A DNA stretch of 64,000 bases. It comes from a virus. Lineage: Duplodnaviria > Caudoviricetes. The DNA lies in IMG/VR virus record IMGVR_UViG_3300010346_001536, one strand, 5' to 3'. Under the pieces are notes generated by a model that searched no databases, had not been told where the DNA came from, and saw nothing but the letters and a program-made list of their open reading frames with translations. Positions within the stretch are counted from its first letter, which is position 1. Every line of letters begins with the position of its first letter. The translations under genes and the position numbers were made by a program. Of this stretch, positions 1-64,000 are shown piece by piece.

Positions 1-2
1 CC

Positions 3-635
3 AGCATTCCATTTAAAAATTTAGCTTTTAAATTGAAAGAAGAAGGTGTTAATATACATGCTCAAAATTTTTCTGATGATGAGTTGAAAGAGCTAAATAT
101 TTCTCGTGAAAGTGTTCAACAAATTACTCATGTTCGACCAGAACGGCCGACTGTATTAGAATCGGATATCCATGTTGTTACTGCTAAAGGAGATAAATTT
201 GTTATGGTAGTGGGGATTTTAAATGGGAAACCATATGAAATGTTTGGCGGACATATGAATGGGTTTGGATTTAAATTTAATCAAAAAAAAGGAAAAATGC
301 GTAAAGTTAAAAGTGACCAATACGCATTAGAAATTGGAGATGATATTGAAATAGAAGATTTTTCTAAACAATTTACTCCTACCGAGCAAATTCTTTTCCG
401 GTTTGTATCTTTATCTTTAGGCAGCGGTATTCCCATTCAAGAAACTGTTGACCAATTACAAAAAGGAGCTAGTGATATTACTTCTCTTGGAGCGGCCGCG
501 GCACGTGTATTAAAAAAATATATTAAAAATGGAACGGTGGCAGATGGTAAAAAATGTCCTTCTTGTGGAACTCAAATTGTATTTATAGATGGATGTTGTA
601 CTTGTCCCAATTGTAATTGGTCGAAATGTAATTAA
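3..635 (+). CDS. nrdJ: class II ribonucleotide reductase, C-terminal part (5'-truncated by window)
   Basis: Frame is open from nt 3 (SIPFKNLAFKLKEEG...). Contains a TSCPD-like region (GKPYEMF) and the terminal Cys cluster CPSCG...DGCCTCPNCNWSKC typical of NrdJ C-termini. Confidence 0.75.
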   Translation, partial: SIPFKNLAFKLKEEGVNIHAQNFSDDELKELNISRESVQQITHVRPERPTVLESDIHVVTAKGDKFVMVVGILNGKPYEMFGGHMNGFGFKFNQKKGKMRKVKSDQYALEIGDDIEIEDFSKQFTPTEQILFRFVSLSLGSGIPIQETVDQLQKGASDITSLGAAAARVLKKYIKNGTVADGKKCPSCGTQIVFIDGCCTCPNCNWSKCN

Positions 636-712
636 TAAAAATTTTATATTAATTTAATATTTTATTATATTTATATTTATAACAAATATAATTTGATAGA
701 TATTTTAATTGT

Positions 713-1462
713 ATGGAAGATTTGCATAAATTGGCTCAGAAAGATTATACCCTAGAACCCCGAGTAGCTAAACTTGAAGTTGGCCTTGACCGTTTAACAG
801 AAGATTTAAAAGACTTGGCCACAGTAGTTCGACAGCAAGGAAAGTCTGTTGAAGCCGAAATTCAAAAGCTTGTTGTGGCTGTTACCCAAGCCCAAGGACC
901 TCGTAAAACAGATTGGGGAGTTTTAATTGCTGCTGCCGGCTTATTTCTTGCAATTGGAGGGGCGGCGTTTTGGCCTTTAAATCAACAAGTTCAAGAGCTT
1001 AAAATTTCACAGACAGCCAATCATCAATTAATAGTTGAACATCAAAAAATGGATAATCATCCTGTAGGAACAGCTTTAGTTCAACGGTTAGAAGAACAAT
1101 TAAAATTACATATACAACAAAATGTAAAAGATATATCTGACCATATTATTAATGAACAAAAAGATTTTGAATTCACGCGAAAATGTTTTCAAGAAAGATT
1201 AGAATCTGAAAGAGTTTATTATGAAGGTAAGATTAGAAATATTCAGGCTGAGCTAGAAGGAATTCAGGCTAAAAATGACCTTTATATTGATAAGCTTTTT
1301 GGAAGAATTCAAGTTTTAGAAAAAGAACATATAAAACAAGCCGATACAGAACGGGCGGAACTTATGCTTTGGAGACAAAAAGCAATGGGATTAACAGTTC
1401 CCGACTCTTATGTTCCTTTAGTTCCACGGGATATGGGTGTTAATAATAATGACAATAAATAA
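713..1462 (+). CDS. hypothetical coiled-coil protein with one transmembrane helix
   Basis: 249 aa ORF; hydrophobic stretch WGVLIAAAGLFLAIGGAAFW; ATATTTATA motif upstream. Confidence 0.6.
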   Translation: MEDLHKLAQKDYTLEPRVAKLEVGLDRLTEDLKDLATVVRQQGKSVEAEIQKLVVAVTQAQGPRKTDWGVLIAAAGLFLAIGGAAFWPLNQQVQELKISQTANHQLIVEHQKMDNHPVGTALVQRLEEQLKLHIQQNVKDISDHIINEQKDFEFTRKCFQERLESERVYYEGKIRNIQAELEGIQAKNDLYIDKLFGRIQVLEKEHIKQADTERAELMLWRQKAMGLTVPDSYVPLVPRDMGVNNNDNK

Positions 1463-1499
1463 AGTGTTTTTGTAGATATATTGATATTTATAAGATAGC

Positions 1500-2240
1500 A
1501 TGAAAGTTAATCAATTTCAAAAACTTATTCGTAAAGTTCTATTAGAAGAAGTAGAAAAGCGTAATTCTATAAATCAAGAAATTTATAAAAGACTTCCTGA
1601 AGTTATTAGTGCTAAAGATTTAGAAAATATTATACCAAAAAGAAACGATAGATATAATAAATCGGAAATTTTAGATATTATTTCGAAAGCTGTAAAGTCC
1701 ATTGATTCTTCTGCCACGGTGGTATGGGATGACCATGATGATATTATGGTTTCATCTCAAGATTTATTCCGCGTTCGTATTATACCACGGTGGGAAAATA
1801 ATTTTAATATTGAAGCTTTTATTCGTAATGAAGACCGCATTTATATTTCTAATCAAAATTTAGACCAAGTAGTTGAATTTCTAAAAACGAATTTTAAAAA
1901 TATTGAAACTAGTACTCGTCTTGCTTATAATAAATCTATAGATAATGCAACTATGGAATATAAATTACCGGCTCCCGATAAGGGATTGCCGCAAAAAGAT
2001 AAGCCAAAGATATTACCATTTACTAATGAGAAACTCTCCGAAAAAAAGAATAAAGAAAGAAATTATACTGAAAAACAAGTTAAAGAAGAATCTGATTTGC
2101 CCGAAAAACCAATGAGAGAAGTTAAAGATTTTAAACGACAAATTGAATATAAATCACGAAGTCCGATTTCTATACGTACAGAAAAAACAAAGTATCCTTC
2201 TAAGAAACCTAATACTAGATTGACAGTACCGTTTAAATAA
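1500..2240 (+). CDS. hypothetical protein (possibly late/structural)
   Basis: 246 aa ORF; ATATTTATA 7 nt before ATG; followed by a terminator. Confidence 0.6.
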   Translation: MKVNQFQKLIRKVLLEEVEKRNSINQEIYKRLPEVISAKDLENIIPKRNDRYNKSEILDIISKAVKSIDSSATVVWDDHDDIMVSSQDLFRVRIIPRWENNFNIEAFIRNEDRIYISNQNLDQVVEFLKTNFKNIETSTRLAYNKSIDNATMEYKLPAPDKGLPQKDKPKILPFTNEKLSEKKNKERNYTEKQVKEESDLPEKPMREVKDFKRQIEYKSRSPISIRTEKTKYPSKKPNTRLTVPFK

Positions 2241-2264
2241 TAAATTTAATTGATTGATTGTATT

Positions 2265-2299
2265 AATAGGGGCGACAGAATTGTTAGCCCCTATTTTTT
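2265..2299 (+). terminator. intrinsic terminator
   Basis: AATAGGGGC...GCCCCTATT stem followed by a T-run. Confidence 0.75.
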
Positions 2300-2330
2300 A
2301 TGTATTTGTAATAACCAAGACATTTTTTAT

Positions 2331-2358
2331 TTGACTTAAGAGTTTATTCTGGTATGTT
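2331..2358 (+). promoter_or_regulatory. sigma70-type promoter
   Basis: TTGACT-16 nt-TATGTT with TG extension. Confidence 0.5.
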
Positions 2359-3299
2359 TGTTATCTATGAATGTTACAGAATCCGATTTTATTTTAGAGA
2401 AGTGCATATCTCTAAAGCCCAAAGAATTAATAATTTCTGATTTAAAATGGAAGTACCTTGTACGTTCTATTGTTAGAAATAAGAACATTATGATTATTGG
2501 ACCTTCAGGATGTGCCAAAACAATGGCTGCCCGGTGTGCTTCCAAAGCACTTAATCGACCGTTGGAGCGGTTTAATATTGGTTCAACACAAGATGCTCGT
2601 GCCACTCTTATAGGAAATACCACGTATAAAAAAGAAACCGGAACTGTATTTCACAAATCGGCATTTGTCAATGCCATTACAACTCCCAAGACTGTTATTC
2701 TTCTGGATGAGCTTACACGCGGAACGCATGATGCATGGAATATTTTAATGACGGTCGTTGACCCTACTCAGCGATATTTGCGGTTAGATGAGGATTCTAC
2801 AAGCTCCATAATTAAAGTAGCAGATGATGTTAGTTTTATAGCTACGGCTAATATTGGTAATGAATTTACTGCAACAAAAGTGTTGGACCGGGCTATTTCA
2901 AGAAGATTTCCGATGAAGCTTGAAATGTCATTGCTTTCATCTGAGGAATTGAAGCATCTCTTTGGTATTTATTTTTTGGCTAGAACTGATGAGCAAGTAA
3001 AATTGATGAATGTTTTGGCTTCTATTTCTGATGATTTAATTGCTCAATGTAAAATGGAAGATGCAAAAATTTCTATGGCTATTCCTCCTGCCAATATGAT
3101 AGAAATGGCCGAATTAGTAATGGATGGTTTTACGCTTGAAGAAATCGCCGAAGCCGCTATTTATCCAGAGTATCCCGATGATGGCGGAGCCGATAGTGAA
3201 CGAACGTTTGTAAAATCTATTTTGCAAAAATATTTTCCTAATGATGTAAAGAGTCCTATTAATGACCCATTAGTTAATAAGAAAAAGGTTCCTTTTTAA
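2358..3299 (+). CDS. MoxR/CbbQ/CobS-like AAA+ ATPase (start may be ATG 2367)
   Basis: Walker A GPSGCAKT, Walker B ILLDE, ATAN sensor 1, DRAISRRF arginine finger. Confidence 0.85.
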   Translation: MLSMNVTESDFILEKCISLKPKELIISDLKWKYLVRSIVRNKNIMIIGPSGCAKTMAARCASKALNRPLERFNIGSTQDARATLIGNTTYKKETGTVFHKSAFVNAITTPKTVILLDELTRGTHDAWNILMTVVDPTQRYLRLDEDSTSSIIKVADDVSFIATANIGNEFTATKVLDRAISRRFPMKLEMSLLSSEELKHLFGIYFLARTDEQVKLMNVLASISDDLIAQCKMEDAKISMAIPPANMIEMAELVMDGFTLEEIAEAAIYPEYPDDGGADSERTFVKSILQKYFPNDVKSPINDPLVNKKKVPF

Positions 3300-3344
3300 T
3301 ATTTATAAAAACTAATTAAATAAATGGATTATAAATAAAAAGCA

Positions 3345-5597
3345 ATGCATTTAGGGAAAAAAATATCTCCGGCCGAAATTGATTTTTGGTTAGATATCGA
3401 TAAGTATTCGAATTTTATTGAAAATGAATTAGACTCCGAAAATAAAAATCTTGTTTTTAGCATTGATATGGTACGACTGGCTTCTATACGAGCGGTTATA
3501 TCTAACTTTGTTCGAATTTTAACTCGGCGTGTTATTCCTGTATATTTTTGTGATGCTCCTAATAGTTTTAATTATAGCGGAAAGCAAATTTATATTTCAG
3601 CCAAAATAAATAATAAGCGAGATTTTGACGTAGCCGTAGGACTTGCACTTCATGAGGCAGGACATGTTTTACTTACTGATTTCGATATGATTAAACATGC
3701 CTATCAAAATGTTCCTCATAAGATATATCAAATGTCCGATGCTAAAAATATACGACGAGCTTCAATGGAAAGATTTATGCATGGAATGTTAAATGTAATT
3801 GAAGACCGCTATATTGATGCTTATGTTTTTAATGAGGCACCAGGATATCGGGGATATTATGCGGCTATGTATGAAGAATTTTGGAATTCTCCCGAAATAG
3901 ATTTAATATTACAAAGTGACGATTGTCGCTATCCGAGTCTTAAATCGTATGATTTTCGAATTACAAATTTTACTAATGAACACACCGACCTTTTGGCCCT
4001 TCCTCGACTTGAAGATATAGCTAAAGTTATTGATATTAGTCATATAGACCGCTTATCTACTACAAAAGACCGTATAGAATGTGCATTTAAAGTAACAGAA
4101 ATTGTATTGGATTGTATAGATAAGCAAGAAAAGCTTGAGACTGAGGGGAAATGGAAGATTCAAAAAAAGAAATCTGACCTTGCCGACCCCAATGATTATT
4201 TTGATTTTGGAGAAGATGATTTTTCGGCCAATGAAAAGGAAGAGACAGATTTTAATGGGGATAATAAAGATGATAATGATGAGGATTTAACAGAAGGAAA
4301 AAGAAAAGATGTTGGTACAGAAATGATAAAAGAGATTTCTGATATTATTACTGGGCAAAATTTACATCCTGAAAAGCTTAAAAATAATGAAAAAGCAGTA
4401 AATCAAACATCAGACTCTCCCGTTGATAAAAAAGATTCACAAAAATTAGATTTTTTTATTGATAAACAGCGTCGTTTTATATGGGGAGATGTACCTAAGG
4501 CTGCGGTGACTGATTATCAAAAATCACTTTTAAATTTAATTGAAAAACATGGAATTATTATAAAACAAGTAGATGTTCCGGTTGTAATTCAAGGCAATAG
4601 TGAATGTTTTAAGGTAGATTGTATAGTTGTTCATAAAATGACCAAAGAACTCGTCCTGTCGGGCGTAGAGATGTTTCCTATGTCGGGGGCTAAACAGATG
4701 GGGTCCAACATTCCCGACCCGCCTAAAGAGGTGGCAGACGCCGTAAAGAGGGGTATAATACTTGGTACTCAATTAGGGAGAAAGTTGCAAATACGAAGGG
4801 AAATTAATCCTGTTAAAGCATTACGCAAAAAGTCAGGTAAAATTAATAGGCGTCATTTACATGAGTTGGCGTGGGATTCGGAAGATATTTTTCATAAAAT
4901 ATACATAGAACCTTGTCCCGGCGTTAATTTACATATTACCGTAGATGCCAGTAGTTCAATGTTAGGAGAAAAATGGGAAAAGACTATGACTGCGGTAGTG
5001 GCAATTTGTAAAGCAGCTAGTATGATTGAAAATATTCATGTAACAGTATCTTTTCGTTCGACTCAATCTGCCGAAAAATATAAGGGAATGTATGATTCAT
5101 TTCCTTATGTTATATTAGCTTATGATTCAAAAGTAGATAAATTTAATAAAATTAAATCCCTTTTTCCATATTTAGTTCCAAATGGATGTACACCTGAAGG
5201 ATTAGCTTTTGGGGCTATTATGAGTGTTTTTGAGGAGATTACACCAGACGAGGAAAATAGATATTTTTTAAATCTTTCAGATGGTGAGCCGTTTTTCCGA
5301 ATGATTATTCCACATTTACAAATTCCATTATTATATGATGGGAATACGGGAGCTGAGCACACCAAAAAGCAAGTAGAAAAAATACGTCGAATGGGAGTTG
5401 AAATATTGAGTTATTATATTGGAGACGAATATTATAGTAAAATTAATTATAGCCAACATTCTCAAGAGCCTTATCAAATGGAATGGTTTCGTAAAATGTA
5501 TGGTAAAAATGCTCGTTTTATTGATGTTAATAATATCGTGGACCTTGCTCGCACAATCAACAATCTTTTTTTGACTAAAGGTGATAATAGTGCTTGA
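3345..5597 (+). CDS. CobT-like VWA protein with N-terminal HExxH region
   Basis: LHEAGH and NVIEDRYID motifs, acidic linker, MIDAS DASSSM, TPEG, LSDGEP; adjacent to a MoxR-type ATPase. Confidence 0.8.
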   Translation: MHLGKKISPAEIDFWLDIDKYSNFIENELDSENKNLVFSIDMVRLASIRAVISNFVRILTRRVIPVYFCDAPNSFNYSGKQIYISAKINNKRDFDVAVGLALHEAGHVLLTDFDMIKHAYQNVPHKIYQMSDAKNIRRASMERFMHGMLNVIEDRYIDAYVFNEAPGYRGYYAAMYEEFWNSPEIDLILQSDDCRYPSLKSYDFRITNFTNEHTDLLALPRLEDIAKVIDISHIDRLSTTKDRIECAFKVTEIVLDCIDKQEKLETEGKWKIQKKKSDLADPNDYFDFGEDDFSANEKEETDFNGDNKDDNDEDLTEGKRKDVGTEMIKEISDIITGQNLHPEKLKNNEKAVNQTSDSPVDKKDSQKLDFFIDKQRRFIWGDVPKAAVTDYQKSLLNLIEKHGIIIKQVDVPVVIQGNSECFKVDCIVVHKMTKELVLSGVEMFPMSGAKQMGSNIPDPPKEVADAVKRGIILGTQLGRKLQIRREINPVKALRKKSGKINRRHLHELAWDSEDIFHKIYIEPCPGVNLHITVDASSSMLGEKWEKTMTAVVAICKAASMIENIHVTVSFRSTQSAEKYKGMYDSFPYVILAYDSKVDKFNKIKSLFPYLVPNGCTPEGLAFGAIMSVFEEITPDEENRYFLNLSDGEPFFRMIIPHLQIPLLYDGNTGAEHTKKQVEKIRRMGVEILSYYIGDEYYSKINYSQHSQEPYQMEWFRKMYGKNARFIDVNNIVDLARTINNLFLTKGDNSA

Positions 5598-5622
5598 CAT
5601 ATTATATTTGCTGTGTTAAGAT
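5594..5622 (+). promoter_or_regulatory. sigma70-type promoter
   Basis: TTGACA-17 nt-TAAGAT with TGn extension. Confidence 0.7.
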
Positions 5623-5670
5623 GAGTATAATACCAAAAGGTAGTAACATTTAAAACATTTATTAAATCAT

Positions 5671-6033
5671 ATGAAACAAAAGAAAAATAATACTAATCAA
5701 TCAGTAACGTGGCCTAAGGATGCATTATTTACCTTTGAAGACCTTCATCAACTTAATCCTGATATTATTTCGATTACGCTTCGTGTTAAAATGACTAAAG
5801 CTATAGAAGAAGGAAGGATTGCTGAAATAGGTTCTATTCCATCTGGTAAAGGGCGACCGCCTAAGGTGTATTCTATGACTCCAGTTATTCAGCTTACTTT
5901 GGACCAAGCAAAGGCCAAGTCTATTAATCTCGTGGATAATGCTGAAAAATTGTTACAAATAAGACCCGTAAGTAACATGAATGCCGTTTCTGTAGGCAAT
6001 GCTTCGGTATCTGTTATGAATAAGATTATTTAA
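5671..6033 (+). CDS. putative winged-helix DNA-binding protein
   Basis: Helix pattern followed by a GKGRPPKVY wing-like motif. Confidence 0.55.
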   Translation: MKQKKNNTNQSVTWPKDALFTFEDLHQLNPDIISITLRVKMTKAIEEGRIAEIGSIPSGKGRPPKVYSMTPVIQLTLDQAKAKSINLVDNAEKLLQIRPVSNMNAVSVGNASVSVMNKII

Positions 6034-6058
6034 TTAATTAATATGCCGTGTATTTGAT

Positions 6059-6244
6059 ATGATTAAATCAATGGTTCTCAAAAAGTTACATCCTAAAATC
6101 TATCAAATATACGGCATTTTTAATTTTAAAACCGAAGAATTAATCTATGTTAGTCTTAATTATGATGATGTAGAGATACAATTTGAATTGGGCAATTATG
6201 GTGAAGAATTTGATATTGTTTGTTTTGAAACAGCGGTGTACTAA
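6059..6244 (+). CDS. hypothetical protein
   Basis: 61 aa ORF co-oriented with the upstream gene. Confidence 0.5.
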   Translation: MIKSMVLKKLHPKIYQIYGIFNFKTEELIYVSLNYDDVEIQFELGNYGEEFDIVCFETAVY

Positions 6245-6543
6245 TATCGCATGAGATATTTCCCAATGGTATCAATGGGACCGTTATAAGTTTGAATTCG
6301 GCGAAATCCATCTTGTCCAAGTATATAGGAATAAATGGTAATTTTGATAGATTTGTCCACATTCATTTCTTCATGAATATTTTTTAAAGTATTAACAACA
6401 ATAGTTTTAGAACCCCAAATGATAGGAGCATTCAAATCTTTATCGAATAAAATAGCAGTTTTAAGGTCCATATAGAACAGATGAAATACTTTTCCTTTTA
6501 CGTTACCTTTTTTTTCGGAGTTTAATACATTTCGGATTACCAT
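6241..6543 (-). CDS. hypothetical protein
   Basis: 100 aa ORF, convergent with overlapping stop codons. Confidence 0.55.
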   Translation of the reverse strand: MVIRNVLNSEKKGNVKGKVFHLFYMDLKTAILFDKDLNAPIIWGSKTIVVNTLKNIHEEMNVDKSIKITIYSYILGQDGFRRIQTYNGPIDTIGKYLMRY

Positions 6544-6634
6544 ATATTCAAAATATTATAATTTTACTTTATATGTTTAAATATGGCATTAAATAGTAAG
6601 AAGAAAAATTATATAAATTTACAATTAAAATAAG

Positions 6635-6663
6635 TTGCTTATTTATTAAATGAGTGTTAGTAT
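6635..6663 (+). promoter_or_regulatory. sigma70-type promoter
   Basis: TTGCTT-17 nt-TAGTAT with TGn extension. Confidence 0.5.
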
Positions 6664-6687
6664 AAATACCAAGATAAAATAATAAAT

Positions 6688-6831
6688 ATGGGAAAGACTT
6701 TTCGTAGAAATAATAAATTTCGTTCTAAAGAACATAGGAAAACGTTTCATAAAAATTATCATCCGAATAAAAAAATAAAACATTTTAAGAAAAATATCAA
6801 AAGTTCGCCGGATTTTAATGAAGAATTATGA
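6688..6831 (+). CDS. small basic protein, 47 aa (not in ORF track)
   Basis: Translated by hand: MGKTFRRNNKFRSKEHRKTFHKNYHPNKKIKHFKKNIKSSPDFNEEL; follows a promoter; ATGA overlap with the next gene. Confidence 0.6.
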   Translation: MGKTFRRNNKFRSKEHRKTFHKNYHPNKKIKHFKKNIKSSPDFNEEL

Positions 6832-7178
6832 ATGCATTATTGATATTAGCAGTTTTATATGTTACTATAATTATTATATCAATAGTTGCATTATATAAAA
6901 TGATTGTTGCTATTGATAAAAGAATTTATATGTTGCAGGAGGCATTTAATAATTCTCTTAAAACGCTGGATGACCAATTAAAAACTTTATATGAAAGAGT
7001 AAATAATATAGATAGTCGTATTCCAATTATTATAGGTTGGTGTGAAACATTACGAGAAAATCAAAACATTTTACAAGGAGATTTAGAAAAAGTATTTTAT
7101 GGCACCAGAAAAGAAATCCGGAAAATCGAAAAGCAAAAAGAGCGACTTGCAAATTCCGAAGAGAAAAAGCTTGTTTGA
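6828..7178 (+). CDS. membrane-anchored coiled-coil hypothetical protein
   Basis: N-terminal hydrophobic helix followed by heptad repeats. Confidence 0.6.
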   Translation: MNALLILAVLYVTIIIISIVALYKMIVAIDKRIYMLQEAFNNSLKTLDDQLKTLYERVNNIDSRIPIIIGWCETLRENQNILQGDLEKVFYGTRKEIRKIEKQKERLANSEEKKLV

Positions 7179-7617
7179 CCATGTAAATGCAATTCGGAGA
7201 GAAAAAGACCCAAATTATTATAATAATCTTTCCGAAGAAGACCGAAAAACGTTTAATCATTTTATGATTTTACGAGCTCTTTCAATGGATTCTTCGATTG
7301 TAGAAGAAATGGCAAGTTTATATCAAGTATTTGATAAAATTCCTTCGCCTCAATTTTATCAATTATTGATAGCTTTAGTTCCGAAGGATTTTCGTTTTTA
7401 TAAATGGGTTAAAACCAAAAAAATGAAGCATAAAATAGAGCTGCTTAAAATTGTTGCTGACCGTTTTAAAGTATCACAATTTGAAGCTAATGATTATGTT
7501 AATATATTATTGAGAACTGACGAAGGCCAAGATGAGCTGGTATCTATTTGTCGTGCTTTTGGTATAAATGAGAAGGAAATTGAAAAAATATTTGAAGTTG
7601 AATCCAAAGAAGAATAA
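7099..7617 (+). CDS. clamp loader small subunit, T4 gp62-like
   Basis: SLFDHVNAI...FMILRALSM...YQLLIALVPKDFRFYKWVK resembles the gp62 pattern; gp44 and gp45-like genes are in the window. Confidence 0.6.
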   Translation: MAPEKKSGKSKSKKSDLQIPKRKSLFDHVNAIRREKDPNYYNNLSEEDRKTFNHFMILRALSMDSSIVEEMASLYQVFDKIPSPQFYQLLIALVPKDFRFYKWVKTKKMKHKIELLKIVADRFKVSQFEANDYVNILLRTDEGQDELVSICRAFGINEKEIEKIFEVESKEE

Positions 7618-7630
7618 TATAAGATTTTAT

Positions 7631-8311
7631 ATGAAAGTTATAGGAATTTCGGGTTATGCTCGGTGTGGTAAAGATACATTTGTAAAAATTGCCAGTGATA
7701 TTCTTAGAAAAAATCATTATATTCCTATGCGGTTTGCTTTTGCCGATAGGCTTAAAGATGAAGTAGAGAAAATGTTAAAAAGATATAGATTTCAAGCCAA
7801 AGTAAAAACTGAAAAAGCAGAACAAAAAGCTCTTATACGTCCTTTATTAGTGTGGTGGGGATGTCAACGGAGACATGAGTCGGATAAAGGATTATACTGG
7901 GTTAATTTGGTCGACCAAAAAATTCGAGACCTTATAAAAGAGCATCATAATGATGGTGTATCTTCCGAGCGTATGGTTGCTCTTATTTCTGATGTTCGTT
8001 TTCAAAATGAAGCCGAGTGGATTCAAAAAGAATGGAATGGTTCTGTAATACATTTAAAAAAATGGAGTCCTAAATGGAGAGTCCGAGGAAAAAAATTTAT
8101 TGATAATCTTATGGTTAAGATTTATGATGTGGCTCCTAACGAAGAGGAACGGAAACAGGACCCATTAGTACAAGAAATTTCGAATGTTAAAACCGAGTGG
8201 GAAGAAAAGGGACATGAAACATTAGAAATGGCAACGGCCGATAAAGATTTGCAAAAAGTTGTTTTAAATGCATTAAATAATACTAAACTTTTTAATGAAC
8301 AAATCGTTTAG
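7631..8311 (+). CDS. deoxynucleoside monophosphate kinase (T4 gp1-like)
   Basis: IGISGYARCGKDT P-loop, FAFADRLK, ISDVRFQNEAE. Confidence 0.75.
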   Translation: MKVIGISGYARCGKDTFVKIASDILRKNHYIPMRFAFADRLKDEVEKMLKRYRFQAKVKTEKAEQKALIRPLLVWWGCQRRHESDKGLYWVNLVDQKIRDLIKEHHNDGVSSERMVALISDVRFQNEAEWIQKEWNGSVIHLKKWSPKWRVRGKKFIDNLMVKIYDVAPNEEERKQDPLVQEISNVKTEWEEKGHETLEMATADKDLQKVVLNALNNTKLFNEQIV

Positions 8312-8601
8312 CGACATAATATTCCTATAAGAGCACCGCCATCAGTATAAAATTGAATTTGCCGGTCTTCAGTTTTTGATAAAAATTCATTTCTAAATTT
8401 AGGAACGACATTTTTGACAGCATTCATATAGATTAAAGAGCAATTATCATAAAGTTTCTTTTTTAATTCGGATTTCCAACAATTACAAGCAGAGTTGTAA
8501 TTATTAATGCATCCTATAATTTGTTGAAAAATCATATCTAGGTTTTGTAATTCTCCTTTATTGATAAAATTAACAAATTGAGTAACGTTTCGAATATCCA
8601 T
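8308..8601 (-). CDS. hypothetical protein
   Basis: 97 aa ORF at the end of the minus-strand operon. Confidence 0.55.
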   Translation of the reverse strand: MDIRNVTQFVNFINKGELQNLDMIFQQIIGCINNYNSACNCWKSELKKKLYDNCSLIYMNAVKNVVPKFRNEFLSKTEDRQIQFYTDGGALIGILCR

Positions 8602-8605
8602 ATAA

Positions 8606-8932
8606 TTATCCTAACAAACGGTCAATGGCGGTGAAAAGTAAAAGAGACCCCATGACAAACACCGGAAATAGGGTTATAGATGTCATGATAGATGGTATTA
8701 TTGATAACCATACGGCTAAACAAATTGGACAAGTTATTAAACGAATAAAAAAGGAGTTATGTTCTCGTTGTAAATAATTAATATAAGTTAATGTGACATC
8801 TTCGTGTTTTTTAGCTTCATAGTCTTTATAATGTGAAATGAAATCGAGATGGAAAAGACGACAATATTCCAACCAAGCGTCGGTTCTAAACCATATTAGT
8901 AATATTAATGATATAAAACAAATGATTTCCAT
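8606..8932 (-). CDS. small membrane protein with CxxC (DUF1360-like)
   Basis: Transmembrane segments and LITCPICLAVW. Confidence 0.55.
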   Translation of the reverse strand: MEIICFISLILLIWFRTDAWLEYCRLFHLDFISHYKDYEAKKHEDVTLTYINYLQREHNSFFIRLITCPICLAVWLSIIPSIMTSITLFPVFVMGSLLLFTAIDRLLG

Positions 8933-8943
8933 GTTTATAATTA

Positions 8944-9840
8944 TTATAAGAAAATTAAATTTGACTCATCAATTGGCGGATTTGTAACTATTATTTTATC
9001 ACGCCAAGTAGGGCATTGTTTAATAAAAGGCTCAACTTCTTCTGGACATGTTGGATGTAAAAATGTTCCCCATTTTTTAATAAATCTTTCCAATTCTATT
9101 TTATCAAATTTTATACGTTCTTTTTCTTTATTTTGATTTTCGGGTTTCCACCACTCGATGCCGCGACTGCTTGTACATGTAAAATGATACACAATAGCAT
9201 CCCACGTTTGTTTTAATTCATAACCTTTAATGGCAAACCGAAGTGCGATGTCACTATCCTCACGAGATTTTTTAAAATTTACATCGTGTCCTCCAATATT
9301 ATTCCATAATTTTTTATAAAGAGTAAACGGGGCAAAAAAGTAATTTGTAAGTTTATGGGGGTCTTTGTTTGATTCGGCAAATTTTAGGAAATTTTCATAT
9401 TGAAATTCCGCCGGAGTGTATCCGAAAGAGCGAATAAAAGTTATATTGTTGTCATTGGAACAATGTAGGGGGGGTTCGCAGCGAGTCGAGCAAAGAATAT
9501 GGTTGTCTTTTAATTGATTAGTAATTTTTTTATCATAATCTAAACAAACAATCATATCAGATTGTAAATAAGATACAACGTCGGTTTTGGCTTTTTGAAA
9601 CATATAATTAATGTTTCCGGCATATCCAATAGGAATTCCGTTATTTTTGATAATAGTTAAATTAGGAAATTCTTTTTTGATATTAATTAACATTTCTGTT
9701 GTATTTTGGTTGTCCGAATCTATGAATATAAGAATATCATGTAAATTGATATTAATGCCATTTAATAAAGATTCTAATAATAATTTAAGATAGAATTTTT
9801 CATTTTTAGCAGTATTAATGCAGAAAGTTATTTTATTCAT
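8944..9840 (-). CDS. glycosyltransferase family 2
   Basis: GT-A pattern: ITFCINT, IFIDSD, YLQSDM, IGGHD...REDSD, VYHF. Confidence 0.8.
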   Translation of the reverse strand: MNKITFCINTAKNEKFYLKLLLESLLNGININLHDILIFIDSDNQNTTEMLINIKKEFPNLTIIKNNGIPIGYAGNINYMFQKAKTDVVSYLQSDMIVCLDYDKKITNQLKDNHILCSTRCEPPLHCSNDNNITFIRSFGYTPAEFQYENFLKFAESNKDPHKLTNYFFAPFTLYKKLWNNIGGHDVNFKKSREDSDIALRFAIKGYELKQTWDAIVYHFTCTSSRGIEWWKPENQNKEKERIKFDKIELERFIKKWGTFLHPTCPEEVEPFIKQCPTWRDKIIVTNPPIDESNLIFL

Positions 9841-10699
9841 ATAATTTTTTCACGGTTTGTTGTATGCCTTCTTCAAGACCAATTAATTTTGAAGATATAG
9901 GAAGTCTATACAAAATAGTAGAAGACCCAGTGTAAGAATTTGCTTCCTCCGTTTCATTCAATTGAATTTTTGGTTTAAATTTTCCAACATATTTATGTAT
10001 TAAACTAGCAATATCTAGCAAAGTTACTTTCTTATTATATACTAAGTTAATATTTTTTGGTATAATTTTATTTGTGTATGTTTTTATAATATAATCTATT
10101 ACTATGAATATATCATCAAGATAAAAATAATCCATTTTTTTATTTTGATGTATTATTATTGGCTTTCCATTTTTAAGATTTAGAATTCCATTTTTAATAA
10201 ATCGTTCGGGGTCATCATCCCAGTTAAAACACCCAAAAAGACGTAATATCCATATGTTGTTTAAGCTTTCTAAAACACGGCGAGTGATAATATTTTTTGA
10301 TAGTCCATATGGGTCAATAGGCCAAGAATATTTAATAATTTCTTCGGAACATTCTTGAATGGGGTATCTTCTATCAAACTCGGCCCCAGACCCAATTATA
10401 AAAATTTTTAGATGGTCCACGCCCGGCTTCATAGTATATGCGTATAAATTTTCGTACATTTTTATATTGGGAATAAAGACCTCTTCCCAAGTATCTATTT
10501 TAGTGCGCCTTCCTCCTTTTATAGCGGCATGTATAATAATATCGGGATTGGAATTCGTAATGTATTTATCTACTTGTTCGTAGTTAAGTAAATCCATTTC
10601 TGTACGTGAAGGAGCATCTACAATATATCCCGCGCTAATAAATAGCGGGACAAGATTTCGTGCTATGTAACCTTTTCCACCAGTAATTAATACTTTCAT
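9833..10699 (-). CDS. NAD-dependent epimerase/reductase (extended SDR)
   Basis: ITGGKGYIA, GSGAEF, YGLSK, LRLFG. Confidence 0.85.
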   Translation of the reverse strand: MKVLITGGKGYIARNLVPLFISAGYIVDAPSRTEMDLLNYEQVDKYITNSNPDIIIHAAIKGGRRTKIDTWEEVFIPNIKMYENLYAYTMKPGVDHLKIFIIGSGAEFDRRYPIQECSEEIIKYSWPIDPYGLSKNIITRRVLESLNNIWILRLFGCFNWDDDPERFIKNGILNLKNGKPIIIHQNKKMDYFYLDDIFIVIDYIIKTYTNKIIPKNINLVYNKKVTLLDIASLIHKYVGKFKPKIQLNETEEANSYTGSSTILYRLPISSKLIGLEEGIQQTVKKLYE

Positions 10700-11193
10700 T
10701 TTTTTAAATTTATGTAATAAGGAGCGGGGTGATGTAACATTTGGCGAATTTGAGATATTATTGGTTTAGAAGTCAAATCATCGGATGCTAAAGGATAACT
10801 AATACTAATATTATGTAATTTTAACATAATGGCTGAATCTTCATCGGCCCAATGTGTATAACCAAGATATCCGTAGTCTTTATTTCTACCACTTCCTACC
10901 AGCTTAATAGGAAGTTTTTCGATATGCATATAATTACGAATTAATTCAAAGGGGCGGTAAAGTAAAAATGGAGTTATGGAATAACAAATAGGAATTTTTC
11001 CTTCTAATGCGAATCCAGCTGCCATTCCAATCATTAATTGTTCGGCGGCACCTACATTATAAAATTGGTCGGGAAATTTGTCACGAATATTATCCCATAT
11101 GCCATATCCCATATCAGCAGTAAGTAATACAAATTTTTTGCCCTCTTCAGAGCACATTTCTTCGAATAATATTTTAGCAAAATTTTTTCTCAT
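10696..11193 (-). CDS. transketolase-like protein, pyrimidine-binding subunit
   Basis: LTADMG, NVGAAEQLMIGMAAGFALEG, GYTHWA. Confidence 0.85.
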   Translation of the reverse strand: MRKNFAKILFEEMCSEEGKKFVLLTADMGYGIWDNIRDKFPDQFYNVGAAEQLMIGMAAGFALEGKIPICYSITPFLLYRPFELIRNYMHIEKLPIKLVGSGRNKDYGYLGYTHWADEDSAIMLKLHNISISYPLASDDLTSKPIISQIRQMLHHPAPYYINLKK

Positions 11194-11825
11194 TGTGTCA
11201 TTTCTATTGCTAGTTTATAATCTGATTCTGACATAATATGATAATGAGCATTTAAATCATGTAAAAATGGAAAGTGTTCAGATGTACATTGAATTATTGA
11301 AATTTGATTTTTACTATTAAATCCCATAAGTTGAGCATTTAATTTAGAAAAATCAAGAGAGTCATAAGCACTATAACCATTAAACATGACATAAATATGA
11401 ATGTTAGGTACGTCATGGGTATCAATAAATTTAAGAGATTCCCAAATAATACCTTCGGAACATTCGCCGTCACTTATCATAACATGTACTTTGCGGTTTT
11501 TATTAGCAAGAGCTCGCCCAATTGCTACCGAAAGGCCCATACCCAGACTTCCGGTAGAACAATAAATATGATTTACTTCATCATGATGGGGATGTCCGCC
11601 ATGTTTCTTTAAAAGCATTTCAGCATCTATGCCAAAATATTTTTCAAGCACAACATATTGAGCTAAAGCAGCGTGTCCATTAGATAAAATAAAAATATCT
11701 TCTGGTTTCTTTTCTTTAAAGATAGAATCAATAGTATCTATACAAGATAAATAACTACCTAAATGAGATAATTTATTCTTGTACGCTATTTCAATAATAC
11801 GTCGTTTTAAATCTTTGTTTACCAT
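11190..11825 (-). CDS. transketolase-like protein, N-terminal TPP-binding subunit
   Basis: HLGSYLS, LSNGH, STGSLGMG, SDGECSEG...WE TPP motif. Confidence 0.85.
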   Translation of the reverse strand: MVNKDLKRRIIEIAYKNKLSHLGSYLSCIDTIDSIFKEKKPEDIFILSNGHAALAQYVVLEKYFGIDAEMLLKKHGGHPHHDEVNHIYCSTGSLGMGLSVAIGRALANKNRKVHVMISDGECSEGIIWESLKFIDTHDVPNIHIYVMFNGYSAYDSLDFSKLNAQLMGFNSKNQISIIQCTSEHFPFLHDLNAHYHIMSESDYKLAIEMTQ

Positions 11826-12784
11826 ACAAATTTATTTTTGTAGTACTTTACTATATTAGGTAGCTCGTCGACAAGTTCAAATTTGTTTGTCCATCCAAGA
11901 GCTCGTATTTTGCTATCATTTAAGCTATAACGAATGTCTTGTCCTTCTCGATTATATGAAAAATCACAATATTTCTCTGGATTAAAATTTATTATTTGAT
12001 TTTCTTTTCCATTATAAATTTTTACAATTTTTTTAATTAATATAATATTTGATAATTCGCAATTTCCTCCTATATTATAAATGCCTTCTGCTTTTTTATT
12101 TATTAATGTAGTAATGGCATTGGCAGTATCTCTAACATGTAACCAATTTCTTTTTGGAGTTCCCATATTGTGCAATGGAATTTTCTTTTTTAATGATAAA
12201 TACTTACAAGCTTTAGGTATAAGCTTTTCTGCATATTGACCTATGCCATAATTATTGGTAGGTCTAACAATAATATAAGGAACCTTGAAAGTTCTTCCCC
12301 ATGCCAAAATTAACATATCTGCTGCGGCTTTTGTTGCAGAATAAGGATTGGATGGTCGAAGAAGGTCATTTTCAGTATGAGCTCCCTCTTCGATGTCTCC
12401 GTACACTTCATCGGTACTAAAATGGAGTAAAGTTGGCATACGAAATTTATCTTTGGTTTTAATTAGCTCCAGGAGATGATGTACGCCATTTATATTTGAA
12501 TGTAAAAATTCTGTACTACTAATAATAGAATTATCTACATGGGTTTCGGCTGCAGTATTAATAATATAATCACAATCATATAATCTATCTAAATTATTAA
12601 TATCTGTTTGAATAAATTTAAATGCATTAGGACCCCACTCATTAAAACTCTTTAAATATTCGGGATTGGAAGCATATGTCATTTTATCAATTCCAATAAC
12701 ATGCCACCCCTGTTCCAAACAGGCTTTGGTGACATAGCTTCCGATGAATCCTAAACATCCAGTTACATATACAATTTTTTTCAT
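11819..12784 (-). CDS. rfbB: NDP-glucose 4,6-dehydratase (RmlB/RfbB-like)
   Basis: TGCLGFIG, AAETHVD, STDEVYG, PYSATK, NNYG. Confidence 0.85.
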   Translation of the reverse strand: MKKIVYVTGCLGFIGSYVTKACLEQGWHVIGIDKMTYASNPEYLKSFNEWGPNAFKFIQTDINNLDRLYDCDYIINTAAETHVDNSIISSTEFLHSNINGVHHLLELIKTKDKFRMPTLLHFSTDEVYGDIEEGAHTENDLLRPSNPYSATKAAADMLILAWGRTFKVPYIIVRPTNNYGIGQYAEKLIPKACKYLSLKKKIPLHNMGTPKRNWLHVRDTANAITTLINKKAEGIYNIGGNCELSNIILIKKIVKIYNGKENQIINFNPEKYCDFSYNREGQDIRYSLNDSKIRALGWTNKFELVDELPNIVKYYKNKFVW

Positions 12785-12792
12785 ATTTTATT

Positions 12793-13110
12793 TTAGTAAA
12801 ATTTAGATTGGTCGTTAGCTACCCAATAAGTATCCCATTCCCATTCTGTTTCTAATACGGTAGGAGGTCTAGGTATTTTAAGATGGTCAATGTGATAATT
12901 AGAGGATAATAATTTTTTAAAATCGGAAAAATGATTCCCTAGCTTTTCGCCTTCATATAGCTTGATGTTATCGCTATAAGTTTCTACTTGTAATTCTCGT
13001 ATTCGACTGTCATTTATAAAATCTATCAATCCGCGATTTGCGCCACAATAAATTAATGTTTTAGGACCATATGTTCGCGCAATATCTTTAACTAATGTGT
13101 ATTCATTCAT
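12793..13110 (-). CDS. hypothetical protein
   Basis: ORF inside the operon; start MNEYTLV overlaps the upstream stop codon. Confidence 0.5.
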   Translation of the reverse strand: MNEYTLVKDIARTYGPKTLIYCGANRGLIDFINDSRIRELQVETYSDNIKLYEGEKLGNHFSDFKKLLSSNYHIDHLKIPRPPTVLETEWEWDTYWVANDQSKFY

Positions 13111-13817
13111 ATTTTCTTTTCTTTTCTTTTTTTCATGACAAAATACCAATTCCAGCTACGCCTAAGTTCTTCGGGCATTGTTTCTTCGGAATCTATTCTA
13201 GGATAATCGGGGGTTAATAGACAAGATGGATACACTGAATCCATTTCTATTCCATGAATATACATAAAATAAATAAAATTATCGTAATCCCATAATCCTC
13301 GATATAAAAATTGATGGGCCATACGCCAATTTGGTACACTTACAAATAAAGTGGAATGTTCATTCATAAGAGAATTAATTTTATTAACAATATTAGAAGG
13401 TGCGAGTAAATGTTCTAATGTATCATTAATAATTATTAAATCGTATAATGAATTTAATCCGCTTGTGTCTAAATCAATACTAATATCTTTAATAAAGAAT
13501 TTACCAATAAAATTATTATCTTCAAAGTATTTTTTAGCCAATGGTTTATCAATAAGATGATATTCAATGGGATTAGGAAGCAAGTTCTGGATTTTTTGAC
13601 TAAGTACTCCGGGACCAGACCCAATTTCGAGAATGGACTTAGCATTACATTCAGTAATAATATTATATAATATTTTTGCTTCATAATCGTAACGATTATC
13701 CCATCCTGGTTCGTTAAGACGCAATGTATCCTTCCATTCATTAGCATCTAACGTATCAATCATATTAGAAACGAATGTTTTCTCGAAATCGTTATGTTTT
13801 ATGCGAAAAATTGCCAT
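13107..13817 (-). CDS. class I SAM-dependent methyltransferase
   Basis: ILEIGSGPG, DTLEHL, VSVPN. Confidence 0.8.
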   Translation of the reverse strand: MAIFRIKHNDFEKTFVSNMIDTLDANEWKDTLRLNEPGWDNRYDYEAKILYNIITECNAKSILEIGSGPGVLSQKIQNLLPNPIEYHLIDKPLAKKYFEDNNFIGKFFIKDISIDLDTSGLNSLYDLIIINDTLEHLLAPSNIVNKINSLMNEHSTLFVSVPNWRMAHQFLYRGLWDYDNFIYFMYIHGIEMDSVYPSCLLTPDYPRIDSEETMPEELRRSWNWYFVMKKRKEKKI

Positions 13818-15127
13818 AATCTTTTTGTAAAAAATTTATTTATTGTTTCTTGAACATAATCTAATTGTTCCGGAGTAATAATGGGGCTGGTTCCTAAAAA
13901 AAGAGTATCAGTTGTAACTTTTGTTGCCACAGGATATCTTGTATGAGCATTATTAAATGTATCTAGGTATCTATAAGCGGGTTGAAGTAAAATATTGCCG
14001 CCGAAGTAATTTCTAGTTTGAATCTTATTTTCTTCCATGTAACGGGTGAACTGAGAACGCTTAAACGGGGCTTCATCTCTCACAGTAATGGGAAAAGCGA
14101 ACCACGAAGGGCTGGCTTTTGGGGTGGCACGATGGATATGAAAAAACTCCTCATATGGTTTGAAGATTTCTGTTAATCGGGCATGATTAGAATTGCGTTT
14201 AATACGAATTAGGGGTAGCTTATCTAATTGTGCAAGTCCCATTGAACATTGAAGTTCAATTGGCTTTAAATTGTATCCGATATTTTCATAAACATACTTG
14301 TGGTCAAATATTTCATTTGGGAGAGAAGGCAGCCATGCTTTAAAACGACAACCACATGTTCCTTTAGTTGAAAGATTAGCTTTTTTTCCAACACAATAGC
14401 ATCCGCGTCCCCAGTCTCGAAGACTTCTTATTATTTTTTCATCTTGTTGATTACAGGCAACAAATCCTCCCTCTCCCATAGTAATATGATGGGCGGGGTA
14501 GAAGGAAGCGGTTGCCATACGTCCAAAAGAACCAAGAGGAATATTGTTGTACTTTGAACCCACAGCATCACAACAATCTTCCAGTAATGTTAAATGATAT
14601 TTATTTACAATTTCCATTACCCTATCCATATTGGGGGGATTTCCAAGAACGTGAGCAAACATTAAATGGGTATTGGTACTGGCTTCCATTTCTACTTGGT
14701 CGAGATTTAAATTTAATGTTTCTAATTCAATATCTACAAATGTTGGTTTAAGACCTAGTTGGAGAGCGGGGTTGACGGTAGTTGGAAATCCTGCCACTGG
14801 TAAAATTATTTTGAAGTTTTCGGCGTGTCTCTTATTTGCTATTATAGTAGCAATCATAAGTAAATTAGAACTAGACCCACTATTAGTTACAATACCATGT
14901 GATTTTCCAAGAATAGATGCAAATTGTTTTTCAAATTTTTGAGCGTCTTGTCCGAGTACTAACCATTCTTCAAGTAAAGTACTTATAGCATTAATATATT
15001 CATTATGGTCATAATATGGTCCGGAATATTGAACCCAGTCTTTTCCGGGAGTCCATGTTTTTTTTGCATGTTTTTCAATAATATATTGAGAAACAAGTTT
15101 TAAAATTTGTTCTTTGGCTTCTTTCAT
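13799..15127 (-). CDS. rfbH: NDP-4-keto-6-deoxyglucose 3-dehydrase (E1, RfbH/DdhC)
   Basis: NSGSSSNL, EDCCDA, SFYPAHHITMGEGG (His in place of the PLP Lys) and the Fe-S motif DWGRGCYC...TCGCRF. Confidence 0.88.
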   Translation of the reverse strand: MKEAKEQILKLVSQYIIEKHAKKTWTPGKDWVQYSGPYYDHNEYINAISTLLEEWLVLGQDAQKFEKQFASILGKSHGIVTNSGSSSNLLMIATIIANKRHAENFKIILPVAGFPTTVNPALQLGLKPTFVDIELETLNLNLDQVEMEASTNTHLMFAHVLGNPPNMDRVMEIVNKYHLTLLEDCCDAVGSKYNNIPLGSFGRMATASFYPAHHITMGEGGFVACNQQDEKIIRSLRDWGRGCYCVGKKANLSTKGTCGCRFKAWLPSLPNEIFDHKYVYENIGYNLKPIELQCSMGLAQLDKLPLIRIKRNSNHARLTEIFKPYEEFFHIHRATPKASPSWFAFPITVRDEAPFKRSQFTRYMEENKIQTRNYFGGNILLQPAYRYLDTFNNAHTRYPVATKVTTDTLFLGTSPIITPEQLDYVQETINKFFTKRLWQFFA

Positions 15128-15825
15128 TATAGTAAATTTTTATTAATAATGACAGAATTTAAGCTATCTCCTTTTATAAACTTATATTCTTTAGGTAATA
15201 TTTCTAATATTTTATTATGTGGAGTAATACATGTTTCTATAATTATTAATTTTGGCAAATGCTTAGAAAAGTCCATTCCACGGAGTACGTATAATTCATG
15301 AGATTCTACATCTATAGACATAACATCTATAATATTTGGAACATTATGTTCTATTAGTATTTCTGACGTTTTTCGGCAATTAACTTTTCTACCTTTCCAA
15401 TCATACGGTACAAAATCTTTATCTGGTTCTTCTTTACTATCACCACAAAGTTCCTGGTCTTTTCCCATTACCATTACTTTGTTGGAATCAGATACCGCAC
15501 AATTAGCAAATTGTACCCTGGTTTGTTGTTCTAGTGTAAGAATTTTATCTAACAGTGGTATAAGCTCATTTGTAAGAAGTTCTTTAATGGGTTCTATATA
15601 TAAACCACTCCATCCATGTTCTAAGAATTCTATTGTATTTGAAAATCCTCTGACTAACTGGTCTGGGGGAACTATTCTCCGTGGCTTTTTCATGAGATGC
15701 CAATTAGCTGTAAATCCTACTCCGATTTCTACAAAAAATTCATCGATTACATTAGAAAAATATTGATTATATATTTCAGCTAACCACGGACTTTGATGTC
15801 CAATATTTTCTTTTTTAAATTCCAT
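15127..15825 (-). CDS. FkbM family methyltransferase
   Basis: FVEIG, GWSGLYIEP, IDVMSIDVESHELYVLRGMDF...LIIIE. Confidence 0.8.
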   Translation of the reverse strand: MEFKKENIGHQSPWLAEIYNQYFSNVIDEFFVEIGVGFTANWHLMKKPRRIVPPDQLVRGFSNTIEFLEHGWSGLYIEPIKELLTNELIPLLDKILTLEQQTRVQFANCAVSDSNKVMVMGKDQELCGDSKEEPDKDFVPYDWKGRKVNCRKTSEILIEHNVPNIIDVMSIDVESHELYVLRGMDFSKHLPKLIIIETCITPHNKILEILPKEYKFIKGDSLNSVIINKNLL

Positions 15826-15834
15826 AATGTTTCT

Positions 15835-15862
15835 ACTATATCATTTTATTGAATTTTAGCAA
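15835..15862 (-). promoter_or_regulatory. sigma70-type promoter
   Basis: Minus strand TTGCTA-16 nt-TATAGT with TG extension, 9 nt before the ATG at 15825. Confidence 0.5.
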
Positions 15863-15863
15863 T

Positions 15864-17510
15864 TTATTTTAATAGGGGTTTAATATATTTGTCAAAGAAT
15901 TTATTATTATCATACCACCATTGGTCTGCGATTTTAAAATTTGTTTTAACGAATTCGTGTCGAGATTCGTAATCTTTTTCAGTTAATGAATTAATAATTT
16001 CTAATAATTCTTCAAAGGTTTCAAATGTATAAAATCCACGAATGTCAAAGAATTCATTGATATTTGGGCATCCGTGATAAATAGGAATGGTTCCAGTAAG
16101 AAAACAATCTAATATTTTTTCTGTAAAATAATTTTTACATTTCCCATTTTCAATAGCAATAGAAAATCGATAATCTTTTAAAGCTTCTATTTTTCCCATT
16201 ATTTCTCGTATGCCAACGCCAAAAACATCAAATTTTTTGCAATTTTTAGATATAAGATAATTAAGACACCCCAAACGAAATTTATGTCCATCGGTAAAAG
16301 TTTTATTGGATGTAATAAAAGAAATCATTTTATTTTTGGGATAAAGTTGAATTAAAGAATTATCTTGTAAAATAGGATATGTTTGTAGGTGAATATTTTT
16401 ATTTAAAACAACTTCATAAGCCGAGTTTCGAAATATAGCATTAGGAAGTTTTAATAATTCTTCGTTATGAGTTAAAATTTTAGTGAATTTAGAAGCATTT
16501 TCTTTTACGGCTGAATATACTTTGCTTTGTTCAAAGAGATATGGGGGTTCATGTATATCTGCTACTACTTTTCCATTAGGAAATGGAATTGTTCCATTTA
16601 ATATTTTTATAATAGAATCATCTTGAACAAAAGTAATGTCAAATTCTCCTTCGGTCTGATTATAAATAAAAGAACATTTAGTAGGTATGCTATTTCTTTC
16701 TTTGTAATCGCCTATAAAATTGATTAGAGGAAGTTTTTCTCCCTTCAATTCGTCGCGGGTTGTTACTCGTCGGTACACTTTTTTATTTCGAATTTCTGTT
16801 TCATATTTTGCATTGTCGGCCGATTCTCTTTCACGACTGCGAGCGGGTCTGGATGCGTTATAGACATAAGTGGGAAAATCTATTACTCCAATTTTTTCGG
16901 GCGGGCACATTTCTAACATTGGAAACATTAATGATAAGTCATGGGCGTGCCAAAACATTTTCCCATCAAATTTAGATATAAAATCTTTGGGGTCTATAGC
17001 CTTAACTAAAAATTTTCGGTATGCTCGAAGATGTGATGCTCTCCATTTATCTCTACGATAAAACTGATGTTTGTGAATAAAAGGATGGTACGGAGTATTC
17101 TGGGGATTTCCTTCTTTTAAATCTTCTGTACCATCATATACTAACATTTTTCCATATGACATCCAGTAATCATAAAGATTATATGTGTTATTAAGTCGTT
17201 CTAATACGCGGGAGGTTGGGAACCAATCGTCTCCATCCAGATTGAGTATGATATCGTTGTCTTCGGCATATTCAAATCCGGACATGTAATTCTGAGCTGC
17301 TCCCCGATTGGCAGTATTACGAATATATACAAATTTTTCATTTCCTTTAGAAAGACGTTGAATTTCACGTCCTGTATTATCTGTAGAATTATCATCAAAA
17401 TATATGACTTTATAATTATAATAAGTTTGCTCAACAATGCTTTCATAATAAGTTTCTACCCAATCTTCATTGTTGTAAGATGGAGTTATAATAATAAATT
17501 TGTTATTCAT
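15864..17510 (-). CDS. two-domain glycosyltransferase: GT2 plus GT10 (fucosyltransferase)-like
   Basis: N-terminal ITPSYN, DDNSTD, LDGDD; C-terminal YRFSIAIEN...YFTEKILDCFLTGTIPIYHG. Confidence 0.8.
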   Translation of the reverse strand: MNNKFIIITPSYNNEDWVETYYESIVEQTYYNYKVIYFDDNSTDNTGREIQRLSKGNEKFVYIRNTANRGAAQNYMSGFEYAEDNDIILNLDGDDWFPTSRVLERLNNTYNLYDYWMSYGKMLVYDGTEDLKEGNPQNTPYHPFIHKHQFYRRDKWRASHLRAYRKFLVKAIDPKDFISKFDGKMFWHAHDLSLMFPMLEMCPPEKIGVIDFPTYVYNASRPARSRERESADNAKYETEIRNKKVYRRVTTRDELKGEKLPLINFIGDYKERNSIPTKCSFIYNQTEGEFDITFVQDDSIIKILNGTIPFPNGKVVADIHEPPYLFEQSKVYSAVKENASKFTKILTHNEELLKLPNAIFRNSAYEVVLNKNIHLQTYPILQDNSLIQLYPKNKMISFITSNKTFTDGHKFRLGCLNYLISKNCKKFDVFGVGIREIMGKIEALKDYRFSIAIENGKCKNYFTEKILDCFLTGTIPIYHGCPNINEFFDIRGFYTFETFEELLEIINSLTEKDYESRHEFVKTNFKIADQWWYDNNKFFDKYIKPLLK

Positions 17511-18319
17511 ACTTTAATGGAATTCCATTCGGGGGGGAAGTAATTTCCATTGATAAAATCAAATTCCCCTGGTCCTGTATATTGGTATGGGCATATTACA
17601 ATTTTATTGGGCGATTGATTTAAGTATGCGCCCCACCAACTAAAGGTGGAATTGGCAATGATGTTATGATTACATAAAGACATGATACACATATCTTCAT
17701 ATTGAGTGTGGCCTTCACTATAAATTATATTATCTCCAGTTATATTTTCTTTACACCATTTAATATCATCTGAAAAAATTATTACTTGAACTTCTTGATT
17801 AAGTTTGTCTAAAATAAGATTATAAGCATCATAATAATATTGAGGTGTTAAATTTAAAGAAGATACAAATAAGTAATCAGTCCGTCTAAAATGCATAGAT
17901 ACTGTAGGTATAGTAAATGAAGATAAAAATGATTTTGCTTTTTTTATAATTTCTGGTTTAAATTGAAATTCTTTAAGTAACTCATTTTTATTATCATGCC
18001 AGTAATGGTACGTATGAAATATTCCTTGTAAATTCCAGTTTTTATGAGGGTCTAATGTATAAATTTCTTCATCGATTAGAATATTTTTAATTTTATAAAT
18101 AGAAAATGGTAAGTTTAGTTTTTTTTGAGCTATGATTGGCATAGTTAAAGTATTAAATGCTTCGTAAAGTTTAACTTTTCGATGAATTTGCATAAATTCT
18201 TCGAAAAATATAAGACTATGCCCTGTTTTTTTAGATATTGAATATAATGCAGCATATTGGCCCATTTGAGAGCCAAATTGGGGACCAAGAGATAAATCTG
18301 TTTTGGTTAAATATTTCAT
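17507..18319 (-). CDS. alpha-1,2-fucosyltransferase family (GT11)
   Basis: GSQMGQYA, HFRRTDY, FSDD, IIANSTFSWWGAYL. Confidence 0.88.
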   Translation of the reverse strand: MKYLTKTDLSLGPQFGSQMGQYAALYSISKKTGHSLIFFEEFMQIHRKVKLYEAFNTLTMPIIAQKKLNLPFSIYKIKNILIDEEIYTLDPHKNWNLQGIFHTYHYWHDNKNELLKEFQFKPEIIKKAKSFLSSFTIPTVSMHFRRTDYLFVSSLNLTPQYYYDAYNLILDKLNQEVQVIIFSDDIKWCKENITGDNIIYSEGHTQYEDMCIMSLCNHNIIANSTFSWWGAYLNQSPNKIVICPYQYTGPGEFDFINGNYFPPEWNSIKV

Positions 18320-19311
18320 GCGTAAATAGCATCTTTTATTATTTCCAGCCATTTATTTACATTGCCGTACGGACTATCTTTAAATTTACTTTTAGCATAA
18401 TGGCTTGCTCCTTCATAATAATCTTTATTTAAAAGCAAAATAGCTTGATGTCTAGCTTGATGTATATCATGTATATCTACGCTTAATTCGGGGAAAAATT
18501 TAATTTGTGTATCTACCTTTTCATTGCCAATGCACGGAATTCCATAATATGCACAATTTAAACTAAATGTTCCCGCAGCAATTGTTGGCATGAGATTTAC
18601 AGCATATTTAAAAGTTGAAAGTTGTTCCATCCATTTTGTCCAGAAAACCCAAGGTAAATGTTTTAAATTTGGAACTTGTTCTTCACCTTTACGTTTACAA
18701 TGAGACGCGGGAACATAAATTGGACATTGAAATTCTGTAGCTACAAGGTAACTTTGAAATCCTCCATACCACCGACAAAAATTTCCTCCTATAATAGCTT
18801 TATTTTCTGGAGTTGCAATAAACGGGCATGTATCATTATTAATAATCATTAAAGTTGGAATTACTTTAACACGAGTTTGGGGGAACAATCCTTTATAAAA
18901 ATGGGTGTCATATTCATTATGTGCAAATATAATATTACATTCAGCCAGCTGATTATAGAAATTAAACTGATTTACTAAATCATACTCATTGAAAAACCAA
19001 GCCGGGCCTTCTTGAATAGCACATACAATTTGATTGGTTTGTTTAAGGCATGTTACAATATTACTAGAATAAATACTAATGTCTTTATCAATTTCCGGCG
19101 TAGTCATTTCAATACCTACAGCATTTAATTTAACTGTGGCTTTAGGAAAGATAATAAATACAACATCATAATCATGAACATGTGAATAATTATGAATATT
19201 AAAATGGTCGGCTTTTAAAGCATACATCCAAGCAAATTCAGTTCGCATGTTATTATGATTTGAAGGAATTTGACCCGCGAAACCCATTTCAGTTAAAAAT
19301 GCACTTTTCAT
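18316..19311 (-). CDS. hypothetical protein, possible GT-B glycosyltransferase
   Basis: Lies within the GT operon; C-terminal AAGTFSLNCAYYGIPCIG resembles a GT-B nucleotide-binding segment. Confidence 0.5.
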   Translation of the reverse strand: MKSAFLTEMGFAGQIPSNHNNMRTEFAWMYALKADHFNIHNYSHVHDYDVVFIIFPKATVKLNAVGIEMTTPEIDKDISIYSSNIVTCLKQTNQIVCAIQEGPAWFFNEYDLVNQFNFYNQLAECNIIFAHNEYDTHFYKGLFPQTRVKVIPTLMIINNDTCPFIATPENKAIIGGNFCRWYGGFQSYLVATEFQCPIYVPASHCKRKGEEQVPNLKHLPWVFWTKWMEQLSTFKYAVNLMPTIAAGTFSLNCAYYGIPCIGNEKVDTQIKFFPELSVDIHDIHQARHQAILLLNKDYYEGASHYAKSKFKDSPYGNVNKWLEIIKDAIYA

Positions 19312-20156
19312 AAATTATTTTGAGTATAAGATTTAATGCGGTCTCTCCAATATTCGAAATATGCTTTATCTAAGTTCCATTCAGTATTAATAATTCGGTC
19401 ATATTCTTTATTTAAAAATTCTTCGGTAACTTGATTCCAATTTTCAATAAAACAGATTGGTAAGTCTTCATAATAAGTTGTATTAATATTACGTTTCATT
19501 ATTGGGATAGTATCCATATATAAACTTTCCCAATTTCTATGGCAATCTATTCCATTACCTTCGGGACATATAACAAATTTATGATGATAGATATTATCAA
19601 TATAATTATCAAAATCAAAAATGTTTGGACGATAAATAGATGTTACATATGGTTTGTTGGCTAATACCTTATATGCTTCTAATCGGTCTTCAATATTAGC
19701 TTGATGTGTGCTATGACACATAAACACTAAGTTTCTAAGCGTTTTTTCTTCTTGAATTTTTTGCAACATTTTTTCTTCTTTACGAATATGATGAAATTCG
19801 AATCGTTGTAGATTTTCTATTCCTAGAGGAACCGATTCTATACGTTCTCCAATGACTTGTATATTTGGTGAAAACCATCTAATAATGTTAGGGGTTATTT
19901 GAGCATATAAATCGGGAGTTATGCTTTTATCACTATTATGGGAAATAAATATAATTTTTTTCTTTAAAGTGGCAAGCAGCGGAAGTACCTTAGAAATGTT
20001 AGTTCCAGCAGTATAAATTAAAGGAATGCCGGTAAAAGCTTCGATGGCTTCTGAAGAAAATGTGTGAGGAATTTTCAAATAATCTTCATCATTATTCATA
20101 TCTGTATAGCAGAAATCCGCTATTTCAGCGAATAAGTCTCCACGAATAAATTTCAT
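19308..20156 (-). CDS. exostosin/GT47-like glycosyltransferase
   Basis: HNSD, KFVICPEGNGIDCHRNWESLY...IPI. Confidence 0.7.
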   Translation of the reverse strand: MKFIRGDLFAEIADFCYTDMNNDEDYLKIPHTFSSEAIEAFTGIPLIYTAGTNISKVLPLLATLKKKIIFISHNSDKSITPDLYAQITPNIIRWFSPNIQVIGERIESVPLGIENLQRFEFHHIRKEEKMLQKIQEEKTLRNLVFMCHSTHQANIEDRLEAYKVLANKPYVTSIYRPNIFDFDNYIDNIYHHKFVICPEGNGIDCHRNWESLYMDTIPIMKRNINTTYYEDLPICFIENWNQVTEEFLNKEYDRIINTEWNLDKAYFEYWRDRIKSYTQNNL

Positions 20157-20177
20157 ATTATATTATTTATTTATTTA

Positions 20178-20990
20178 TTATGTAAATAATTCTTTTTCCT
20201 GCCAACTACAATACCATAAATGCATCGCATAAGTTTCTGGATATATGTAACGATTTAATTTTTTTTCTATTTCTGGAATAGATAAGTTTCGAATAGATTG
20301 GCGTTGAACTCCTGGAAATGGAAAAAAGAAATTAGGCGGAAATACTACTGATAATGAATGTTTATCCATTTCTGCAATTATATTTCGGGAAAACATTTCA
20401 GGACCAGTAATGGTCATGATTTCGGGAATAGTGCGAGGAATAACTGTTATTTTATTGATATTTTGAATAATTTGTCCCACCAGCTTGTTTCCTGAAGAAC
20501 AAGCAAAGATGCCTGGTGCTGCACAAGTTTCGGCTTCGACTAGTCTTCCATCATATGAACCAATTAGACCACAAAAGAAGTCGAGGTAAAGTAAATCTTC
20601 AAAATTTTTACAACAGTAAAAATCAGTATCTATATAAATTCCGCCATAGCTGTAAGCTACTTCATAACGCACTATATCGGACTTAGCACTAGGATTTCGC
20701 ATATTATCATACATCCATTTATTGACTAGTCCAAATTCTTCGATTTCTTTTTCTGTCCATAGTAAAAATGCCCAATCAGGATGTTTTTCACGCCAGATAT
20801 CAGTTAATTTTTTATATTTATCCGGAAAAGGACTTCCCAACCAAATTTGGTGTATTATTTTAGGAATTTTAGGAGTTTTATCTCCTTGGAAGTTTAAATA
20901 ATAATCATTATAAGCTTTTTCCATTACTTCCCATCTATCGGAAGGTTGCATTTCTGAATTACATTTAAACATTGAATTTTTAAAAGTCAT
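20178..20990 (-). CDS. glycosyltransferase family 32 (DxD, OCH1-like)
   Basis: IPKIIHQIWLG, SDIVRY, GGIYIDTD, TGP, HLWYCSW. Confidence 0.88.
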   Translation of the reverse strand: MTFKNSMFKCNSEMQPSDRWEVMEKAYNDYYLNFQGDKTPKIPKIIHQIWLGSPFPDKYKKLTDIWREKHPDWAFLLWTEKEIEEFGLVNKWMYDNMRNPSAKSDIVRYEVAYSYGGIYIDTDFYCCKNFEDLLYLDFFCGLIGSYDGRLVEAETCAAPGIFACSSGNKLVGQIIQNINKITVIPRTIPEIMTITGPEMFSRNIIAEMDKHSLSVVFPPNFFFPFPGVQRQSIRNLSIPEIEKKLNRYIYPETYAMHLWYCSWQEKELFT

Positions 20991-21668
20991 TTAAATAAAT
21001 CCTTTATATCCGCGATTTTCTTCTTCGGTAAACCACTCATTATAACGTTTATTAGTTTCGAGTTGTACTTCAATAGTTTTATCATGAAATAAAGCTAATT
21101 CTTCTAATGGAGGTATAGCAGTAAATTTTGAAAATCCTATTAGTTTTTCATGTAATCGACGGTCCCATTTAATATTTCCATTTCGTTTAAAAATTCTTCC
21201 TTGATAATCAGGCCAATTAACACGGAGCTTATTGTAAGTTGGACTTATATCAAGGGTCCATCCCCATTGTTTAGCATGTTCATGAGTTAATCCATGAAAA
21301 CAATTTATACGAGGAACACAAAACATTTCAATTTCAGGATTTTCTTTTATAATTTCTTTAATATTTAATAAAAGAGTTTCGCCCGGCAATTCATCACTAT
21401 CTATTTGAAATATCCAATCCCCTTTACAACATTCATAAGCCCCGTAATTTTTATGAGCCCCATAATTTTTGTTTAAAGCATGTTGATAAAGATATACTTT
21501 ATCCATATAAGAAAATTTGTTTAATATTTCTAATGTTTCTTCATTATCTGAAAAATCATCAAGAATGATAATTTGGTCTTCATCTTGACAATAATCTATA
21601 ATTCTTTCTAATAAATTATTTAAAGTTTTTGTTTCATTGTGAACGGTAATAAGATACGATAAATTCAT
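20991..21668 (-). CDS. glycosyltransferase family 2
   Basis: ITVHNE, LDDFS, WIFQIDSDE, WPDYQGR, LHE. Confidence 0.85.
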   Translation of the reverse strand: MNLSYLITVHNETKTLNNLLERIIDYCQDEDQIIILDDFSDNEETLEILNKFSYMDKVYLYQHALNKNYGAHKNYGAYECCKGDWIFQIDSDELPGETLLLNIKEIIKENPEIEMFCVPRINCFHGLTHEHAKQWGWTLDISPTYNKLRVNWPDYQGRIFKRNGNIKWDRRLHEKLIGFSKFTAIPPLEELALFHDKTIEVQLETNKRYNEWFTEEENRGYKGFI

Positions 21669-21673
21669 ACATA

Positions 21674-23131
21674 TTATTTAGAAATTTCGGTTTCTAATTT
21701 ATTTGCTTCTTTTAATTCTGCATCTTTCGTAGGTATTTCTACACTTCCTTGTCCGCTGGACGCCTGTAAATTAGGAGTTTCGGCAGACATACTACTTGTT
21801 ATTTCGGATGGAGGCGTAGTGGATGAATTAGATTTTGGTAAAGTAATTCTTCTAAGCTTTGGCAATTTAATTTCTTCTTCTATAGCAAATTTTGGAACAT
21901 TTTTATCAAGTAAAGAGTGAAACGCTTTATCCATTGCTTGAATTGAAAATTTCTCCATGTTTTCAATACGAAGATTTTCATATTTATTTAAAAGTTTTTC
22001 ATCATAATGATTATAGATATTTTTTAATATTTTTCCGGCTTCTTCATAATTAACATCAAACCATTGAGCTTCTTTAATGAACCAGTCATTAATAGCTTCA
22101 TTTGGGATGGGAGAAAGTTTACCCGGAAAGAAATCAGCATATTGAGCATTTAAAAAATCTAAATGTCCTGACCATTTTGGAGTTATAACAGGCTTTCCAC
22201 TAAGCGAAGCTAAAAGTAATGGGTGTCCGAATCCCTCGCCATGAGTAAATGATATATGAGCTTTAATTTTTTTATGATTGTATAAAGCATTCATTTCTAT
22301 ATCTGTTAATTCTCCGTGTATCAAATAAACATTGGGTAATTTAATGTTGGGACGTTGACTTTTTACCATGTTAATGACATCATTAATTTTATTAATGCAA
22401 TCATATTTATCTATAATACTTATTTGAGCTCCATTTGTTTTGAGAATTAAGGCCGGAGCGTTGTCCATATTAGAAAAAGTTTCTAAGAAAGTTTTAATAA
22501 GCCATCCTATAGCTTTTCGGTCTGAATTAATATTACCGGCAGTCCATTGTCCAACAAAAAGAAAATAAAAATCTTCCGGAAATTTTTCGATAATATTATT
22601 TACTTCGGGAGATTCTATTCCATTTTTACCATATATTTTTGTATCTGCTCCCCAGAATAAAACATCCATCGGTTTTTTTAAAAGTAAAGATTCTGTAGTT
22701 CCATCTGGATTTCTTTTTGTATAATTAGCTCCGACAAATATATCTTTTGTAAATTGTGAAGTTACAATATTATATTGCATTCTGTTTAAACCTTCAATCC
22801 ATTCGGGTTTTGGAACAGTAGTTTCAATGCCAGCCGTCATTCCAATATTAAATTTGGCAGGAGTAGCAAATTCATTTGGAATTGTCATTTGAATAAATAA
22901 TTCGGGCTGTCTATGTAGATTTTGACGAAGAACCATTCCTAATAATTCTTTAATTTCGGGGTCGGCCTGTTCGTCCAGATTTCTTTGACTACAAGCGCCC
23001 CAAGGAGTAGGAGCTAATTTTAAATCAAACTTATTATATCGAAGAAGACTTTTAGCAATAGTTAATGCCCAATCTCCATATCCTGACCGGGTCCAAATGG
23101 GACTTTGTAAAATGCAAACTGGTTTTTTCAT
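21674..23131 (-). CDS. glycosyltransferase family 4
   Basis: RSGYG, FLFVGQW, HGEGFGHPLLLA...PVI; low-complexity C-terminal tail. Confidence 0.8.
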   Translation of the reverse strand: MKKPVCILQSPIWTRSGYGDWALTIAKSLLRYNKFDLKLAPTPWGACSQRNLDEQADPEIKELLGMVLRQNLHRQPELFIQMTIPNEFATPAKFNIGMTAGIETTVPKPEWIEGLNRMQYNIVTSQFTKDIFVGANYTKRNPDGTTESLLLKKPMDVLFWGADTKIYGKNGIESPEVNNIIEKFPEDFYFLFVGQWTAGNINSDRKAIGWLIKTFLETFSNMDNAPALILKTNGAQISIIDKYDCINKINDVINMVKSQRPNIKLPNVYLIHGELTDIEMNALYNHKKIKAHISFTHGEGFGHPLLLASLSGKPVITPKWSGHLDFLNAQYADFFPGKLSPIPNEAINDWFIKEAQWFDVNYEEAGKILKNIYNHYDEKLLNKYENLRIENMEKFSIQAMDKAFHSLLDKNVPKFAIEEEIKLPKLRRITLPKSNSSTTPPSEITSSMSAETPNLQASSGQGSVEIPTKDAELKEANKLETEISK

Positions 23132-23141
23132 ATTTTTAATA

Positions 23142-23441
23142 TTATTTTTTACGTAAATTTTTTAATTCGTCCGCAATTTTAAAACATAAATCAACTGCAA
23201 TTTTTGTTGCTTTTTCTGTATTAAATACATTCTTTTTTGGTATTGGGGTCCAGCACATAGAAGCTTCTCCTATTGCTTCAAATACCGCATGATACATTTT
23301 AGAGGAAATTAGAAATCCTAGTGGGCGTTTTTTATATGGAAGTTTCATAGCTTCTTTTTTCGACATCACTATACCATTAAAAAACGCCGAATCGTCTGGT
23401 AATAATGTAATGCCGTTTGGTAATATTTTAGTTTTTTTCAT
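23142..23441 (-). CDS. hypothetical protein
   Basis: 99 aa ORF, coupled to its neighbour. Confidence 0.55.
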   Translation of the reverse strand: MKKTKILPNGITLLPDDSAFFNGIVMSKKEAMKLPYKKRPLGFLISSKMYHAVFEAIGEASMCWTPIPKKNVFNTEKATKIAVDLCFKIADELKNLRKK

Positions 23442-23659
23442 ATATCAATTTTTTTAGGAGATATATTATATTTAATTTTAAATTCTTTATAAAGCTCTTC
23501 TAAGCATTCGTCACATAAATGAAATTCACATCCGGTCATATCATGAGCACTACCATACCAACTAGCAGTTTTTACTTCTGAAAAACATTCTCTATCAGGA
23601 TGCTTATCGCAAAAATATTGAACTTCTTCTAATACTTTTTCCGCTAAAACTTTTTTCAT
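23438..23659 (-). CDS. small zinc-finger-like protein
   Basis: CDKH...CDEC. Confidence 0.55.
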   Translation of the reverse strand: MKKVLAEKVLEEVQYFCDKHPDRECFSEVKTASWYGSAHDMTGCEFHLCDECLEELYKEFKIKYNISPKKIDI

Positions 23660-23668
23660 GTTACTTTA

Positions 23669-24433
23669 TTATGATTTTCTTTCTCTAATACCCGTAGGTA
23701 ATATAGGTTGGTTTGAACGGGGACGATTATCTTCTAATCTTTCTCGTTCTCGTACCTGGTCAATATATCTTCGTTTGACAGGAACTCCTCCCGTTTTATT
23801 ATAGATACTAGCTAATCCACCTTGAATTTCTTCTTGAGATTCGACCCGTTGTCCAGTGGAACCGTGACCTCCTTCTCCCCGAGAGGTTTCTGAAAGCTCA
23901 GTAGTAAACACAAAGTTAATAGGATTCGTTCTTTCTGCTACGAGCTGTGCAATTTTATCTCCTTTACGATAAACCTTAGTCCAATTAATACCGGCTAATA
24001 AATTTAAAGGACGAAATCCTTTTTCTGCCTCTTCATAATTAATTACAAAATCTTCTGGTTGAAAAATATATTTAAAGGATACAAGAATTTCTCCCCGGTA
24101 ATCATTATCAATTAATCCAATACTATTAGCCAGAACTAAATTGTATTTTCGTACAGAAGAACGAGGATGTAAATCAAGATGATGATATTCATCAGAAGAT
24201 TTCCATTTGGGTTGCATTTTAAGGGCCGTATGATATTCTAAATAGCTAATGCTTTTATAAAGTGGAATTTTTGTTCCATCTTCAAGAGTCTGTTCACCTC
24301 CGATTTCACCGACAACGGTAGGGTCATCCACGGCTACTATATCATATCCAGCCGCCAAAGAATCGGGATTTCCATCGCCATGAATGGGCAAACGGCCCTT
24401 ACCTTCTATATTAAGAACATTTACAGTAATCAT
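23669..24433 (-). CDS. dut: trimeric dUTPase with C-terminal extension
   Basis: AGYDI, PRSS, NSIGLIDNDYRGEI, GDKIAQL, RGEGGHGSTG. Start placed at ATG 24433, just after the promoter. Confidence 0.9.
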   Translation of the reverse strand: MITVNVLNIEGKGRLPIHGDGNPDSLAAGYDIVAVDDPTVVGEIGGEQTLEDGTKIPLYKSISYLEYHTALKMQPKWKSSDEYHHLDLHPRSSVRKYNLVLANSIGLIDNDYRGEILVSFKYIFQPEDFVINYEEAEKGFRPLNLLAGINWTKVYRKGDKIAQLVAERTNPINFVFTTELSETSRGEGGHGSTGQRVESQEEIQGGLASIYNKTGGVPVKRRYIDQVRERERLEDNRPRSNQPILPTGIRERKS

Positions 24434-24440
24434 ATTCAAA

Positions 24441-24469
24441 AATGTAACATAGGGTTTATTTTATTGCAA
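24441..24469 (-). promoter_or_regulatory. sigma70-type promoter (near-leaderless dut mRNA)
   Basis: Minus strand TTGCAA-17 nt-TACATT with TG extension; ATG 7 nt downstream. Confidence 0.6.
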
Positions 24470-24473
24470 CTTT

Positions 24474-25976
24474 TTATATTTTTAGTTGTGAAATTTTTTC
24501 AAGTAATTTTTCTTTATTAATTTTGTCAAATGTAAATCCCATTTTTCCATTTGGCATTTTGTTACCAATATATTCTTTGACGGGATTATGAATATTAAAT
24601 CTCTTTGGCGGAGTCCAGTTTTTAAATAAATATTCCATGCCTTCTATAAAAGTTTTTCCCATATTTTCAGAATTAAGCCCTCCCTCGGCACATGCCCATC
24701 TGCGGCCCTCTGCACCACAGGCCGTTCGCTTTTTGTCTCCCATGAGATACCAATACATAAACCCCTCGGCAAAGTCTTCCCATTTAGTTAGGTCATCAAA
24801 AATGTATGGGGTGGGTATTGACCCCTGTACAAGGCGTGTTACGGGCCATACAGGATATGCCCACGGACCATGTTTTTTGTAACGGCCAATGTTATTCGAA
24901 CCAAAATCCGCATCAAATTCTACGGGATTTCCGTTATCATCTAATTGTCCAATTTGGTCTTGTAATCCTCCAGTAACTGATACAATAATAGGTGTACCAC
25001 TCATAATAGATTCAGCCGCGGATAATCCAAATCCTTCGTTAGAAGAAGCATTTACCGTAATATCTGCAATATTATACATTAAATTCATATCGTCCGGAGA
25101 GAGTTTTCCCGGTGAAAAAATAATATTGTAATTAGGACAAAATGCTTCTTTAACAGCAATTAAATTAGTACCTGCATCTTGCATAATTTCTGTGTGCAAA
25201 ACAAGAGCACATTTTTCTGCTTCTTCTTTTGGCAAATTATCACAGAATTGTCGATAAGCAAGAATAATATTGCTCGTTCGTTTTCGGTGAACATTTCGAC
25301 TATTATAAAGAATTATGAATTTATAATCTTTTCCTTGTGTTAATCGTTTTCGAAATTCAATAAGAGATTCATTATTTTTTTCTAATGGTCTAAAAGTTTC
25401 TTTATTGATGCCATGCGGACAATATTGTAATAAGGTACGGCCATTCATAGGACCATCACCCACTAAACATATATTTTCTGGTCCAAGAACCCATTTGTTA
25501 ATATTAAAGGTTTGTTTACTAATGCTAAATAAAGCATCACAGCTTTCATAGAATGGCCGATTATACATTGGATAAGGAATATCATCCCAAATATTAAGAT
25601 AAGTTATTGGAATGTTAGAACGAATTTGTTTTTCTAATACATAAAGCCATCCCCAAAAGCGAGGGTCTGTAAAATGAAAAATAGCATTGGGGCGTTCTAT
25701 TGCCATAATTTGAAAAAGAATTTGCTCATTACCATAACCATCAGTAGGATATAGTTTTACATAAGCATCTGTCATTTTTTTCATTTCATTTGTAGATTGT
25801 GATAAGTCATAAGCATTTCCTTTATCAGGGTGCTTAATGGCTCCGGCAATTTGAACCCAATTAAACGTATGAACCGTGGCCAATACCAATTCTCGCATCA
25901 TCGTAGCTACTCCGGAATGCATCCGAAGGTCGTCAGCAAGAGCTAAAATAGTAGGTTTTCCATTATTTGCAGGCAT
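24474..25976 (-). CDS. glycosyltransferase family 4
   Basis: HSGVA, PHGI, RNVHRKR, NEGFGLSAAESIMSGTPII...GGLQDQ. Confidence 0.85.
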   Translation of the reverse strand: MPANNGKPTILALADDLRMHSGVATMMRELVLATVHTFNWVQIAGAIKHPDKGNAYDLSQSTNEMKKMTDAYVKLYPTDGYGNEQILFQIMAIERPNAIFHFTDPRFWGWLYVLEKQIRSNIPITYLNIWDDIPYPMYNRPFYESCDALFSISKQTFNINKWVLGPENICLVGDGPMNGRTLLQYCPHGINKETFRPLEKNNESLIEFRKRLTQGKDYKFIILYNSRNVHRKRTSNIILAYRQFCDNLPKEEAEKCALVLHTEIMQDAGTNLIAVKEAFCPNYNIIFSPGKLSPDDMNLMYNIADITVNASSNEGFGLSAAESIMSGTPIIVSVTGGLQDQIGQLDDNGNPVEFDADFGSNNIGRYKKHGPWAYPVWPVTRLVQGSIPTPYIFDDLTKWEDFAEGFMYWYLMGDKKRTACGAEGRRWACAEGGLNSENMGKTFIEGMEYLFKNWTPPKRFNIHNPVKEYIGNKMPNGKMGFTFDKINKEKLLEKISQLKI

Positions 25977-26000
25977 ATTTTCAAAACTTTCTGTTAAATT

Positions 26001-26234
26001 TTAATACATTGATGTAGAAATAGGAGCTGTAATAATTGAAGATGTTGTATAAAATAAAGACCCAGTAAAATTATTCATTTCAGTTCTGAAATCTTCTTCA
26101 TTAACATAACGATATATCGCTCTTTCTACTAATTTTTGAAGTGTTAGTTTATATCTAATTCCAAGAATTTTAAATCCATCATATAAATCATTATTTACTT
26201 TAACAGTGGTCGCAACTTTATTTTTAGTATTCAT
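26001..26234 (-). CDS. small ribbon-helix-helix-like protein
   Basis: ATTVKVNNDLYDGFK...LQKLVERAIYRY; start taken at MNTKNK. Confidence 0.5.
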   Translation of the reverse strand: MNTKNKVATTVKVNNDLYDGFKILGIRYKLTLQKLVERAIYRYVNEEDFRTEMNNFTGSLFYTTSSIITAPISTSMY

Positions 26235-26302
26235 AAAATAATTTTGTACATCTATATGTATCAATGTATTTTAAAAATCGAATATTTATATTTCATATTT
26301 TA

Positions 26303-26334
26303 CAAAAAAAAATGTCTTCCATATGGAAGACATT
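26303..26334 (-). terminator. intrinsic terminator / 24-bp perfect palindrome
   Basis: AATGTCTTCCATATGGAAGACATT (26311-26334) followed by a T-run on the minus strand, downstream of the nuclease gene. Confidence 0.7.
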
Positions 26335-26361
26335 AATTTTAAAATTTATTAAATAAATTTT

Positions 26362-27237
26362 TTAAAGGGGAGGGTCGGCTATACCATCACATTTGCCATT
26401 CTTTTTATATTGGCACCATTTACAATTGGTTTTATTCTTTCCCGGTTGTTTAGGGTAACGAGCATCAACTTTATGTAACCCTTCTTTAGTAAAACAATAT
26501 TCTACAAATTCTCGGAATTCTTTGATAACTTGACGTACATTTTCTTGATATGCCGGAGGTTTAAAAATTTGAATATGAGTTTGTTTATATTTAACATTTT
26601 CATATAATTTTCGTTTAAGAATAATAAATTCAACATGAATTTTACTAAGAGGAATATTATTATTTTTACTATATACAGCTTTGTAAAGTACTAGCTGGCT
26701 TGTTTTTGTAAAATCTTCTTTCATGCTATTATTCCATTCTCGAGTAGCAGTTTTAATATCAATAATGCGAATATTACCCGAAATTTTTTCTTTGAGTACA
26801 AGGTCAAGATAGGCGTCCAGATTAACATTATTAACAATGGGCGATGTAAATTTAACTTCAGTTCCAATTAAATCATATTTGTCTCTGGAAAAATTAAGTT
26901 TAATGTTTACTGGATTAATAAACTCAGAAATAATAGCTTTGCCATCCTCAATAAATTCATCAAATTCTTTTTGTGTATATTTAATATTTTTTGTTGTTAT
27001 TAATTGTTTAAATCTTTCAATAAAAGGTGTAATTAAATCTAATTTATAAGCTGTCTCTTCTGATTCATTATAATAAATGGTAAGAAATTTTTGTAAAGCT
27101 TCATGTATAGCCGTTCCAAAAGACATATGAACGCTATCTTCAAATACTTTTTCTTTTAAAATATAATCCCGCATCCATTGATACGGACATATCCAGAATT
27201 TAGCAAATTGACTATAAGAAACAATATGTTTTTGCAT
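26362..27237 (-). CDS. PD-(D/E)XK nuclease (RecB/Cas4-like exonuclease)
   Basis: SYSQ...CP, FGTAIHEAL, YLDL, IIDIKT, QLVLY, CKWCQY...C. Confidence 0.85.
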   Translation of the reverse strand: MQKHIVSYSQFAKFWICPYQWMRDYILKEKVFEDSVHMSFGTAIHEALQKFLTIYYNESEETAYKLDLITPFIERFKQLITTKNIKYTQKEFDEFIEDGKAIISEFINPVNIKLNFSRDKYDLIGTEVKFTSPIVNNVNLDAYLDLVLKEKISGNIRIIDIKTATREWNNSMKEDFTKTSQLVLYKAVYSKNNNIPLSKIHVEFIILKRKLYENVKYKQTHIQIFKPPAYQENVRQVIKEFREFVEYCFTKEGLHKVDARYPKQPGKNKTNCKWCQYKKNGKCDGIADPPL

Positions 27238-27342
27238 AATTTTGAACTATTAAATCAAACTTCAGAAAAATTTCAATTTTTTATAACTCATTTTTAATAT
27301 GCGGTCTTCTATTAATTATTTTTTAGAGATATTTATTTCTTG

Positions 27343-28053
27343 ATGAAAACATTAATTTTTATTTTTATATTGATGGCTTCAAGCCTTTTTGCAACCGAAG
27401 GAGTATTTTATGTGAATAAATCAATAATTTCACATCAAATTGCTCAGAGTGGAATGACTATAACTAATAAACTTATAGCTGGAAGCACTTCTATAATCGA
27501 ATCGACAACTCTTACGGAATTATTACCATTAGAAAAAACAACTGTTTATTTATCGGGGGGTTTTATTATTGAGGCAGATAATAATTCAGTTTTTTCTATT
27601 AATGCGTTTGACCAAGAAGTAAAAAATTTAACAAATTCGCCCAGCCTCGCAATATTTGGACCCCATAATATTAATATTATGTTATCCAAAGGAAATTTTA
27701 TTATTTCTTATAAATCTAAAAACGAGGATTCAATTTGTACAATAAGCACTCCTTTAGCAATGTATCAATTAAACGAAGGAGAATTTTTATTTCAAATTAG
27801 TAATGAAAAAAGTCTAGTATATGTTTTAGATGGCATGATGATTGTACATGGAGATAAAAACCGCGCAGATTCGGCTAAAAAGGGCAGTAAGTCTATTACT
27901 GGACAAATTGATACTGATGTAGCTACAACTACTCGTCCAATTAATGTTGAAGAAAATAATTCTATTATTGCGGCCACGGAAAACAAAACTTTAGAAGATA
28001 TTCGATTTATTATAATAGATGGAAAAGTACGTGGTGTTAAAATGTCTCCATAG
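27343..28053 (+). CDS. signal-peptide-bearing FecR-like protein
   Basis: Signal peptide MKTLIFIFILMASSLFA; FecR-like ISTPLA...GEF...VYVLDG. Confidence 0.55.
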   Translation: MKTLIFIFILMASSLFATEGVFYVNKSIISHQIAQSGMTITNKLIAGSTSIIESTTLTELLPLEKTTVYLSGGFIIEADNNSVFSINAFDQEVKNLTNSPSLAIFGPHNINIMLSKGNFIISYKSKNEDSICTISTPLAMYQLNEGEFLFQISNEKSLVYVLDGMMIVHGDKNRADSAKKGSKSITGQIDTDVATTTRPINVEENNSIIAATENKTLEDIRFIIIDGKVRGVKMSP

Positions 28054-28066
28054 CTAGCCCTCATAT

Positions 28067-28090
28067 GTGTCTTTTAAGGCACTTTATTTT
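28067..28090 (+). terminator. possible intrinsic terminator
   Basis: GTGTCTT-TT-AAGGCAC hairpin followed by TTTATTTT. Confidence 0.5.
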
Positions 28091-28105
28091 ACAAGTTAAA
28101 AAAAG

Positions 28106-28134
28106 TTGCATATTTAATTGAACTGTGTTATATT
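28106..28134 (+). promoter_or_regulatory. sigma70-type promoter
   Basis: TTGCAT-17 nt-TATATT with TGn extension. Confidence 0.6.
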
Positions 28135-28151
28135 CTTTTTGTTTAAAATAA

Positions 28152-28415
28152 ATGACTCTTTCTCAATTAGATAGTTTAACTGAAGAAGAACTTGGTATGG
28201 CTTTGTTTATAATTAACCATATCAGTCCACTCGAATTGCCGAAAATGCAATTTGAACCACAACATTTAACATGGTTTAGACATGAAATGCTTGTAAAGAA
28301 ATTTCTTAATTCTTTTAATCGTTTGAAACCCGAAGGTTATCCCATTTATGTATCTCTTATGCAAAAGCTTGGAGTAAAAATTGAAATTAATCAATCAAAT
28401 ATTGAAAGTGTTTAA
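28152..28415 (+). CDS. hypothetical protein
   Basis: 87 aa ORF after a promoter. Confidence 0.55.
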   Translation: MTLSQLDSLTEEELGMALFIINHISPLELPKMQFEPQHLTWFRHEMLVKKFLNSFNRLKPEGYPIYVSLMQKLGVKIEINQSNIESV

Positions 28416-28420
28416 ATAAT

Positions 28421-28636
28421 ATGAATAAAGATAATTTACCGAAAAAATCTACGTTTTGGATGTTATTTGATGTAGATAATGGGCATGAACCTACTAAGCA
28501 TTATTGCTGGTGGTTTAATACCTATCGACATGCTCAGAGCTTTAAAAAATGGCATAAAACACGAGAATTTGCGGCCACTCTCGTAGGTCCAGTCAAGGTT
28601 AATATTGATAAGAATTTTAAAAAATATGAAAGATGA
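28421..28636 (+). CDS. hypothetical protein
   Basis: 71 aa ORF in a co-oriented run. Confidence 0.5.
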   Translation: MNKDNLPKKSTFWMLFDVDNGHEPTKHYCWWFNTYRHAQSFKKWHKTREFAATLVGPVKVNIDKNFKKYER

Positions 28637-29114
28637 TTATGAGTTAAAAAAGATAAAAACATTAGAGATAATTGGTTTACATCGCCAAAGAGTGTTTCAA
28701 ATAATGTCTCGTTTATCTCAGGAAATGATATTAAGAGGTAATAAACATGATGAATCTAAATTTGAATCAGAAGAATTGCCTTATTATATTGATACAATAG
28801 ATGTATTTGAAAAAAATCATTTTGATAGTGAAGGTTATTATAAAGCCAAGAAATCATTAGGGCCGGCTTTGGAGCATCATTATAAACATAATCGCCATCA
28901 TCCCGAACATTTTAATAATGGGATTGAGGGGATGAATTTAGTGGATATATTAGAACTTTTAGCTGATTGGAAATCGGCTACCTTGAATCATCCAAATCAC
29001 CGAGGAGATATATTAGAATCTGTAGATATATTATCTAAAAAATATGGAATTTGCGACCAACTTAAAACTCTTCTTATTAATACATTAAAAGATTTTGATA
29101 TGGTCGATAATTAA
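28626..29114 (+). CDS. HD-like phosphohydrolase (DUF5662-like)
   Basis: HDESKF, HHYKHNRHHPEHF, ELLADW. Confidence 0.75.
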   Translation: MKDDYELKKIKTLEIIGLHRQRVFQIMSRLSQEMILRGNKHDESKFESEELPYYIDTIDVFEKNHFDSEGYYKAKKSLGPALEHHYKHNRHHPEHFNNGIEGMNLVDILELLADWKSATLNHPNHRGDILESVDILSKKYGICDQLKTLLINTLKDFDMVDN

Positions 29115-29123
29115 TTTAATGAT

Positions 29124-29366
29124 ATGAAATTAGATGTTACTGAATTTACAATTAAATGTAGAATGAAAACTCGTTGGGTTCCTCATTTTTTATCTATGCT
29201 TAAATATATGCAGTTCCTTGGGTCAGCAGGAAGCTCGCGCCTTGTTTCTTTTTATGCTGACGGCGATGGCGACTTTCATCCTAAATTTGAATGGGATGAA
29301 AAATTGTTGTCGGATGCGCGGCCCGTGAAAGATGTTGAAGGAAACCGAACTTACGATGCAGGATGA
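29124..29366 (+). CDS. hypothetical phage protein
   Basis: 80 aa ORF with GSSR...YADGDGDF. Confidence 0.6.
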   Translation: MKLDVTEFTIKCRMKTRWVPHFLSMLKYMQFLGSAGSSRLVSFYADGDGDFHPKFEWDEKLLSDARPVKDVEGNRTYDAG

Positions 29367-29593
29367 AAGCTATAGAATTTCCAGAGGCAAATGCTATTTT
29401 TGCCAAAAATCAATCATCTTATATGCAATTGCCAGCATATAAATCACCAGATGGAATTGTCACATCTTGTTATAAATTAACATGGAAAGAACGATTACAA
29501 ATACTCTTTGGGGCTAATATTTGGGTTAGTTTAATGACATTCAATAAGCCGTTACAACCTCAAAGATTATATGTAGGCAAAAAGATATGTTAA
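29363..29593 (+). CDS. hypothetical phage protein
   Basis: 76 aa ORF (MKAIEFPEAN...LPAY...ERL...LQP); ATGA overlap. Confidence 0.6.
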   Translation: MKAIEFPEANAIFAKNQSSYMQLPAYKSPDGIVTSCYKLTWKERLQILFGANIWVSLMTFNKPLQPQRLYVGKKIC

Positions 29594-29600
29594 GAAAGTC

Positions 29601-29628
29601 TTGACTTTTTAAGGTCTTTCTTTATAAT
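29601..29628 (+). promoter_or_regulatory. sigma70-type promoter for the DNA polymerase gene
   Basis: TTGACT-16 nt-TATAAT. Confidence 0.65.
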
Positions 29629-29654
29629 CTCGTGAAATAATATAAAGGTTATTT

Positions 29655-32228
29655 GTGTACACTAATGTATTTGTAGATAAAAAAGAAAACGTCGTCCATT
29701 TATGGGATGATACTAAAGGATATAAGACTTTTCCTTATCGTCGATATGCTTATCGTCGTGCTCCTGATGGAGAATATATTTCTTTATATGGAGATAAATT
29801 AGAAAAGGTATTCTCTTTTGATGAGTATGACCCAACCCTTTTTGAGTCGGATGTTTCTCCCGAAATGCGGGTCCTTATAGACCAATATGAAGATAGCGAC
29901 GAGCCTTCGGTTGGACATCGGATACTTGTATTAGACATTGAAGTTAGTTCGGAGGGAGGATTTCCTGATATTACCAAAGGAGACAAAGCTATTACCGCCA
30001 TTGCTTTATTTGACCAGGCGGGAAATAAATATTATTCGCTTGTACTTGACCCCGAAAACAAAATATCAAGTAAAAGTACTTCCGAATTGGAAACGTGTTC
30101 TTTTAAAAGTGAAGATACATTATTAAACTCATTTTTAAATTTATGGGAGCAAATACAGCCTACTATTGTTACTGGATGGAATAGTAATAATTTTGATATT
30201 CCTTATTTATATAATCGAATTCGAGCTGTGCTGGGGAAACAGGCAAGTTATCGATTATCTCCAATAGGAATAATGTATCAAAATAAATTTAGTGGGCGCA
30301 TGGTATGTGCAGGAATATCTCTTCTTGATTATTTGGAGCTTTACAAAAAATTTATAGGTGTAATGAAACCCTCTTGGTCTTTGGCCAATATAGCTAAAGA
30401 TGAAGAATTAAAACATCAAAAGCTTACATATAAAGGCAGTTTAACTGAATTGTATAAAAAGGATATTCTTCGATATGTTGAATATAATTTGGTCGATGTT
30501 AAAGTTGTTGTAGAATTAGACCAAAAATATGATTTTATTCGTCTTGCACAGGCGGTTTGTCATAAAGGGCATGTTCCGTACGAGTGGTTTCAGATGTCAA
30601 GCCGTTTCATTGATGGTGCTATTTTAATGTATCTTCGACGTAATGGCAAAGTAGCTCCTAATAAGCCTATAGGTGGTCGTGAAGAATATGAATCTATGCA
30701 ACGGGAAGATGAGGAAGGATTTACAGGAGCTTTTGTTAAAGAGCCTATTAGTGGGCTATATGATTGGATTTGTTCAGCGGATATTACTTCTCTGTATCCT
30801 AGTGTAATTATGTCGTTAAATATTTCTCCCGAATCGAAAATTGGAAAAATAGAGGGGTGGAATATGATGGAGTTTCAGCGGGGAAATATTTCTACAATTC
30901 AAATCGATGGGCGAGGGTTTTCGGCCGAAGATTTTAAGAAAAAAATAGCAAATTATGCTTGGTCTATTAGTTCCAATGGCGTTGTGTATAGACAGGATAT
31001 TCGGGGTGTCGTTCCTACTGTTCTTGATGTATGGTTTAAAGAGCGACTTGAATATCGAAAATTGCAGAAAAAATTTTCCGATGAAGGAGATAAAGTTCAA
31101 TCTGAATTTTATAAGCGACGACAATTAAGACAAAAGATTTTTTTGAATTCGGTGTACGGAACTTTGGGACTTCCGGTCTTTCGTTTTTATGACCGAGATA
31201 ATGCCGAAGCGGTAACTATTTCGGGGCAAGAAATTATTCGTTCGGCGGAAAAACTTGTTAATGATATGTACTATGCCAAATTTAAGGAAGCAAATGTTCT
31301 TCCTTCTCAAAAAGATTATGTAGTATATATTGATACGGATTCATTGTACATGTCCGCACTTCCCGTGGCTAATCTTTTAAAAGTAAAGTCTGAGCACATG
31401 ACTAAGTTTACTATTGATTGGGTAACTGAAGTTGCTGCTAAAATTAATAGGTTTTATGAATACATGATACCCAAGATATTTAATGTGGCTCCAGAACATA
31501 ACCGTATTAAAATTGTTCCCGATGTCATAGCTAAGAAAGCATTATGGGTTGTTAAAAAGCGATACGCGATGCTTAAAGTCTATGATATGGAAACAATGAA
31601 AGAAGTTAAAGATAAGAATGGAAATGAAGGTAAGCTCGAGGTTAAGGGTATTGATGTGGTTCGTTCTAGTTTTCCAGCAGCATTTCGTAAATTTTCTTCG
31701 GATATGCTTGACGCGCTCCTTCGCGGAGTTCCTCAAAAAGAGTTGGATGAAAGAATTTTGTCTTTCGAAGAAAATATAGATAAGATTTCGGTATCTGACC
31801 TTGCGAAAACCAGTTCAGTAAGATTTATATCCAGAAATGGTAATGATGATTATAATCCATCTCACCGAAAATTATTTCAATATATTAATAAATCTCCTGC
31901 CCAAGTACGAGCGGCATTGGCTTACAATGATTTATTGAAAGTATGGAAACTTAATCGGCAATATGAAAAAATTACTCATAGTGAAAAAATAAAATGGGTA
32001 TATTTGCTTCCTAATGATTTTTATATTGAATCTTTAGCCATTAAGGGGGATGATACAGACCCCGATGAAATTTTGAATTTTATTTCGATGTATGTTGACC
32101 GGAAAAAAATGTATGAACGAGAGCTTAAAAGTAAACTTTCAGAAATTTATAGCTGTATTGGATGGAAATATCCAAATCGAGGTTCGCAGTTAGCAACACA
32201 AACGTTTGATTTTAATGAGACGTGGTAA
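29655..32228 (+). CDS. family B DNA polymerase (T4 gp43-like)
   Basis: Exonuclease motifs DIE, NSNNFDIPY, YNLVDV; polymerase motifs DITSLYPS, KIFLNSVYG, YIDTDS, KKRY, KGI. No intein seen. Confidence 0.95.
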   Translation: MYTNVFVDKKENVVHLWDDTKGYKTFPYRRYAYRRAPDGEYISLYGDKLEKVFSFDEYDPTLFESDVSPEMRVLIDQYEDSDEPSVGHRILVLDIEVSSEGGFPDITKGDKAITAIALFDQAGNKYYSLVLDPENKISSKSTSELETCSFKSEDTLLNSFLNLWEQIQPTIVTGWNSNNFDIPYLYNRIRAVLGKQASYRLSPIGIMYQNKFSGRMVCAGISLLDYLELYKKFIGVMKPSWSLANIAKDEELKHQKLTYKGSLTELYKKDILRYVEYNLVDVKVVVELDQKYDFIRLAQAVCHKGHVPYEWFQMSSRFIDGAILMYLRRNGKVAPNKPIGGREEYESMQREDEEGFTGAFVKEPISGLYDWICSADITSLYPSVIMSLNISPESKIGKIEGWNMMEFQRGNISTIQIDGRGFSAEDFKKKIANYAWSISSNGVVYRQDIRGVVPTVLDVWFKERLEYRKLQKKFSDEGDKVQSEFYKRRQLRQKIFLNSVYGTLGLPVFRFYDRDNAEAVTISGQEIIRSAEKLVNDMYYAKFKEANVLPSQKDYVVYIDTDSLYMSALPVANLLKVKSEHMTKFTIDWVTEVAAKINRFYEYMIPKIFNVAPEHNRIKIVPDVIAKKALWVVKKRYAMLKVYDMETMKEVKDKNGNEGKLEVKGIDVVRSSFPAAFRKFSSDMLDALLRGVPQKELDERILSFEENIDKISVSDLAKTSSVRFISRNGNDDYNPSHRKLFQYINKSPAQVRAALAYNDLLKVWKLNRQYEKITHSEKIKWVYLLPNDFYIESLAIKGDDTDPDEILNFISMYVDRKKMYERELKSKLSEIYSCIGWKYPNRGSQLATQTFDFNETW

Positions 32229-32229
32229 T

Positions 32230-32637
32230 ATGAATGATTTGTATCCTCTATTTTCATTAAGCGCAAGCTATTCTAATTTGGCGGAATGTACCCAAAGTTA
32301 CATTCAAAACCAGACCCTTGCAGAACAGAAGGATAAAGAAGTGAAGGATTTTTTCGTAAGTCTTGGGTATGAAGTAGAGCAAAATGGGCGATATTGTCGG
32401 CCGTGGTGGGAGATTTTTAAGGATGGGCTGCTTGTATGCCAAGTGGACACGGGGGTTTCTTTACAAGATATAATTGATGACATGAGTGAAATGGCACTTG
32501 GTAATCCGGGAATTAGTAAAACCAATTATATAATTAGCGGAGAAGATAGTGATGATTTAACAGAATTGTTTTATAAAGTTCGTAATTCAAAAATAAATAT
32601 TTCTGCCTCGGATGATTATTTTAGTTATGAGATATAA
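32230..32637 (+). CDS. hypothetical protein
   Basis: ORF starting 1 nt after the polymerase stop codon. Confidence 0.55.
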   Translation: MNDLYPLFSLSASYSNLAECTQSYIQNQTLAEQKDKEVKDFFVSLGYEVEQNGRYCRPWWEIFKDGLLVCQVDTGVSLQDIIDDMSEMALGNPGISKTNYIISGEDSDDLTELFYKVRNSKINISASDDYFSYEI

Positions 32638-32680
32638 TAAATAGACAATCGTAATCAAAAGGAGTAAATTATACGCATAC

Positions 32681-33424
32681 ATGAAAAAGAAAGAATTAGA
32701 AACATTTATTCGGCGTTATACTATAGGCGGAGAACTTAACAAAGTTAAATGGAAGTATAGTGCTTCTGAAAAAATATTGCATACACGCGGAGCCGTGGAC
32801 AATCGAAGTTTTGTGGCCGATGTAATTATGAACGATTTTGATGAGTTTGGTTCTTCGGACCTTACTATTTGTATAGGAGATACCGAAAAAGTTAAAGGAA
32901 TGATGTCTCCGTTTGAAGAAGATATTAATTTATCTATTAATCAACAAGGAGACCGTATTCTAGGATTTACAATGTCTGATGATAATTGTCAAAGCTATTG
33001 TGCGGCGGCGGACCCGGCTTCTATTGACCCGGTAGCGAAGAATCTTCAAGATATGCCAGAATATCATGTTGAAGTACCTTTAACTGAAGATTTTTTAGAT
33101 AAGTTTTTAAAAGCGCATGGTGCTTTAAAAGAAGTTAAAGATTTTTCGGTTGGTATGAATAAGAAAGAAAAATTTGAAATAGTATTTGGATATTCTATTT
33201 CAAATTCAAATCGAATTCGAATTACTCCTGATACGGATTCTGTTAAAAATAAATTAGATACGGCTTTATCATTTCCTATTAAAAATATAGCAGCAATATT
33301 TAAAGCTAATGATGATATTCCCGATGGAATTTTATCTATTAATAGCCACGGAATTGCAAGAGTATATTTTAAAAATGATAAATATATTTGTACTTATTAC
33401 CAATTCGCCAATAAAAAAGCATAA
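32681..33424 (+). CDS. sliding clamp (T4 gp45-like)
   Basis: 247 aa, two-domain beta-rich pattern, located between the polymerase and clamp loader; promoter TAGACA-17-TAAATT at 32642-32670. Confidence 0.6.
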   Translation: MKKKELETFIRRYTIGGELNKVKWKYSASEKILHTRGAVDNRSFVADVIMNDFDEFGSSDLTICIGDTEKVKGMMSPFEEDINLSINQQGDRILGFTMSDDNCQSYCAAADPASIDPVAKNLQDMPEYHVEVPLTEDFLDKFLKAHGALKEVKDFSVGMNKKEKFEIVFGYSISNSNRIRITPDTDSVKNKLDTALSFPIKNIAAIFKANDDIPDGILSINSHGIARVYFKNDKYICTYYQFANKKA

Positions 33425-33427
33425 AAT

Positions 33428-33733
33428 ATGATTGAAATTACTAAGATTTGTTATAAAACGGACGATGGACAAATATTTGATACTTTTTCAGATGCTCAAT
33501 TACATGAACTTGAAGTTTTATTTGAAAAGATTTCTATTAAATTACCAAAAGAAACAGCGATAGCTATATTACAGAATAAAACTACTATTATTGATATTTT
33601 ATCTAAAAATAAATCAAATATATCATTTCAAGGTCCCAGTATTCCTTTAGCACCAGAAGTAGTTAAAGAGTGTAATAAAACTATTATTACTGATGCTATA
33701 ACTTCTATAATTGGAAAACTTAATAAAAAGTAA
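33428..33733 (+). CDS. hypothetical protein
   Basis: 101 aa ORF with the YKTDDGQIF...A..HE pattern. Confidence 0.55.
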   Translation: MIEITKICYKTDDGQIFDTFSDAQLHELEVLFEKISIKLPKETAIAILQNKTTIIDILSKNKSNISFQGPSIPLAPEVVKECNKTIITDAITSIIGKLNKK

Positions 33734-33741
33734 AATTATTT

Positions 33742-34707
33742 ATGATTATTAATCCGTTTGAATTTGTTGAGATGGAAGAGCTTCCTTCGGTTCCTGACCA
33801 CAGCCTTTGGGCCGAACGTTATCGTCCCCGTACTCTTAAAAATTTTGTCGGCAGTCCTTCGGTCTGTGAAACTTTAGAAATATGGTTAGAAAGTAAAGAT
33901 ATACCACATCTTTTATTTTTTGGCTGGCCCGGGACTGGTAAAACTTCTTTAGGAAAAATGCTTATTAATTTAATCCCGTGTGATAGTTTGTTTATTAATG
34001 CATCGGATGAAAATAAAGTAGATGATATTAGAAATAAAGTACAAGATTTTTGTATTACTATGGGAGTTAATCCTTTAAAAATTATGTTTTTGGATGAGGC
34101 AGACCGTTTAACCCCCGATGCTCAAGGTGTACTTCGTAATTTAATGGAAACTTATTCGCATTCGACGCGCTTTATTTTAACGTGTAATTATCATGAAAAA
34201 ATAGCGCCGGCCATTAAGTCTCGGTGTCAAAGTTTTGAAATAAAGCCTCCGTCTAAGCCTGAACTTATGTCTCATCTTATTAAAATTTTAAATAAAGAAA
34301 AAATAAATTATGAGAATAAGGATGTAGCATTTATTGTAACCAGTTATTATCCCGATATGCGAAAAATGATTAATTTCATGCAACAATCTTCGCTTACTGG
34401 AACATTAAAAATAGCAAAAGCTAGTACGGATGACCAAGATTACCGCGAAAAACTTGTTAAGCTTTTACAACAGCCGAAAAAGGCGGGTATTTTTGATGAA
34501 ATTCGACAATTGGTAGCAGACGCGGCTTTTTCTAATTATGAAGAAGTTTATAAATATCTTTTTGACCGCGTAAATGATTATGCCGGAGAAAAAGCTCCAG
34601 AAATTATTCTGTATCTTGCAGACGCCGTATATCAATCTGCTTTAGTGTTTGAACGAGAAATTACTTTTGTAGCATCTATGCATCGAATACTTGGTGCTCT
34701 TAAATAA
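33742..34707 (+). CDS. clamp loader large subunit (gp44/RFC small subunit-like)
   Basis: WAERYRP, GWPGTGKT, INASD, LDEAD, SRC, YPDMRK. Confidence 0.92.
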   Translation: MIINPFEFVEMEELPSVPDHSLWAERYRPRTLKNFVGSPSVCETLEIWLESKDIPHLLFFGWPGTGKTSLGKMLINLIPCDSLFINASDENKVDDIRNKVQDFCITMGVNPLKIMFLDEADRLTPDAQGVLRNLMETYSHSTRFILTCNYHEKIAPAIKSRCQSFEIKPPSKPELMSHLIKILNKEKINYENKDVAFIVTSYYPDMRKMINFMQQSSLTGTLKIAKASTDDQDYREKLVKLLQQPKKAGIFDEIRQLVADAAFSNYEEVYKYLFDRVNDYAGEKAPEIILYLADAVYQSALVFEREITFVASMHRILGALK

Positions 34708-34763
34708 GATGTACATATTTAAAAGCTTTAAGGTAAATTACTTAAAAATAATTTTATAATAAA

Positions 34764-34791
34764 TTGACTCCCCCGTAAGGAGTGATAAAAT
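34764..34791 (+). promoter_or_regulatory. sigma70-type promoter
   Basis: TTGACT-16 nt-TAAAAT with TG extension. Confidence 0.6.
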
Positions 34792-34800
34792 ATGCTCAAT

Positions 34801-35070
34801 ATGAATAAGCCTAATGTAAAACATATACCAATGGAACAAAAAAAAGCAATACTTACCGAAACGGTTGAAGTTTTTGGACAACAAGAGTGGTTTAGAGATG
34901 CAACAGTATATGATGCTCACCCAAATACCGGCGAACCAACTCTCGAGTTTAAAGTAAATTATGTTCCTATTTTAGGAATTATCCGCAAAACTATTATAGA
35001 TTTTGCAATAAAACATAATTTGGTTGAACGTTTTGTTATTATTGATAAAGATGGACGCCCTGTAGAGTAA
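34801..35070 (+). CDS. hypothetical protein
   Basis: ORF 9 nt after the -10 box. Confidence 0.55.
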   Translation: MNKPNVKHIPMEQKKAILTETVEVFGQQEWFRDATVYDAHPNTGEPTLEFKVNYVPILGIIRKTIIDFAIKHNLVERFVIIDKDGRPVE

Positions 35071-35122
35071 TAATATTTGTAAAGAATTGTTACTTTAAAT
35101 AACATGGGAATACGGGTAGTTT

Positions 35123-36220
35123 ATGAGTAATAAATTGATTCCATCAATTTTAACTATTATTCCTAAGATTCCGCTTAAAGGGGTATATTATATTGGCCAG
35201 TATGGAACAAGTGGATATGCAAATGCTGCCCGGGGGTATTTATATCATTATTTTATTAATAATATTCCTATTACATGGGACCCCCTTTATTTTGATAATT
35301 CTAAACTAAGTGATGATAATCCATACGATATAGTTGTTCAATCATTAATAAATAAATCAATTCCTCTACATGATGTTGTTATTATACATTCTACCCCCGA
35401 CTTATGGCCAAAATTTTGGGAAGAAAAACTTGAAATTTTAAAGGGAAAAGTTATTAATGGTTATTGTACTTGGGAAACAAATCGTCTTCCTAAAGAATGG
35501 GTTAAATATATGAATGAATGTGTTAATGAAGTATGGTGCCCGTCTTCTTATAATTTAAATTCATTCCGAGAATCGGGAGTAAATAATACTATACGAGTAG
35601 TACCGCATATTTTTCTTCCTCATCCTCTCCCTGACCCGATGAATGTTAAACTAGTTGATATGCGGACCGGAAATCGATTAGAAAAAAATGGATACTATAC
35701 GTTTTATACGATAGGAGAGTTTAATATACGTAAAGGAATTGAGGATACAATACGGGCTTTTTGTGAAGGATTTAAACCTACCGACCCAGTACGGCTTATA
35801 CTTAAAGTTCATTATCGTAATTATTCGGATGAAAATAAGAAAAGATGTGAAGATATGATTAAGGAAGAACTTAAAAAATATCCTTCTTATCCTCCTATTA
35901 TTTGTTTATTAGAACCGATGACTTCAACTGAGATTCTTGCCCTCCATTCAATAGGCGACTGTTACGTGTCGCTTACAAAGGCCGAGGGGTTTGGGCTTAC
36001 TATATTCGATGCCTTTAACTATGGGAAAAACATTATTGCTACGGGCTATGGTGGGCACATTGATTTTTTGGGAGATTCGTATCCCGGCCTTGTTCACTAT
36101 AAAATAGGGCCAGTGGTAGGAATGTCAACTTTTTCTTCGAACTATACTGAGGAACAGTTGTGGGCCTATCCATGTCTTGACCATGCAATTAACCTAATGA
36201 AAAAACAAGCTAACTTATGA
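35123..36220 (+). CDS. glycosyltransferase family 4
   Basis: SGYANA, TWET, RKGI, AEGFGLTIFDA...IIATGYGGHIDF. Confidence 0.88.
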   Translation: MSNKLIPSILTIIPKIPLKGVYYIGQYGTSGYANAARGYLYHYFINNIPITWDPLYFDNSKLSDDNPYDIVVQSLINKSIPLHDVVIIHSTPDLWPKFWEEKLEILKGKVINGYCTWETNRLPKEWVKYMNECVNEVWCPSSYNLNSFRESGVNNTIRVVPHIFLPHPLPDPMNVKLVDMRTGNRLEKNGYYTFYTIGEFNIRKGIEDTIRAFCEGFKPTDPVRLILKVHYRNYSDENKKRCEDMIKEELKKYPSYPPIICLLEPMTSTEILALHSIGDCYVSLTKAEGFGLTIFDAFNYGKNIIATGYGGHIDFLGDSYPGLVHYKIGPVVGMSTFSSNYTEEQLWAYPCLDHAINLMKKQANL

Positions 36221-36867
36221 CTGGAATTTTTGCATTTAATGGAAACACTAAGCATCAACAAATTATAGATACTTACATAAAGCGACTAGCAATAGATACG
36301 GTAGTCGAGTCGGGCACTTTACATGGTTTCACCACTGCGTATTTTGCCGAGCGAGTGAAGGAAGTGTACACCGTTGAAATTCAGGAAAAATCATATCGAA
36401 TGGCACGGAATTTACTCAGACAGTTTCGTAACGTTCATCAGGAACTTGGCGCTTCCCCCGCTTACTTCAATACGCTTCTGCCGACTCTTGATGGGAGAAA
36501 GATTCTGTTTTACCTTGACGCTCATTGGTTTGAGCCGTGGCCTCTGTTCGAAGAAATGAATGCCATTGCCAAGCACATCGGAAAACGGGCTGTAGTACTA
36601 ATTGACGACTTCCAGGTTCCCAACAGTCGATGTCGGTTTGACCAGTATGGCGGGGTAATAAACAATTTTGCCACATCCGAACCATACTTCAATAAGATTT
36701 ATGGGGAGCGGGGGTATGTGTATGATTATTTGGGCGGCGATGCAACACAGGAATTTATTATTAACGAATCGGAATTGGACTCCGACACTCTTCCTTTTTA
36801 TCTTCAGAGTTACAAGGGTAAGCCGATTACCATTACTGGAAAAATTATCGTCTATGCAAAAGAATAA
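36217..36867 (+). CDS. putative class I SAM-dependent methyltransferase
   Basis: VESGTLHG, TVEI, FYLDAHW, LIDDF. Confidence 0.7.
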   Translation: MTGIFAFNGNTKHQQIIDTYIKRLAIDTVVESGTLHGFTTAYFAERVKEVYTVEIQEKSYRMARNLLRQFRNVHQELGASPAYFNTLLPTLDGRKILFYLDAHWFEPWPLFEEMNAIAKHIGKRAVVLIDDFQVPNSRCRFDQYGGVINNFATSEPYFNKIYGERGYVYDYLGGDATQEFIINESELDSDTLPFYLQSYKGKPITITGKIIVYAKE

Positions 36868-37510
36868 ATATGTGTCCCAATGTGGGCAGGACAAGTGTGT
36901 CATTGAGGAAATTTACAAAGGATTGACGCATGGGTTTTTTGTTGACTTGGGAGCGGGCGATGGTATCCAATTGTCAAACACCTATGTCCTTGAAACGGAA
37001 TATGAATGGGATGGTATTTGTGTAGAACCCAACACTTATTCCTTTGAAAGCCTTAAGAAAAATCGAAAGTGTCGACTCGAAAACAGCTTCGTGCTTGATG
37101 GGGTGAGAGAAGTCGCGTTCCATCAGTACTATGGAAACCCGCCCCATTGGGAATCCTTCTCGTCAATGTATCCTTCGCCATTTCACGAAGAGATGGACGT
37201 CGTAAAGAAATCCGTTATCATGTGTAAGTCTATATCATTGGGACAGTTACTAACAAAGCATGGCGCACCGAATTTGATTCATTATCTTTCTGTGGACACC
37301 GAATATACGGACTACGAAATTCTCGAACACTTCTTCACAAAAGAACTTGGCGAAAGAGCTATCATATGTTTATCGGTGGAACACAACTTCAAGGAAGTTC
37401 GAGAGAAGCTTAGGACTTTGCTTGGAACTTATAGATTTACTTTCTATAAGGAACTGTATCAGGATGATATGTATATAAATAATGACTTTTGGAATCTTCC
37501 CAATCTATGA
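36854..37510 (+). CDS. FkbM family methyltransferase
   Basis: SQCGQD, FFVDLGAGDGIQLSNT, WDGICVEPN, IHYLSVDTE, VEHN. Start reassigned to ATG 36854. Confidence 0.85.
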   Translation: MQKNKYVSQCGQDKCVIEEIYKGLTHGFFVDLGAGDGIQLSNTYVLETEYEWDGICVEPNTYSFESLKKNRKCRLENSFVLDGVREVAFHQYYGNPPHWESFSSMYPSPFHEEMDVVKKSVIMCKSISLGQLLTKHGAPNLIHYLSVDTEYTDYEILEHFFTKELGERAIICLSVEHNFKEVREKLRTLLGTYRFTFYKELYQDDMYINNDFWNLPNL

Positions 37511-38433
37511 ACGTCCATCTCCGAATAAACTATGGGTGTGATAAACGATTCTACCTTACGAAGGACACTATCCGCCTTTGTCATCCATACTTTGAGACTA
37601 TCAGGGTTTTGGTAACGTCCGACGAATCTGACTATCAAATGTTGAAGTCGTTGGAATCGGAGTATCCGAAGCTGAAGGTCACGAAGACGGCCATTCCTTA
37701 TTACGGGGATTTTGAATCCGTGCATCGAAATCTATTGTGGGATGTCCCCGAGGACGAGTGGATTCATTTGCTAGATTCAGATGAACGTCCAACCTATCAA
37801 TTTTTGACTGGCTTGCAGGACATGATATCCGACGCCATAGCAAATGGAGTTAACACATGTCGTATTCCATCCATTTCACATTACATGAAGTCAAATGAGT
37901 TTTGTGATAAGAATTATAAGAACGCTTTTGCGGGAAAGGCTAAGTACTATGAGCCATCTTTATTTAAATACAATAGGTATAAGAACACGTACAGAAGCAG
38001 CTTTGGTGGGTGTCATTCCATGCCAGCAAGGATAGATAGGGTGGAGAAGAGATATATCTTACCAACATTACACTTCAAAAATCCTATAAATTGGTATCAG
38101 GCGTTTATCCTACAGGGGTTTTTCAATCCAACTGTTCATTCGCGGACGGAAGAGCGAGAATGTCTCATAAAGTCTTCAGAATACGCCGCGTTTGAGGCAT
38201 TGAAAAAGGAAACAAAATGTTTTGATTCAACCACATTTATATCCCAGCTGTCTATCGACCCCGAGTTCAAGCAGAAATTTCATGACCTTTTTTTAACTTT
38301 TAAGGAGTCTAAATTTCCAATTTTCCAGTTTGCATACAAATGGGTTGCTAATGAGAATTTCAGACTAATGATTTTTGAAAAGCAGGAATTCTGCGGAAAG
38401 GTCTGTTGTAAGTATGGGGATATACAATTATGA
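37507..38433 (+). CDS. GT2-like glycosyltransferase
   Basis: WIHLLDSDE (DxD); ATGA coupling on both sides. Confidence 0.6.
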   Translation: MNVHLRINYGCDKRFYLTKDTIRLCHPYFETIRVLVTSDESDYQMLKSLESEYPKLKVTKTAIPYYGDFESVHRNLLWDVPEDEWIHLLDSDERPTYQFLTGLQDMISDAIANGVNTCRIPSISHYMKSNEFCDKNYKNAFAGKAKYYEPSLFKYNRYKNTYRSSFGGCHSMPARIDRVEKRYILPTLHFKNPINWYQAFILQGFFNPTVHSRTEERECLIKSSEYAAFEALKKETKCFDSTTFISQLSIDPEFKQKFHDLFLTFKESKFPIFQFAYKWVANENFRLMIFEKQEFCGKVCCKYGDIQL

Positions 38434-39491
38434 AAATACTAATGACGTTTGAACTCGGAGCAATTGCTGTTTATGCAACGCCGCTGATAAAGTTATTGTC
38501 CTCTCGGGGGCATTCTATAGATTTTTATACAACCGACCGAAGAGGATTTTGTGACCCCGGAGACGAGATACGTAAATCTGTCACCATGCTCAATGCTCCT
38601 CCTGTAGATATGAGATATGATTTGTGGATGTATGACCTATCTACATGGGAAACAAAACAAACTCCATTTCTGGAAAAGCTTACGGAGTTCGAAGGAGACT
38701 TAGTATGCATCAATTTTGAAGATGGAAATCAATTCTTTCTTAATTATATTACGGGGTACATCATTGACAAGACAAAGCTATACATAAATAATTCTCTTTT
38801 TGTGGACCGGGGAAGATACCCCGAAAATATACGGTCTAAACTCATGTTGGCCCCGTCCTACATAACCAATAGTCAGAGTTTCAAGACATTGGTTGTTCCC
38901 TTCAGGGACAAGCAAAGGCGAGCCATATTTACAGGAAATATTACGGGAATGAGCGAAAGTGGAAATCCCGAAGAACTTAAATGTCGAATCCTTGTTCCAA
39001 TGGCGTTGATAAAGGCGGGCGTGCCTTGCTACTACCGTATCTATTCTTCCGACCCCAACTACCAGAGCGTCTTGGAAAAGGTGCCCGAGCAATATAAGAG
39101 TCAGCATCTTAAATGGGAAGACTTCTTGAAAGAAACAGTGAACAGTATGATTGTCCTCTCATTGAGGGGAAATGGTCATACAGTTCGGAGATACTTTGAG
39201 GGGCTGGCTTCGGGCGGATTGGTATTCTCCACGAGGTCAAATCATATGACTGAGTTCATTGGTCAGGGTGTAGCGGGAGAGCACTTCGTAGAAATAGACT
39301 GGTCGGGGAACGATGTGGTTGAGAAGGCCAATTACTATTTCGAGCGCACCGAGGAGGCCGAAAAAATTGCTGCTTGTGGAAGAAAGTTTTGGGAAGACAC
39401 TAGTATGTTGGATGACAATGGGGTGGTTCCTCCGAAGGTTGCGAACGAAATAATCAACAACGCCAAACGAATTGCGGGGATTGAATTTTGA
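38430..39491 (+). CDS. GT-B glycosyltransferase-like protein (GT90/CAP10-like C-terminus)
   Basis: AIFTG, LSLRGNG...RYFEGLASG, EAEKIAACGR. Confidence 0.6.
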   Translation: MKILMTFELGAIAVYATPLIKLLSSRGHSIDFYTTDRRGFCDPGDEIRKSVTMLNAPPVDMRYDLWMYDLSTWETKQTPFLEKLTEFEGDLVCINFEDGNQFFLNYITGYIIDKTKLYINNSLFVDRGRYPENIRSKLMLAPSYITNSQSFKTLVVPFRDKQRRAIFTGNITGMSESGNPEELKCRILVPMALIKAGVPCYYRIYSSDPNYQSVLEKVPEQYKSQHLKWEDFLKETVNSMIVLSLRGNGHTVRRYFEGLASGGLVFSTRSNHMTEFIGQGVAGEHFVEIDWSGNDVVEKANYYFERTEEAEKIAACGRKFWEDTSMLDDNGVVPPKVANEIINNAKRIAGIEF

Positions 39492-40213
39492 TGTTTACCA
39501 AATTCACAATCTATGGGGAAAGGTGTTCTGGCACTAACTTTTTACGCAAGGTTATTGTTGATAATTTTAACCTTGAACTAACACATCTTCCTAATGTAGA
39601 TTATGCGTGGAAACACTTTTTCGGACATGAGAAAAATCAAGCGGCCATTCAGAGTTCAACAGACGTAGTGATTTTATCAATAGTTAGAAATCCGATTGAC
39701 TATTTCGTATCTTTTTTCAAGTCGCCCCACCATCAGTCAGCGGAAAGAATTGTGGACTTTGAAACCTTTCTGACTTCGGAATTCTACTCTATAAATAAAG
39801 AAGGAGAACTTCTTACGGATAGGTATTTTGAGCAGAATTGTCGAAGGTATAAGAACATCTTCGAGATGCGTGCTGTAAAGAATCGATTTCTTGCACTTAC
39901 TATTCCAAAACTTACTGCAAATTGTTATTTAGTGCAATATGAAAGATTGAAGAATGATTCGGAAGCGGTGCTCGTTGAAATTTCAGCTAAGTTTAGGCTT
40001 ACTCCCAAGCAGCAACCATTTATTATAGAAAGACGAAGGGTTGCTCCTCGAGGGACAAGTTGGGATGTATTTGATATTGTGGATTCTCCTATAGGCGAGA
40101 ACTACGTAGTGGAATCTCCGAAATGCAAGGAAATCATCCTTTCCAATTTGGATTTTTCGGCCGAACGAATTGTTGGATACATCCGCGAATCTATTGTAAG
40201 CCGTCTAATATGA
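39488..40213 (+). CDS. sulfotransferase-like protein
   Basis: GERCSGTNFL (5'-PSB-like loop), WKH, IVRNPIDYFVS (3'-PB-like), VQYERL. Confidence 0.7.
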   Translation: MMFTKFTIYGERCSGTNFLRKVIVDNFNLELTHLPNVDYAWKHFFGHEKNQAAIQSSTDVVILSIVRNPIDYFVSFFKSPHHQSAERIVDFETFLTSEFYSINKEGELLTDRYFEQNCRRYKNIFEMRAVKNRFLALTIPKLTANCYLVQYERLKNDSEAVLVEISAKFRLTPKQQPFIIERRRVAPRGTSWDVFDIVDSPIGENYVVESPKCKEIILSNLDFSAERIVGYIRESIVSRLI

Positions 40214-41325
40214 GTGATAAAATTCAAAAAGTATATGAATTGGTTCGAGATTATGTAAATAAATCTGAATATTGCGGGAGGGTATTTATTTTTGGAGGAT
40301 ATATTAGAGACCGCATTATTGGCATTATACCTAATGATATAGATGCTATCTTAGTTGGAGATACTGAAGATGCTATGAAATTAGCAATGAAATTGGTATC
40401 GGAAACTAAAGATATGGAAACTAGAAATCTTCCCGTCAAAATTAATAATGCCATTCGTTTTTATATTAATGATGTAAGAATTGATATTACTTCTCTTCCG
40501 CCGATAGAAGGGGGAACACCCCGGGATGTTATGTGCCACGCGGCAATTTATCACCGCGATTTTGCTATCAACGGGATGTGTTTGAATTTAGAAAATGAAG
40601 AAGTTTTTGATGGGTCTGGGAGCTCTATAAAAGCCATTTTTCAAAGAAGTTTAGTAACTGCTAGAGATGATTATGATTCAATTTTTTATAATCATCCTGC
40701 TCGATTATATCGTATGTTTAGATTACAATCTAAACTTAATTTGACTATTCCGGAATCTCAAATTGAATATGCAAGATATAAGTGGTGGTTAAGTAATTTT
40801 GTCGAACGAGATAGAATTAAAATAGAATTTGACCAAATTAAACAGGGGCCAAATGCAAAAAAATTTTTAGAATTATTAAAATATGCTAAATTAGACCCAA
40901 CCGATTTATCAAGGGGCGATGTATTTATTCAAGATGGGTGGCATGAGTGTGAGCCGGGACAAGAACCAAAACGATATCGAGAAGGACTTCATACTCGATG
41001 GACCAGTCCAAAAGCAAATCTTTTAATATCCCCATCAGTAGATGCAATCGAATTAATATATTTTAAATCGGAACATGCTAAATCTGATATATTGTATTAT
41101 ACAATAAATGATAAAGAGGACAAAATTCCGCTTGGACCTACATCTGTTATCATTCCCACCGCTGGAGGGGGTCGTTTAACTATACGTACAAATACTTTTA
41201 GACCTTCAGACGTATTTGAATCTGACGATACTCGAGAATTAGGACTTTATGTATCTAAAATTAATATATTTAAATTGGGAATTAAAACTGAAATTTTAAT
41301 AGATTACATTCCATATCATTTATGA
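40210..41325 (+). CDS. class II tRNA nucleotidyltransferase/poly(A) polymerase-like domain fused to a glyco-associated module
   Basis: GGYIRD...NDID, HRDFAINGM, NHPARLYR, DRIKIE; C-terminal GWH.CE/RWT/TFRP...DTRELG module. Start reassigned to 40210 (ATGA overlap). Confidence 0.8.
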   Translation: MSDKIQKVYELVRDYVNKSEYCGRVFIFGGYIRDRIIGIIPNDIDAILVGDTEDAMKLAMKLVSETKDMETRNLPVKINNAIRFYINDVRIDITSLPPIEGGTPRDVMCHAAIYHRDFAINGMCLNLENEEVFDGSGSSIKAIFQRSLVTARDDYDSIFYNHPARLYRMFRLQSKLNLTIPESQIEYARYKWWLSNFVERDRIKIEFDQIKQGPNAKKFLELLKYAKLDPTDLSRGDVFIQDGWHECEPGQEPKRYREGLHTRWTSPKANLLISPSVDAIELIYFKSEHAKSDILYYTINDKEDKIPLGPTSVIIPTAGGGRLTIRTNTFRPSDVFESDDTRELGLYVSKINIFKLGIKTEILIDYIPYHL

Positions 41326-42575
41326 ATATAGACCATCAAGATGTTGTACTAATACGAACTGCTGATAGCCATTGGTGGAAACTCGAAGGAAATATTAAAG
41401 ATGGATTTTTTCGATGGACCGCTGAACGAGCAGATTTTCGAATTATTAATCAAAATATAAAATCAGTAGAAATTCAACTTCAATGGCATCCAACTTATTG
41501 TGGAACTATTATTATAAAACAAGATGGAAAAGAATTAATATCTTATAACCCGAATAATTTGCCAGAGCATAATATTAAAATAGATATTAAAAATCAAAAA
41601 GATTTTGAAATATATTGTAATACATTTGTACCGAATAAAGTAAATAATTCGTCCGATTTTCGGAACTTAGGAATAATGGTGAGAGGATTTGTTTTACATG
41701 TAGAGAACGAGTCGTATCAATTAAAAATGAATGACATTTCTGAATGGTTCCCTATAATAGAAATTGTCAAAGAAAAAATTTCCAATGAAGTATTAACTAT
41801 TGCACCATTTAATTATACTTCTACACCCTTTAATATTTCTACACCATTAAAACGAGGCGCAATACTTTATTTAGATAAAACTTATCCGCGAATTATAAAA
41901 CAACTTAAAGAAGATTATAAATTTAGTAAATCTTGTGAATTAATTACTTATACGGATAATTCTTCTGTAGAAGCCGATATTCATGTACCTGTATTTGAAG
42001 GACAATGGATGAAAAAATATGATTATGCTAATGTGGCAGCACAAATGGCAATACAAATTGCTCAATTCAAAGAGTGGGATTATTTTATGTGGTTGGAATG
42101 GGATTGTTACGTAGGAAAGGATTGTTGGTTTGATGTTTTATGGGAAGAATTACTAGCATGGCCATATAAGCCTATACAGGCGGGAACTCCTGTAATATCA
42201 ACTTGGCCAATAGATGGTAATTTTGAATTTATAAAACAAGATTATATTGCTTCTTATCTTAAAGCAAATAAAGCAAGTTTGCGTTCAATTTATGTTGAGT
42301 TAATGGCTATAGCAATTAACGGAGCATTTGGATTTTATGAAGTAAATATGGCAGATAAATATTTAGTAAAACAAAAAATTCCTCGTGCTTGTCCGTTTGA
42401 TTTTATGTTTGGCCTTCGTATGTTAGAGGAATACCAAGAAGATATTTTTAAACATACGGCATGGCTTCCTTCATTGTATTCGGTATATGGAAATCAATAT
42501 TATACGGAAGCCCAGCGTTTAGAAATGGTTAAGTCTGGATTCAAAGTAGCTATGCATCAGTATAAGGTAATATAA
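41322..42575 (+). CDS. shared module plus putative GT-A-like domain
   Basis: N-terminal WW.LE/RWT/TFVP...DFRNLG module; C-terminal YFMWLEWDCYV, INGAFGFY and terminal MHQYK. Confidence 0.55.
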   Translation: MNIDHQDVVLIRTADSHWWKLEGNIKDGFFRWTAERADFRIINQNIKSVEIQLQWHPTYCGTIIIKQDGKELISYNPNNLPEHNIKIDIKNQKDFEIYCNTFVPNKVNNSSDFRNLGIMVRGFVLHVENESYQLKMNDISEWFPIIEIVKEKISNEVLTIAPFNYTSTPFNISTPLKRGAILYLDKTYPRIIKQLKEDYKFSKSCELITYTDNSSVEADIHVPVFEGQWMKKYDYANVAAQMAIQIAQFKEWDYFMWLEWDCYVGKDCWFDVLWEELLAWPYKPIQAGTPVISTWPIDGNFEFIKQDYIASYLKANKASLRSIYVELMAIAINGAFGFYEVNMADKYLVKQKIPRACPFDFMFGLRMLEEYQEDIFKHTAWLPSLYSVYGNQYYTEAQRLEMVKSGFKVAMHQYKVI

Positions 42576-42649
42576 AATATATTTTAAAATTTGTATAATT
42601 TAGATTAACTATAGTATCATTTTAAGGGGGTTATCTCATATTTATATTT

Positions 42650-43252
42650 ATGAGAAAACATTCAATTAAAGAAAATTCATTCGATGCTGCTCCCGGTGGT
42701 GCCGCCGGGGCTATTACTTATCAAACTCCATATGGAACTCCCTTTGGCCCTAATCAGACTCAAAACCCAGACCATTTTGAGAGTGATAATATACATAAGG
42801 AGACGGAAATGTCTAAACTGGGGATTACAGATGAAGATTTAGAAGAACTTTATTCTATTTCGGGCAAAACTCCTCCTACTCCGGATGAAATTATTTCGGG
42901 CCTTCAATATGAATTAAGTCAGCAAACTAAAAAGAATCCGGAAGAAGCCAAACAACAAGTTATTGCTAATCTTCGAAAAAATACTAAATTTTATAGTGAA
43001 TTAAATCATCTTAACGTTAACGATAAAGCAATGGTAGATAATATGGATATAAAAGAACAATCTTATGAATTTAGACATCCTAATGACCCCGCTAAAAGAT
43101 TTTCAGTTAATTTAAATATAGAAGAAACGAAAAAAATTTTTAATGATATGGCCAAAGAAAAGGATAATAAATATGCCACAAATCCTCAAATTAGTGATGT
43201 GATGAAAGAAATGTGGACAGCTAAAAAGTCTCGTAAATTGTGGAAACCTTAA
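42650..43252 (+). CDS. hypothetical protein (probable late gene)
   Basis: 200 aa ORF; ATATTTATA motif upstream. Confidence 0.6.
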   Translation: MRKHSIKENSFDAAPGGAAGAITYQTPYGTPFGPNQTQNPDHFESDNIHKETEMSKLGITDEDLEELYSISGKTPPTPDEIISGLQYELSQQTKKNPEEAKQQVIANLRKNTKFYSELNHLNVNDKAMVDNMDIKEQSYEFRHPNDPAKRFSVNLNIEETKKIFNDMAKEKDNKYATNPQISDVMKEMWTAKKSRKLWKP

Positions 43253-43262
43253 AATATAATTA

Positions 43263-43874
43263 ATGCCAGCAGCAGCGTCAATACCTCCCACTTTGACAAC
43301 TGTGCCTTCGAATTTTAATGCACAGTCTTCCGGCAATGTTTCTTTTGACCATGAATATTTTTATGTAAAATATAATGGATGGAGACGATTTCCTCTCGTA
43401 CGTACTCAAAATTTATCTTTTGGATTTCCCGACCCTTCCCATGAAGGAAACATTTATACGGATAATCAATATTTTTATTTAGTTGTTAATCACCAATGGA
43501 AAAAATTTCCAATTTTTATTATAAAACCCCGCCGCCCTATTATGGGAAAAGTTCCTATGATAAATATTCAAGAAACAAAATTAACTACTTTTCCTAGTGG
43601 AACTGATAATTATGGTAGATGGGGTATGATTTCTTTTAATAATGAGTATTTTTGTATATGGGGACAAGGAAAATGGCACAAAATTCCTATAACTCGGATG
43701 CCTAAATTTCGTTCTAAAGAAGTGAAAATGAAAATTAATATGGATTCTTCACCTGAAGATACTCCAGTTGTTAATATGGAGAATCCGCCCCAAGGAAATA
43801 TTATATTGAATATTGGACTTATTTCTGAAAATCCACCCCAAGGAAATATTACATTGAATGTTGGACTTATATAA
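43263..43874 (+). CDS. repeat protein, tail fibre/decoration-like
   Basis: Three copies of an xxYFxx...W(R/K/H)(R/K)xP motif plus a C-terminal 16-aa duplication. Confidence 0.55.
   Translation: MPAAASIPPTLTTVPSNFNAQSSGNVSFDHEYFYVKYNGWRRFPLVRTQNLSFGFPDPSHEGNIYTDNQYFYLVVNHQWKKFPIFIIKPRRPIMGKVPMINIQETKLTTFPSGTDNYGRWGMISFNNEYFCIWGQGKWHKIPITRMPKFRSKEVKMKINMDSSPEDTPVVNMENPPQGNIILNIGLISENPPQGNITLNVGLI
43779..43874 (+). repeat. 48-bp tandem repeat, two copies
   Basis: Encodes ENPPQGNIILNIGLIS / ENPPQGNITLNVGLI*. Confidence 0.9.
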
Positions 43875-43877
43875 TAT

Positions 43878-44300
43878 ATGAATCCTTTATATGAAAAAGC
43901 AAAAGATTTAGTTCTTGTTAGAAGAACTTCAGATAATAAAGAATTTGAAGAGTATCCTTTATTTGTTCAACCCCAATCGGTTTTAATGACTGACCCGGCT
44001 AATAATGTTATTTGTATTAGTGCATGTTCTCTTCATGTTGCTTTTGCTGTATCTGCTTCTTATTCCGCTACTAGTTCATTTGCTTGGTATGCCTTAAGTT
44101 CTTCATATGCAAATAGTGCATCTTATGTAATAAGTTCTTCATATGCTTATAGTGCCTCATATGCTTATACCGCGTCTTATGCGCTTGAAGCCTCTTCTGC
44201 TCTTTTTGCTAATACTGCGTCTTATCTTAGATTATGGGATAATGAATTAAATAGATGGGTATATATAGAATCACATGGAGGCGTATTAAGTGTAATATAA
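43878..44300 (+). CDS. Ser/Ala-rich S(A/S)SYA-repeat protein, probably structural
   Basis: Six-residue periodicity: SASYSA TSSFAW ... SSSYAN SASYVI SSSYAY SASYAY TASYAL. Confidence 0.6.
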   Translation: MNPLYEKAKDLVLVRRTSDNKEFEEYPLFVQPQSVLMTDPANNVICISACSLHVAFAVSASYSATSSFAWYALSSSYANSASYVISSSYAYSASYAYTASYALEASSALFANTASYLRLWDNELNRWVYIESHGGVLSVI

Positions 44301-44328
44301 TTTATGAAATATAAAAAAAATTTTTTGG

Positions 44329-44357
44329 TTGACTTAATGCATCGGTTTCTTTATTAT
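44329..44357 (+). promoter_or_regulatory. sigma70-type promoter
   Basis: TTGACT-17 nt-TATTAT; predicted +1 falls at or near ATG 44364. Confidence 0.65.
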
Positions 44358-44363
44358 GGCATA

Positions 44364-44420
44364 ATGAAAAAAACATTAAAAACATGTATATCATCTAGCC
44401 AAGACTGGTGGTGGATGTAA
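44364..44420 (+). CDS. putative leader peptide MKKTLKTCISSSQDWWWM (TrpL-like)
   Basis: Translated by hand; three tandem TGG codons in an AT-rich intergenic region, directly after a promoter. Confidence 0.45.
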   Translation: MKKTLKTCISSSQDWWWM

Positions 44421-44453
44421 TTAATATTAAAATATATAAAGGTTAAAAAATAA

Positions 44454-44933
44454 ATGAGTACATTAAATGGAAATATATTATTACCCGGAGATGCTCTTAT
44501 TTATCGTCCGTCCAATTTAGTCGGTTATATAATTGCTCTTAAAACATGGACATGGGCCAGTCATATTGAAATTTATATTGGAGATTTACAATCTATAGCC
44601 GCCAGGCCATCAGGAGTGAATATTTATCCTATTCGATATGATAAATATACTACTCATGTGTTACGCCCTAAGAAGAAATTAAATGTTAAAAAAGCAATGG
44701 ACTGGTTTCATACAGAAGCTATGAATGATAAATATGATTATATTGGATTATTTGATTTTTTTAGTTATAAAGACGGCAAACTAAGTCCCACTTCCGAAGT
44801 ATGCTCAGTTTTAGCTTCTTTATGGTATAATCAAGCAGGGTTTTATCCATTTTCAAAGGATTATCCGATTAATAAAATTTCTCCTGCACAATTTTTGCAA
44901 TCAAACGCATTCAATATAATTTGGAAAAAGTAG
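44454..44933 (+). CDS. permuted papain-like NlpC/P60 enzyme (YiiX/YebB family)
   Basis: GDALIYR, SHIEIY (His), KYDY, VCSVL (Cys) in permuted order. Confidence 0.75.
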   Translation: MSTLNGNILLPGDALIYRPSNLVGYIIALKTWTWASHIEIYIGDLQSIAARPSGVNIYPIRYDKYTTHVLRPKKKLNVKKAMDWFHTEAMNDKYDYIGLFDFFSYKDGKLSPTSEVCSVLASLWYNQAGFYPFSKDYPINKISPAQFLQSNAFNIIWKK

Positions 44934-44967
44934 AGATGTTATAAAACAAAGGAGTTATAGATTAAAT

Positions 44968-45652
44968 ATGAAAATTAGATTAAAAAACAATGGTGAATGG
45001 ACTCTTTTTGAAGGGAAAGAGCTTCAAAAAAAAACTGTTTGACCAACAGATTAACATTTTTGAACGAGTAAGTATAGCGGACGGAGTTAAACTTAATGGT
45101 CTTGTTACCATTGGAAGCGGGTGTATTATCGAACGTGAAACTGAAATTGGTGAAAGAACTGTCATTGAGGCAGATTCTATTATTCGAGAAGGTTGTATTA
45201 TTCGAAGCAATTCACATATTTGGCATAATGTTAATATTGGAAATAATTGTCAAATTGGACAAGGTGCATCGATTTGTGCTAGCTCTATTCTTCGCAATAA
45301 CGTTATAATTGGCAATTATTGTACTGTTGGGGCAAATGCATATATATCTGAATATTCTCAGGTAAAAGATGCTATATCTGTTCCAGCTTCTGCTCATATA
45401 ATTGGAGCAGCTTATTTGCAACGCCCCCGCGATTGTATGGTTATATCCCCTTCGTTTTTAGATGGAGGACAATCCGTCTTTACGCTTACATTATATCGAG
45501 ATTTTGATAATGATATACAAATAGTTTCTGCGGTTACTCCTGGTAAAATTTGGTCATTTAAAACGAAAGGATATGAACCATTTGAAAAATATCCTTATTT
45601 ATTATCTTTTATTAAGAGTGCCATAGAACAGATGGAAATAAATTTTTTCTAA
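44968..45652 (+). CDS. left-handed beta-helix (hexapeptide repeat) protein, frameshifted at A9 (45026-45034)
   Basis: IGxxCxIG hexapeptides in ORF 44990-45652; upstream ATG 44968 joins this frame if one A is removed. Confidence 0.65.
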
Positions 45653-45693
45653 ATTTTAATATATAAAACATTGAATTTGTAAATAAGTTATAT

Positions 45694-47820
45694 ATGGATA
45701 GAGTTCCTCGTACTTTTTGTATTACCCTTCGGGAAACACCGAAGCGTCAAGAAGCAGCCCAGAAATATTTTAAAGAAATCAACTGGCCAGTTGAATTTTT
45801 TAAAGGTATTCATGGAAAATCTTTTGGATTAAAATCAACAATTCCTAATTATAATAAACTTCCTGGGCGAGAATATTTTATAACTCAAGGGGCTATAGGG
45901 TGTTTATTATCTCATTTAATGTTATGGAATGTTTTAATTTATCAACCAGAAGATGAATTTTTAATTTTAGAAGATGATATAAAATTAGCCGATGATTTTT
46001 CAGATAGATATAAAAAATTTCGAAAAGAATTGCCCGATGATTGGCAAATAGTATATCTTGGTCATCTTATTCCGGGAGGTTTAAAAGAAAAAGGGATTAT
46101 TCATATTTCAGAAAATGTTATGGTTTGTAAGCCAATGTGTACTCATGCTTATATGGTTAAAAAATCCGCCCTTAAAACTTTAATTGAAACGAATCAATTA
46201 GCATGGAGTCCTCTTGATATTCAAATTATAGAGCGTTCATTGCCAAAATTAAAACACTATGCTGTAAAAGACCCTCTTATTACTCAGCGGTCTGTACTTA
46301 ATATTAAAGATGTGACGTGGTATTCATTATGTTATGATTGGGATTTAAATCCTGAATGGGTAACAGATAAAAGTAGCAATATAAGGTTGGGGACGGGTTG
46401 GCATCCATTAGAAAAGAATGATGAAGGATATATGATTTGGACCGATGGTCGGGGGGAATTTTTATTTGATGATAAATGGCAAAAAATGAATATTGAATTT
46501 ATTGCCGAAGGAGAAATAGAGAAAAAAATTAGAATAGTTTGTCCTCAGCAACCAGACCAGATAATTGACTTGTCAAATTATGGAAAAAATAGTATAAATG
46601 TTTCTATTCAAGGAGCCAAATCAGTTATTCTTGTTTCAGATACATTTCGACCCGTTGATATTTTTAAAACAAGTGATAGTAGAAGATTGGGAATTCGATT
46701 ATTAAAAGGAATTACTCTTACTGATTCCGAAGGAAAATCTACTTTTGTAAGTTTATATTCAATGTATGGGGCTAAAAAAGTAGATGAAATGTCTAATATT
46801 AAGGGAATTAAAATGGCTAAGATTCGTTATAGCCATGAGGATGGAAAAATTAATCTCCGAGGACAGTATTCTTATAATCATCATCGTTCAGGATGGGGAT
46901 TTGTTTTGGATTTGTTAGCCGATTATCACCGAGACGATGCACCCGTTATGGATTCTTGGATTGAAAGGACTTTTGCTTGGGACAAGATTAAAAATTCTCA
47001 GTTGCGACTCATACCCTATCGAGAACCGTGGGCTGGTATTTTTCACCACCCTCCTAACATGCCAACGTGGTTTAGTGATTTAGCTACACCTTATGCTATT
47101 ATCAATAGCCAAGAATTCCAAGATAGCTTACCAATGTGTAAAGGTCTCTATACGCTTTCAAAATATCATGCCGATTTTGTAAAATGTTTTATTAAAAATA
47201 TTCCGGTAGAAGTATTATATCATCCCACAGAAATTCCTCAAGTTAAATTTAGCTTTGAAAATTTTATTGCCAATAATAACAAAAAAGTTATTAATATTGG
47301 TTATTGGCTTCGAAAACTAACTTCCATTTATCAATTAGATATTGACCAAGGCATATATCAAAAAATACGTTTACTACCCGCCAGCTCTTGGGTACCATCA
47401 AGTACAATTGAAAGAATTTTAAATATTGAAGTCGAATTTTGTAAAAAAACATTCACTGATAATATGAAACGGTCAGTTATTGATGTGCGACATATGTCAA
47501 ATGAAGATTATGATGGACTGCTTTCTAAAAATATAGTTTTTATAGATTTATATGATGCCAGTGCAAATAATTGTATTATTGAATGTATGGTGCGCGGAAC
47601 TCCCATTCTTGTTAATCCATTACCTGCGGTAGTTGAATATCTTGGCGTTAATTATCCGTTTTATTTTTCTAATTTAGAAGAAGCGGCGAATAAACTTAGA
47701 AATTTTGAACTTATTAAAGATACAAATGAATATTTAAAGCAACCAGAAATTTTTGAGAAAGTAACGTCCGAATATTTTCTTAAAATTATACGAGAAAGTA
47801 AAATTTGGAAATCTTTATGA
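45694..47820 (+). CDS. multidomain glycosyltransferase: GT25 + shared module + GT-B-like C-terminus
   Basis: GCLLSH, LILEDD, THAYMV; internal GWH.LE/WT/TFRP...DSRRLG; C-terminal SANNCIIECMVRGTPILVNPLPAVVEYLG. Confidence 0.82.
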   Translation: MDRVPRTFCITLRETPKRQEAAQKYFKEINWPVEFFKGIHGKSFGLKSTIPNYNKLPGREYFITQGAIGCLLSHLMLWNVLIYQPEDEFLILEDDIKLADDFSDRYKKFRKELPDDWQIVYLGHLIPGGLKEKGIIHISENVMVCKPMCTHAYMVKKSALKTLIETNQLAWSPLDIQIIERSLPKLKHYAVKDPLITQRSVLNIKDVTWYSLCYDWDLNPEWVTDKSSNIRLGTGWHPLEKNDEGYMIWTDGRGEFLFDDKWQKMNIEFIAEGEIEKKIRIVCPQQPDQIIDLSNYGKNSINVSIQGAKSVILVSDTFRPVDIFKTSDSRRLGIRLLKGITLTDSEGKSTFVSLYSMYGAKKVDEMSNIKGIKMAKIRYSHEDGKINLRGQYSYNHHRSGWGFVLDLLADYHRDDAPVMDSWIERTFAWDKIKNSQLRLIPYREPWAGIFHHPPNMPTWFSDLATPYAIINSQEFQDSLPMCKGLYTLSKYHADFVKCFIKNIPVEVLYHPTEIPQVKFSFENFIANNNKKVINIGYWLRKLTSIYQLDIDQGIYQKIRLLPASSWVPSSTIERILNIEVEFCKKTFTDNMKRSVIDVRHMSNEDYDGLLSKNIVFIDLYDASANNCIIECMVRGTPILVNPLPAVVEYLGVNYPFYFSNLEEAANKLRNFELIKDTNEYLKQPEIFEKVTSEYFLKIIRESKIWKSL

Positions 47821-48602
47821 TACCCAAAACAATACATTTTATATTTGGTTTAAATGAAGATTTTGGTGGCCGGCCGTTTGCCATGTACCATTATATGGCA
47901 GTTCTTTCAGCTAAAATAGTTAATGAAGGATATGATATAATAATGCATTATTATTATGAGCCTGTTAACAATGAATGGTGGGAACGCACTAAGCAAATAG
48001 CTAAAATGGTTAAGCTTGTTGAAACTCCTACAATTATTTGTGGGATGGATGTAAAACGACATGCTCACCGAGCGGATTGGGTTAGGTTAGAAATTCTTAA
48101 ATCTGAGGGCGGCATTTATCTGGATATAGATACAATATGTATAAATCCCTTTGACTCACTTCTTAATGTTAAAGAGGGATTAGTTATGGGATTAGAAATG
48201 TGGCAAGGTAAAATTAATGGGTTATGTAATGCTGTAATAATGGCGGAAAGGGGGCATCGTTTTATTATTGTTTGGCAAGCTGAATTTTATGATTTTGAAC
48301 CCAGAGATTACAATAAGTTTGCTGTACGAATACCTTGGAGAATTGCTATTCAGCATCCTGGATGGATTCATATGGAACCTCCCGAATCATTCTTTCGTTT
48401 AAATTGGAACGAGGAAGATTTAAAGTTGATGTTTGAAAAAACTATATCTTTTGAAAGGTCATATTGTAGCCATTTATTACATAATGATTCTCAATATTGG
48501 TTATCAAAATTAACTTTAGATGATATATGGTCTAAAGATACTTCATATAATCTTATTGCTCGAGAAATATTGACTAAAGCTCAAAATCAATCAATATATT
48601 AA
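47817..48602 (+). CDS. glycosyltransferase family 32
   Basis: IPKTIHFI, HRADWVRL, GGIYLDID, LCNAVIMA. Confidence 0.88.
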   Translation: MIPKTIHFIFGLNEDFGGRPFAMYHYMAVLSAKIVNEGYDIIMHYYYEPVNNEWWERTKQIAKMVKLVETPTIICGMDVKRHAHRADWVRLEILKSEGGIYLDIDTICINPFDSLLNVKEGLVMGLEMWQGKINGLCNAVIMAERGHRFIIVWQAEFYDFEPRDYNKFAVRIPWRIAIQHPGWIHMEPPESFFRLNWNEEDLKLMFEKTISFERSYCSHLLHNDSQYWLSKLTLDDIWSKDTSYNLIAREILTKAQNQSIY

Positions 48603-48678
48603 TTATATTATAAAATAAGTGTTTTATAGTGCTTAAAATATTGTCTTTTAAAGTCTTTAAGACAATATTTATATTCAT

Positions 48679-49698
48679 ATGAGCGACTATAAAAAATATT
48701 TCATTCGACAATTGGGACTAAAAAAATCTCAATCTTCCCCTGTAATCTTAGAAAATTTATTTCCGGGCATAGACCCCGACGAATACAAAGATAAAAACAG
48801 TGAACAAGAGAAAAAGATGTCTCCAACTGTAATTTCACCCCCGGTTCTTGCAGTAGGAGTGCGCGGTAGTAGTACTGGTGGATTGCCTTCCGGAAAAGAC
48901 CAAATGGGCGATATTAGTCCTACAAAAGTTGGCGGATATAATAGGGCTGAACCTCAGAATTTAAATCAAATTACATTTGATAAAACACCTTTAAACCCGG
49001 AAATAGAAAAAGATTCAACTCCTGTAAATCCTATGCCTAAAATAGAACAAGGAGTAACCCATCCGCATCAAATTCAATTAACGGCTCATGAAAAACCCCA
49101 ATTGGCAACGGGAGCTTCGACGGATAGTGACGATACACTTACATTAAAATCCAATAAACCCAAGGGTATTGATGTTGATGTTGATGAGACTAAAGTTTCT
49201 TCAGAAGAAGAAAGAGTTGCTAATAAAAGAATCTCTATGCTTCCTGCGACTTCTTTATCAGAATCATTTAAACTTTATAAAGATTTAATGAAAAAGTCTA
49301 TGGGAAAACGCAAACAGACGGATGAATGTAATACTTGTGGTTGTAAAAACCCAAATGATATGCATGGATTCCATAAACAATCCGCGAAAGAAAATTCAAC
49401 TGAAGAAAAAGATGTTTTGGCTGATGAAGAAGAGTCTTTATTAAAGGAAGGAAAACATAAAGAAAATTGTCAATGTGGATTTTGTAAGAATAAAGGAAAA
49501 TTTGGAAAAAATAAATTAAAAGATAAAAATATAAAAAATAAAACAGAGAATAAAGAAGAAAAAAATCAAGTAGAAAAATCGAAATCTCTTGATGAAAAAT
49601 ATTCATCGCCATTTCAACGTATGCGTAGTCTTGCTGGTATAGGTGATAAAATTCTTATGTCTAATGGATTATTTAAAGACAAAGAAAATCTGAGCTAA
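48679..49698 (+). CDS. hypothetical low-complexity protein (probable late gene)
   Basis: 339 aa ORF with small Cys motifs (CNTCGC, CQCGFC); ATATTTATA upstream. Confidence 0.6.
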   Translation: MSDYKKYFIRQLGLKKSQSSPVILENLFPGIDPDEYKDKNSEQEKKMSPTVISPPVLAVGVRGSSTGGLPSGKDQMGDISPTKVGGYNRAEPQNLNQITFDKTPLNPEIEKDSTPVNPMPKIEQGVTHPHQIQLTAHEKPQLATGASTDSDDTLTLKSNKPKGIDVDVDETKVSSEEERVANKRISMLPATSLSESFKLYKDLMKKSMGKRKQTDECNTCGCKNPNDMHGFHKQSAKENSTEEKDVLADEEESLLKEGKHKENCQCGFCKNKGKFGKNKLKDKNIKNKTENKEEKNQVEKSKSLDEKYSSPFQRMRSLAGIGDKILMSNGLFKDKENLS

Positions 49699-49748
49699 GA
49701 TAAAATTTCCGACCGACCGGGATGAAATAAGATAATAATATAAAATAT

Positions 49749-50285
49749 ATGAATTTCTTTCAAGAAAGACGAAATTCTAAAGAAAAAGATAAATCTGTAA
49801 ATTCTATAGATATAGAAGGTCGGCCCGACCTTATGTCACCCGAATTTAAAAAGAGATTAGCTTCTTTAACTCGTTATCTTGCAAAACATCTTCAACTTAA
49901 AAAATTACCATCTTCTCTTAAATTAGTAAATAGTAAACAAAATGCGGATAATCCATATGGTCTTACGGGTCATTATGACCATACGACAAAAAAAATTACT
50001 GTTTATATTACTGACCGCCATGAAACTGATATTTTACGAACATTCTCCCATGAAATGATACATCATTGGCAAAATGAGCGGGGAGTACTTCATCCCGAGG
50101 ATGATGGGTTTAATATACAAGGTAATAATGATGCCATTCCTCATTATGCTCAAAATAATCCGTGGCTTCGAAAAAGAGAAATGGAAGCGTATCTTTTTGG
50201 ATGTATTCTTTTTAGAGATTGGCAAGACGAACAAAGAATGGGACCTCCTTCTCAACATCCATTTTTACCTCGACCCTATGATTAA
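49749..50285 (+). CDS. HExxH zinc metallopeptidase-like protein
   Basis: TGHYD...DILRTFSHEMIHHWQ...EMEAY. Confidence 0.7.
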   Translation: MNFFQERRNSKEKDKSVNSIDIEGRPDLMSPEFKKRLASLTRYLAKHLQLKKLPSSLKLVNSKQNADNPYGLTGHYDHTTKKITVYITDRHETDILRTFSHEMIHHWQNERGVLHPEDDGFNIQGNNDAIPHYAQNNPWLRKREMEAYLFGCILFRDWQDEQRMGPPSQHPFLPRPYD

Positions 50286-50294
50286 AATAGTAAT

Positions 50295-50726
50295 ATGATT
50301 GAAGAGTTTCCAAGTATTCCAAATTTTGAGGAGTTGCTTAAAAAAAGAATAGCACAAAAAACGGATTCAAATACATCTTTGCCTCCGCCGGGGACGGTGG
50401 ACCCCTATAAGATTATGCTTCAACGAAAAAAAGAGGCAAGCGGCGAAGTATCTATGCCGGACCCTTCTACTATACAAAAATGGCCCGAAGAAGATGTAAA
50501 AGAGCTAGAAGATTTTTGTAAACGAAATGGAATAGTTGGAGTTTCTACTCGTATAAATCCAAAAATAGCTCTTATGCAATTAAAACGGCAAATAGGCGAT
50601 TACAGTGGAGTTGCATTAGAAGACCGTGTACCAGAAGGTTATCAAAAAATTAATGCTCAAAACAAATATAATGTAAATTATCCTTATTTTCAAGAAAAAT
50701 CTAAAAAACAAATATTGCACGGATAG
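50295..50726 (+). CDS. hypothetical protein
   Basis: 143 aa ORF. Confidence 0.6.
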   Translation: MIEEFPSIPNFEELLKKRIAQKTDSNTSLPPPGTVDPYKIMLQRKKEASGEVSMPDPSTIQKWPEEDVKELEDFCKRNGIVGVSTRINPKIALMQLKRQIGDYSGVALEDRVPEGYQKINAQNKYNVNYPYFQEKSKKQILHG

Positions 50727-50819
50727 ATTTTATATTTTAATAATTAATATTTAAAATAAAATTAATTATAATGTGGAAAAAGTAAGCTCTATGTAAATAA
50801 ATAGATATTTATAAATAAT

Positions 50820-51431
50820 ATGACTATAATAGAACAAAAGCCACAATTTGGTGTCAATTATGACATTGGATTTGATGGATTTACATCACGACAGAAGGAC
50901 TTTTTAGCAGCTGGTATTAATTGGTTTGCTCATTGGGATGTAATACCCGGAGTTCCTCCTGTAAGTCATACTTTTAAAATAGTAGGTGAAGATACAACGA
51001 TAGAAGCTTTTGGTGATGGTGTTCGTTATGGGAAATTAAGTAATTATTTGAATGACCCAACATGTGCTTTAATTGTTAGAAAGCCGGCAGGATGGACGCC
51101 TGAACTTGGTCTTCGAATGGCAAAGGAGGCAGAGAAACATTTAGGAGAAAAATATAATTGGTTTCTTATAGCCGCATTAGCCATAAGTAATAGTTATTTG
51201 GGTAAATGGATTGATAAAAAATTAAAAGGTAAATTTTCTAATTGGCTCACTGATTGGGCCGATAATGCTAAATCAAATATTTGCTCTTCATTAATAGCAA
51301 GAGTAAATGGTGCAATGCCCGAATATGAAGGAAAATCAGTATTGGCAAATCCTCCTTATAAAATAATGCCTATTATGTTATGTGGAGACCCAATACTTTA
51401 TGAATATGGTGCAATTGAATTAATACCATAA
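50820..51431 (+). CDS. second permuted papain-like NlpC/P60 enzyme (YiiX/YebB-like)
   Basis: SHTF (His), IEA, GEKYN, ICSSL (Cys). Confidence 0.65.
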   Translation: MTIIEQKPQFGVNYDIGFDGFTSRQKDFLAAGINWFAHWDVIPGVPPVSHTFKIVGEDTTIEAFGDGVRYGKLSNYLNDPTCALIVRKPAGWTPELGLRMAKEAEKHLGEKYNWFLIAALAISNSYLGKWIDKKLKGKFSNWLTDWADNAKSNICSSLIARVNGAMPEYEGKSVLANPPYKIMPIMLCGDPILYEYGAIELIP

Positions 51432-51442
51432 GAAATAATAAT

Positions 51443-52528
51443 ATGAAAATTAAAAAATCTCTACTTAAAGAATCTGTTAAAAATATTGTGCGACAATGTT
51501 TGTTTGAACGTTCATTAAAAGAACATTATAAACAAATTCGTGAAGAAGCTAAAAAAAATAATTTGCGAGAATATTTAGATAATCTTATTCGTCATGTACT
51601 TCAAAATGCACCTGCTATTGCAAATGACCCTCTTAAAGTAGCTAAAGTTGTTGCTGAAATGTTTGAAAAACAATCTAAGAAAAAGATTGACCCAGAGAAA
51701 CTGCTTCCTTTTGTTAAATATAACATGGGAGATTCAGGAGAAACGTCTAAAAATGCAATAAACGAAGCCAAAAAGAGAAAAAAGGATAAAAAAAAGAATG
51801 AAGAAGAATATAATTATGATGAAAATGAAGAAATTGAGCTTATTAATTTAATGGCCCATATTTCTAAAAAACTTCAAGATATGCATGGCAAAAAATATAA
51901 GCAAGGGTCACCCAAAGGATTTGAAGTTGTAATGGCCGGGGGAACAGAATTTCCGGGAGGATTTCCTTTTGGGAGAGGGGAGGAATTTTTATCACCGTTT
52001 ATAAATGAAGCCAATAAAAGAAGAGGAGCCCAGTATAAAAAACAATCTCCGCGACAAGCACGAATTCAAAAAGATGACCATGCGAGAGAGGTACAAGTGG
52101 ACCCGGAATTAACAGAGATTAATGATAAAGAAAATAAAGAAGAAATAGTTTATTATGTTCCAAAAAAGGGATTTGGTGTTAATGAAAAAGTAAATGGTCG
52201 AGCGTTTAAAACTCCTCCGAGTTATACGGGATATCAAGAAGTGCCAATATCTGAATTGCCCATAGGAACAGAAATTTTTAATTCGCCTTCTGATGTAGGA
52301 ATCGGTCAGCATCCGTCAGCTGATAGAAATTATCCCTATGGAAAGGTTATTTTTAAAAGAGTTACTAAACATGGAATAGAGACAATTCGGCCTGGTCAAA
52401 AGAAAGAGACGGGGAATATGAAAGAAAATCATCGTGTTCAAACCCGGTCTTATGTTACGGTTAATGATAATCCAAATGACCCCAATGTAATGCGAGACCC
52501 CGAAAATCCATATTCGAATGGGGCATAG
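51443..52528 (+). CDS. hypothetical protein (probably structural/late)
   Basis: 361 aa ORF with MKIKKSLLKE start and repeated LKE/INE motifs. Confidence 0.6.
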   Translation: MKIKKSLLKESVKNIVRQCLFERSLKEHYKQIREEAKKNNLREYLDNLIRHVLQNAPAIANDPLKVAKVVAEMFEKQSKKKIDPEKLLPFVKYNMGDSGETSKNAINEAKKRKKDKKKNEEEYNYDENEEIELINLMAHISKKLQDMHGKKYKQGSPKGFEVVMAGGTEFPGGFPFGRGEEFLSPFINEANKRRGAQYKKQSPRQARIQKDDHAREVQVDPELTEINDKENKEEIVYYVPKKGFGVNEKVNGRAFKTPPSYTGYQEVPISELPIGTEIFNSPSDVGIGQHPSADRNYPYGKVIFKRVTKHGIETIRPGQKKETGNMKENHRVQTRSYVTVNDNPNDPNVMRDPENPYSNGA

Positions 52529-52541
52529 GATTTAAAATAAA

Positions 52542-52581
52542 TTGCTAAAAATATTAATTTATGCCATATTGGTTGGCATAA
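52542..52581 (+). promoter_or_regulatory. sigma70-type promoter overlapped by an inverted repeat
   Basis: TTGCTA-17 nt-CATATT; TTATGCCA-7 nt-TGGCATAA spans the -10 box. Confidence 0.45.
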
Positions 52582-52585
52582 TCAA

Positions 52586-52912
52586 ATGTTATATGCATTC
52601 AAAAAAGATATGAGTACAATATTTTATGTTAAAGATACGACGTTGCCCGAGCAAAAAATAGTTAAATTTCAAACTTATGTTGGATTGGTTGATTATTTAG
52701 AAAATATGAGTAAAAGAAAATATAATCAATCTAAAACAGAACGAGCTCGGCTTTTAGAAGAAATTGGATATGGTGCCGATGACCGTTATTCTACATTGTT
52801 TGTTCGTTCAATGCAAGAAGAGTTTGAAATAGGAGTTGCCCGAGATGGGTGTCTTATTCAATGTGACGTTCCTTCTCTGGTTGCATATCAAAAACCAGAA
52901 TATGGGGATTAA
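52586..52912 (+). CDS. hypothetical protein
   Basis: 108 aa ORF. Confidence 0.55.
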   Translation: MLYAFKKDMSTIFYVKDTTLPEQKIVKFQTYVGLVDYLENMSKRKYNQSKTERARLLEEIGYGADDRYSTLFVRSMQEEFEIGVARDGCLIQCDVPSLVAYQKPEYGD

Positions 52913-52917
52913 AATAA

Positions 52918-54561
52918 GTGTTTTCTAATAAAGTTATGTTAGATATTCGGTGGAGTTCTCCATATACTATAAAAGAGGGGTTTAAAATTAAGTGGCGTAG
53001 AGAATGGTGTATTCCACCTTCAATGCTTAATGGATTTTTTGGGTTTTGGAGAGCCAATAAATTCAAAATGTTAGCCGAAGGATTTACGGTTGTTAAAAGT
53101 AAAACGACAGGCAAATGGTATTTATATGAAACTAAAGATAATATTTCTTTATTTCATATATTTCAAGATATTGCTTCTAAGCCTGTGGATAATTTTGTTC
53201 TTCCTTCTTATACTATAAAAGATTCAAGTGGATTACGTTCATGGCAAATAGGAGCCGCCGGCAAACTATGTGCTGCTATTAATCATTGGGGAGCGGCCAT
53301 AGATGGCTCAGACATGGGAACCGGTAAAACCTACACTGCTTGTGCTGTAGCCCGCGAGCTAAATTTAAATCTTTGTGTTATTTGTCCAAAGTCTGTTATT
53401 AAATCATGGAATAATGTTGTTAAAAAGCATTTTAATATGGGAGATAAGTTAGTTGGTGTAACTAACTATGAAAAATTACGTCTTGGCCGCCGAGATTCAA
53501 ATATTGCTTCTTTTGTTTTGCATCGACATAAAAAAAGACCAGATTTTGAATGGAAAATACCTAAGAAAACTTTAATTGTATGGGATGAATCCCAAAAACT
53601 TAAAAATTGGAAAACTAAAAATGCTAAGACTTGTGTTGCTGCTATTAAAGCTGGATATCCAATGTTATTTTGTTCGGCAACAAATGCCACTAATCCTTTA
53701 GAAATGAGAACTGTAGGAACAGCTCTTAAGCTTTTTGAAGGCAATAAATCTTATTATTCGTGGGCTTATGAAAATGGTGTATATAAAGGCCAGTGGGGAC
53801 TTAAATTTAATAATAATCCTAAGATATTAAAACGATTACACCAACAAATATTTGTACAACGAGGGGTACGTCTTTGTAGAGATGAAATACCTAATTTTCC
53901 AAAATGTGAAATTACATCGGATGTGTATAACATGGAAAATGAAGATGCATATAAGATTAATGAAATTTATGCCGAAATGGAAAAAGAATTGGATAAGTTA
54001 GATAAGACATCTAAAAATGATATTGCTATTGAGACTGTAATACAGCTTCGTATGCGTCAAAAAATAGAATTGGTAAAAGTGCCTCTTTTTGTTGAAATGG
54101 TGGAAGAAGGAATTGAAAATGGGATGTCAGTGGTTGTATTTGTTAATTTTACTGATACTCTTAATGCTATTGCAACTCGTTTGAATACTACTTGTATTTT
54201 TGATGGCAAAACACCCGATAAAGTCCGGGATAAAAATGTTGCTTTATTTCAAGAAGATAAAGAACGAGTTATATTAGTTAATATTCAATCAGGAGGAGCA
54301 GGACTTAGTTTACATGATTTAAATGGTAGATTTCCCAGAATGAGTATTATTTCGCCTACTTGGTCTCCTGTATTTATGAGACAAACTCTTGGTCGTATTT
54401 GGCGAGATGATGCAAAAACAAAATGTATTCAGAGGATTGTATGTGTTGCTAATACAGTCGAAGAAAATGTAAGTCGCAATGTACAACAGAAACTTGATAA
54501 TTTAGATATGTTAAATGATGGAGACCTTCAATATAAAAGTTTTATAATGGAGGAAGAATAA
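52918..54561 (+). CDS. SNF2-like superfamily 2 helicase/ATPase
   Basis: DMGTGKT, ICPKS, WDESQK, SAT, GGAGLSL, QTLGRIWR. Confidence 0.88.
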   Translation: MFSNKVMLDIRWSSPYTIKEGFKIKWRREWCIPPSMLNGFFGFWRANKFKMLAEGFTVVKSKTTGKWYLYETKDNISLFHIFQDIASKPVDNFVLPSYTIKDSSGLRSWQIGAAGKLCAAINHWGAAIDGSDMGTGKTYTACAVARELNLNLCVICPKSVIKSWNNVVKKHFNMGDKLVGVTNYEKLRLGRRDSNIASFVLHRHKKRPDFEWKIPKKTLIVWDESQKLKNWKTKNAKTCVAAIKAGYPMLFCSATNATNPLEMRTVGTALKLFEGNKSYYSWAYENGVYKGQWGLKFNNNPKILKRLHQQIFVQRGVRLCRDEIPNFPKCEITSDVYNMENEDAYKINEIYAEMEKELDKLDKTSKNDIAIETVIQLRMRQKIELVKVPLFVEMVEEGIENGMSVVVFVNFTDTLNAIATRLNTTCIFDGKTPDKVRDKNVALFQEDKERVILVNIQSGGAGLSLHDLNGRFPRMSIISPTWSPVFMRQTLGRIWRDDAKTKCIQRIVCVANTVEENVSRNVQQKLDNLDMLNDGDLQYKSFIMEEE

Positions 54562-54631
54562 ATTTGAGATATTTATTGATAGAGAGTTTGTAAATGTGGA
54601 TTAAAGAAATTCGTAAAAGGAAGAAAAGTTT

Positions 54632-54988
54632 ATGGAAAAAATTATGAATTCTTCATTGATGAAAACAATAGTAGTACAATTATCAGAAGATAATTTTCAA
54701 GAATTTGATATTGATACTAGTATATTTGAAGACCCTTTTTTGGAAGCTGCGACTCGAGCTATAGAAAGTATTAAAAAACAAAAACACGGTATGATACTTG
54801 CCGTAATTAATTGTTGGGAAAAGGATGTTCCTCAAAATTTAGTTATGTATAATTCGTATTGGGTTCTTGTTAATGCAGCTTGTTATAAAAAAGCAGAGCT
54901 TTTAAGAGAAAAATTTAAGTTACAGACGGATTGTGATTTAGCAAAGGAACCTAAAAGTGGAACCAAAAAGTATAGACGAAAAAAATAA
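54632..54988 (+). CDS. hypothetical protein
   Basis: 118 aa ORF. Confidence 0.55.
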   Translation: MEKIMNSSLMKTIVVQLSEDNFQEFDIDTSIFEDPFLEAATRAIESIKKQKHGMILAVINCWEKDVPQNLVMYNSYWVLVNAACYKKAELLREKFKLQTDCDLAKEPKSGTKKYRRKK

Positions 54989-55700
54989 TACCGGGTCGTT
55001 AACAGATATTAATTTACATACGGCGCGTGGAGATGAACGGCTGATGGGGGTCTTATTTAAAGAAATGCAAAAGCTTAAGGAAAAAATTCATGAGCTTGAA
55101 ACTAAAAAAATTTTAGATGAAACATCTCTTTCTCCCGAAATATTATCTTCTAATGGATTATTACCAGAACCCCCGAGTATAATAAAACGAGGACGTGCTT
55201 GGCGGCCTATACTTCGTTCTGAAATTGAAGAAGCATTAAAAGTATCTCCTTTTTGCTCGGACCAAGCCAGACATTTAGGAGTGGCAATATCTACTTATCG
55301 GAAATATGCTAAACAACATGGATTATGGAATCCTCAGCCCCATCATAAAGGATGCCGTAAAGCACCGTGGAGTCCCGAAAAAGGTAAATATCCATTAAGT
55401 AAAATTCTTCAAGGAGAATTTAATGGTCATAAAAATCTTCGTGAATGGGTAGTTCGTAATAAGTTACTTAAAGCTAAAATTTTTCCGGAAGAATGTTCTC
55501 ATTGTGGATATAATGAAAGACACATTATTAGCAAACGAGTTCCTCTTTTAATTGACCATTTAAACGGAGATGGTTTAGATTGGAAACTTGAAAACATTCG
55601 TTTTCTTTGCTGGAATTGTACAGTTCAAGTTGGACGAGGGTATATGACCCGGGGCATCAAAAAATTTGACCCGAATTTTTTACAAAAAGCTCCTTGGTAA
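54957..55700 (+). CDS. HTH plus HNH-like zinc-finger protein
   Basis: QARHLGVAISTYRKYA helix-turn-helix; CSHCG...IDHLNGD...ENIRFLCWNC. Confidence 0.7.
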   Translation: MEPKSIDEKNNTGSLTDINLHTARGDERLMGVLFKEMQKLKEKIHELETKKILDETSLSPEILSSNGLLPEPPSIIKRGRAWRPILRSEIEEALKVSPFCSDQARHLGVAISTYRKYAKQHGLWNPQPHHKGCRKAPWSPEKGKYPLSKILQGEFNGHKNLREWVVRNKLLKAKIFPEECSHCGYNERHIISKRVPLLIDHLNGDGLDWKLENIRFLCWNCTVQVGRGYMTRGIKKFDPNFLQKAPW

Positions 55701-55716
55701 AAATATTTATGGGTAT

Positions 55717-56166
55717 ATGTTAAATCCAATTCATATTTTAAATCAAATGGGAGTTATTACTTCTTTTTCAGTAGCAAAAAAAGTTAAAGCCGAAGATATA
55801 GAATCTTTTTTTAAAAAAGGAAAAAAATATGGAAAAACTATAGATGAAATGAATGAGATACTTCGAAATAAAGTTCTCAAAGATATTGAAGAATCAATTT
55901 TTTTACAAAAAATTCCAGGTCTCGTCTCTCCTGAAGAAATTGCTAAAAATATGGGAATACAAAAAAATATTATTGATAATATGCCCGTATTAAATAAATT
56001 AGCTATGGTTCTTAATTTTAAATTGTCTGAAAAAAAATTTGATAAAATGTCTCTTTGTTACTTTATTAATAGTCTTGTTAATATGTTAGGTTTAACGGAA
56101 GAAGATTTTGAAAATTTCCATAAACAAAATACTTCTTCAGAAGAAGCGGATGAAGATGAAGATTAA
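55717..56166 (+). CDS. hypothetical protein
   Basis: Start reassigned to ATG 55717 after ATATTTAT; acidic tail. Confidence 0.55.
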   Translation: MLNPIHILNQMGVITSFSVAKKVKAEDIESFFKKGKKYGKTIDEMNEILRNKVLKDIEESIFLQKIPGLVSPEEIAKNMGIQKNIIDNMPVLNKLAMVLNFKLSEKKFDKMSLCYFINSLVNMLGLTEEDFENFHKQNTSSEEADEDED

Positions 56167-56177
56167 AATAAAATGTT

Positions 56178-57383
56178 ATGAATATAAATGGAGAATGTGA
56201 AGTTATGAAAATATTAAGTATAGAAGAAGCAAAATCTTATGCTATGGGAAAAATCGTTGTTATTGTGACTGGAGTGACTGGTCAAGACGGAAGTTTTATG
56301 TCAGATTATTTACTGAAAAATACTTCTTATGAAATATTTGGAGGAGCTAGAAGATTAAGTGTTTCGAATCATGATAATATAAAACATTTAGAAAATGAAC
56401 CGAGATTTCATCTTATCAATTTTGATTTAACAGATGCACATTCTATTTCACAAATTGTTAGCCAACTTAAACCAGCATACTTTATTAATTTTGCAGCCCA
56501 ATCTTTTGTGAAATCTTCATGGGATTTTCCTGCTCAAACGTGGGATACTAATACTAAGTCTATTATTCATATACTTGAATCCATTCGACTTCATTGTCCA
56601 ACATGTCGATTTTATAACGCTGGAAGTTCTGAGGAATTTGGAGATGTACTTTATAATCCACAGGACGAAAAACACCCGATTCGACCTCGTAGTCCATATG
56701 GTGCTTCAAAAGCTGCAGCTAGACAATTGGTTAAAGTATATCGAGATTCCTATAGTTTATATGCAATTCAAGGATGGCTTTTTAATCACGAAGGTACACG
56801 GCGCGGCGAGGAATTTGTAACTAGGAAAATTACAAAATCTGTGGCTCGTATTGTAAAGGAATTAAAAAAAGGAACCGAAGTTGTCCCCCTCGAACTTGGA
56901 AATTTAGAAGCTAGCCGAGATTGGACAGATGCGGAGGATTGTGTGGAAGCCGTGTGGCGTATGCTTAATCAAGATATTTTTGATACATATATTGCAAATA
57001 TGATTTTAACAGATAATAAAGGAGATTATCTTACTAGTGAAACATATTTAAAGGCTATTATACCATATATTAAAGAATACGTTGTATCTTCTGGAGAAAC
57101 GCACAGTGTAAAAAGATTTGTAGAACTTGCTTTTCAAGTTGCAGGAATTGAAGGACATTGGGAAGGAAGCGGAATTGATGAGAAGTATATTTTGGGTAAA
57201 ATAAATAATTCCGGGCCTATACTTGTAAAAATTAATCCTGCTTTTTATCGTCCGGCAGAGGTGGATTATTTACGCGGAAATCCATCCCGTATTAAAAAAA
57301 GGCTGGGTTGGAGCCCTCAATCGTCTTTTAAACAACTCGTAGTAAAGATGGTTAATAAAGATATTTTAATTAATTCGAAATAA
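56178..57383 (+). CDS. gmd: GDP-mannose 4,6-dehydratase
   Basis: TGVTGQDGS, AAQSFV, SSEEFG, PRSPYGASK, FNHE...RGEEFVTRKIT, LGNL..SRDW, YRPAEV. Confidence 0.93.
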   Translation: MNINGECEVMKILSIEEAKSYAMGKIVVIVTGVTGQDGSFMSDYLLKNTSYEIFGGARRLSVSNHDNIKHLENEPRFHLINFDLTDAHSISQIVSQLKPAYFINFAAQSFVKSSWDFPAQTWDTNTKSIIHILESIRLHCPTCRFYNAGSSEEFGDVLYNPQDEKHPIRPRSPYGASKAAARQLVKVYRDSYSLYAIQGWLFNHEGTRRGEEFVTRKITKSVARIVKELKKGTEVVPLELGNLEASRDWTDAEDCVEAVWRMLNQDIFDTYIANMILTDNKGDYLTSETYLKAIIPYIKEYVVSSGETHSVKRFVELAFQVAGIEGHWEGSGIDEKYILGKINNSGPILVKINPAFYRPAEVDYLRGNPSRIKKRLGWSPQSSFKQLVVKMVNKDILINSK

Positions 57384-57411
57384 AAGAGGACCCCCCCTGC
57401 TACGGGGGGGT
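57382..57411 (-). terminator. hairpin between convergent genes
   Basis: ACCCCCCC-TGCTAC-GGGGGGGT; on the minus strand it is followed by CCTCTTTT. Confidence 0.7.
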
Positions 57412-57415
57412 GTGG

Positions 57416-58051
57416 TTATACCTTGGGCTTCTCCAAGAAGAACTTCCAATCCTGATGTCTTGCTTTACGAATCGTATGAGAAACCAGAATTGTTTTTGGT
57501 TGAGCGGGTTTAAACAACAACTTCAATCCTACTTCGTGATTTAGTTTGTTTCCCTTTTTGTTATTGGTTTCTTTATCCGTTAATACAGTATTATCATACG
57601 TGTCCGTTCCTCCGCGACTAAGAGGAATTACGTGGTCAATGGTAGCTTCCTCAAATTCGAGGTCTTTTCCATTATAGGCATCCGTACCATTATCACGTAT
57701 AAATAACCCCTCTTTAGTGGGCTTTCCGCGAAATTTTTTCACGGGTATTTTGGAGTAATTTTTTGTTACAACAACCGTGGGAACTCGGATATGCATATGG
57801 GCCGAATGTATGCTTAAATCCCAAGGTCGAACAGGTAGTTTTATCCATTCTTCCCATGTAACGGGATTTACATATTCGTATTCATCATTAAAATTAGGAG
57901 TTCCATCTTGATTTACAGAGTAAACAATATCAATGGCTTCGATAACTCCTGTTATCAAATCACAAATTGTTTTGCTTACTAATTCGACCCCTACGGGTCT
58001 CCATAGTTTATTTAACTTGAGTACTATAGCTTTATGTGCAATATCTCTCAT
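57416..58051 (-). CDS. HNH endonuclease
   Basis: TIDHVIPLSRGG...DN...NNKKGN, with an N-terminal VLKLN...VPTVV extension. Confidence 0.85.
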   Translation of the reverse strand: MRDIAHKAIVLKLNKLWRPVGVELVSKTICDLITGVIEAIDIVYSVNQDGTPNFNDEYEYVNPVTWEEWIKLPVRPWDLSIHSAHMHIRVPTVVVTKNYSKIPVKKFRGKPTKEGLFIRDNGTDAYNGKDLEFEEATIDHVIPLSRGGTDTYDNTVLTDKETNNKKGNKLNHEVGLKLLFKPAQPKTILVSHTIRKARHQDWKFFLEKPKV

Positions 58052-58150
58052 AATGCGCGTGAATATACACTATTTTAGCGACTTGTCGAGGAAATTTTAT
58101 AAAAAGTTACAACTTCGACCGAGAGCGTCACCATTTTTAATAAGTATTAA

Positions 58151-59002
58151 TTATAAGTCTTTATAACTTCCTATTTTTAATTCTTTTCCATCCCATAAGG
58201 CCCAATGAATATCATAAAGTACATCAAGACAAATATTATGAGATAATTTCATGTTATTTAAATCAGCAAGGGATGGGTTATATGTCTCAATAGGACGATA
58301 TACTATCTCGCCCCCCCTGTGAGAGGGGGGTTTCTTTAATATACACCAATGGGGGGGCAACGACTGGGGGGTGTGCCCCACGATTTGATTAATCCCCTGG
58401 AAGGGCTTAAATTCTCTTACAAAATCGCACCATGTTATGCCGCCCACTCGATGTATCCCACCCCGGCTATAACCAGCACTAAAAACCCATGAACTTTTAT
58501 TATTGAATATATCTTGAAATCCTTTATAAATCTCGTCGTTAAGATATTCTGTTAGTTTGACAATAAATTCAGAGCGTCCTTTTTTCCAACATTTTTTAAT
58601 ATTATCAGGTAAATTTAAAGTATGAAGACCGCCATGTGATATTAACCACTGGTTATCAAGAAAATGAAACCATTTTAATTTGTTCCATAATTTGGAATCG
58701 ATGTTATCACGAATAATATAATATTTCCATTGTTCATATCCGCTACATCGAAATTTAGAATAAGAATAGGCATAATGTTGGTCGTGATTTCCAAATAAAT
58801 GAATGCGATTGGGTTTAGAAAGAGAAGATTTTAGCCAATCACAAGTATTTTTGACTTGTCCAGGAGTATCATTAAAATCATCAAAATAATCACCGAGGAA
58901 AATTATTTGGTCTGATTTCACCGACTTAATAATTTCTTCGGCTTGTTTCCATTTATGATGTAAATCCGGAATGATTAAAGTTGTTGGATTTTTATTTTTC
59001 AT
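58151..59002 (-). CDS. calcineurin-like metallophosphoesterase
   Basis: PDLH, GDYFD, GNHD, SHGG, VGHT. Confidence 0.88.
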   Translation of the reverse strand: MKNKNPTTLIIPDLHHKWKQAEEIIKSVKSDQIIFLGDYFDDFNDTPGQVKNTCDWLKSSLSKPNRIHLFGNHDQHYAYSYSKFRCSGYEQWKYYIIRDNIDSKLWNKLKWFHFLDNQWLISHGGLHTLNLPDNIKKCWKKGRSEFIVKLTEYLNDEIYKGFQDIFNNKSSWVFSAGYSRGGIHRVGGITWCDFVREFKPFQGINQIVGHTPQSLPPHWCILKKPPSHRGGEIVYRPIETYNPSLADLNNMKLSHNICLDVLYDIHWALWDGKELKIGSYKDL

Positions 59003-59074
59003 AAATATAATCAAATTATTTTTGAAAAATATTAAGTTAAAATAACAATTGTTAATTAAACATTTAGTATTTTA

Positions 59075-59449
59075 TTACGAATTAAAGGGATTTATAATTA
59101 ACGATTTATCTTTTCTTTCCCATCCTGCGGCATTCATCTCTTCTTCGGAAACGACATTGATATTTTCATGGATGGTCATAATCATTATTGTAACATTTTT
59201 TTCTCTTAGCTTAGCGGCGTGTGAGGAAAAAAGTTTGGAAAAAGTAGGCATTATTGCCATTTTTTGAAGTGGATTTTCTACATCAATATTTATGATAAGT
59301 ACTGAATTAGGCTTAATGTCATCTATGTTGACCGTAACTGCTTTAACTGTTTCTGGTGGCAAGGTTACTTCATTTGGACGGGTTTTATCTTGAGAAATTA
59401 TTTTTTCTCCTTTATCAGAAGACATTGGTTGGGATTGTTGATTTTGCAT
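59075..59449 (-). CDS. hypothetical protein
   Basis: Start reassigned to MQNQQ (59449). Confidence 0.55.
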   Translation of the reverse strand: MQNQQSQPMSSDKGEKIISQDKTRPNEVTLPPETVKAVTVNIDDIKPNSVLIINIDVENPLQKMAIMPTFSKLFSSHAAKLREKNVTIMIMTIHENINVVSEEEMNAAGWERKDKSLIINPFNS

Positions 59450-59612
59450 AATTATTTTCCTTTGACTTTGAACGAGTATATTTAGAGTATTTTTTATATT
59501 TACGATTAGTATGCCAATCAATCGTATCAAAATTTTTGAACCACTTTTTGTAGTTATATCCTATAACGGGTCTCATGCCCTTGCCGGCATTTCTAAATTC
59601 TTTTTTAGCCAT
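59415..59612 (-). CDS. small basic hypothetical protein
   Basis: MAKKEFRNAGKG.RP...NFDTIDW; start overlaps the end of the upstream gene. Confidence 0.5.
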   Translation of the reverse strand: MAKKEFRNAGKGMRPVIGYNYKKWFKNFDTIDWHTNRKYKKYSKYTRSKSKENNYAKSTIPTNVF

Positions 59613-59925
59613 AAATTCGTAGAGAAGCAGATTTATACAAAGATTGTATTTGTTCTCGAAGAAATCCAACTTTAGTTTCAATTTCACATATTTGAGAATA
59701 TATCTTTAATTTCTTAAAAAATCCCTTGGTAGTTTCTAAAGATTTTCTAAGTTTTTTAATTTCAGTTACTTTTTCATAAAATTCATCTGTCAATTGATAA
59801 ATTCGTTCAAAAATGGGTCCGCATACCCGTTTTCTTTCATTAACAACAGCATTTACAAATTCTCGCGGGTCTGTTATATGTATGGGAATATTGTCAAAGT
59901 TAAATTCTGGTATATGGTCTTTCAT
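59605..59925 (-). CDS. hypothetical coiled-coil protein
   Basis: 106 aa ORF with ATGA coupling to the kinase gene. Confidence 0.55.
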   Translation of the reverse strand: MKDHIPEFNFDNIPIHITDPREFVNAVVNERKRVCGPIFERIYQLTDEFYEKVTEIKKLRKSLETTKGFFKKLKIYSQICEIETKVGFLREQIQSLYKSASLRIYG

Positions 59926-60398
59926 GATAATTTACTTATAAAATCAACTTCATCAAACTCTGGGATTTCGGGACGTTCATAGCGGCTCAACATATTATCA
60001 ATGACTTCTGATGGTACATTGCGGCCTCCTTCTGCTCCCCGCTTGGCATTTCTGGCCAAAAGGGTAAGTCTGTCGCATTCAAAAACCTTAGCCATCACTT
60101 TGGCCCCCCTTTCCCTAGCGATTTTGATAAACGCGCCGCGTGCTTTACGATACATGTTAGTTGCGTCTAAGATTGCGTTTTTTCCGCTATCTAACGCTTT
60201 CTTTACTTGAAACTTGGCCAATTTGAAAGCCGGTCCCGATACAGATTGGTCATGGGACCCAGCACCCAAAAAACGGCGGTTATCATCAGGACATACACGT
60301 ACAATGTTTGGGTCATTTTTTGCTAGGTTTTTGGAAAACGTACTTTTTCCAGACCCAGGTGCGCCCACACAAATCCACAAAATTTTATTAGATTTCAT
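59922..60398 (-). CDS. polynucleotide kinase-type P-loop kinase (AAA_33)
   Basis: GAPGSGKST, CPDDNR, LDATN...R, RNAKR, VPSEVIDNM. Confidence 0.85.
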   Translation of the reverse strand: MKSNKILWICVGAPGSGKSTFSKNLAKNDPNIVRVCPDDNRRFLGAGSHDQSVSGPAFKLAKFQVKKALDSGKNAILDATNMYRKARGAFIKIARERGAKVMAKVFECDRLTLLARNAKRGAEGGRNVPSEVIDNMLSRYERPEIPEFDEVDFISKLS

Positions 60399-60409
60399 CT
60401 ATCACTTGT

Positions 60410-60438
60410 AATATACAACATCTCACTAGAATTGTCAA
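60410..60438 (-). promoter_or_regulatory. sigma70-type promoter
   Basis: Minus strand TTGACA-17 nt-TATATT. Confidence 0.7.
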
Positions 60439-60517
60439 ATGGTTTCTGGCACAAAAATTATGTTGAACAAAATCAGTTTTTTCATATTTTTAATAATTAT
60501 ATTGTTTATTTTGTAAT

Positions 60518-60922
60518 TTATTGTTTAGATATTTCTTGTTGAGCATTTTCTAAAACTAGAGAAATATTTTTTCTTCCTATTAAGTTCAGAGTGTGAATAT
60601 AATATTTGGGTATATCTATTTTTTTAGATATACAATATTCAGCTAGAAATTTGGCCGCTTCATATCCACTTTTCTCTTTAAAATTATGATATCGAATTTT
60701 TCCATAACTAATCATTTTTATATCATGAGCACATTTATGCTCTTCGTAGTGTTCTGGAGCAAGGTCATGGTCAAAAGACACTGTATCCGGAACCCCCCGC
60801 GATTCAATTATTTTTACAAATTGTTTATAAGTACGTGCAATTTCCCATTTCATAGGAGGAGCACCAGTCCATTTTACATCTTCTGGTAGTCTTGCATCAT
60901 CTAAAAATAAATTATATGACAT
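60518..60922 (-). CDS. cyclic-phosphate-processing receiver domain protein (cREC-like)
   Basis: LFLDDAR.P, SFDHDL, SGYEAAKFL, HT.N..G..NI. Confidence 0.75.
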   Translation of the reverse strand: MSYNLFLDDARLPEDVKWTGAPPMKWEIARTYKQFVKIIESRGVPDTVSFDHDLAPEHYEEHKCAHDIKMISYGKIRYHNFKEKSGYEAAKFLAEYCISKKIDIPKYYIHTLNLIGRKNISLVLENAQQEISKQ

Positions 60923-61664
60923 TGTTGATTTTTTGTTTTTTACGTTGATTTTTAAATAGAGGATTAATTACTTTTCCAGACCATGCTTTTTTAAGTACAG
61001 TACTTGTAAAACTTTCAAATGGACGAATAACAATACCTTCGGCCGGACATCCATTAGGATATTTTTGTTCGCTGGCCAATTTTACTATTCCATCAATATC
61101 ATATCCAAAAGCAGTACCTTCTGTAATGACAGTAACCATTATTAAATTATATTTTTTACAAAATTCTGATAAACGTTTGAAATTTGCATATGTACGACTT
61201 TTAATATCAAATAAATTAAATACATGCAATTCCATTTCTGTTAAACCAAGGGGATTTTTTTGAATGCCCGGCCCACAGATTACGCCTTGAATAGCCCAAG
61301 ATTCATTTTTAAATTCTGTTTGAAGGGCATTTTTAATATCATATTTTTTAGCCATTCGCCAGAAACCATTAGTATTGCTTTCCTTTAAATCCACATGTCG
61401 ACTACAAACGCCAAAATCGCCTCCATTAATATAAAACGTCCCGGAGCACCCGCTGTCTTTACGTGTTATGTAATAAGGAAGACCCCATAATTCTTCTAAA
61501 GCAGAAGGATATGTTCGTAAATTGTCCTCTTCTGTTACAATAAGAAAATTAGGAAATATGCCTTTTGATTGACCTGCTAATTCAGCAGGAATAGGAGTTT
61601 CATATTTTGAAATATTTAAAAATGAAGTAACATCAGTTCCTTCGGTTAAAATTAATTCTTTCAT
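60912..61664 (-). CDS. RNA ligase nucleotidyltransferase domain (DRB0094/Rnl5-like), atypical active site
   Basis: FP.F, TRKDSG, VCSR, QGVICGPGIQKN, FNLFD, EGIVIR, KVIN. Confidence 0.75.
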   Translation of the reverse strand: MKELILTEGTDVTSFLNISKYETPIPAELAGQSKGIFPNFLIVTEEDNLRTYPSALEELWGLPYYITRKDSGCSGTFYINGGDFGVCSRHVDLKESNTNGFWRMAKKYDIKNALQTEFKNESWAIQGVICGPGIQKNPLGLTEMELHVFNLFDIKSRTYANFKRLSEFCKKYNLIMVTVITEGTAFGYDIDGIVKLASEQKYPNGCPAEGIVIRPFESFTSTVLKKAWSGKVINPLFKNQRKKQKINNVI

Positions 61665-61678
61665 ATTAAAATAAAGGT

Positions 61679-62014
61679 TTAATTATAAACATAGATTAAC
61701 TGTCCATTTATTTCATTTATTTTTCCCCCGTGTATTTTTTCTAAAATAGATAGAGGGCAACAAACCCCGGCCGATTCGGCTCCTTTAAATTGAAAAGGAT
61801 TAATTTTAAATTTTTTATTTCTTAGAAATTCAAATTCTGGATGTTCAGGGACAATACTATCTGTAGTAATATAAATTACCAAATCTCCAATTTTAAATTC
61901 TCCCTTTTTAACTATTACTTGCCATCCGAGAATTTTAATAAGTTCAAAAGAATCAGCATTATTGTGCGGTTGTACATCCAACACTCGCTGAATTGTCGCT
62001 AAATTTTTGTTCAT
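61679..62014 (-). CDS. N-terminal OB-like domain of a DRB0094-type RNA ligase, as a separate ORF
   Basis: LATIQRV...HNNAD..EL...GWQVIVKKGEFKIGDLVIY...DS.VP..PEFEFL. Confidence 0.75.
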   Translation of the reverse strand: MNKNLATIQRVLDVQPHNNADSFELIKILGWQVIVKKGEFKIGDLVIYITTDSIVPEHPEFEFLRNKKFKINPFQFKGAESAGVCCPLSILEKIHGGKINEINGQLIYVYN

Positions 62015-62051
62015 ATCTATTATAAATAGATTTTATATTCTCTCAACCATC

Positions 62052-62079
62052 AATATAACATATTTCCATTGAAAGTCAA
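62052..62079 (-). promoter_or_regulatory. sigma70-type promoter for the ligase unit
   Basis: Minus strand TTGACT-16 nt-TATATT with TG extension. Confidence 0.6.
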
Positions 62080-62106
62080 TTATTAATTTTTCAACTTTAT
62101 AAAAAG

Positions 62107-62135
62107 TTGCATCGTTTTAAAAAGTCTGTTAAGAT
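62107..62135 (+). promoter_or_regulatory. sigma70-type promoter (divergent)
   Basis: TTGCAT-17 nt-TAAGAT with TG extension. Confidence 0.6.
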
Positions 62136-62144
62136 GTAAATATA

Positions 62145-62792
62145 ATGAAAATTCAATATGATGAGTTATATGAGCAACAGGGTGGCGTATGTGCTATTTG
62201 TAAAAAAAATATTTCTAAAACAAATTTAAAAGCGGACCTTGTTAATGGAAAAATAAGGGGACTATTATGTCATACTTGTAATAAAGCTTTAGAAACCCTT
62301 AATAATGATTTAGGATATGTTCGGTCCTGTATGTCTTATCTTATGAAATATGATGAACGACGAAGTTGGGACGAATATTTTTTGGACATAGCAGAACTTA
62401 TATCTACCCGGTCTAAGGACCCCTCTACTAAAGTTGGAGCGGTTATTGTTAGAGATAAAGTAATTCTTTCAACGGGTTATAATGGATTTGTGCGCGGAGT
62501 TAATGATAATATTCCTGAAAGATATAATAGACCTGAGAAATATCTATGGACTATTCATGCCGAAGAAAATGCTATATTAAATGCCGCTCGTTGTGGAACT
62601 AAATTAGGCGGGTCAACTCTTTATATTTATCCTATGCATCCTTGTTCTAAATGTGCTTTATTCATAGCACAGGCAGAGATAAAAGATGTAGTTATTCGTA
62701 ATACTGTTGAAAATCCACGATTTGCCGACAGCTTTAAAAAGGCAAGCGAAATATTTAATGCTTGTAAAATTTTAGTTAGAAAACCAGAATAA
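62145..62792 (+). CDS. dCMP deaminase with N-terminal endonuclease VII-like domain
   Basis: QGGVCAIC...GKIRGLLCHTCN, then SWDEYF, RSKDPSTKVGA, GYNG, HAEENA, PCSKC. Confidence 0.88.
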   Translation: MKIQYDELYEQQGGVCAICKKNISKTNLKADLVNGKIRGLLCHTCNKALETLNNDLGYVRSCMSYLMKYDERRSWDEYFLDIAELISTRSKDPSTKVGAVIVRDKVILSTGYNGFVRGVNDNIPERYNRPEKYLWTIHAEENAILNAARCGTKLGGSTLYIYPMHPCSKCALFIAQAEIKDVVIRNTVENPRFADSFKKASEIFNACKILVRKPE

Positions 62793-62807
62793 AAATATAA
62801 AAATACA

Positions 62808-63239
62808 ATGAAAGTATCTATTGAACAAATCGAAGCAACTCTACTTGAGAAAAAAATTGAACTTCCCAAAGTTCGGGAAATTATTAAAGACTTACAACAA
62901 GTTATTGAAGAAGAAAAGGCAGAACGAGAAGCTAATAAGGTACCAAAAGCAAAATGGGAATATCTTATTTTTATTAATGACCCCGAAAAGAAAATTGAAA
63001 CCGAATTAACAGGGTGGGTTGTGAAACAACTTGAAGGACAAGATGCTAGTCTTTGTGCCAGTAAGCTTATTGATGCTGCTCAAACGCAGAATGAATCTAC
63101 AAAACGAAAAAAGTCTCTTATTACAGGATTTGGTGAATTGTTTTCTGCCCTTAAATCTAAGTTTTTAAAAGAAAAAGGACTTAAAATTTGTACTAAAGAA
63201 GCAGTTCGTGTCATTACTGTTAATGGAAAAACGCTGTAA
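62808..63239 (+). CDS. hypothetical protein
   Basis: 143 aa ORF. Confidence 0.6.
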   Translation: MKVSIEQIEATLLEKKIELPKVREIIKDLQQVIEEEKAEREANKVPKAKWEYLIFINDPEKKIETELTGWVVKQLEGQDASLCASKLIDAAQTQNESTKRKKSLITGFGELFSALKSKFLKEKGLKICTKEAVRVITVNGKTL

Positions 63240-63316
63240 AATTCATATATTAGTATAAATTCTTAAATAATATTGTTTAAATATTATTTTTTTTGTTCGC
63301 GGATATATTTATATTC

Positions 63317-63670
63317 GTGAACAAATATTATTTTATTTATATTTCTAAGCGGGATAGTTTTTATCCAATTGCCAAACAAATGATTATTGCTCATGGTTGG
63401 CATGTAACTGGTTCAGAAGAAGGTACGTGGCTGGTATTAGATTTATATCATAAAAAAGCCAGTTATACACACCAATCTCCAAATACCCGGGATAAAACAG
63501 TCTTAGTAGCGACTTCAATTTTAGAACTGGCACGTAACATTCCTACTATTTCTACCGTGCCAGCTGGCTTTGCAACCACTTTTACGGAATCTCCGCCTGA
63601 GCCGGAATCTCCACCTGAGCCGGAAGACCCGAGTTCCACCCGCGAAAACAAATTAACAATCGTGTATTAA
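63317..63670 (+). CDS. hypothetical protein with PEPES repeat (probably late/structural)
   Basis: GTG start after ATATTTATA (63305-63313); 18-bp duplication encoding ESPPEP twice. Confidence 0.5.
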   Translation: MNKYYFIYISKRDSFYPIAKQMIIAHGWHVTGSEEGTWLVLDLYHKKASYTHQSPNTRDKTVLVATSILELARNIPTISTVPAGFATTFTESPPEPESPPEPEDPSSTRENKLTIVY

Positions 63671-63671
63671 T

Positions 63672-64000
63672 ATGGCTAAAATAATCATTAATAATCCAAC
63701 TGGAGACTTTGAATATAGTTCGTCGGTTGCTACTAGCTCATACGCAAGTATAGTGTATGCAAATACAACCTCAAGCATGTATGAAAGCGGTAGTCATTTC
63801 ACCGGGTCTTTGGGAATATTTGCTTCGGGGTCATCCATCAGTGCTTCTATCTATATTAATTCTTCATTCAGTGGGTCAGTAACTAGCGGGTCGGTCTTTA
63901 GTGGTTCTATTGTAGGATATTTTTCTGGTTCGTTTTATTTTCCCGAATCCGATGTATATTTTGTTCATAGTGGAACCTTAGAAGAATCAAATTGGGATGG
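63672..64000 (+). CDS. Ser/Gly-rich probable structural protein (3'-truncated, not in ORF track)
   Basis: Translated by hand: MAKIIINNPTGDFEYSSSVATSSYAS...FTGS...FSGS...FSGS; open to the window end. Confidence 0.6.
   Translation, partial: MAKIIINNPTGDFEYSSSVATSSYASIVYANTTSSMYESGSHFTGSLGIFASGSSISASIYINSSFSGSVTSGSVFSGSIVGYFSGSFYFPESDVYFVHSGTLEESNWD

Follow-up and report, generated by a model that had tools for sequence, protein, structure and literature searches.

The locus

Here, we describe a gene from a very large uncultured phage. The window, by which we mean the whole 64,000-nucleotide stretch that was analysed, belongs to a record of 138 kb that is only about 39% complete. The gene encodes a 371-residue protein, P0001, and sits among genes for glycosyl-, methyl- and sulfotransferases, all on the same strand:

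35123-36220, + strand: glycosyltransferase of family GT4 (Pfam)
36217-36867, + strand: methyltransferase (Pfam)
about 36854-37510, + strand: FkbM methyltransferase (Pfam)
37489-38433, + strand: 314-aa ORF of no assigned function (ORF list)
38430-39491, + strand: glycosyltransferase (GT; Pfam)
39488-40213, + strand: sulfotransferase-like gene, 241 aa (PF00685, E 0.0013, below the cut-off; ATGA overlap)
40210-41325, + strand: class II-type nucleotidyltransferase with a beta-sandwich (P0001, 371 aa; ORF, PF01743, AF2 model)
41322-42575, + strand: 417-aa partner, with a shared module (residues about 5-150) and a GT-A-fold domain (residues about 170-417; module match, AF2)
45694-47820, + strand: 708-aa GT25 protein with a third copy of the module (PF01755, E 2e-21; module, E 2e-12)

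The ATG of the P0001 gene at 40210 overlaps the TGA of the sulfotransferase-like gene, and its own TGA (41323-41325) overlaps the ATG of the partner gene, giving an ATGA at each junction. The coupling on both sides that the sequence-only reading described is thus seen and, apart from corrections of detail given below, the gene is real as described there. An alternative, longer ORF of 400 aa begins at 40123; the 371-aa start is consistent with homologue calls and with the homologue alignment. The upstream run from 35123 to 39491 is tightly packed, with ORF ends overlapping the next starts, and its gene order recurs in the related loci L005, L023 and L024.

Both flanking genes had been assigned by resemblance. 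The label "sulfotransferase-like" has a weak Pfam basis in the window itself, and orthologues in L005, L020 and L023 match PF00685 clearly. The label "GT-like" for the downstream gene holds by predicted fold, and solely so: its AF2 model (pLDDT 67) matches 8snc at VIA Z 12.6, and the 104 chains at Z of at least 8 are GT-A-type without exception. The fold also resembles that of cytidylyltransferases (Z 9-11), and a sequence E259-W-D261-C is invariant in the family alignment. A predicted complex of P0001 with this partner scored 0.00, which amounts to no answer and is uninformative either way.

ORFs at 42650-44300 encode candidate Ser-rich virion proteins. Elsewhere in the window, a cluster of RNA ligase, kinase and phosphoesterase genes, indicative of RNA repair, lies 17 kb from the nucleotidyltransferase gene. 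No tRNA gene is found in the 138-kb record, and no match to the sugar nucleotidyltransferase family PF00483, in line with the earlier remark that no NDP-sugar pyrophosphorylase is visible. Since only about 39% of the genome is represented, the missing part may contain tRNA genes or another CCA enzyme. T4-type late promoters (TATAAATA) and sigma-70 sites are no more frequent than in shuffled sequence. A glycan on DNA was considered; searches for Tet/JBP enzymes of DNA hypermodification gave no match, and control genomes were silent too. There is a single PF00303 match (E 3.5e-87), as strong as expected for an ordinary thymidylate synthase.

A class II core that has lost its base template

P0001 matches the PolyA_pol head family PF01743 over residues 26-143 (34.9 bits, against a cut-off of 23), and its AF2 model is of high confidence (pLDDT 94.9, pTM 0.89). 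Three domains can be delimited:

40210-40647, + strand: head domain, residues 1-146 (Pfam, conserved carboxylates, VIA Z 18.0 to 3h37)
40648-40893, + strand: neck domain, residues 147-228 (HMMER alignments to solved CCA enzymes, family motif table)
40915-41322, + strand: beta-sandwich module, residues about 236-371 (module alignment, all-beta in the AF2 model)

Head and neck resemble CCA enzymes in Foldseek (E 1e-12), and the best structural match, 3h37, superposes over 214 residues with an rmsd of 2.6. Motif A reads G29-G30-Y-I-R33-D34 followed by N42-D43-I-D45, so the catalytic DxD is intact, as had been noted, and so is the third carboxylate, D92. Also confirmed are motif B (H115-R116-D117-F118), motif E (E199-R-D-R-I-K-I-E206) and motif D, F159-Y-N161-H162-P-A-R165-L-Y-R168 (40684-40713), in which N161-H162 stand in place of E-D. 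In HMMER alignments to CCA enzymes of known structure, each column of FYNHPARLYR pairs with one of FLEDPLRILR and FEEDALRMLR. The cleft as a whole and the carboxylates that bind metal are preserved, and P0001 has the core of a class II (CCA/poly(A)-polymerase-type) nucleotidyltransferase, probably re-purposed.

In class II enzymes, the E and D of EDxxR read the base of CTP or ATP, and the RRD of motif B recognises the ribose. Across the P0001 family, where identities range from 26 to 43%, GGxxR(D/N), DxD and D92 are kept throughout. The E-D positions, by contrast, are occupied by NH, CF, GF, SF, RL, SY, QY, SS or TY, and the R of motif D is replaced by T in one member. Eight of 10 members have an aromatic residue in place of the D. 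The RRD of motif B, HRD in P0001, is gone in half of the family; D117 and F118 alone are nearly invariant. Outside the family, [ED]DxxRxxR is retained in 120 of about 140 class II matches, and most of the others with a recognisable motif D retain the D. EDxxR is the established amino-acid template (PMC2532741). The sequence-only reading took NHxxR to be a rewritten version of it; because family members differ freely at these two positions, we conclude instead that the template was lost. Nucleotide specificity therefore looks relaxed or read elsewhere, not rewritten. The earlier view that P0001 is not a canonical CCA enzyme holds up, given the missing E-D, the missing body and tail, and scores of 15.7-34.1 bits against NCBIfam models for CCA-adding, A-adding, CC-adding and PcnB enzymes, whose cut-offs are 290-1440.

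A C-terminal module shared with glycosyltransferases

The body and tail had been described as short. The AF2 model and structure comparison show them to be absent: the neck ends near residue 228 and is followed by a beta-sandwich, which is about 135 aa long and not ~110 aa as first estimated. In a search of the 726 ORFs of the genome, the module profile matches the 417-aa ORF (E 4e-12) and the 708-aa ORF (E 2e-12; copy at residues about 243-350, window positions about 46420-46743), bearing out the observation that the module is shared with two GT-like proteins. Its signature is W-x3-E ... RW ... F-x-P ... D-x-R-x-LG, with W244, E248, W264, F330, P332, D340, R342, L344 and G345 invariant across copies. 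The carriers comprise the GT-A partner, GT25 proteins (about 40 clusters of 700-aa GT25 proteins bear it), a GT4 enzyme in relatives and a 318-aa protein. Outside the nucleotidyltransferase family, it is seen on glyco-enzymes only.

The closest structural matches are the CBM35 module 2w46 (Z 6.7), a pectate-lyase CBM, 8x8h (Z 6.4), 2vzp (Z 6.0) and BcsB (Z 5.9). Like the P0001 module, the CBM6/CBM35-type modules (2w46, 2vzp, 2wz8), 8x8h and the carbohydrate-binding domain of BcsB (5eiy_B) are beta-sandwiches of about 120-135 residues found on carbohydrate-active enzymes. The likeness extends over 97-104 aligned residues at an identity of only 10-12%, with Z of 5.9-6.7, in the tool's middling range, and the signature is unique to the module, setting it apart from CBM families. 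In fold, the module is most like carbohydrate-binding modules, and a sugar would be a candidate ligand. Beta-sandwich folds may also bind protein or nucleic acid. The module belongs to no Pfam family, with no match even at E up to 10 in searches with 10 copies; an identity with DUF7024 (phosphoglycerol transferase I), suggested by an Atlas feature score of 0.83, was unconfirmed in the same searches.

Distribution, gene context and selection

The P0001 family is rare, comprising about 11 lineages confined to phage-like contigs, and forms one clade (support 100/100). A tblastn search of 50,697 phage records with P0001 gave no match. Pattern scans, which need conserved peptides and can miss members, found no relative in 185,579 species genomes and added only two loci from metagenomes and three from IMG/VR. 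Among the long class II matches that we checked, the additional domains are HD, CBS-DHH or GNAT, with none of a glyco type, and P0014 and P0015 are tandem canonical-type proteins. We found no description of the P0001 architecture in the literature.

In 8 of the 11 lineages, the nucleotidyltransferase gene directly precedes a module-bearing GT-A partner, usually beside a sulfotransferase, which adjoins in five contexts. This order is seen in the window, L005, L008, L018/19, L020/21, L022, L023, L024 and the P0009 contig. Viewed from the other side, the nucleotidyltransferase gene lies upstream in all seven cases in which the context of a partner-family member can be read. Partner-linked members occur in both subclades of the family tree, on which the linkage to glycan genes looks ancestral. 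The remaining three lineages have neither the partner nor glycan neighbours; in one, the P0004 type, the nucleotidyltransferase gene is flanked by RNase H and a DnaB-type helicase, with gp32 and UvsX also in the neighbourhood. In three IMG/VR fragments (10-12% complete), the module is present in the nucleotidyltransferase only. Of the features that the sequence-only reading singled out, fusion to the glyco-associated module is retained in every family member and glycan linkage in the 8 lineages, whereas NHxxR, being variable, does not travel with them. Nor is the gene decaying, for which dN/dS near 1 would be the sign: values of 0.057 and 0.22 indicate purifying selection.

Proposed role and alternatives

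We lean, with somewhat less than even confidence, towards P0001 being a transferase that uses nucleotides and that a jumbo phage has recruited for tailoring glycans in the cytoplasm, and not a tRNA CCA enzyme. A CBM-like beta-sandwich stands where the tRNA-binding body would be, and the gene is usually coupled translationally to that of a module-bearing GT-A enzyme amid glycosyl-, methyl- and sulfotransferase genes. The module may target the nucleotidyltransferase and the glycosyltransferases to one common polymer or scaffold. This target could be a glycan that is built in the cytoplasm during infection and carried by a virion protein, a lipid or possibly DNA. By analogy with sugar-directed enzymes, P0001 would use a nucleotide donor to place a nucleotidyl or phospho-linked group onto a hydroxyl of the glycan or glycoconjugate. 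The earlier suggestion of a different nucleotide or a non-tRNA acceptor fares well insofar as the enzyme is non-canonical and linked to glycan genes in 8 of 11 lineages, and falls insofar as it invoked a new NH template. Several observations weigh against a glycan acceptor: the likeness to CBMs is middling (Z 6-7), three lineages lack the partner and the P0004 type lies among nucleic-acid enzymes, the neck is kept with motif E and the three arginines of motif D, and an RNA repair cluster is 17 kb away.

Alternatively, P0001 may still be an RNA 3′-end nucleotidyltransferase that tails or repairs RNA and is less strict in its choice of nucleotide. The beta-sandwich would then take the place of body and tail in gripping RNA or protein, and the glycan genes nearby would reflect shared expression or a shared scaffold, not shared chemistry. 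RNA is the substrate of every known class II enzyme, and the preserved head, neck, motif E and RxxRxxR of motif D, the P0004-type context and the RNA ligase/kinase/phosphoesterase cluster inside the window are all in keeping with such an activity. When EDxxR of E. coli PAP is changed to alanine, random incorporation of A, C and U results and activity is not lost (PMC2532741). CCA enzymes that serve in tRNA repair are, moreover, frequent in jumbo phages (PMC7824862). Nevertheless, we consider an RNA substrate unlikely, though a serious contender: the body and tail are absent and PF12627 is undetected, none of 11 contexts places the gene beside an RNA ligase or tRNA genes, no tRNA gene occurs in 138 kb, the module is elsewhere on glyco-enzymes only, and coupling to the GT-A enzyme is maintained in 8 lineages. 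Isoelectric point and net charge are uninformative on RNA binding, as canonical class II enzymes span pI 5.4-9.4 and the family falls within this range.

It was also suggested from the sequence that P0001 might activate a sugar. On this reading, it would make an NDP-sugar or other nucleotide-activated donor for the neighbouring transferases, starting for example from a sugar phosphate, an alcohol phosphate or a sulfate. The absence of PF00483 from 138 kb, the need of the nearby sulfotransferases and glycosyltransferases for activated donors, and the relaxed base pocket are compatible with this idea, which we nonetheless regard as improbable. A polymer-binding-like module that is common to at least three transferases and has no evident use for a soluble substrate is a poor match for the activation of a free sugar. 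In Pol-beta-fold enzymes, the nucleophile is normally a hydroxyl and not a phosphate. In addition, common NDP-sugars come from the host, the record is incomplete, and the likeness of the partner to cytidylyltransferases means that an activation role may already be filled. A structural role, in which the nucleotidyltransferase fold serves as an inactive nucleotide-binding or scaffold piece of a glycosylation complex, would account for the unconserved motif B arginines and template, and the shared module could then serve in assembly. Such a role seems very improbable, as members that are only 26-43% identical still have all three catalytic carboxylates and the GG-R-D loop, and selection is strongly purifying.

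The glycan-tailoring role that we favour can be taken a step further, to a more tentative proposal built on analogy: that the family is the first class II lineage to have moved off RNA, using its CBM-like module to place a nucleotide or phospho-group onto a phage glycan together with the GT-A partner and sulfotransferases. If so, it would yield sulfated glycans that bear nucleotides or phosphodiesters, carried on the jumbo-phage virion or another cytoplasmic carrier. A new enzymatic step would then be added to glycan tailoring in jumbo phages, which is little known, and the module would be a new mobile domain marking their glyco-enzymes. Should P0001 prove to be an RNA enzyme instead, it would represent a minimal terminal transferase that is relaxed in its specificity and has an unusual handle for its substrate, and that, too, would be useful. 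In either case, a family that keeps its catalytic core under strong selection while dropping the base template and the tRNA handle, and that gains a glycosylation targeting module, offers a concrete, testable case of the class II fold in new use. With few members, compact proteins of about 370 aa and a confident model, the family is easy to test.

Comparison with known systems

Class II nucleotidyltransferases are the textbook case of template-free, protein-templated RNA synthesis. Their neck holds the RNA 3′ end, and their body and tail bind the acceptor/T arm of tRNA. To our knowledge, all characterised members act on RNA 3′ ends and none on anything else. Like the tRNA nucleotidyltransferases and poly(A) polymerase of this class (3h37 and 5hc9 from Thermotoga, 1miv from Geobacillus, the A-adding 4wby from Aquifex, 6qy6 from Planococcus and E. 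coli PAP, 3aql), P0001 has the head and neck fold (Z 14-18, rmsd 2.6-3.5, about 215 residues), with DxD, the third carboxylate, D-F of motif B, RxxRxxR of motif D and motif E in common. Unlike them, it lacks the helical body and tail: structural alignments to CCA enzymes stop at about residue 245, PF13735 and PF12627 are undetected in Pfam searches, and residues 236-371 are all-beta in the AF2 model. Its gene also lies in a glycan operon, away from tRNA and RNA repair genes.

The fold of P0001 is Pol-beta and not the GT-A-like fold of PF00483 sugar-1-phosphate nucleotidylyltransferases. PF01743 is its sole Pfam match at E ≤0.01, the LicD family PF04991 giving none, and PADLOC anti-phage models (CBASS, MenT-like and others) likewise have no match at E ≤0.01. 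The head fold is shared with sugar-directed Pol-beta-fold enzymes, namely ANT(2″) (4xje, Z 9.8), LinB (3jyy, Z 8.4) and LnuA (4wh5, Z 6.7). ANT and Lnu enzymes nucleotidylate sugar hydroxyls; LicD, fukutin and FKRP use CDP-alcohols as donors of the phospho-alcohols that they transfer. They differ from P0001 in having no class II neck and no specific sequence relationship to it. The likeness is mechanistic only, and in this sense ANT/Lnu and LicD/fukutin/FKRP are the nearest functional analogues of the reaction proposed here.

Fold and motifs of the nucleotidyltransferase

The gene of P0001 overlaps both neighbours, its ATG with the upstream TGA and its TGA with the downstream ATG, in keeping with the ATGA coupling described in the sequence-only reading. 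It is the last of eight end-to-start overlapping genes in a run that starts at 35123. It and the two other genes that encode its C-terminal module are as follows.

40210-41325 (+): P0001 ORF, 371 residues
41322-42575 (+): partner, a 417-aa ORF; module copy at residues 36-147 (E 4e-12)
45694-47820 (+): 708-aa GT25 protein; module copy at residues 243-350 (E 2e-12)

Residues 26-143 of P0001 match the PolyA_pol head of Pfam (34.9 bits, cut-off 23), PHROGs labels the protein a tRNA nucleotidyltransferase (E 3e-16), and residues 25-228 align to solved CCA-adding enzymes (E 2e-7 to 2e-5). All the motifs listed from the sequence are present, each where it had been placed, and FYNHPARLYR aligns exactly with FLEDPLRILR and FEEDALRMLR of the solved enzymes. 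For those enzymes it is established that EDxxR serves as the amino-acid template for choosing CTP and ATP (PMC2532741).

An AlphaFold2 model from a 30-row alignment (mean pLDDT 94.9, pTM 0.89) superposes over residues 1-~245 on class II CCA-adding, A-adding and poly(A) polymerase structures (Foldseek E ~1e-12; VIA Z 18.0 to 3h37, rmsd 2.6 over 214 residues, 17.7 to 1miv and 17.6 to 4wby). Beyond the neck the model has neither helical body nor tail. The short body and tail proposed earlier are thus missing, and the module proposed to follow them is there, residues ~236-371 forming a beta-sandwich. Its best PDB matches are carbohydrate-binding modules and similar folds (CBM35 2w46, Z 6.7; 8x8h, 6.4; 2vzp, 6.0; 2wz8, 5.9; BcsB, 5.9), at values in the tool's "middling" range, so that only the fold class is supported.

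A module shared with glyco-enzymes

Searching the genome with a C-terminal profile returned two more module copies, those of the partner and the GT25 protein, which bears out the earlier claim of a module shared with two glycosyltransferase-like proteins. Ten aligned copies have W, E, W, F-x-P and D-x-R-x-LG in common, and Pfam holds no family for the module. In a large protein database the carriers are ~40 clusters of ~700-aa GT25 proteins, the 417-aa family and the nucleotidyltransferase family; every identified carrier other than the nucleotidyltransferase is a glyco-enzyme. Two further carriers, on the related contig L008, bring the total to five enzyme types.

L008 4412-5968 (+): 518-aa GT4 enzyme, module N-terminal
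L008 13148-14104 (-): 318-aa protein of no assigned family, module internal

A family that has lost the base template

Exhaustive HMMER searching of 1.84 billion representatives returned eight full-length clusters with the P0001 architecture (E 1e-34 to 1e-248), followed by two tandem multi-domain proteins and then, from E 2e-11, ordinary class II enzymes. Counting loci recovered through the partner, the family spans ~11 lineages, all carried on phage-like metagenomic contigs; a pattern scan of 185,579 species genomes found no member. In a tree rooted with canonical enzymes it is monophyletic (100/100), sits on a long branch and splits into two subclades, both well supported.

Every family member conserves the GG-x-x-R-(D/N) loop, the DxD and the third aspartate; of motif B D-F alone is retained. 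At the E/D positions of motif D the members have NH, CF, GF, SF, RL, SY, QY, SS or TY, and in one of them T replaces the templating R, whereas [ED]DxxRxxR is kept in 120 of ~140 non-family class II hits and most others with a recognisable motif D retain the D. The template is therefore lost, not "rewritten" as first proposed, since no new conserved one has taken its place.

Purifying selection acts on the gene. Two orthologues that are 89% identical give a dN/dS of 0.057 (dS 1.16), and the window gene and a 99% identical copy, with few changes between them, give 0.22; neither is near the value of 1 that decay would give.

Linkage to the partner

Directly 3' of the nucleotidyltransferase, mostly with overlapping stop and start, lies a 408-430-aa protein with an N-terminal module. 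This order is seen in the window, L005, L008, L018/19, L020/21, L023 and L024, as well as in L022, where the partial partner ORF matches the module at E 2e-14, and probably on the P0009 contig. Conversely, a nucleotidyltransferase lies upstream in 7/7 partner-family members with readable context. Partner residues 170-417 are predicted to adopt a GT-A fold (pLDDT 67): hyaluronan synthase matches at Z 12.6, 104 chains reach Z >= 8, and sugar and alcohol-phosphate cytidylyltransferases, also of GT-A fold, match at Z 9-11. The partner's E-W-D-C motif is invariant.

A sulfotransferase adjoins in five contexts, and the syntenic cluster also holds FkbM and other methyltransferases and GT4, GT25 and GT32-like genes. 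The partner is missing in three lineages: the P0004 type, whose gene is flanked by RNase H and a DnaB-type helicase, beside gp32, UvsX and RNR, and P0006 and P0007, which have neighbours of other kinds. Because partner-linked members occur in both subclades, the linkage looks ancestral, lost or moved at least twice. Of the features expected to co-occur, the fusion is conserved family-wide and the GT-A link holds in most lineages, failing in the three without a partner; NHxxR varies.

The phage and other features

The window covers positions 32010-96009 of a single 138,305-bp virus record (G+C 33%), whose estimated completeness of ~39% (CheckV) implies a jumbo phage with a genome of about 350 kb. 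The phage has a family B DNA polymerase that shares 41% identity with its counterpart in Microcystis phage Mel-JY01; its other similarities are to polymerases of T4-like cyanophages. The record has only one PF01743 gene, and ARAGORN found no tRNA genes in the window or the whole 138-kb record (~39% complete). The contig begins, outside the window, with GGGAGCACC-like repeats and ends in a C-rich run; both look more like breaks in the assembly than genuine genome ends.

19308-20156 (-): weak match to the RXYLT1 C-terminal domain (E 8e-5, below cut-off)
20178-20990 and 24474-25976: further GT genes, among which the ORF with the weak RXYLT1 match lies
36217-40213: two methyltransferases, a 314-aa ORF without assigned function, a GT and a sulfotransferase-like gene
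43263-43874 and 43878-44300 (+): small ORFs between the partner and GT25 genes
56178-57383 (+): GDP-mannose 4,6-dehydratase (E 4e-101)
57416-58051: HNH nuclease, after the RNA repair set
58151-62014 (-): RNA repair set of calcineurin-like phosphoesterase, AAA_33 kinase, cREC_REC receiver, RNA ligase and PHA02142 OB-fold protein; no nucleotidyltransferase among them
62145-62792 (+): 215-aa ORF, Endonuclease VII N-terminal and dCMP deaminase domains
L024 10765-12351: IS605-type TnpB and Y1 transposase genes, inserted between the partner and GT25 genes of this related phage contig
L001/L002 13933-19164: ribonucleotide reductase large subunit, 1743 aa, two inteins with LAGLIDADG homing endonuclease domains

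In the dystroglycan pathway RXYLT1 acts as the ribitol xylosyltransferase. The dehydratase indicates that the phage remodels GDP-sugars itself. In the five genes at 36217-40213 G+C is 38-43% and GC3 31-47%; for the flanking genes, the nucleotidyltransferase included, the values are 31-35% and 19-25%, and the switch coincides with the nucleotidyltransferase start codon. This composition suggests a more recently acquired cassette. One of the small ORFs contains an extended repeat of (S/T)ASY type, and the other ends in a duplicated ENPPQGNI(I/T)LN(I/V)GLI segment; both are possible glycosylation targets.

Possible functions

P0001 retains an intact-looking Pol-beta-type core of class II descent, under selection; its tRNA handle and base template are lost, its fusion to a glycosyltransferase-associated module is conserved, and its gene recurs in operons with those of a GT-A enzyme and sulfotransferases. 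Enzymes of the ANT, Lnu and LicD/FKRP types, which share the broad fold of this core, transfer nucleotidyl or phospho-linked groups onto sugars. Our preferred reading, held tentatively, is that the shared module would direct its carrier enzymes to one polymer and that P0001 may transfer a nucleotidyl or phospho-linked group onto a glycan hydroxyl. The glycan may be carried by a virion protein, a lipid or DNA. DNA stays a candidate because of what adjoins the glycan cluster: the clamp loader immediately upstream in the window and L008, a DNA methyltransferase after the partner in L005 and L023, and in L020 a short methyltransferase-like ORF two genes further on.

The main rival, which we consider rather doubtful, is a terminal RNA transferase of relaxed specificity. 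To our knowledge all known class II nucleotidyltransferases act on RNA, P0001 retains the neck, genes of the P0004 type have a nucleic-acid context, and an RNA repair cluster lies 17 kb away. Activation of a small molecule is improbable, given a polymer-binding-like module shared with other enzymes, and the conserved carboxylates and purifying selection make a dead scaffold very unlikely. To a function outside the glycan, RNA, small-molecule and scaffold readings we assign a slim chance.

Comparison with known enzymes

We found no description of the P0001 architecture in the literature, and P0001 matched none of the defence models. Like CCA-adding, A-adding, CC-adding and PcnB enzymes, it belongs to the PF01743 superfamily; unlike them, it has no template, RRD, body or tail and falls below the family cut-offs.
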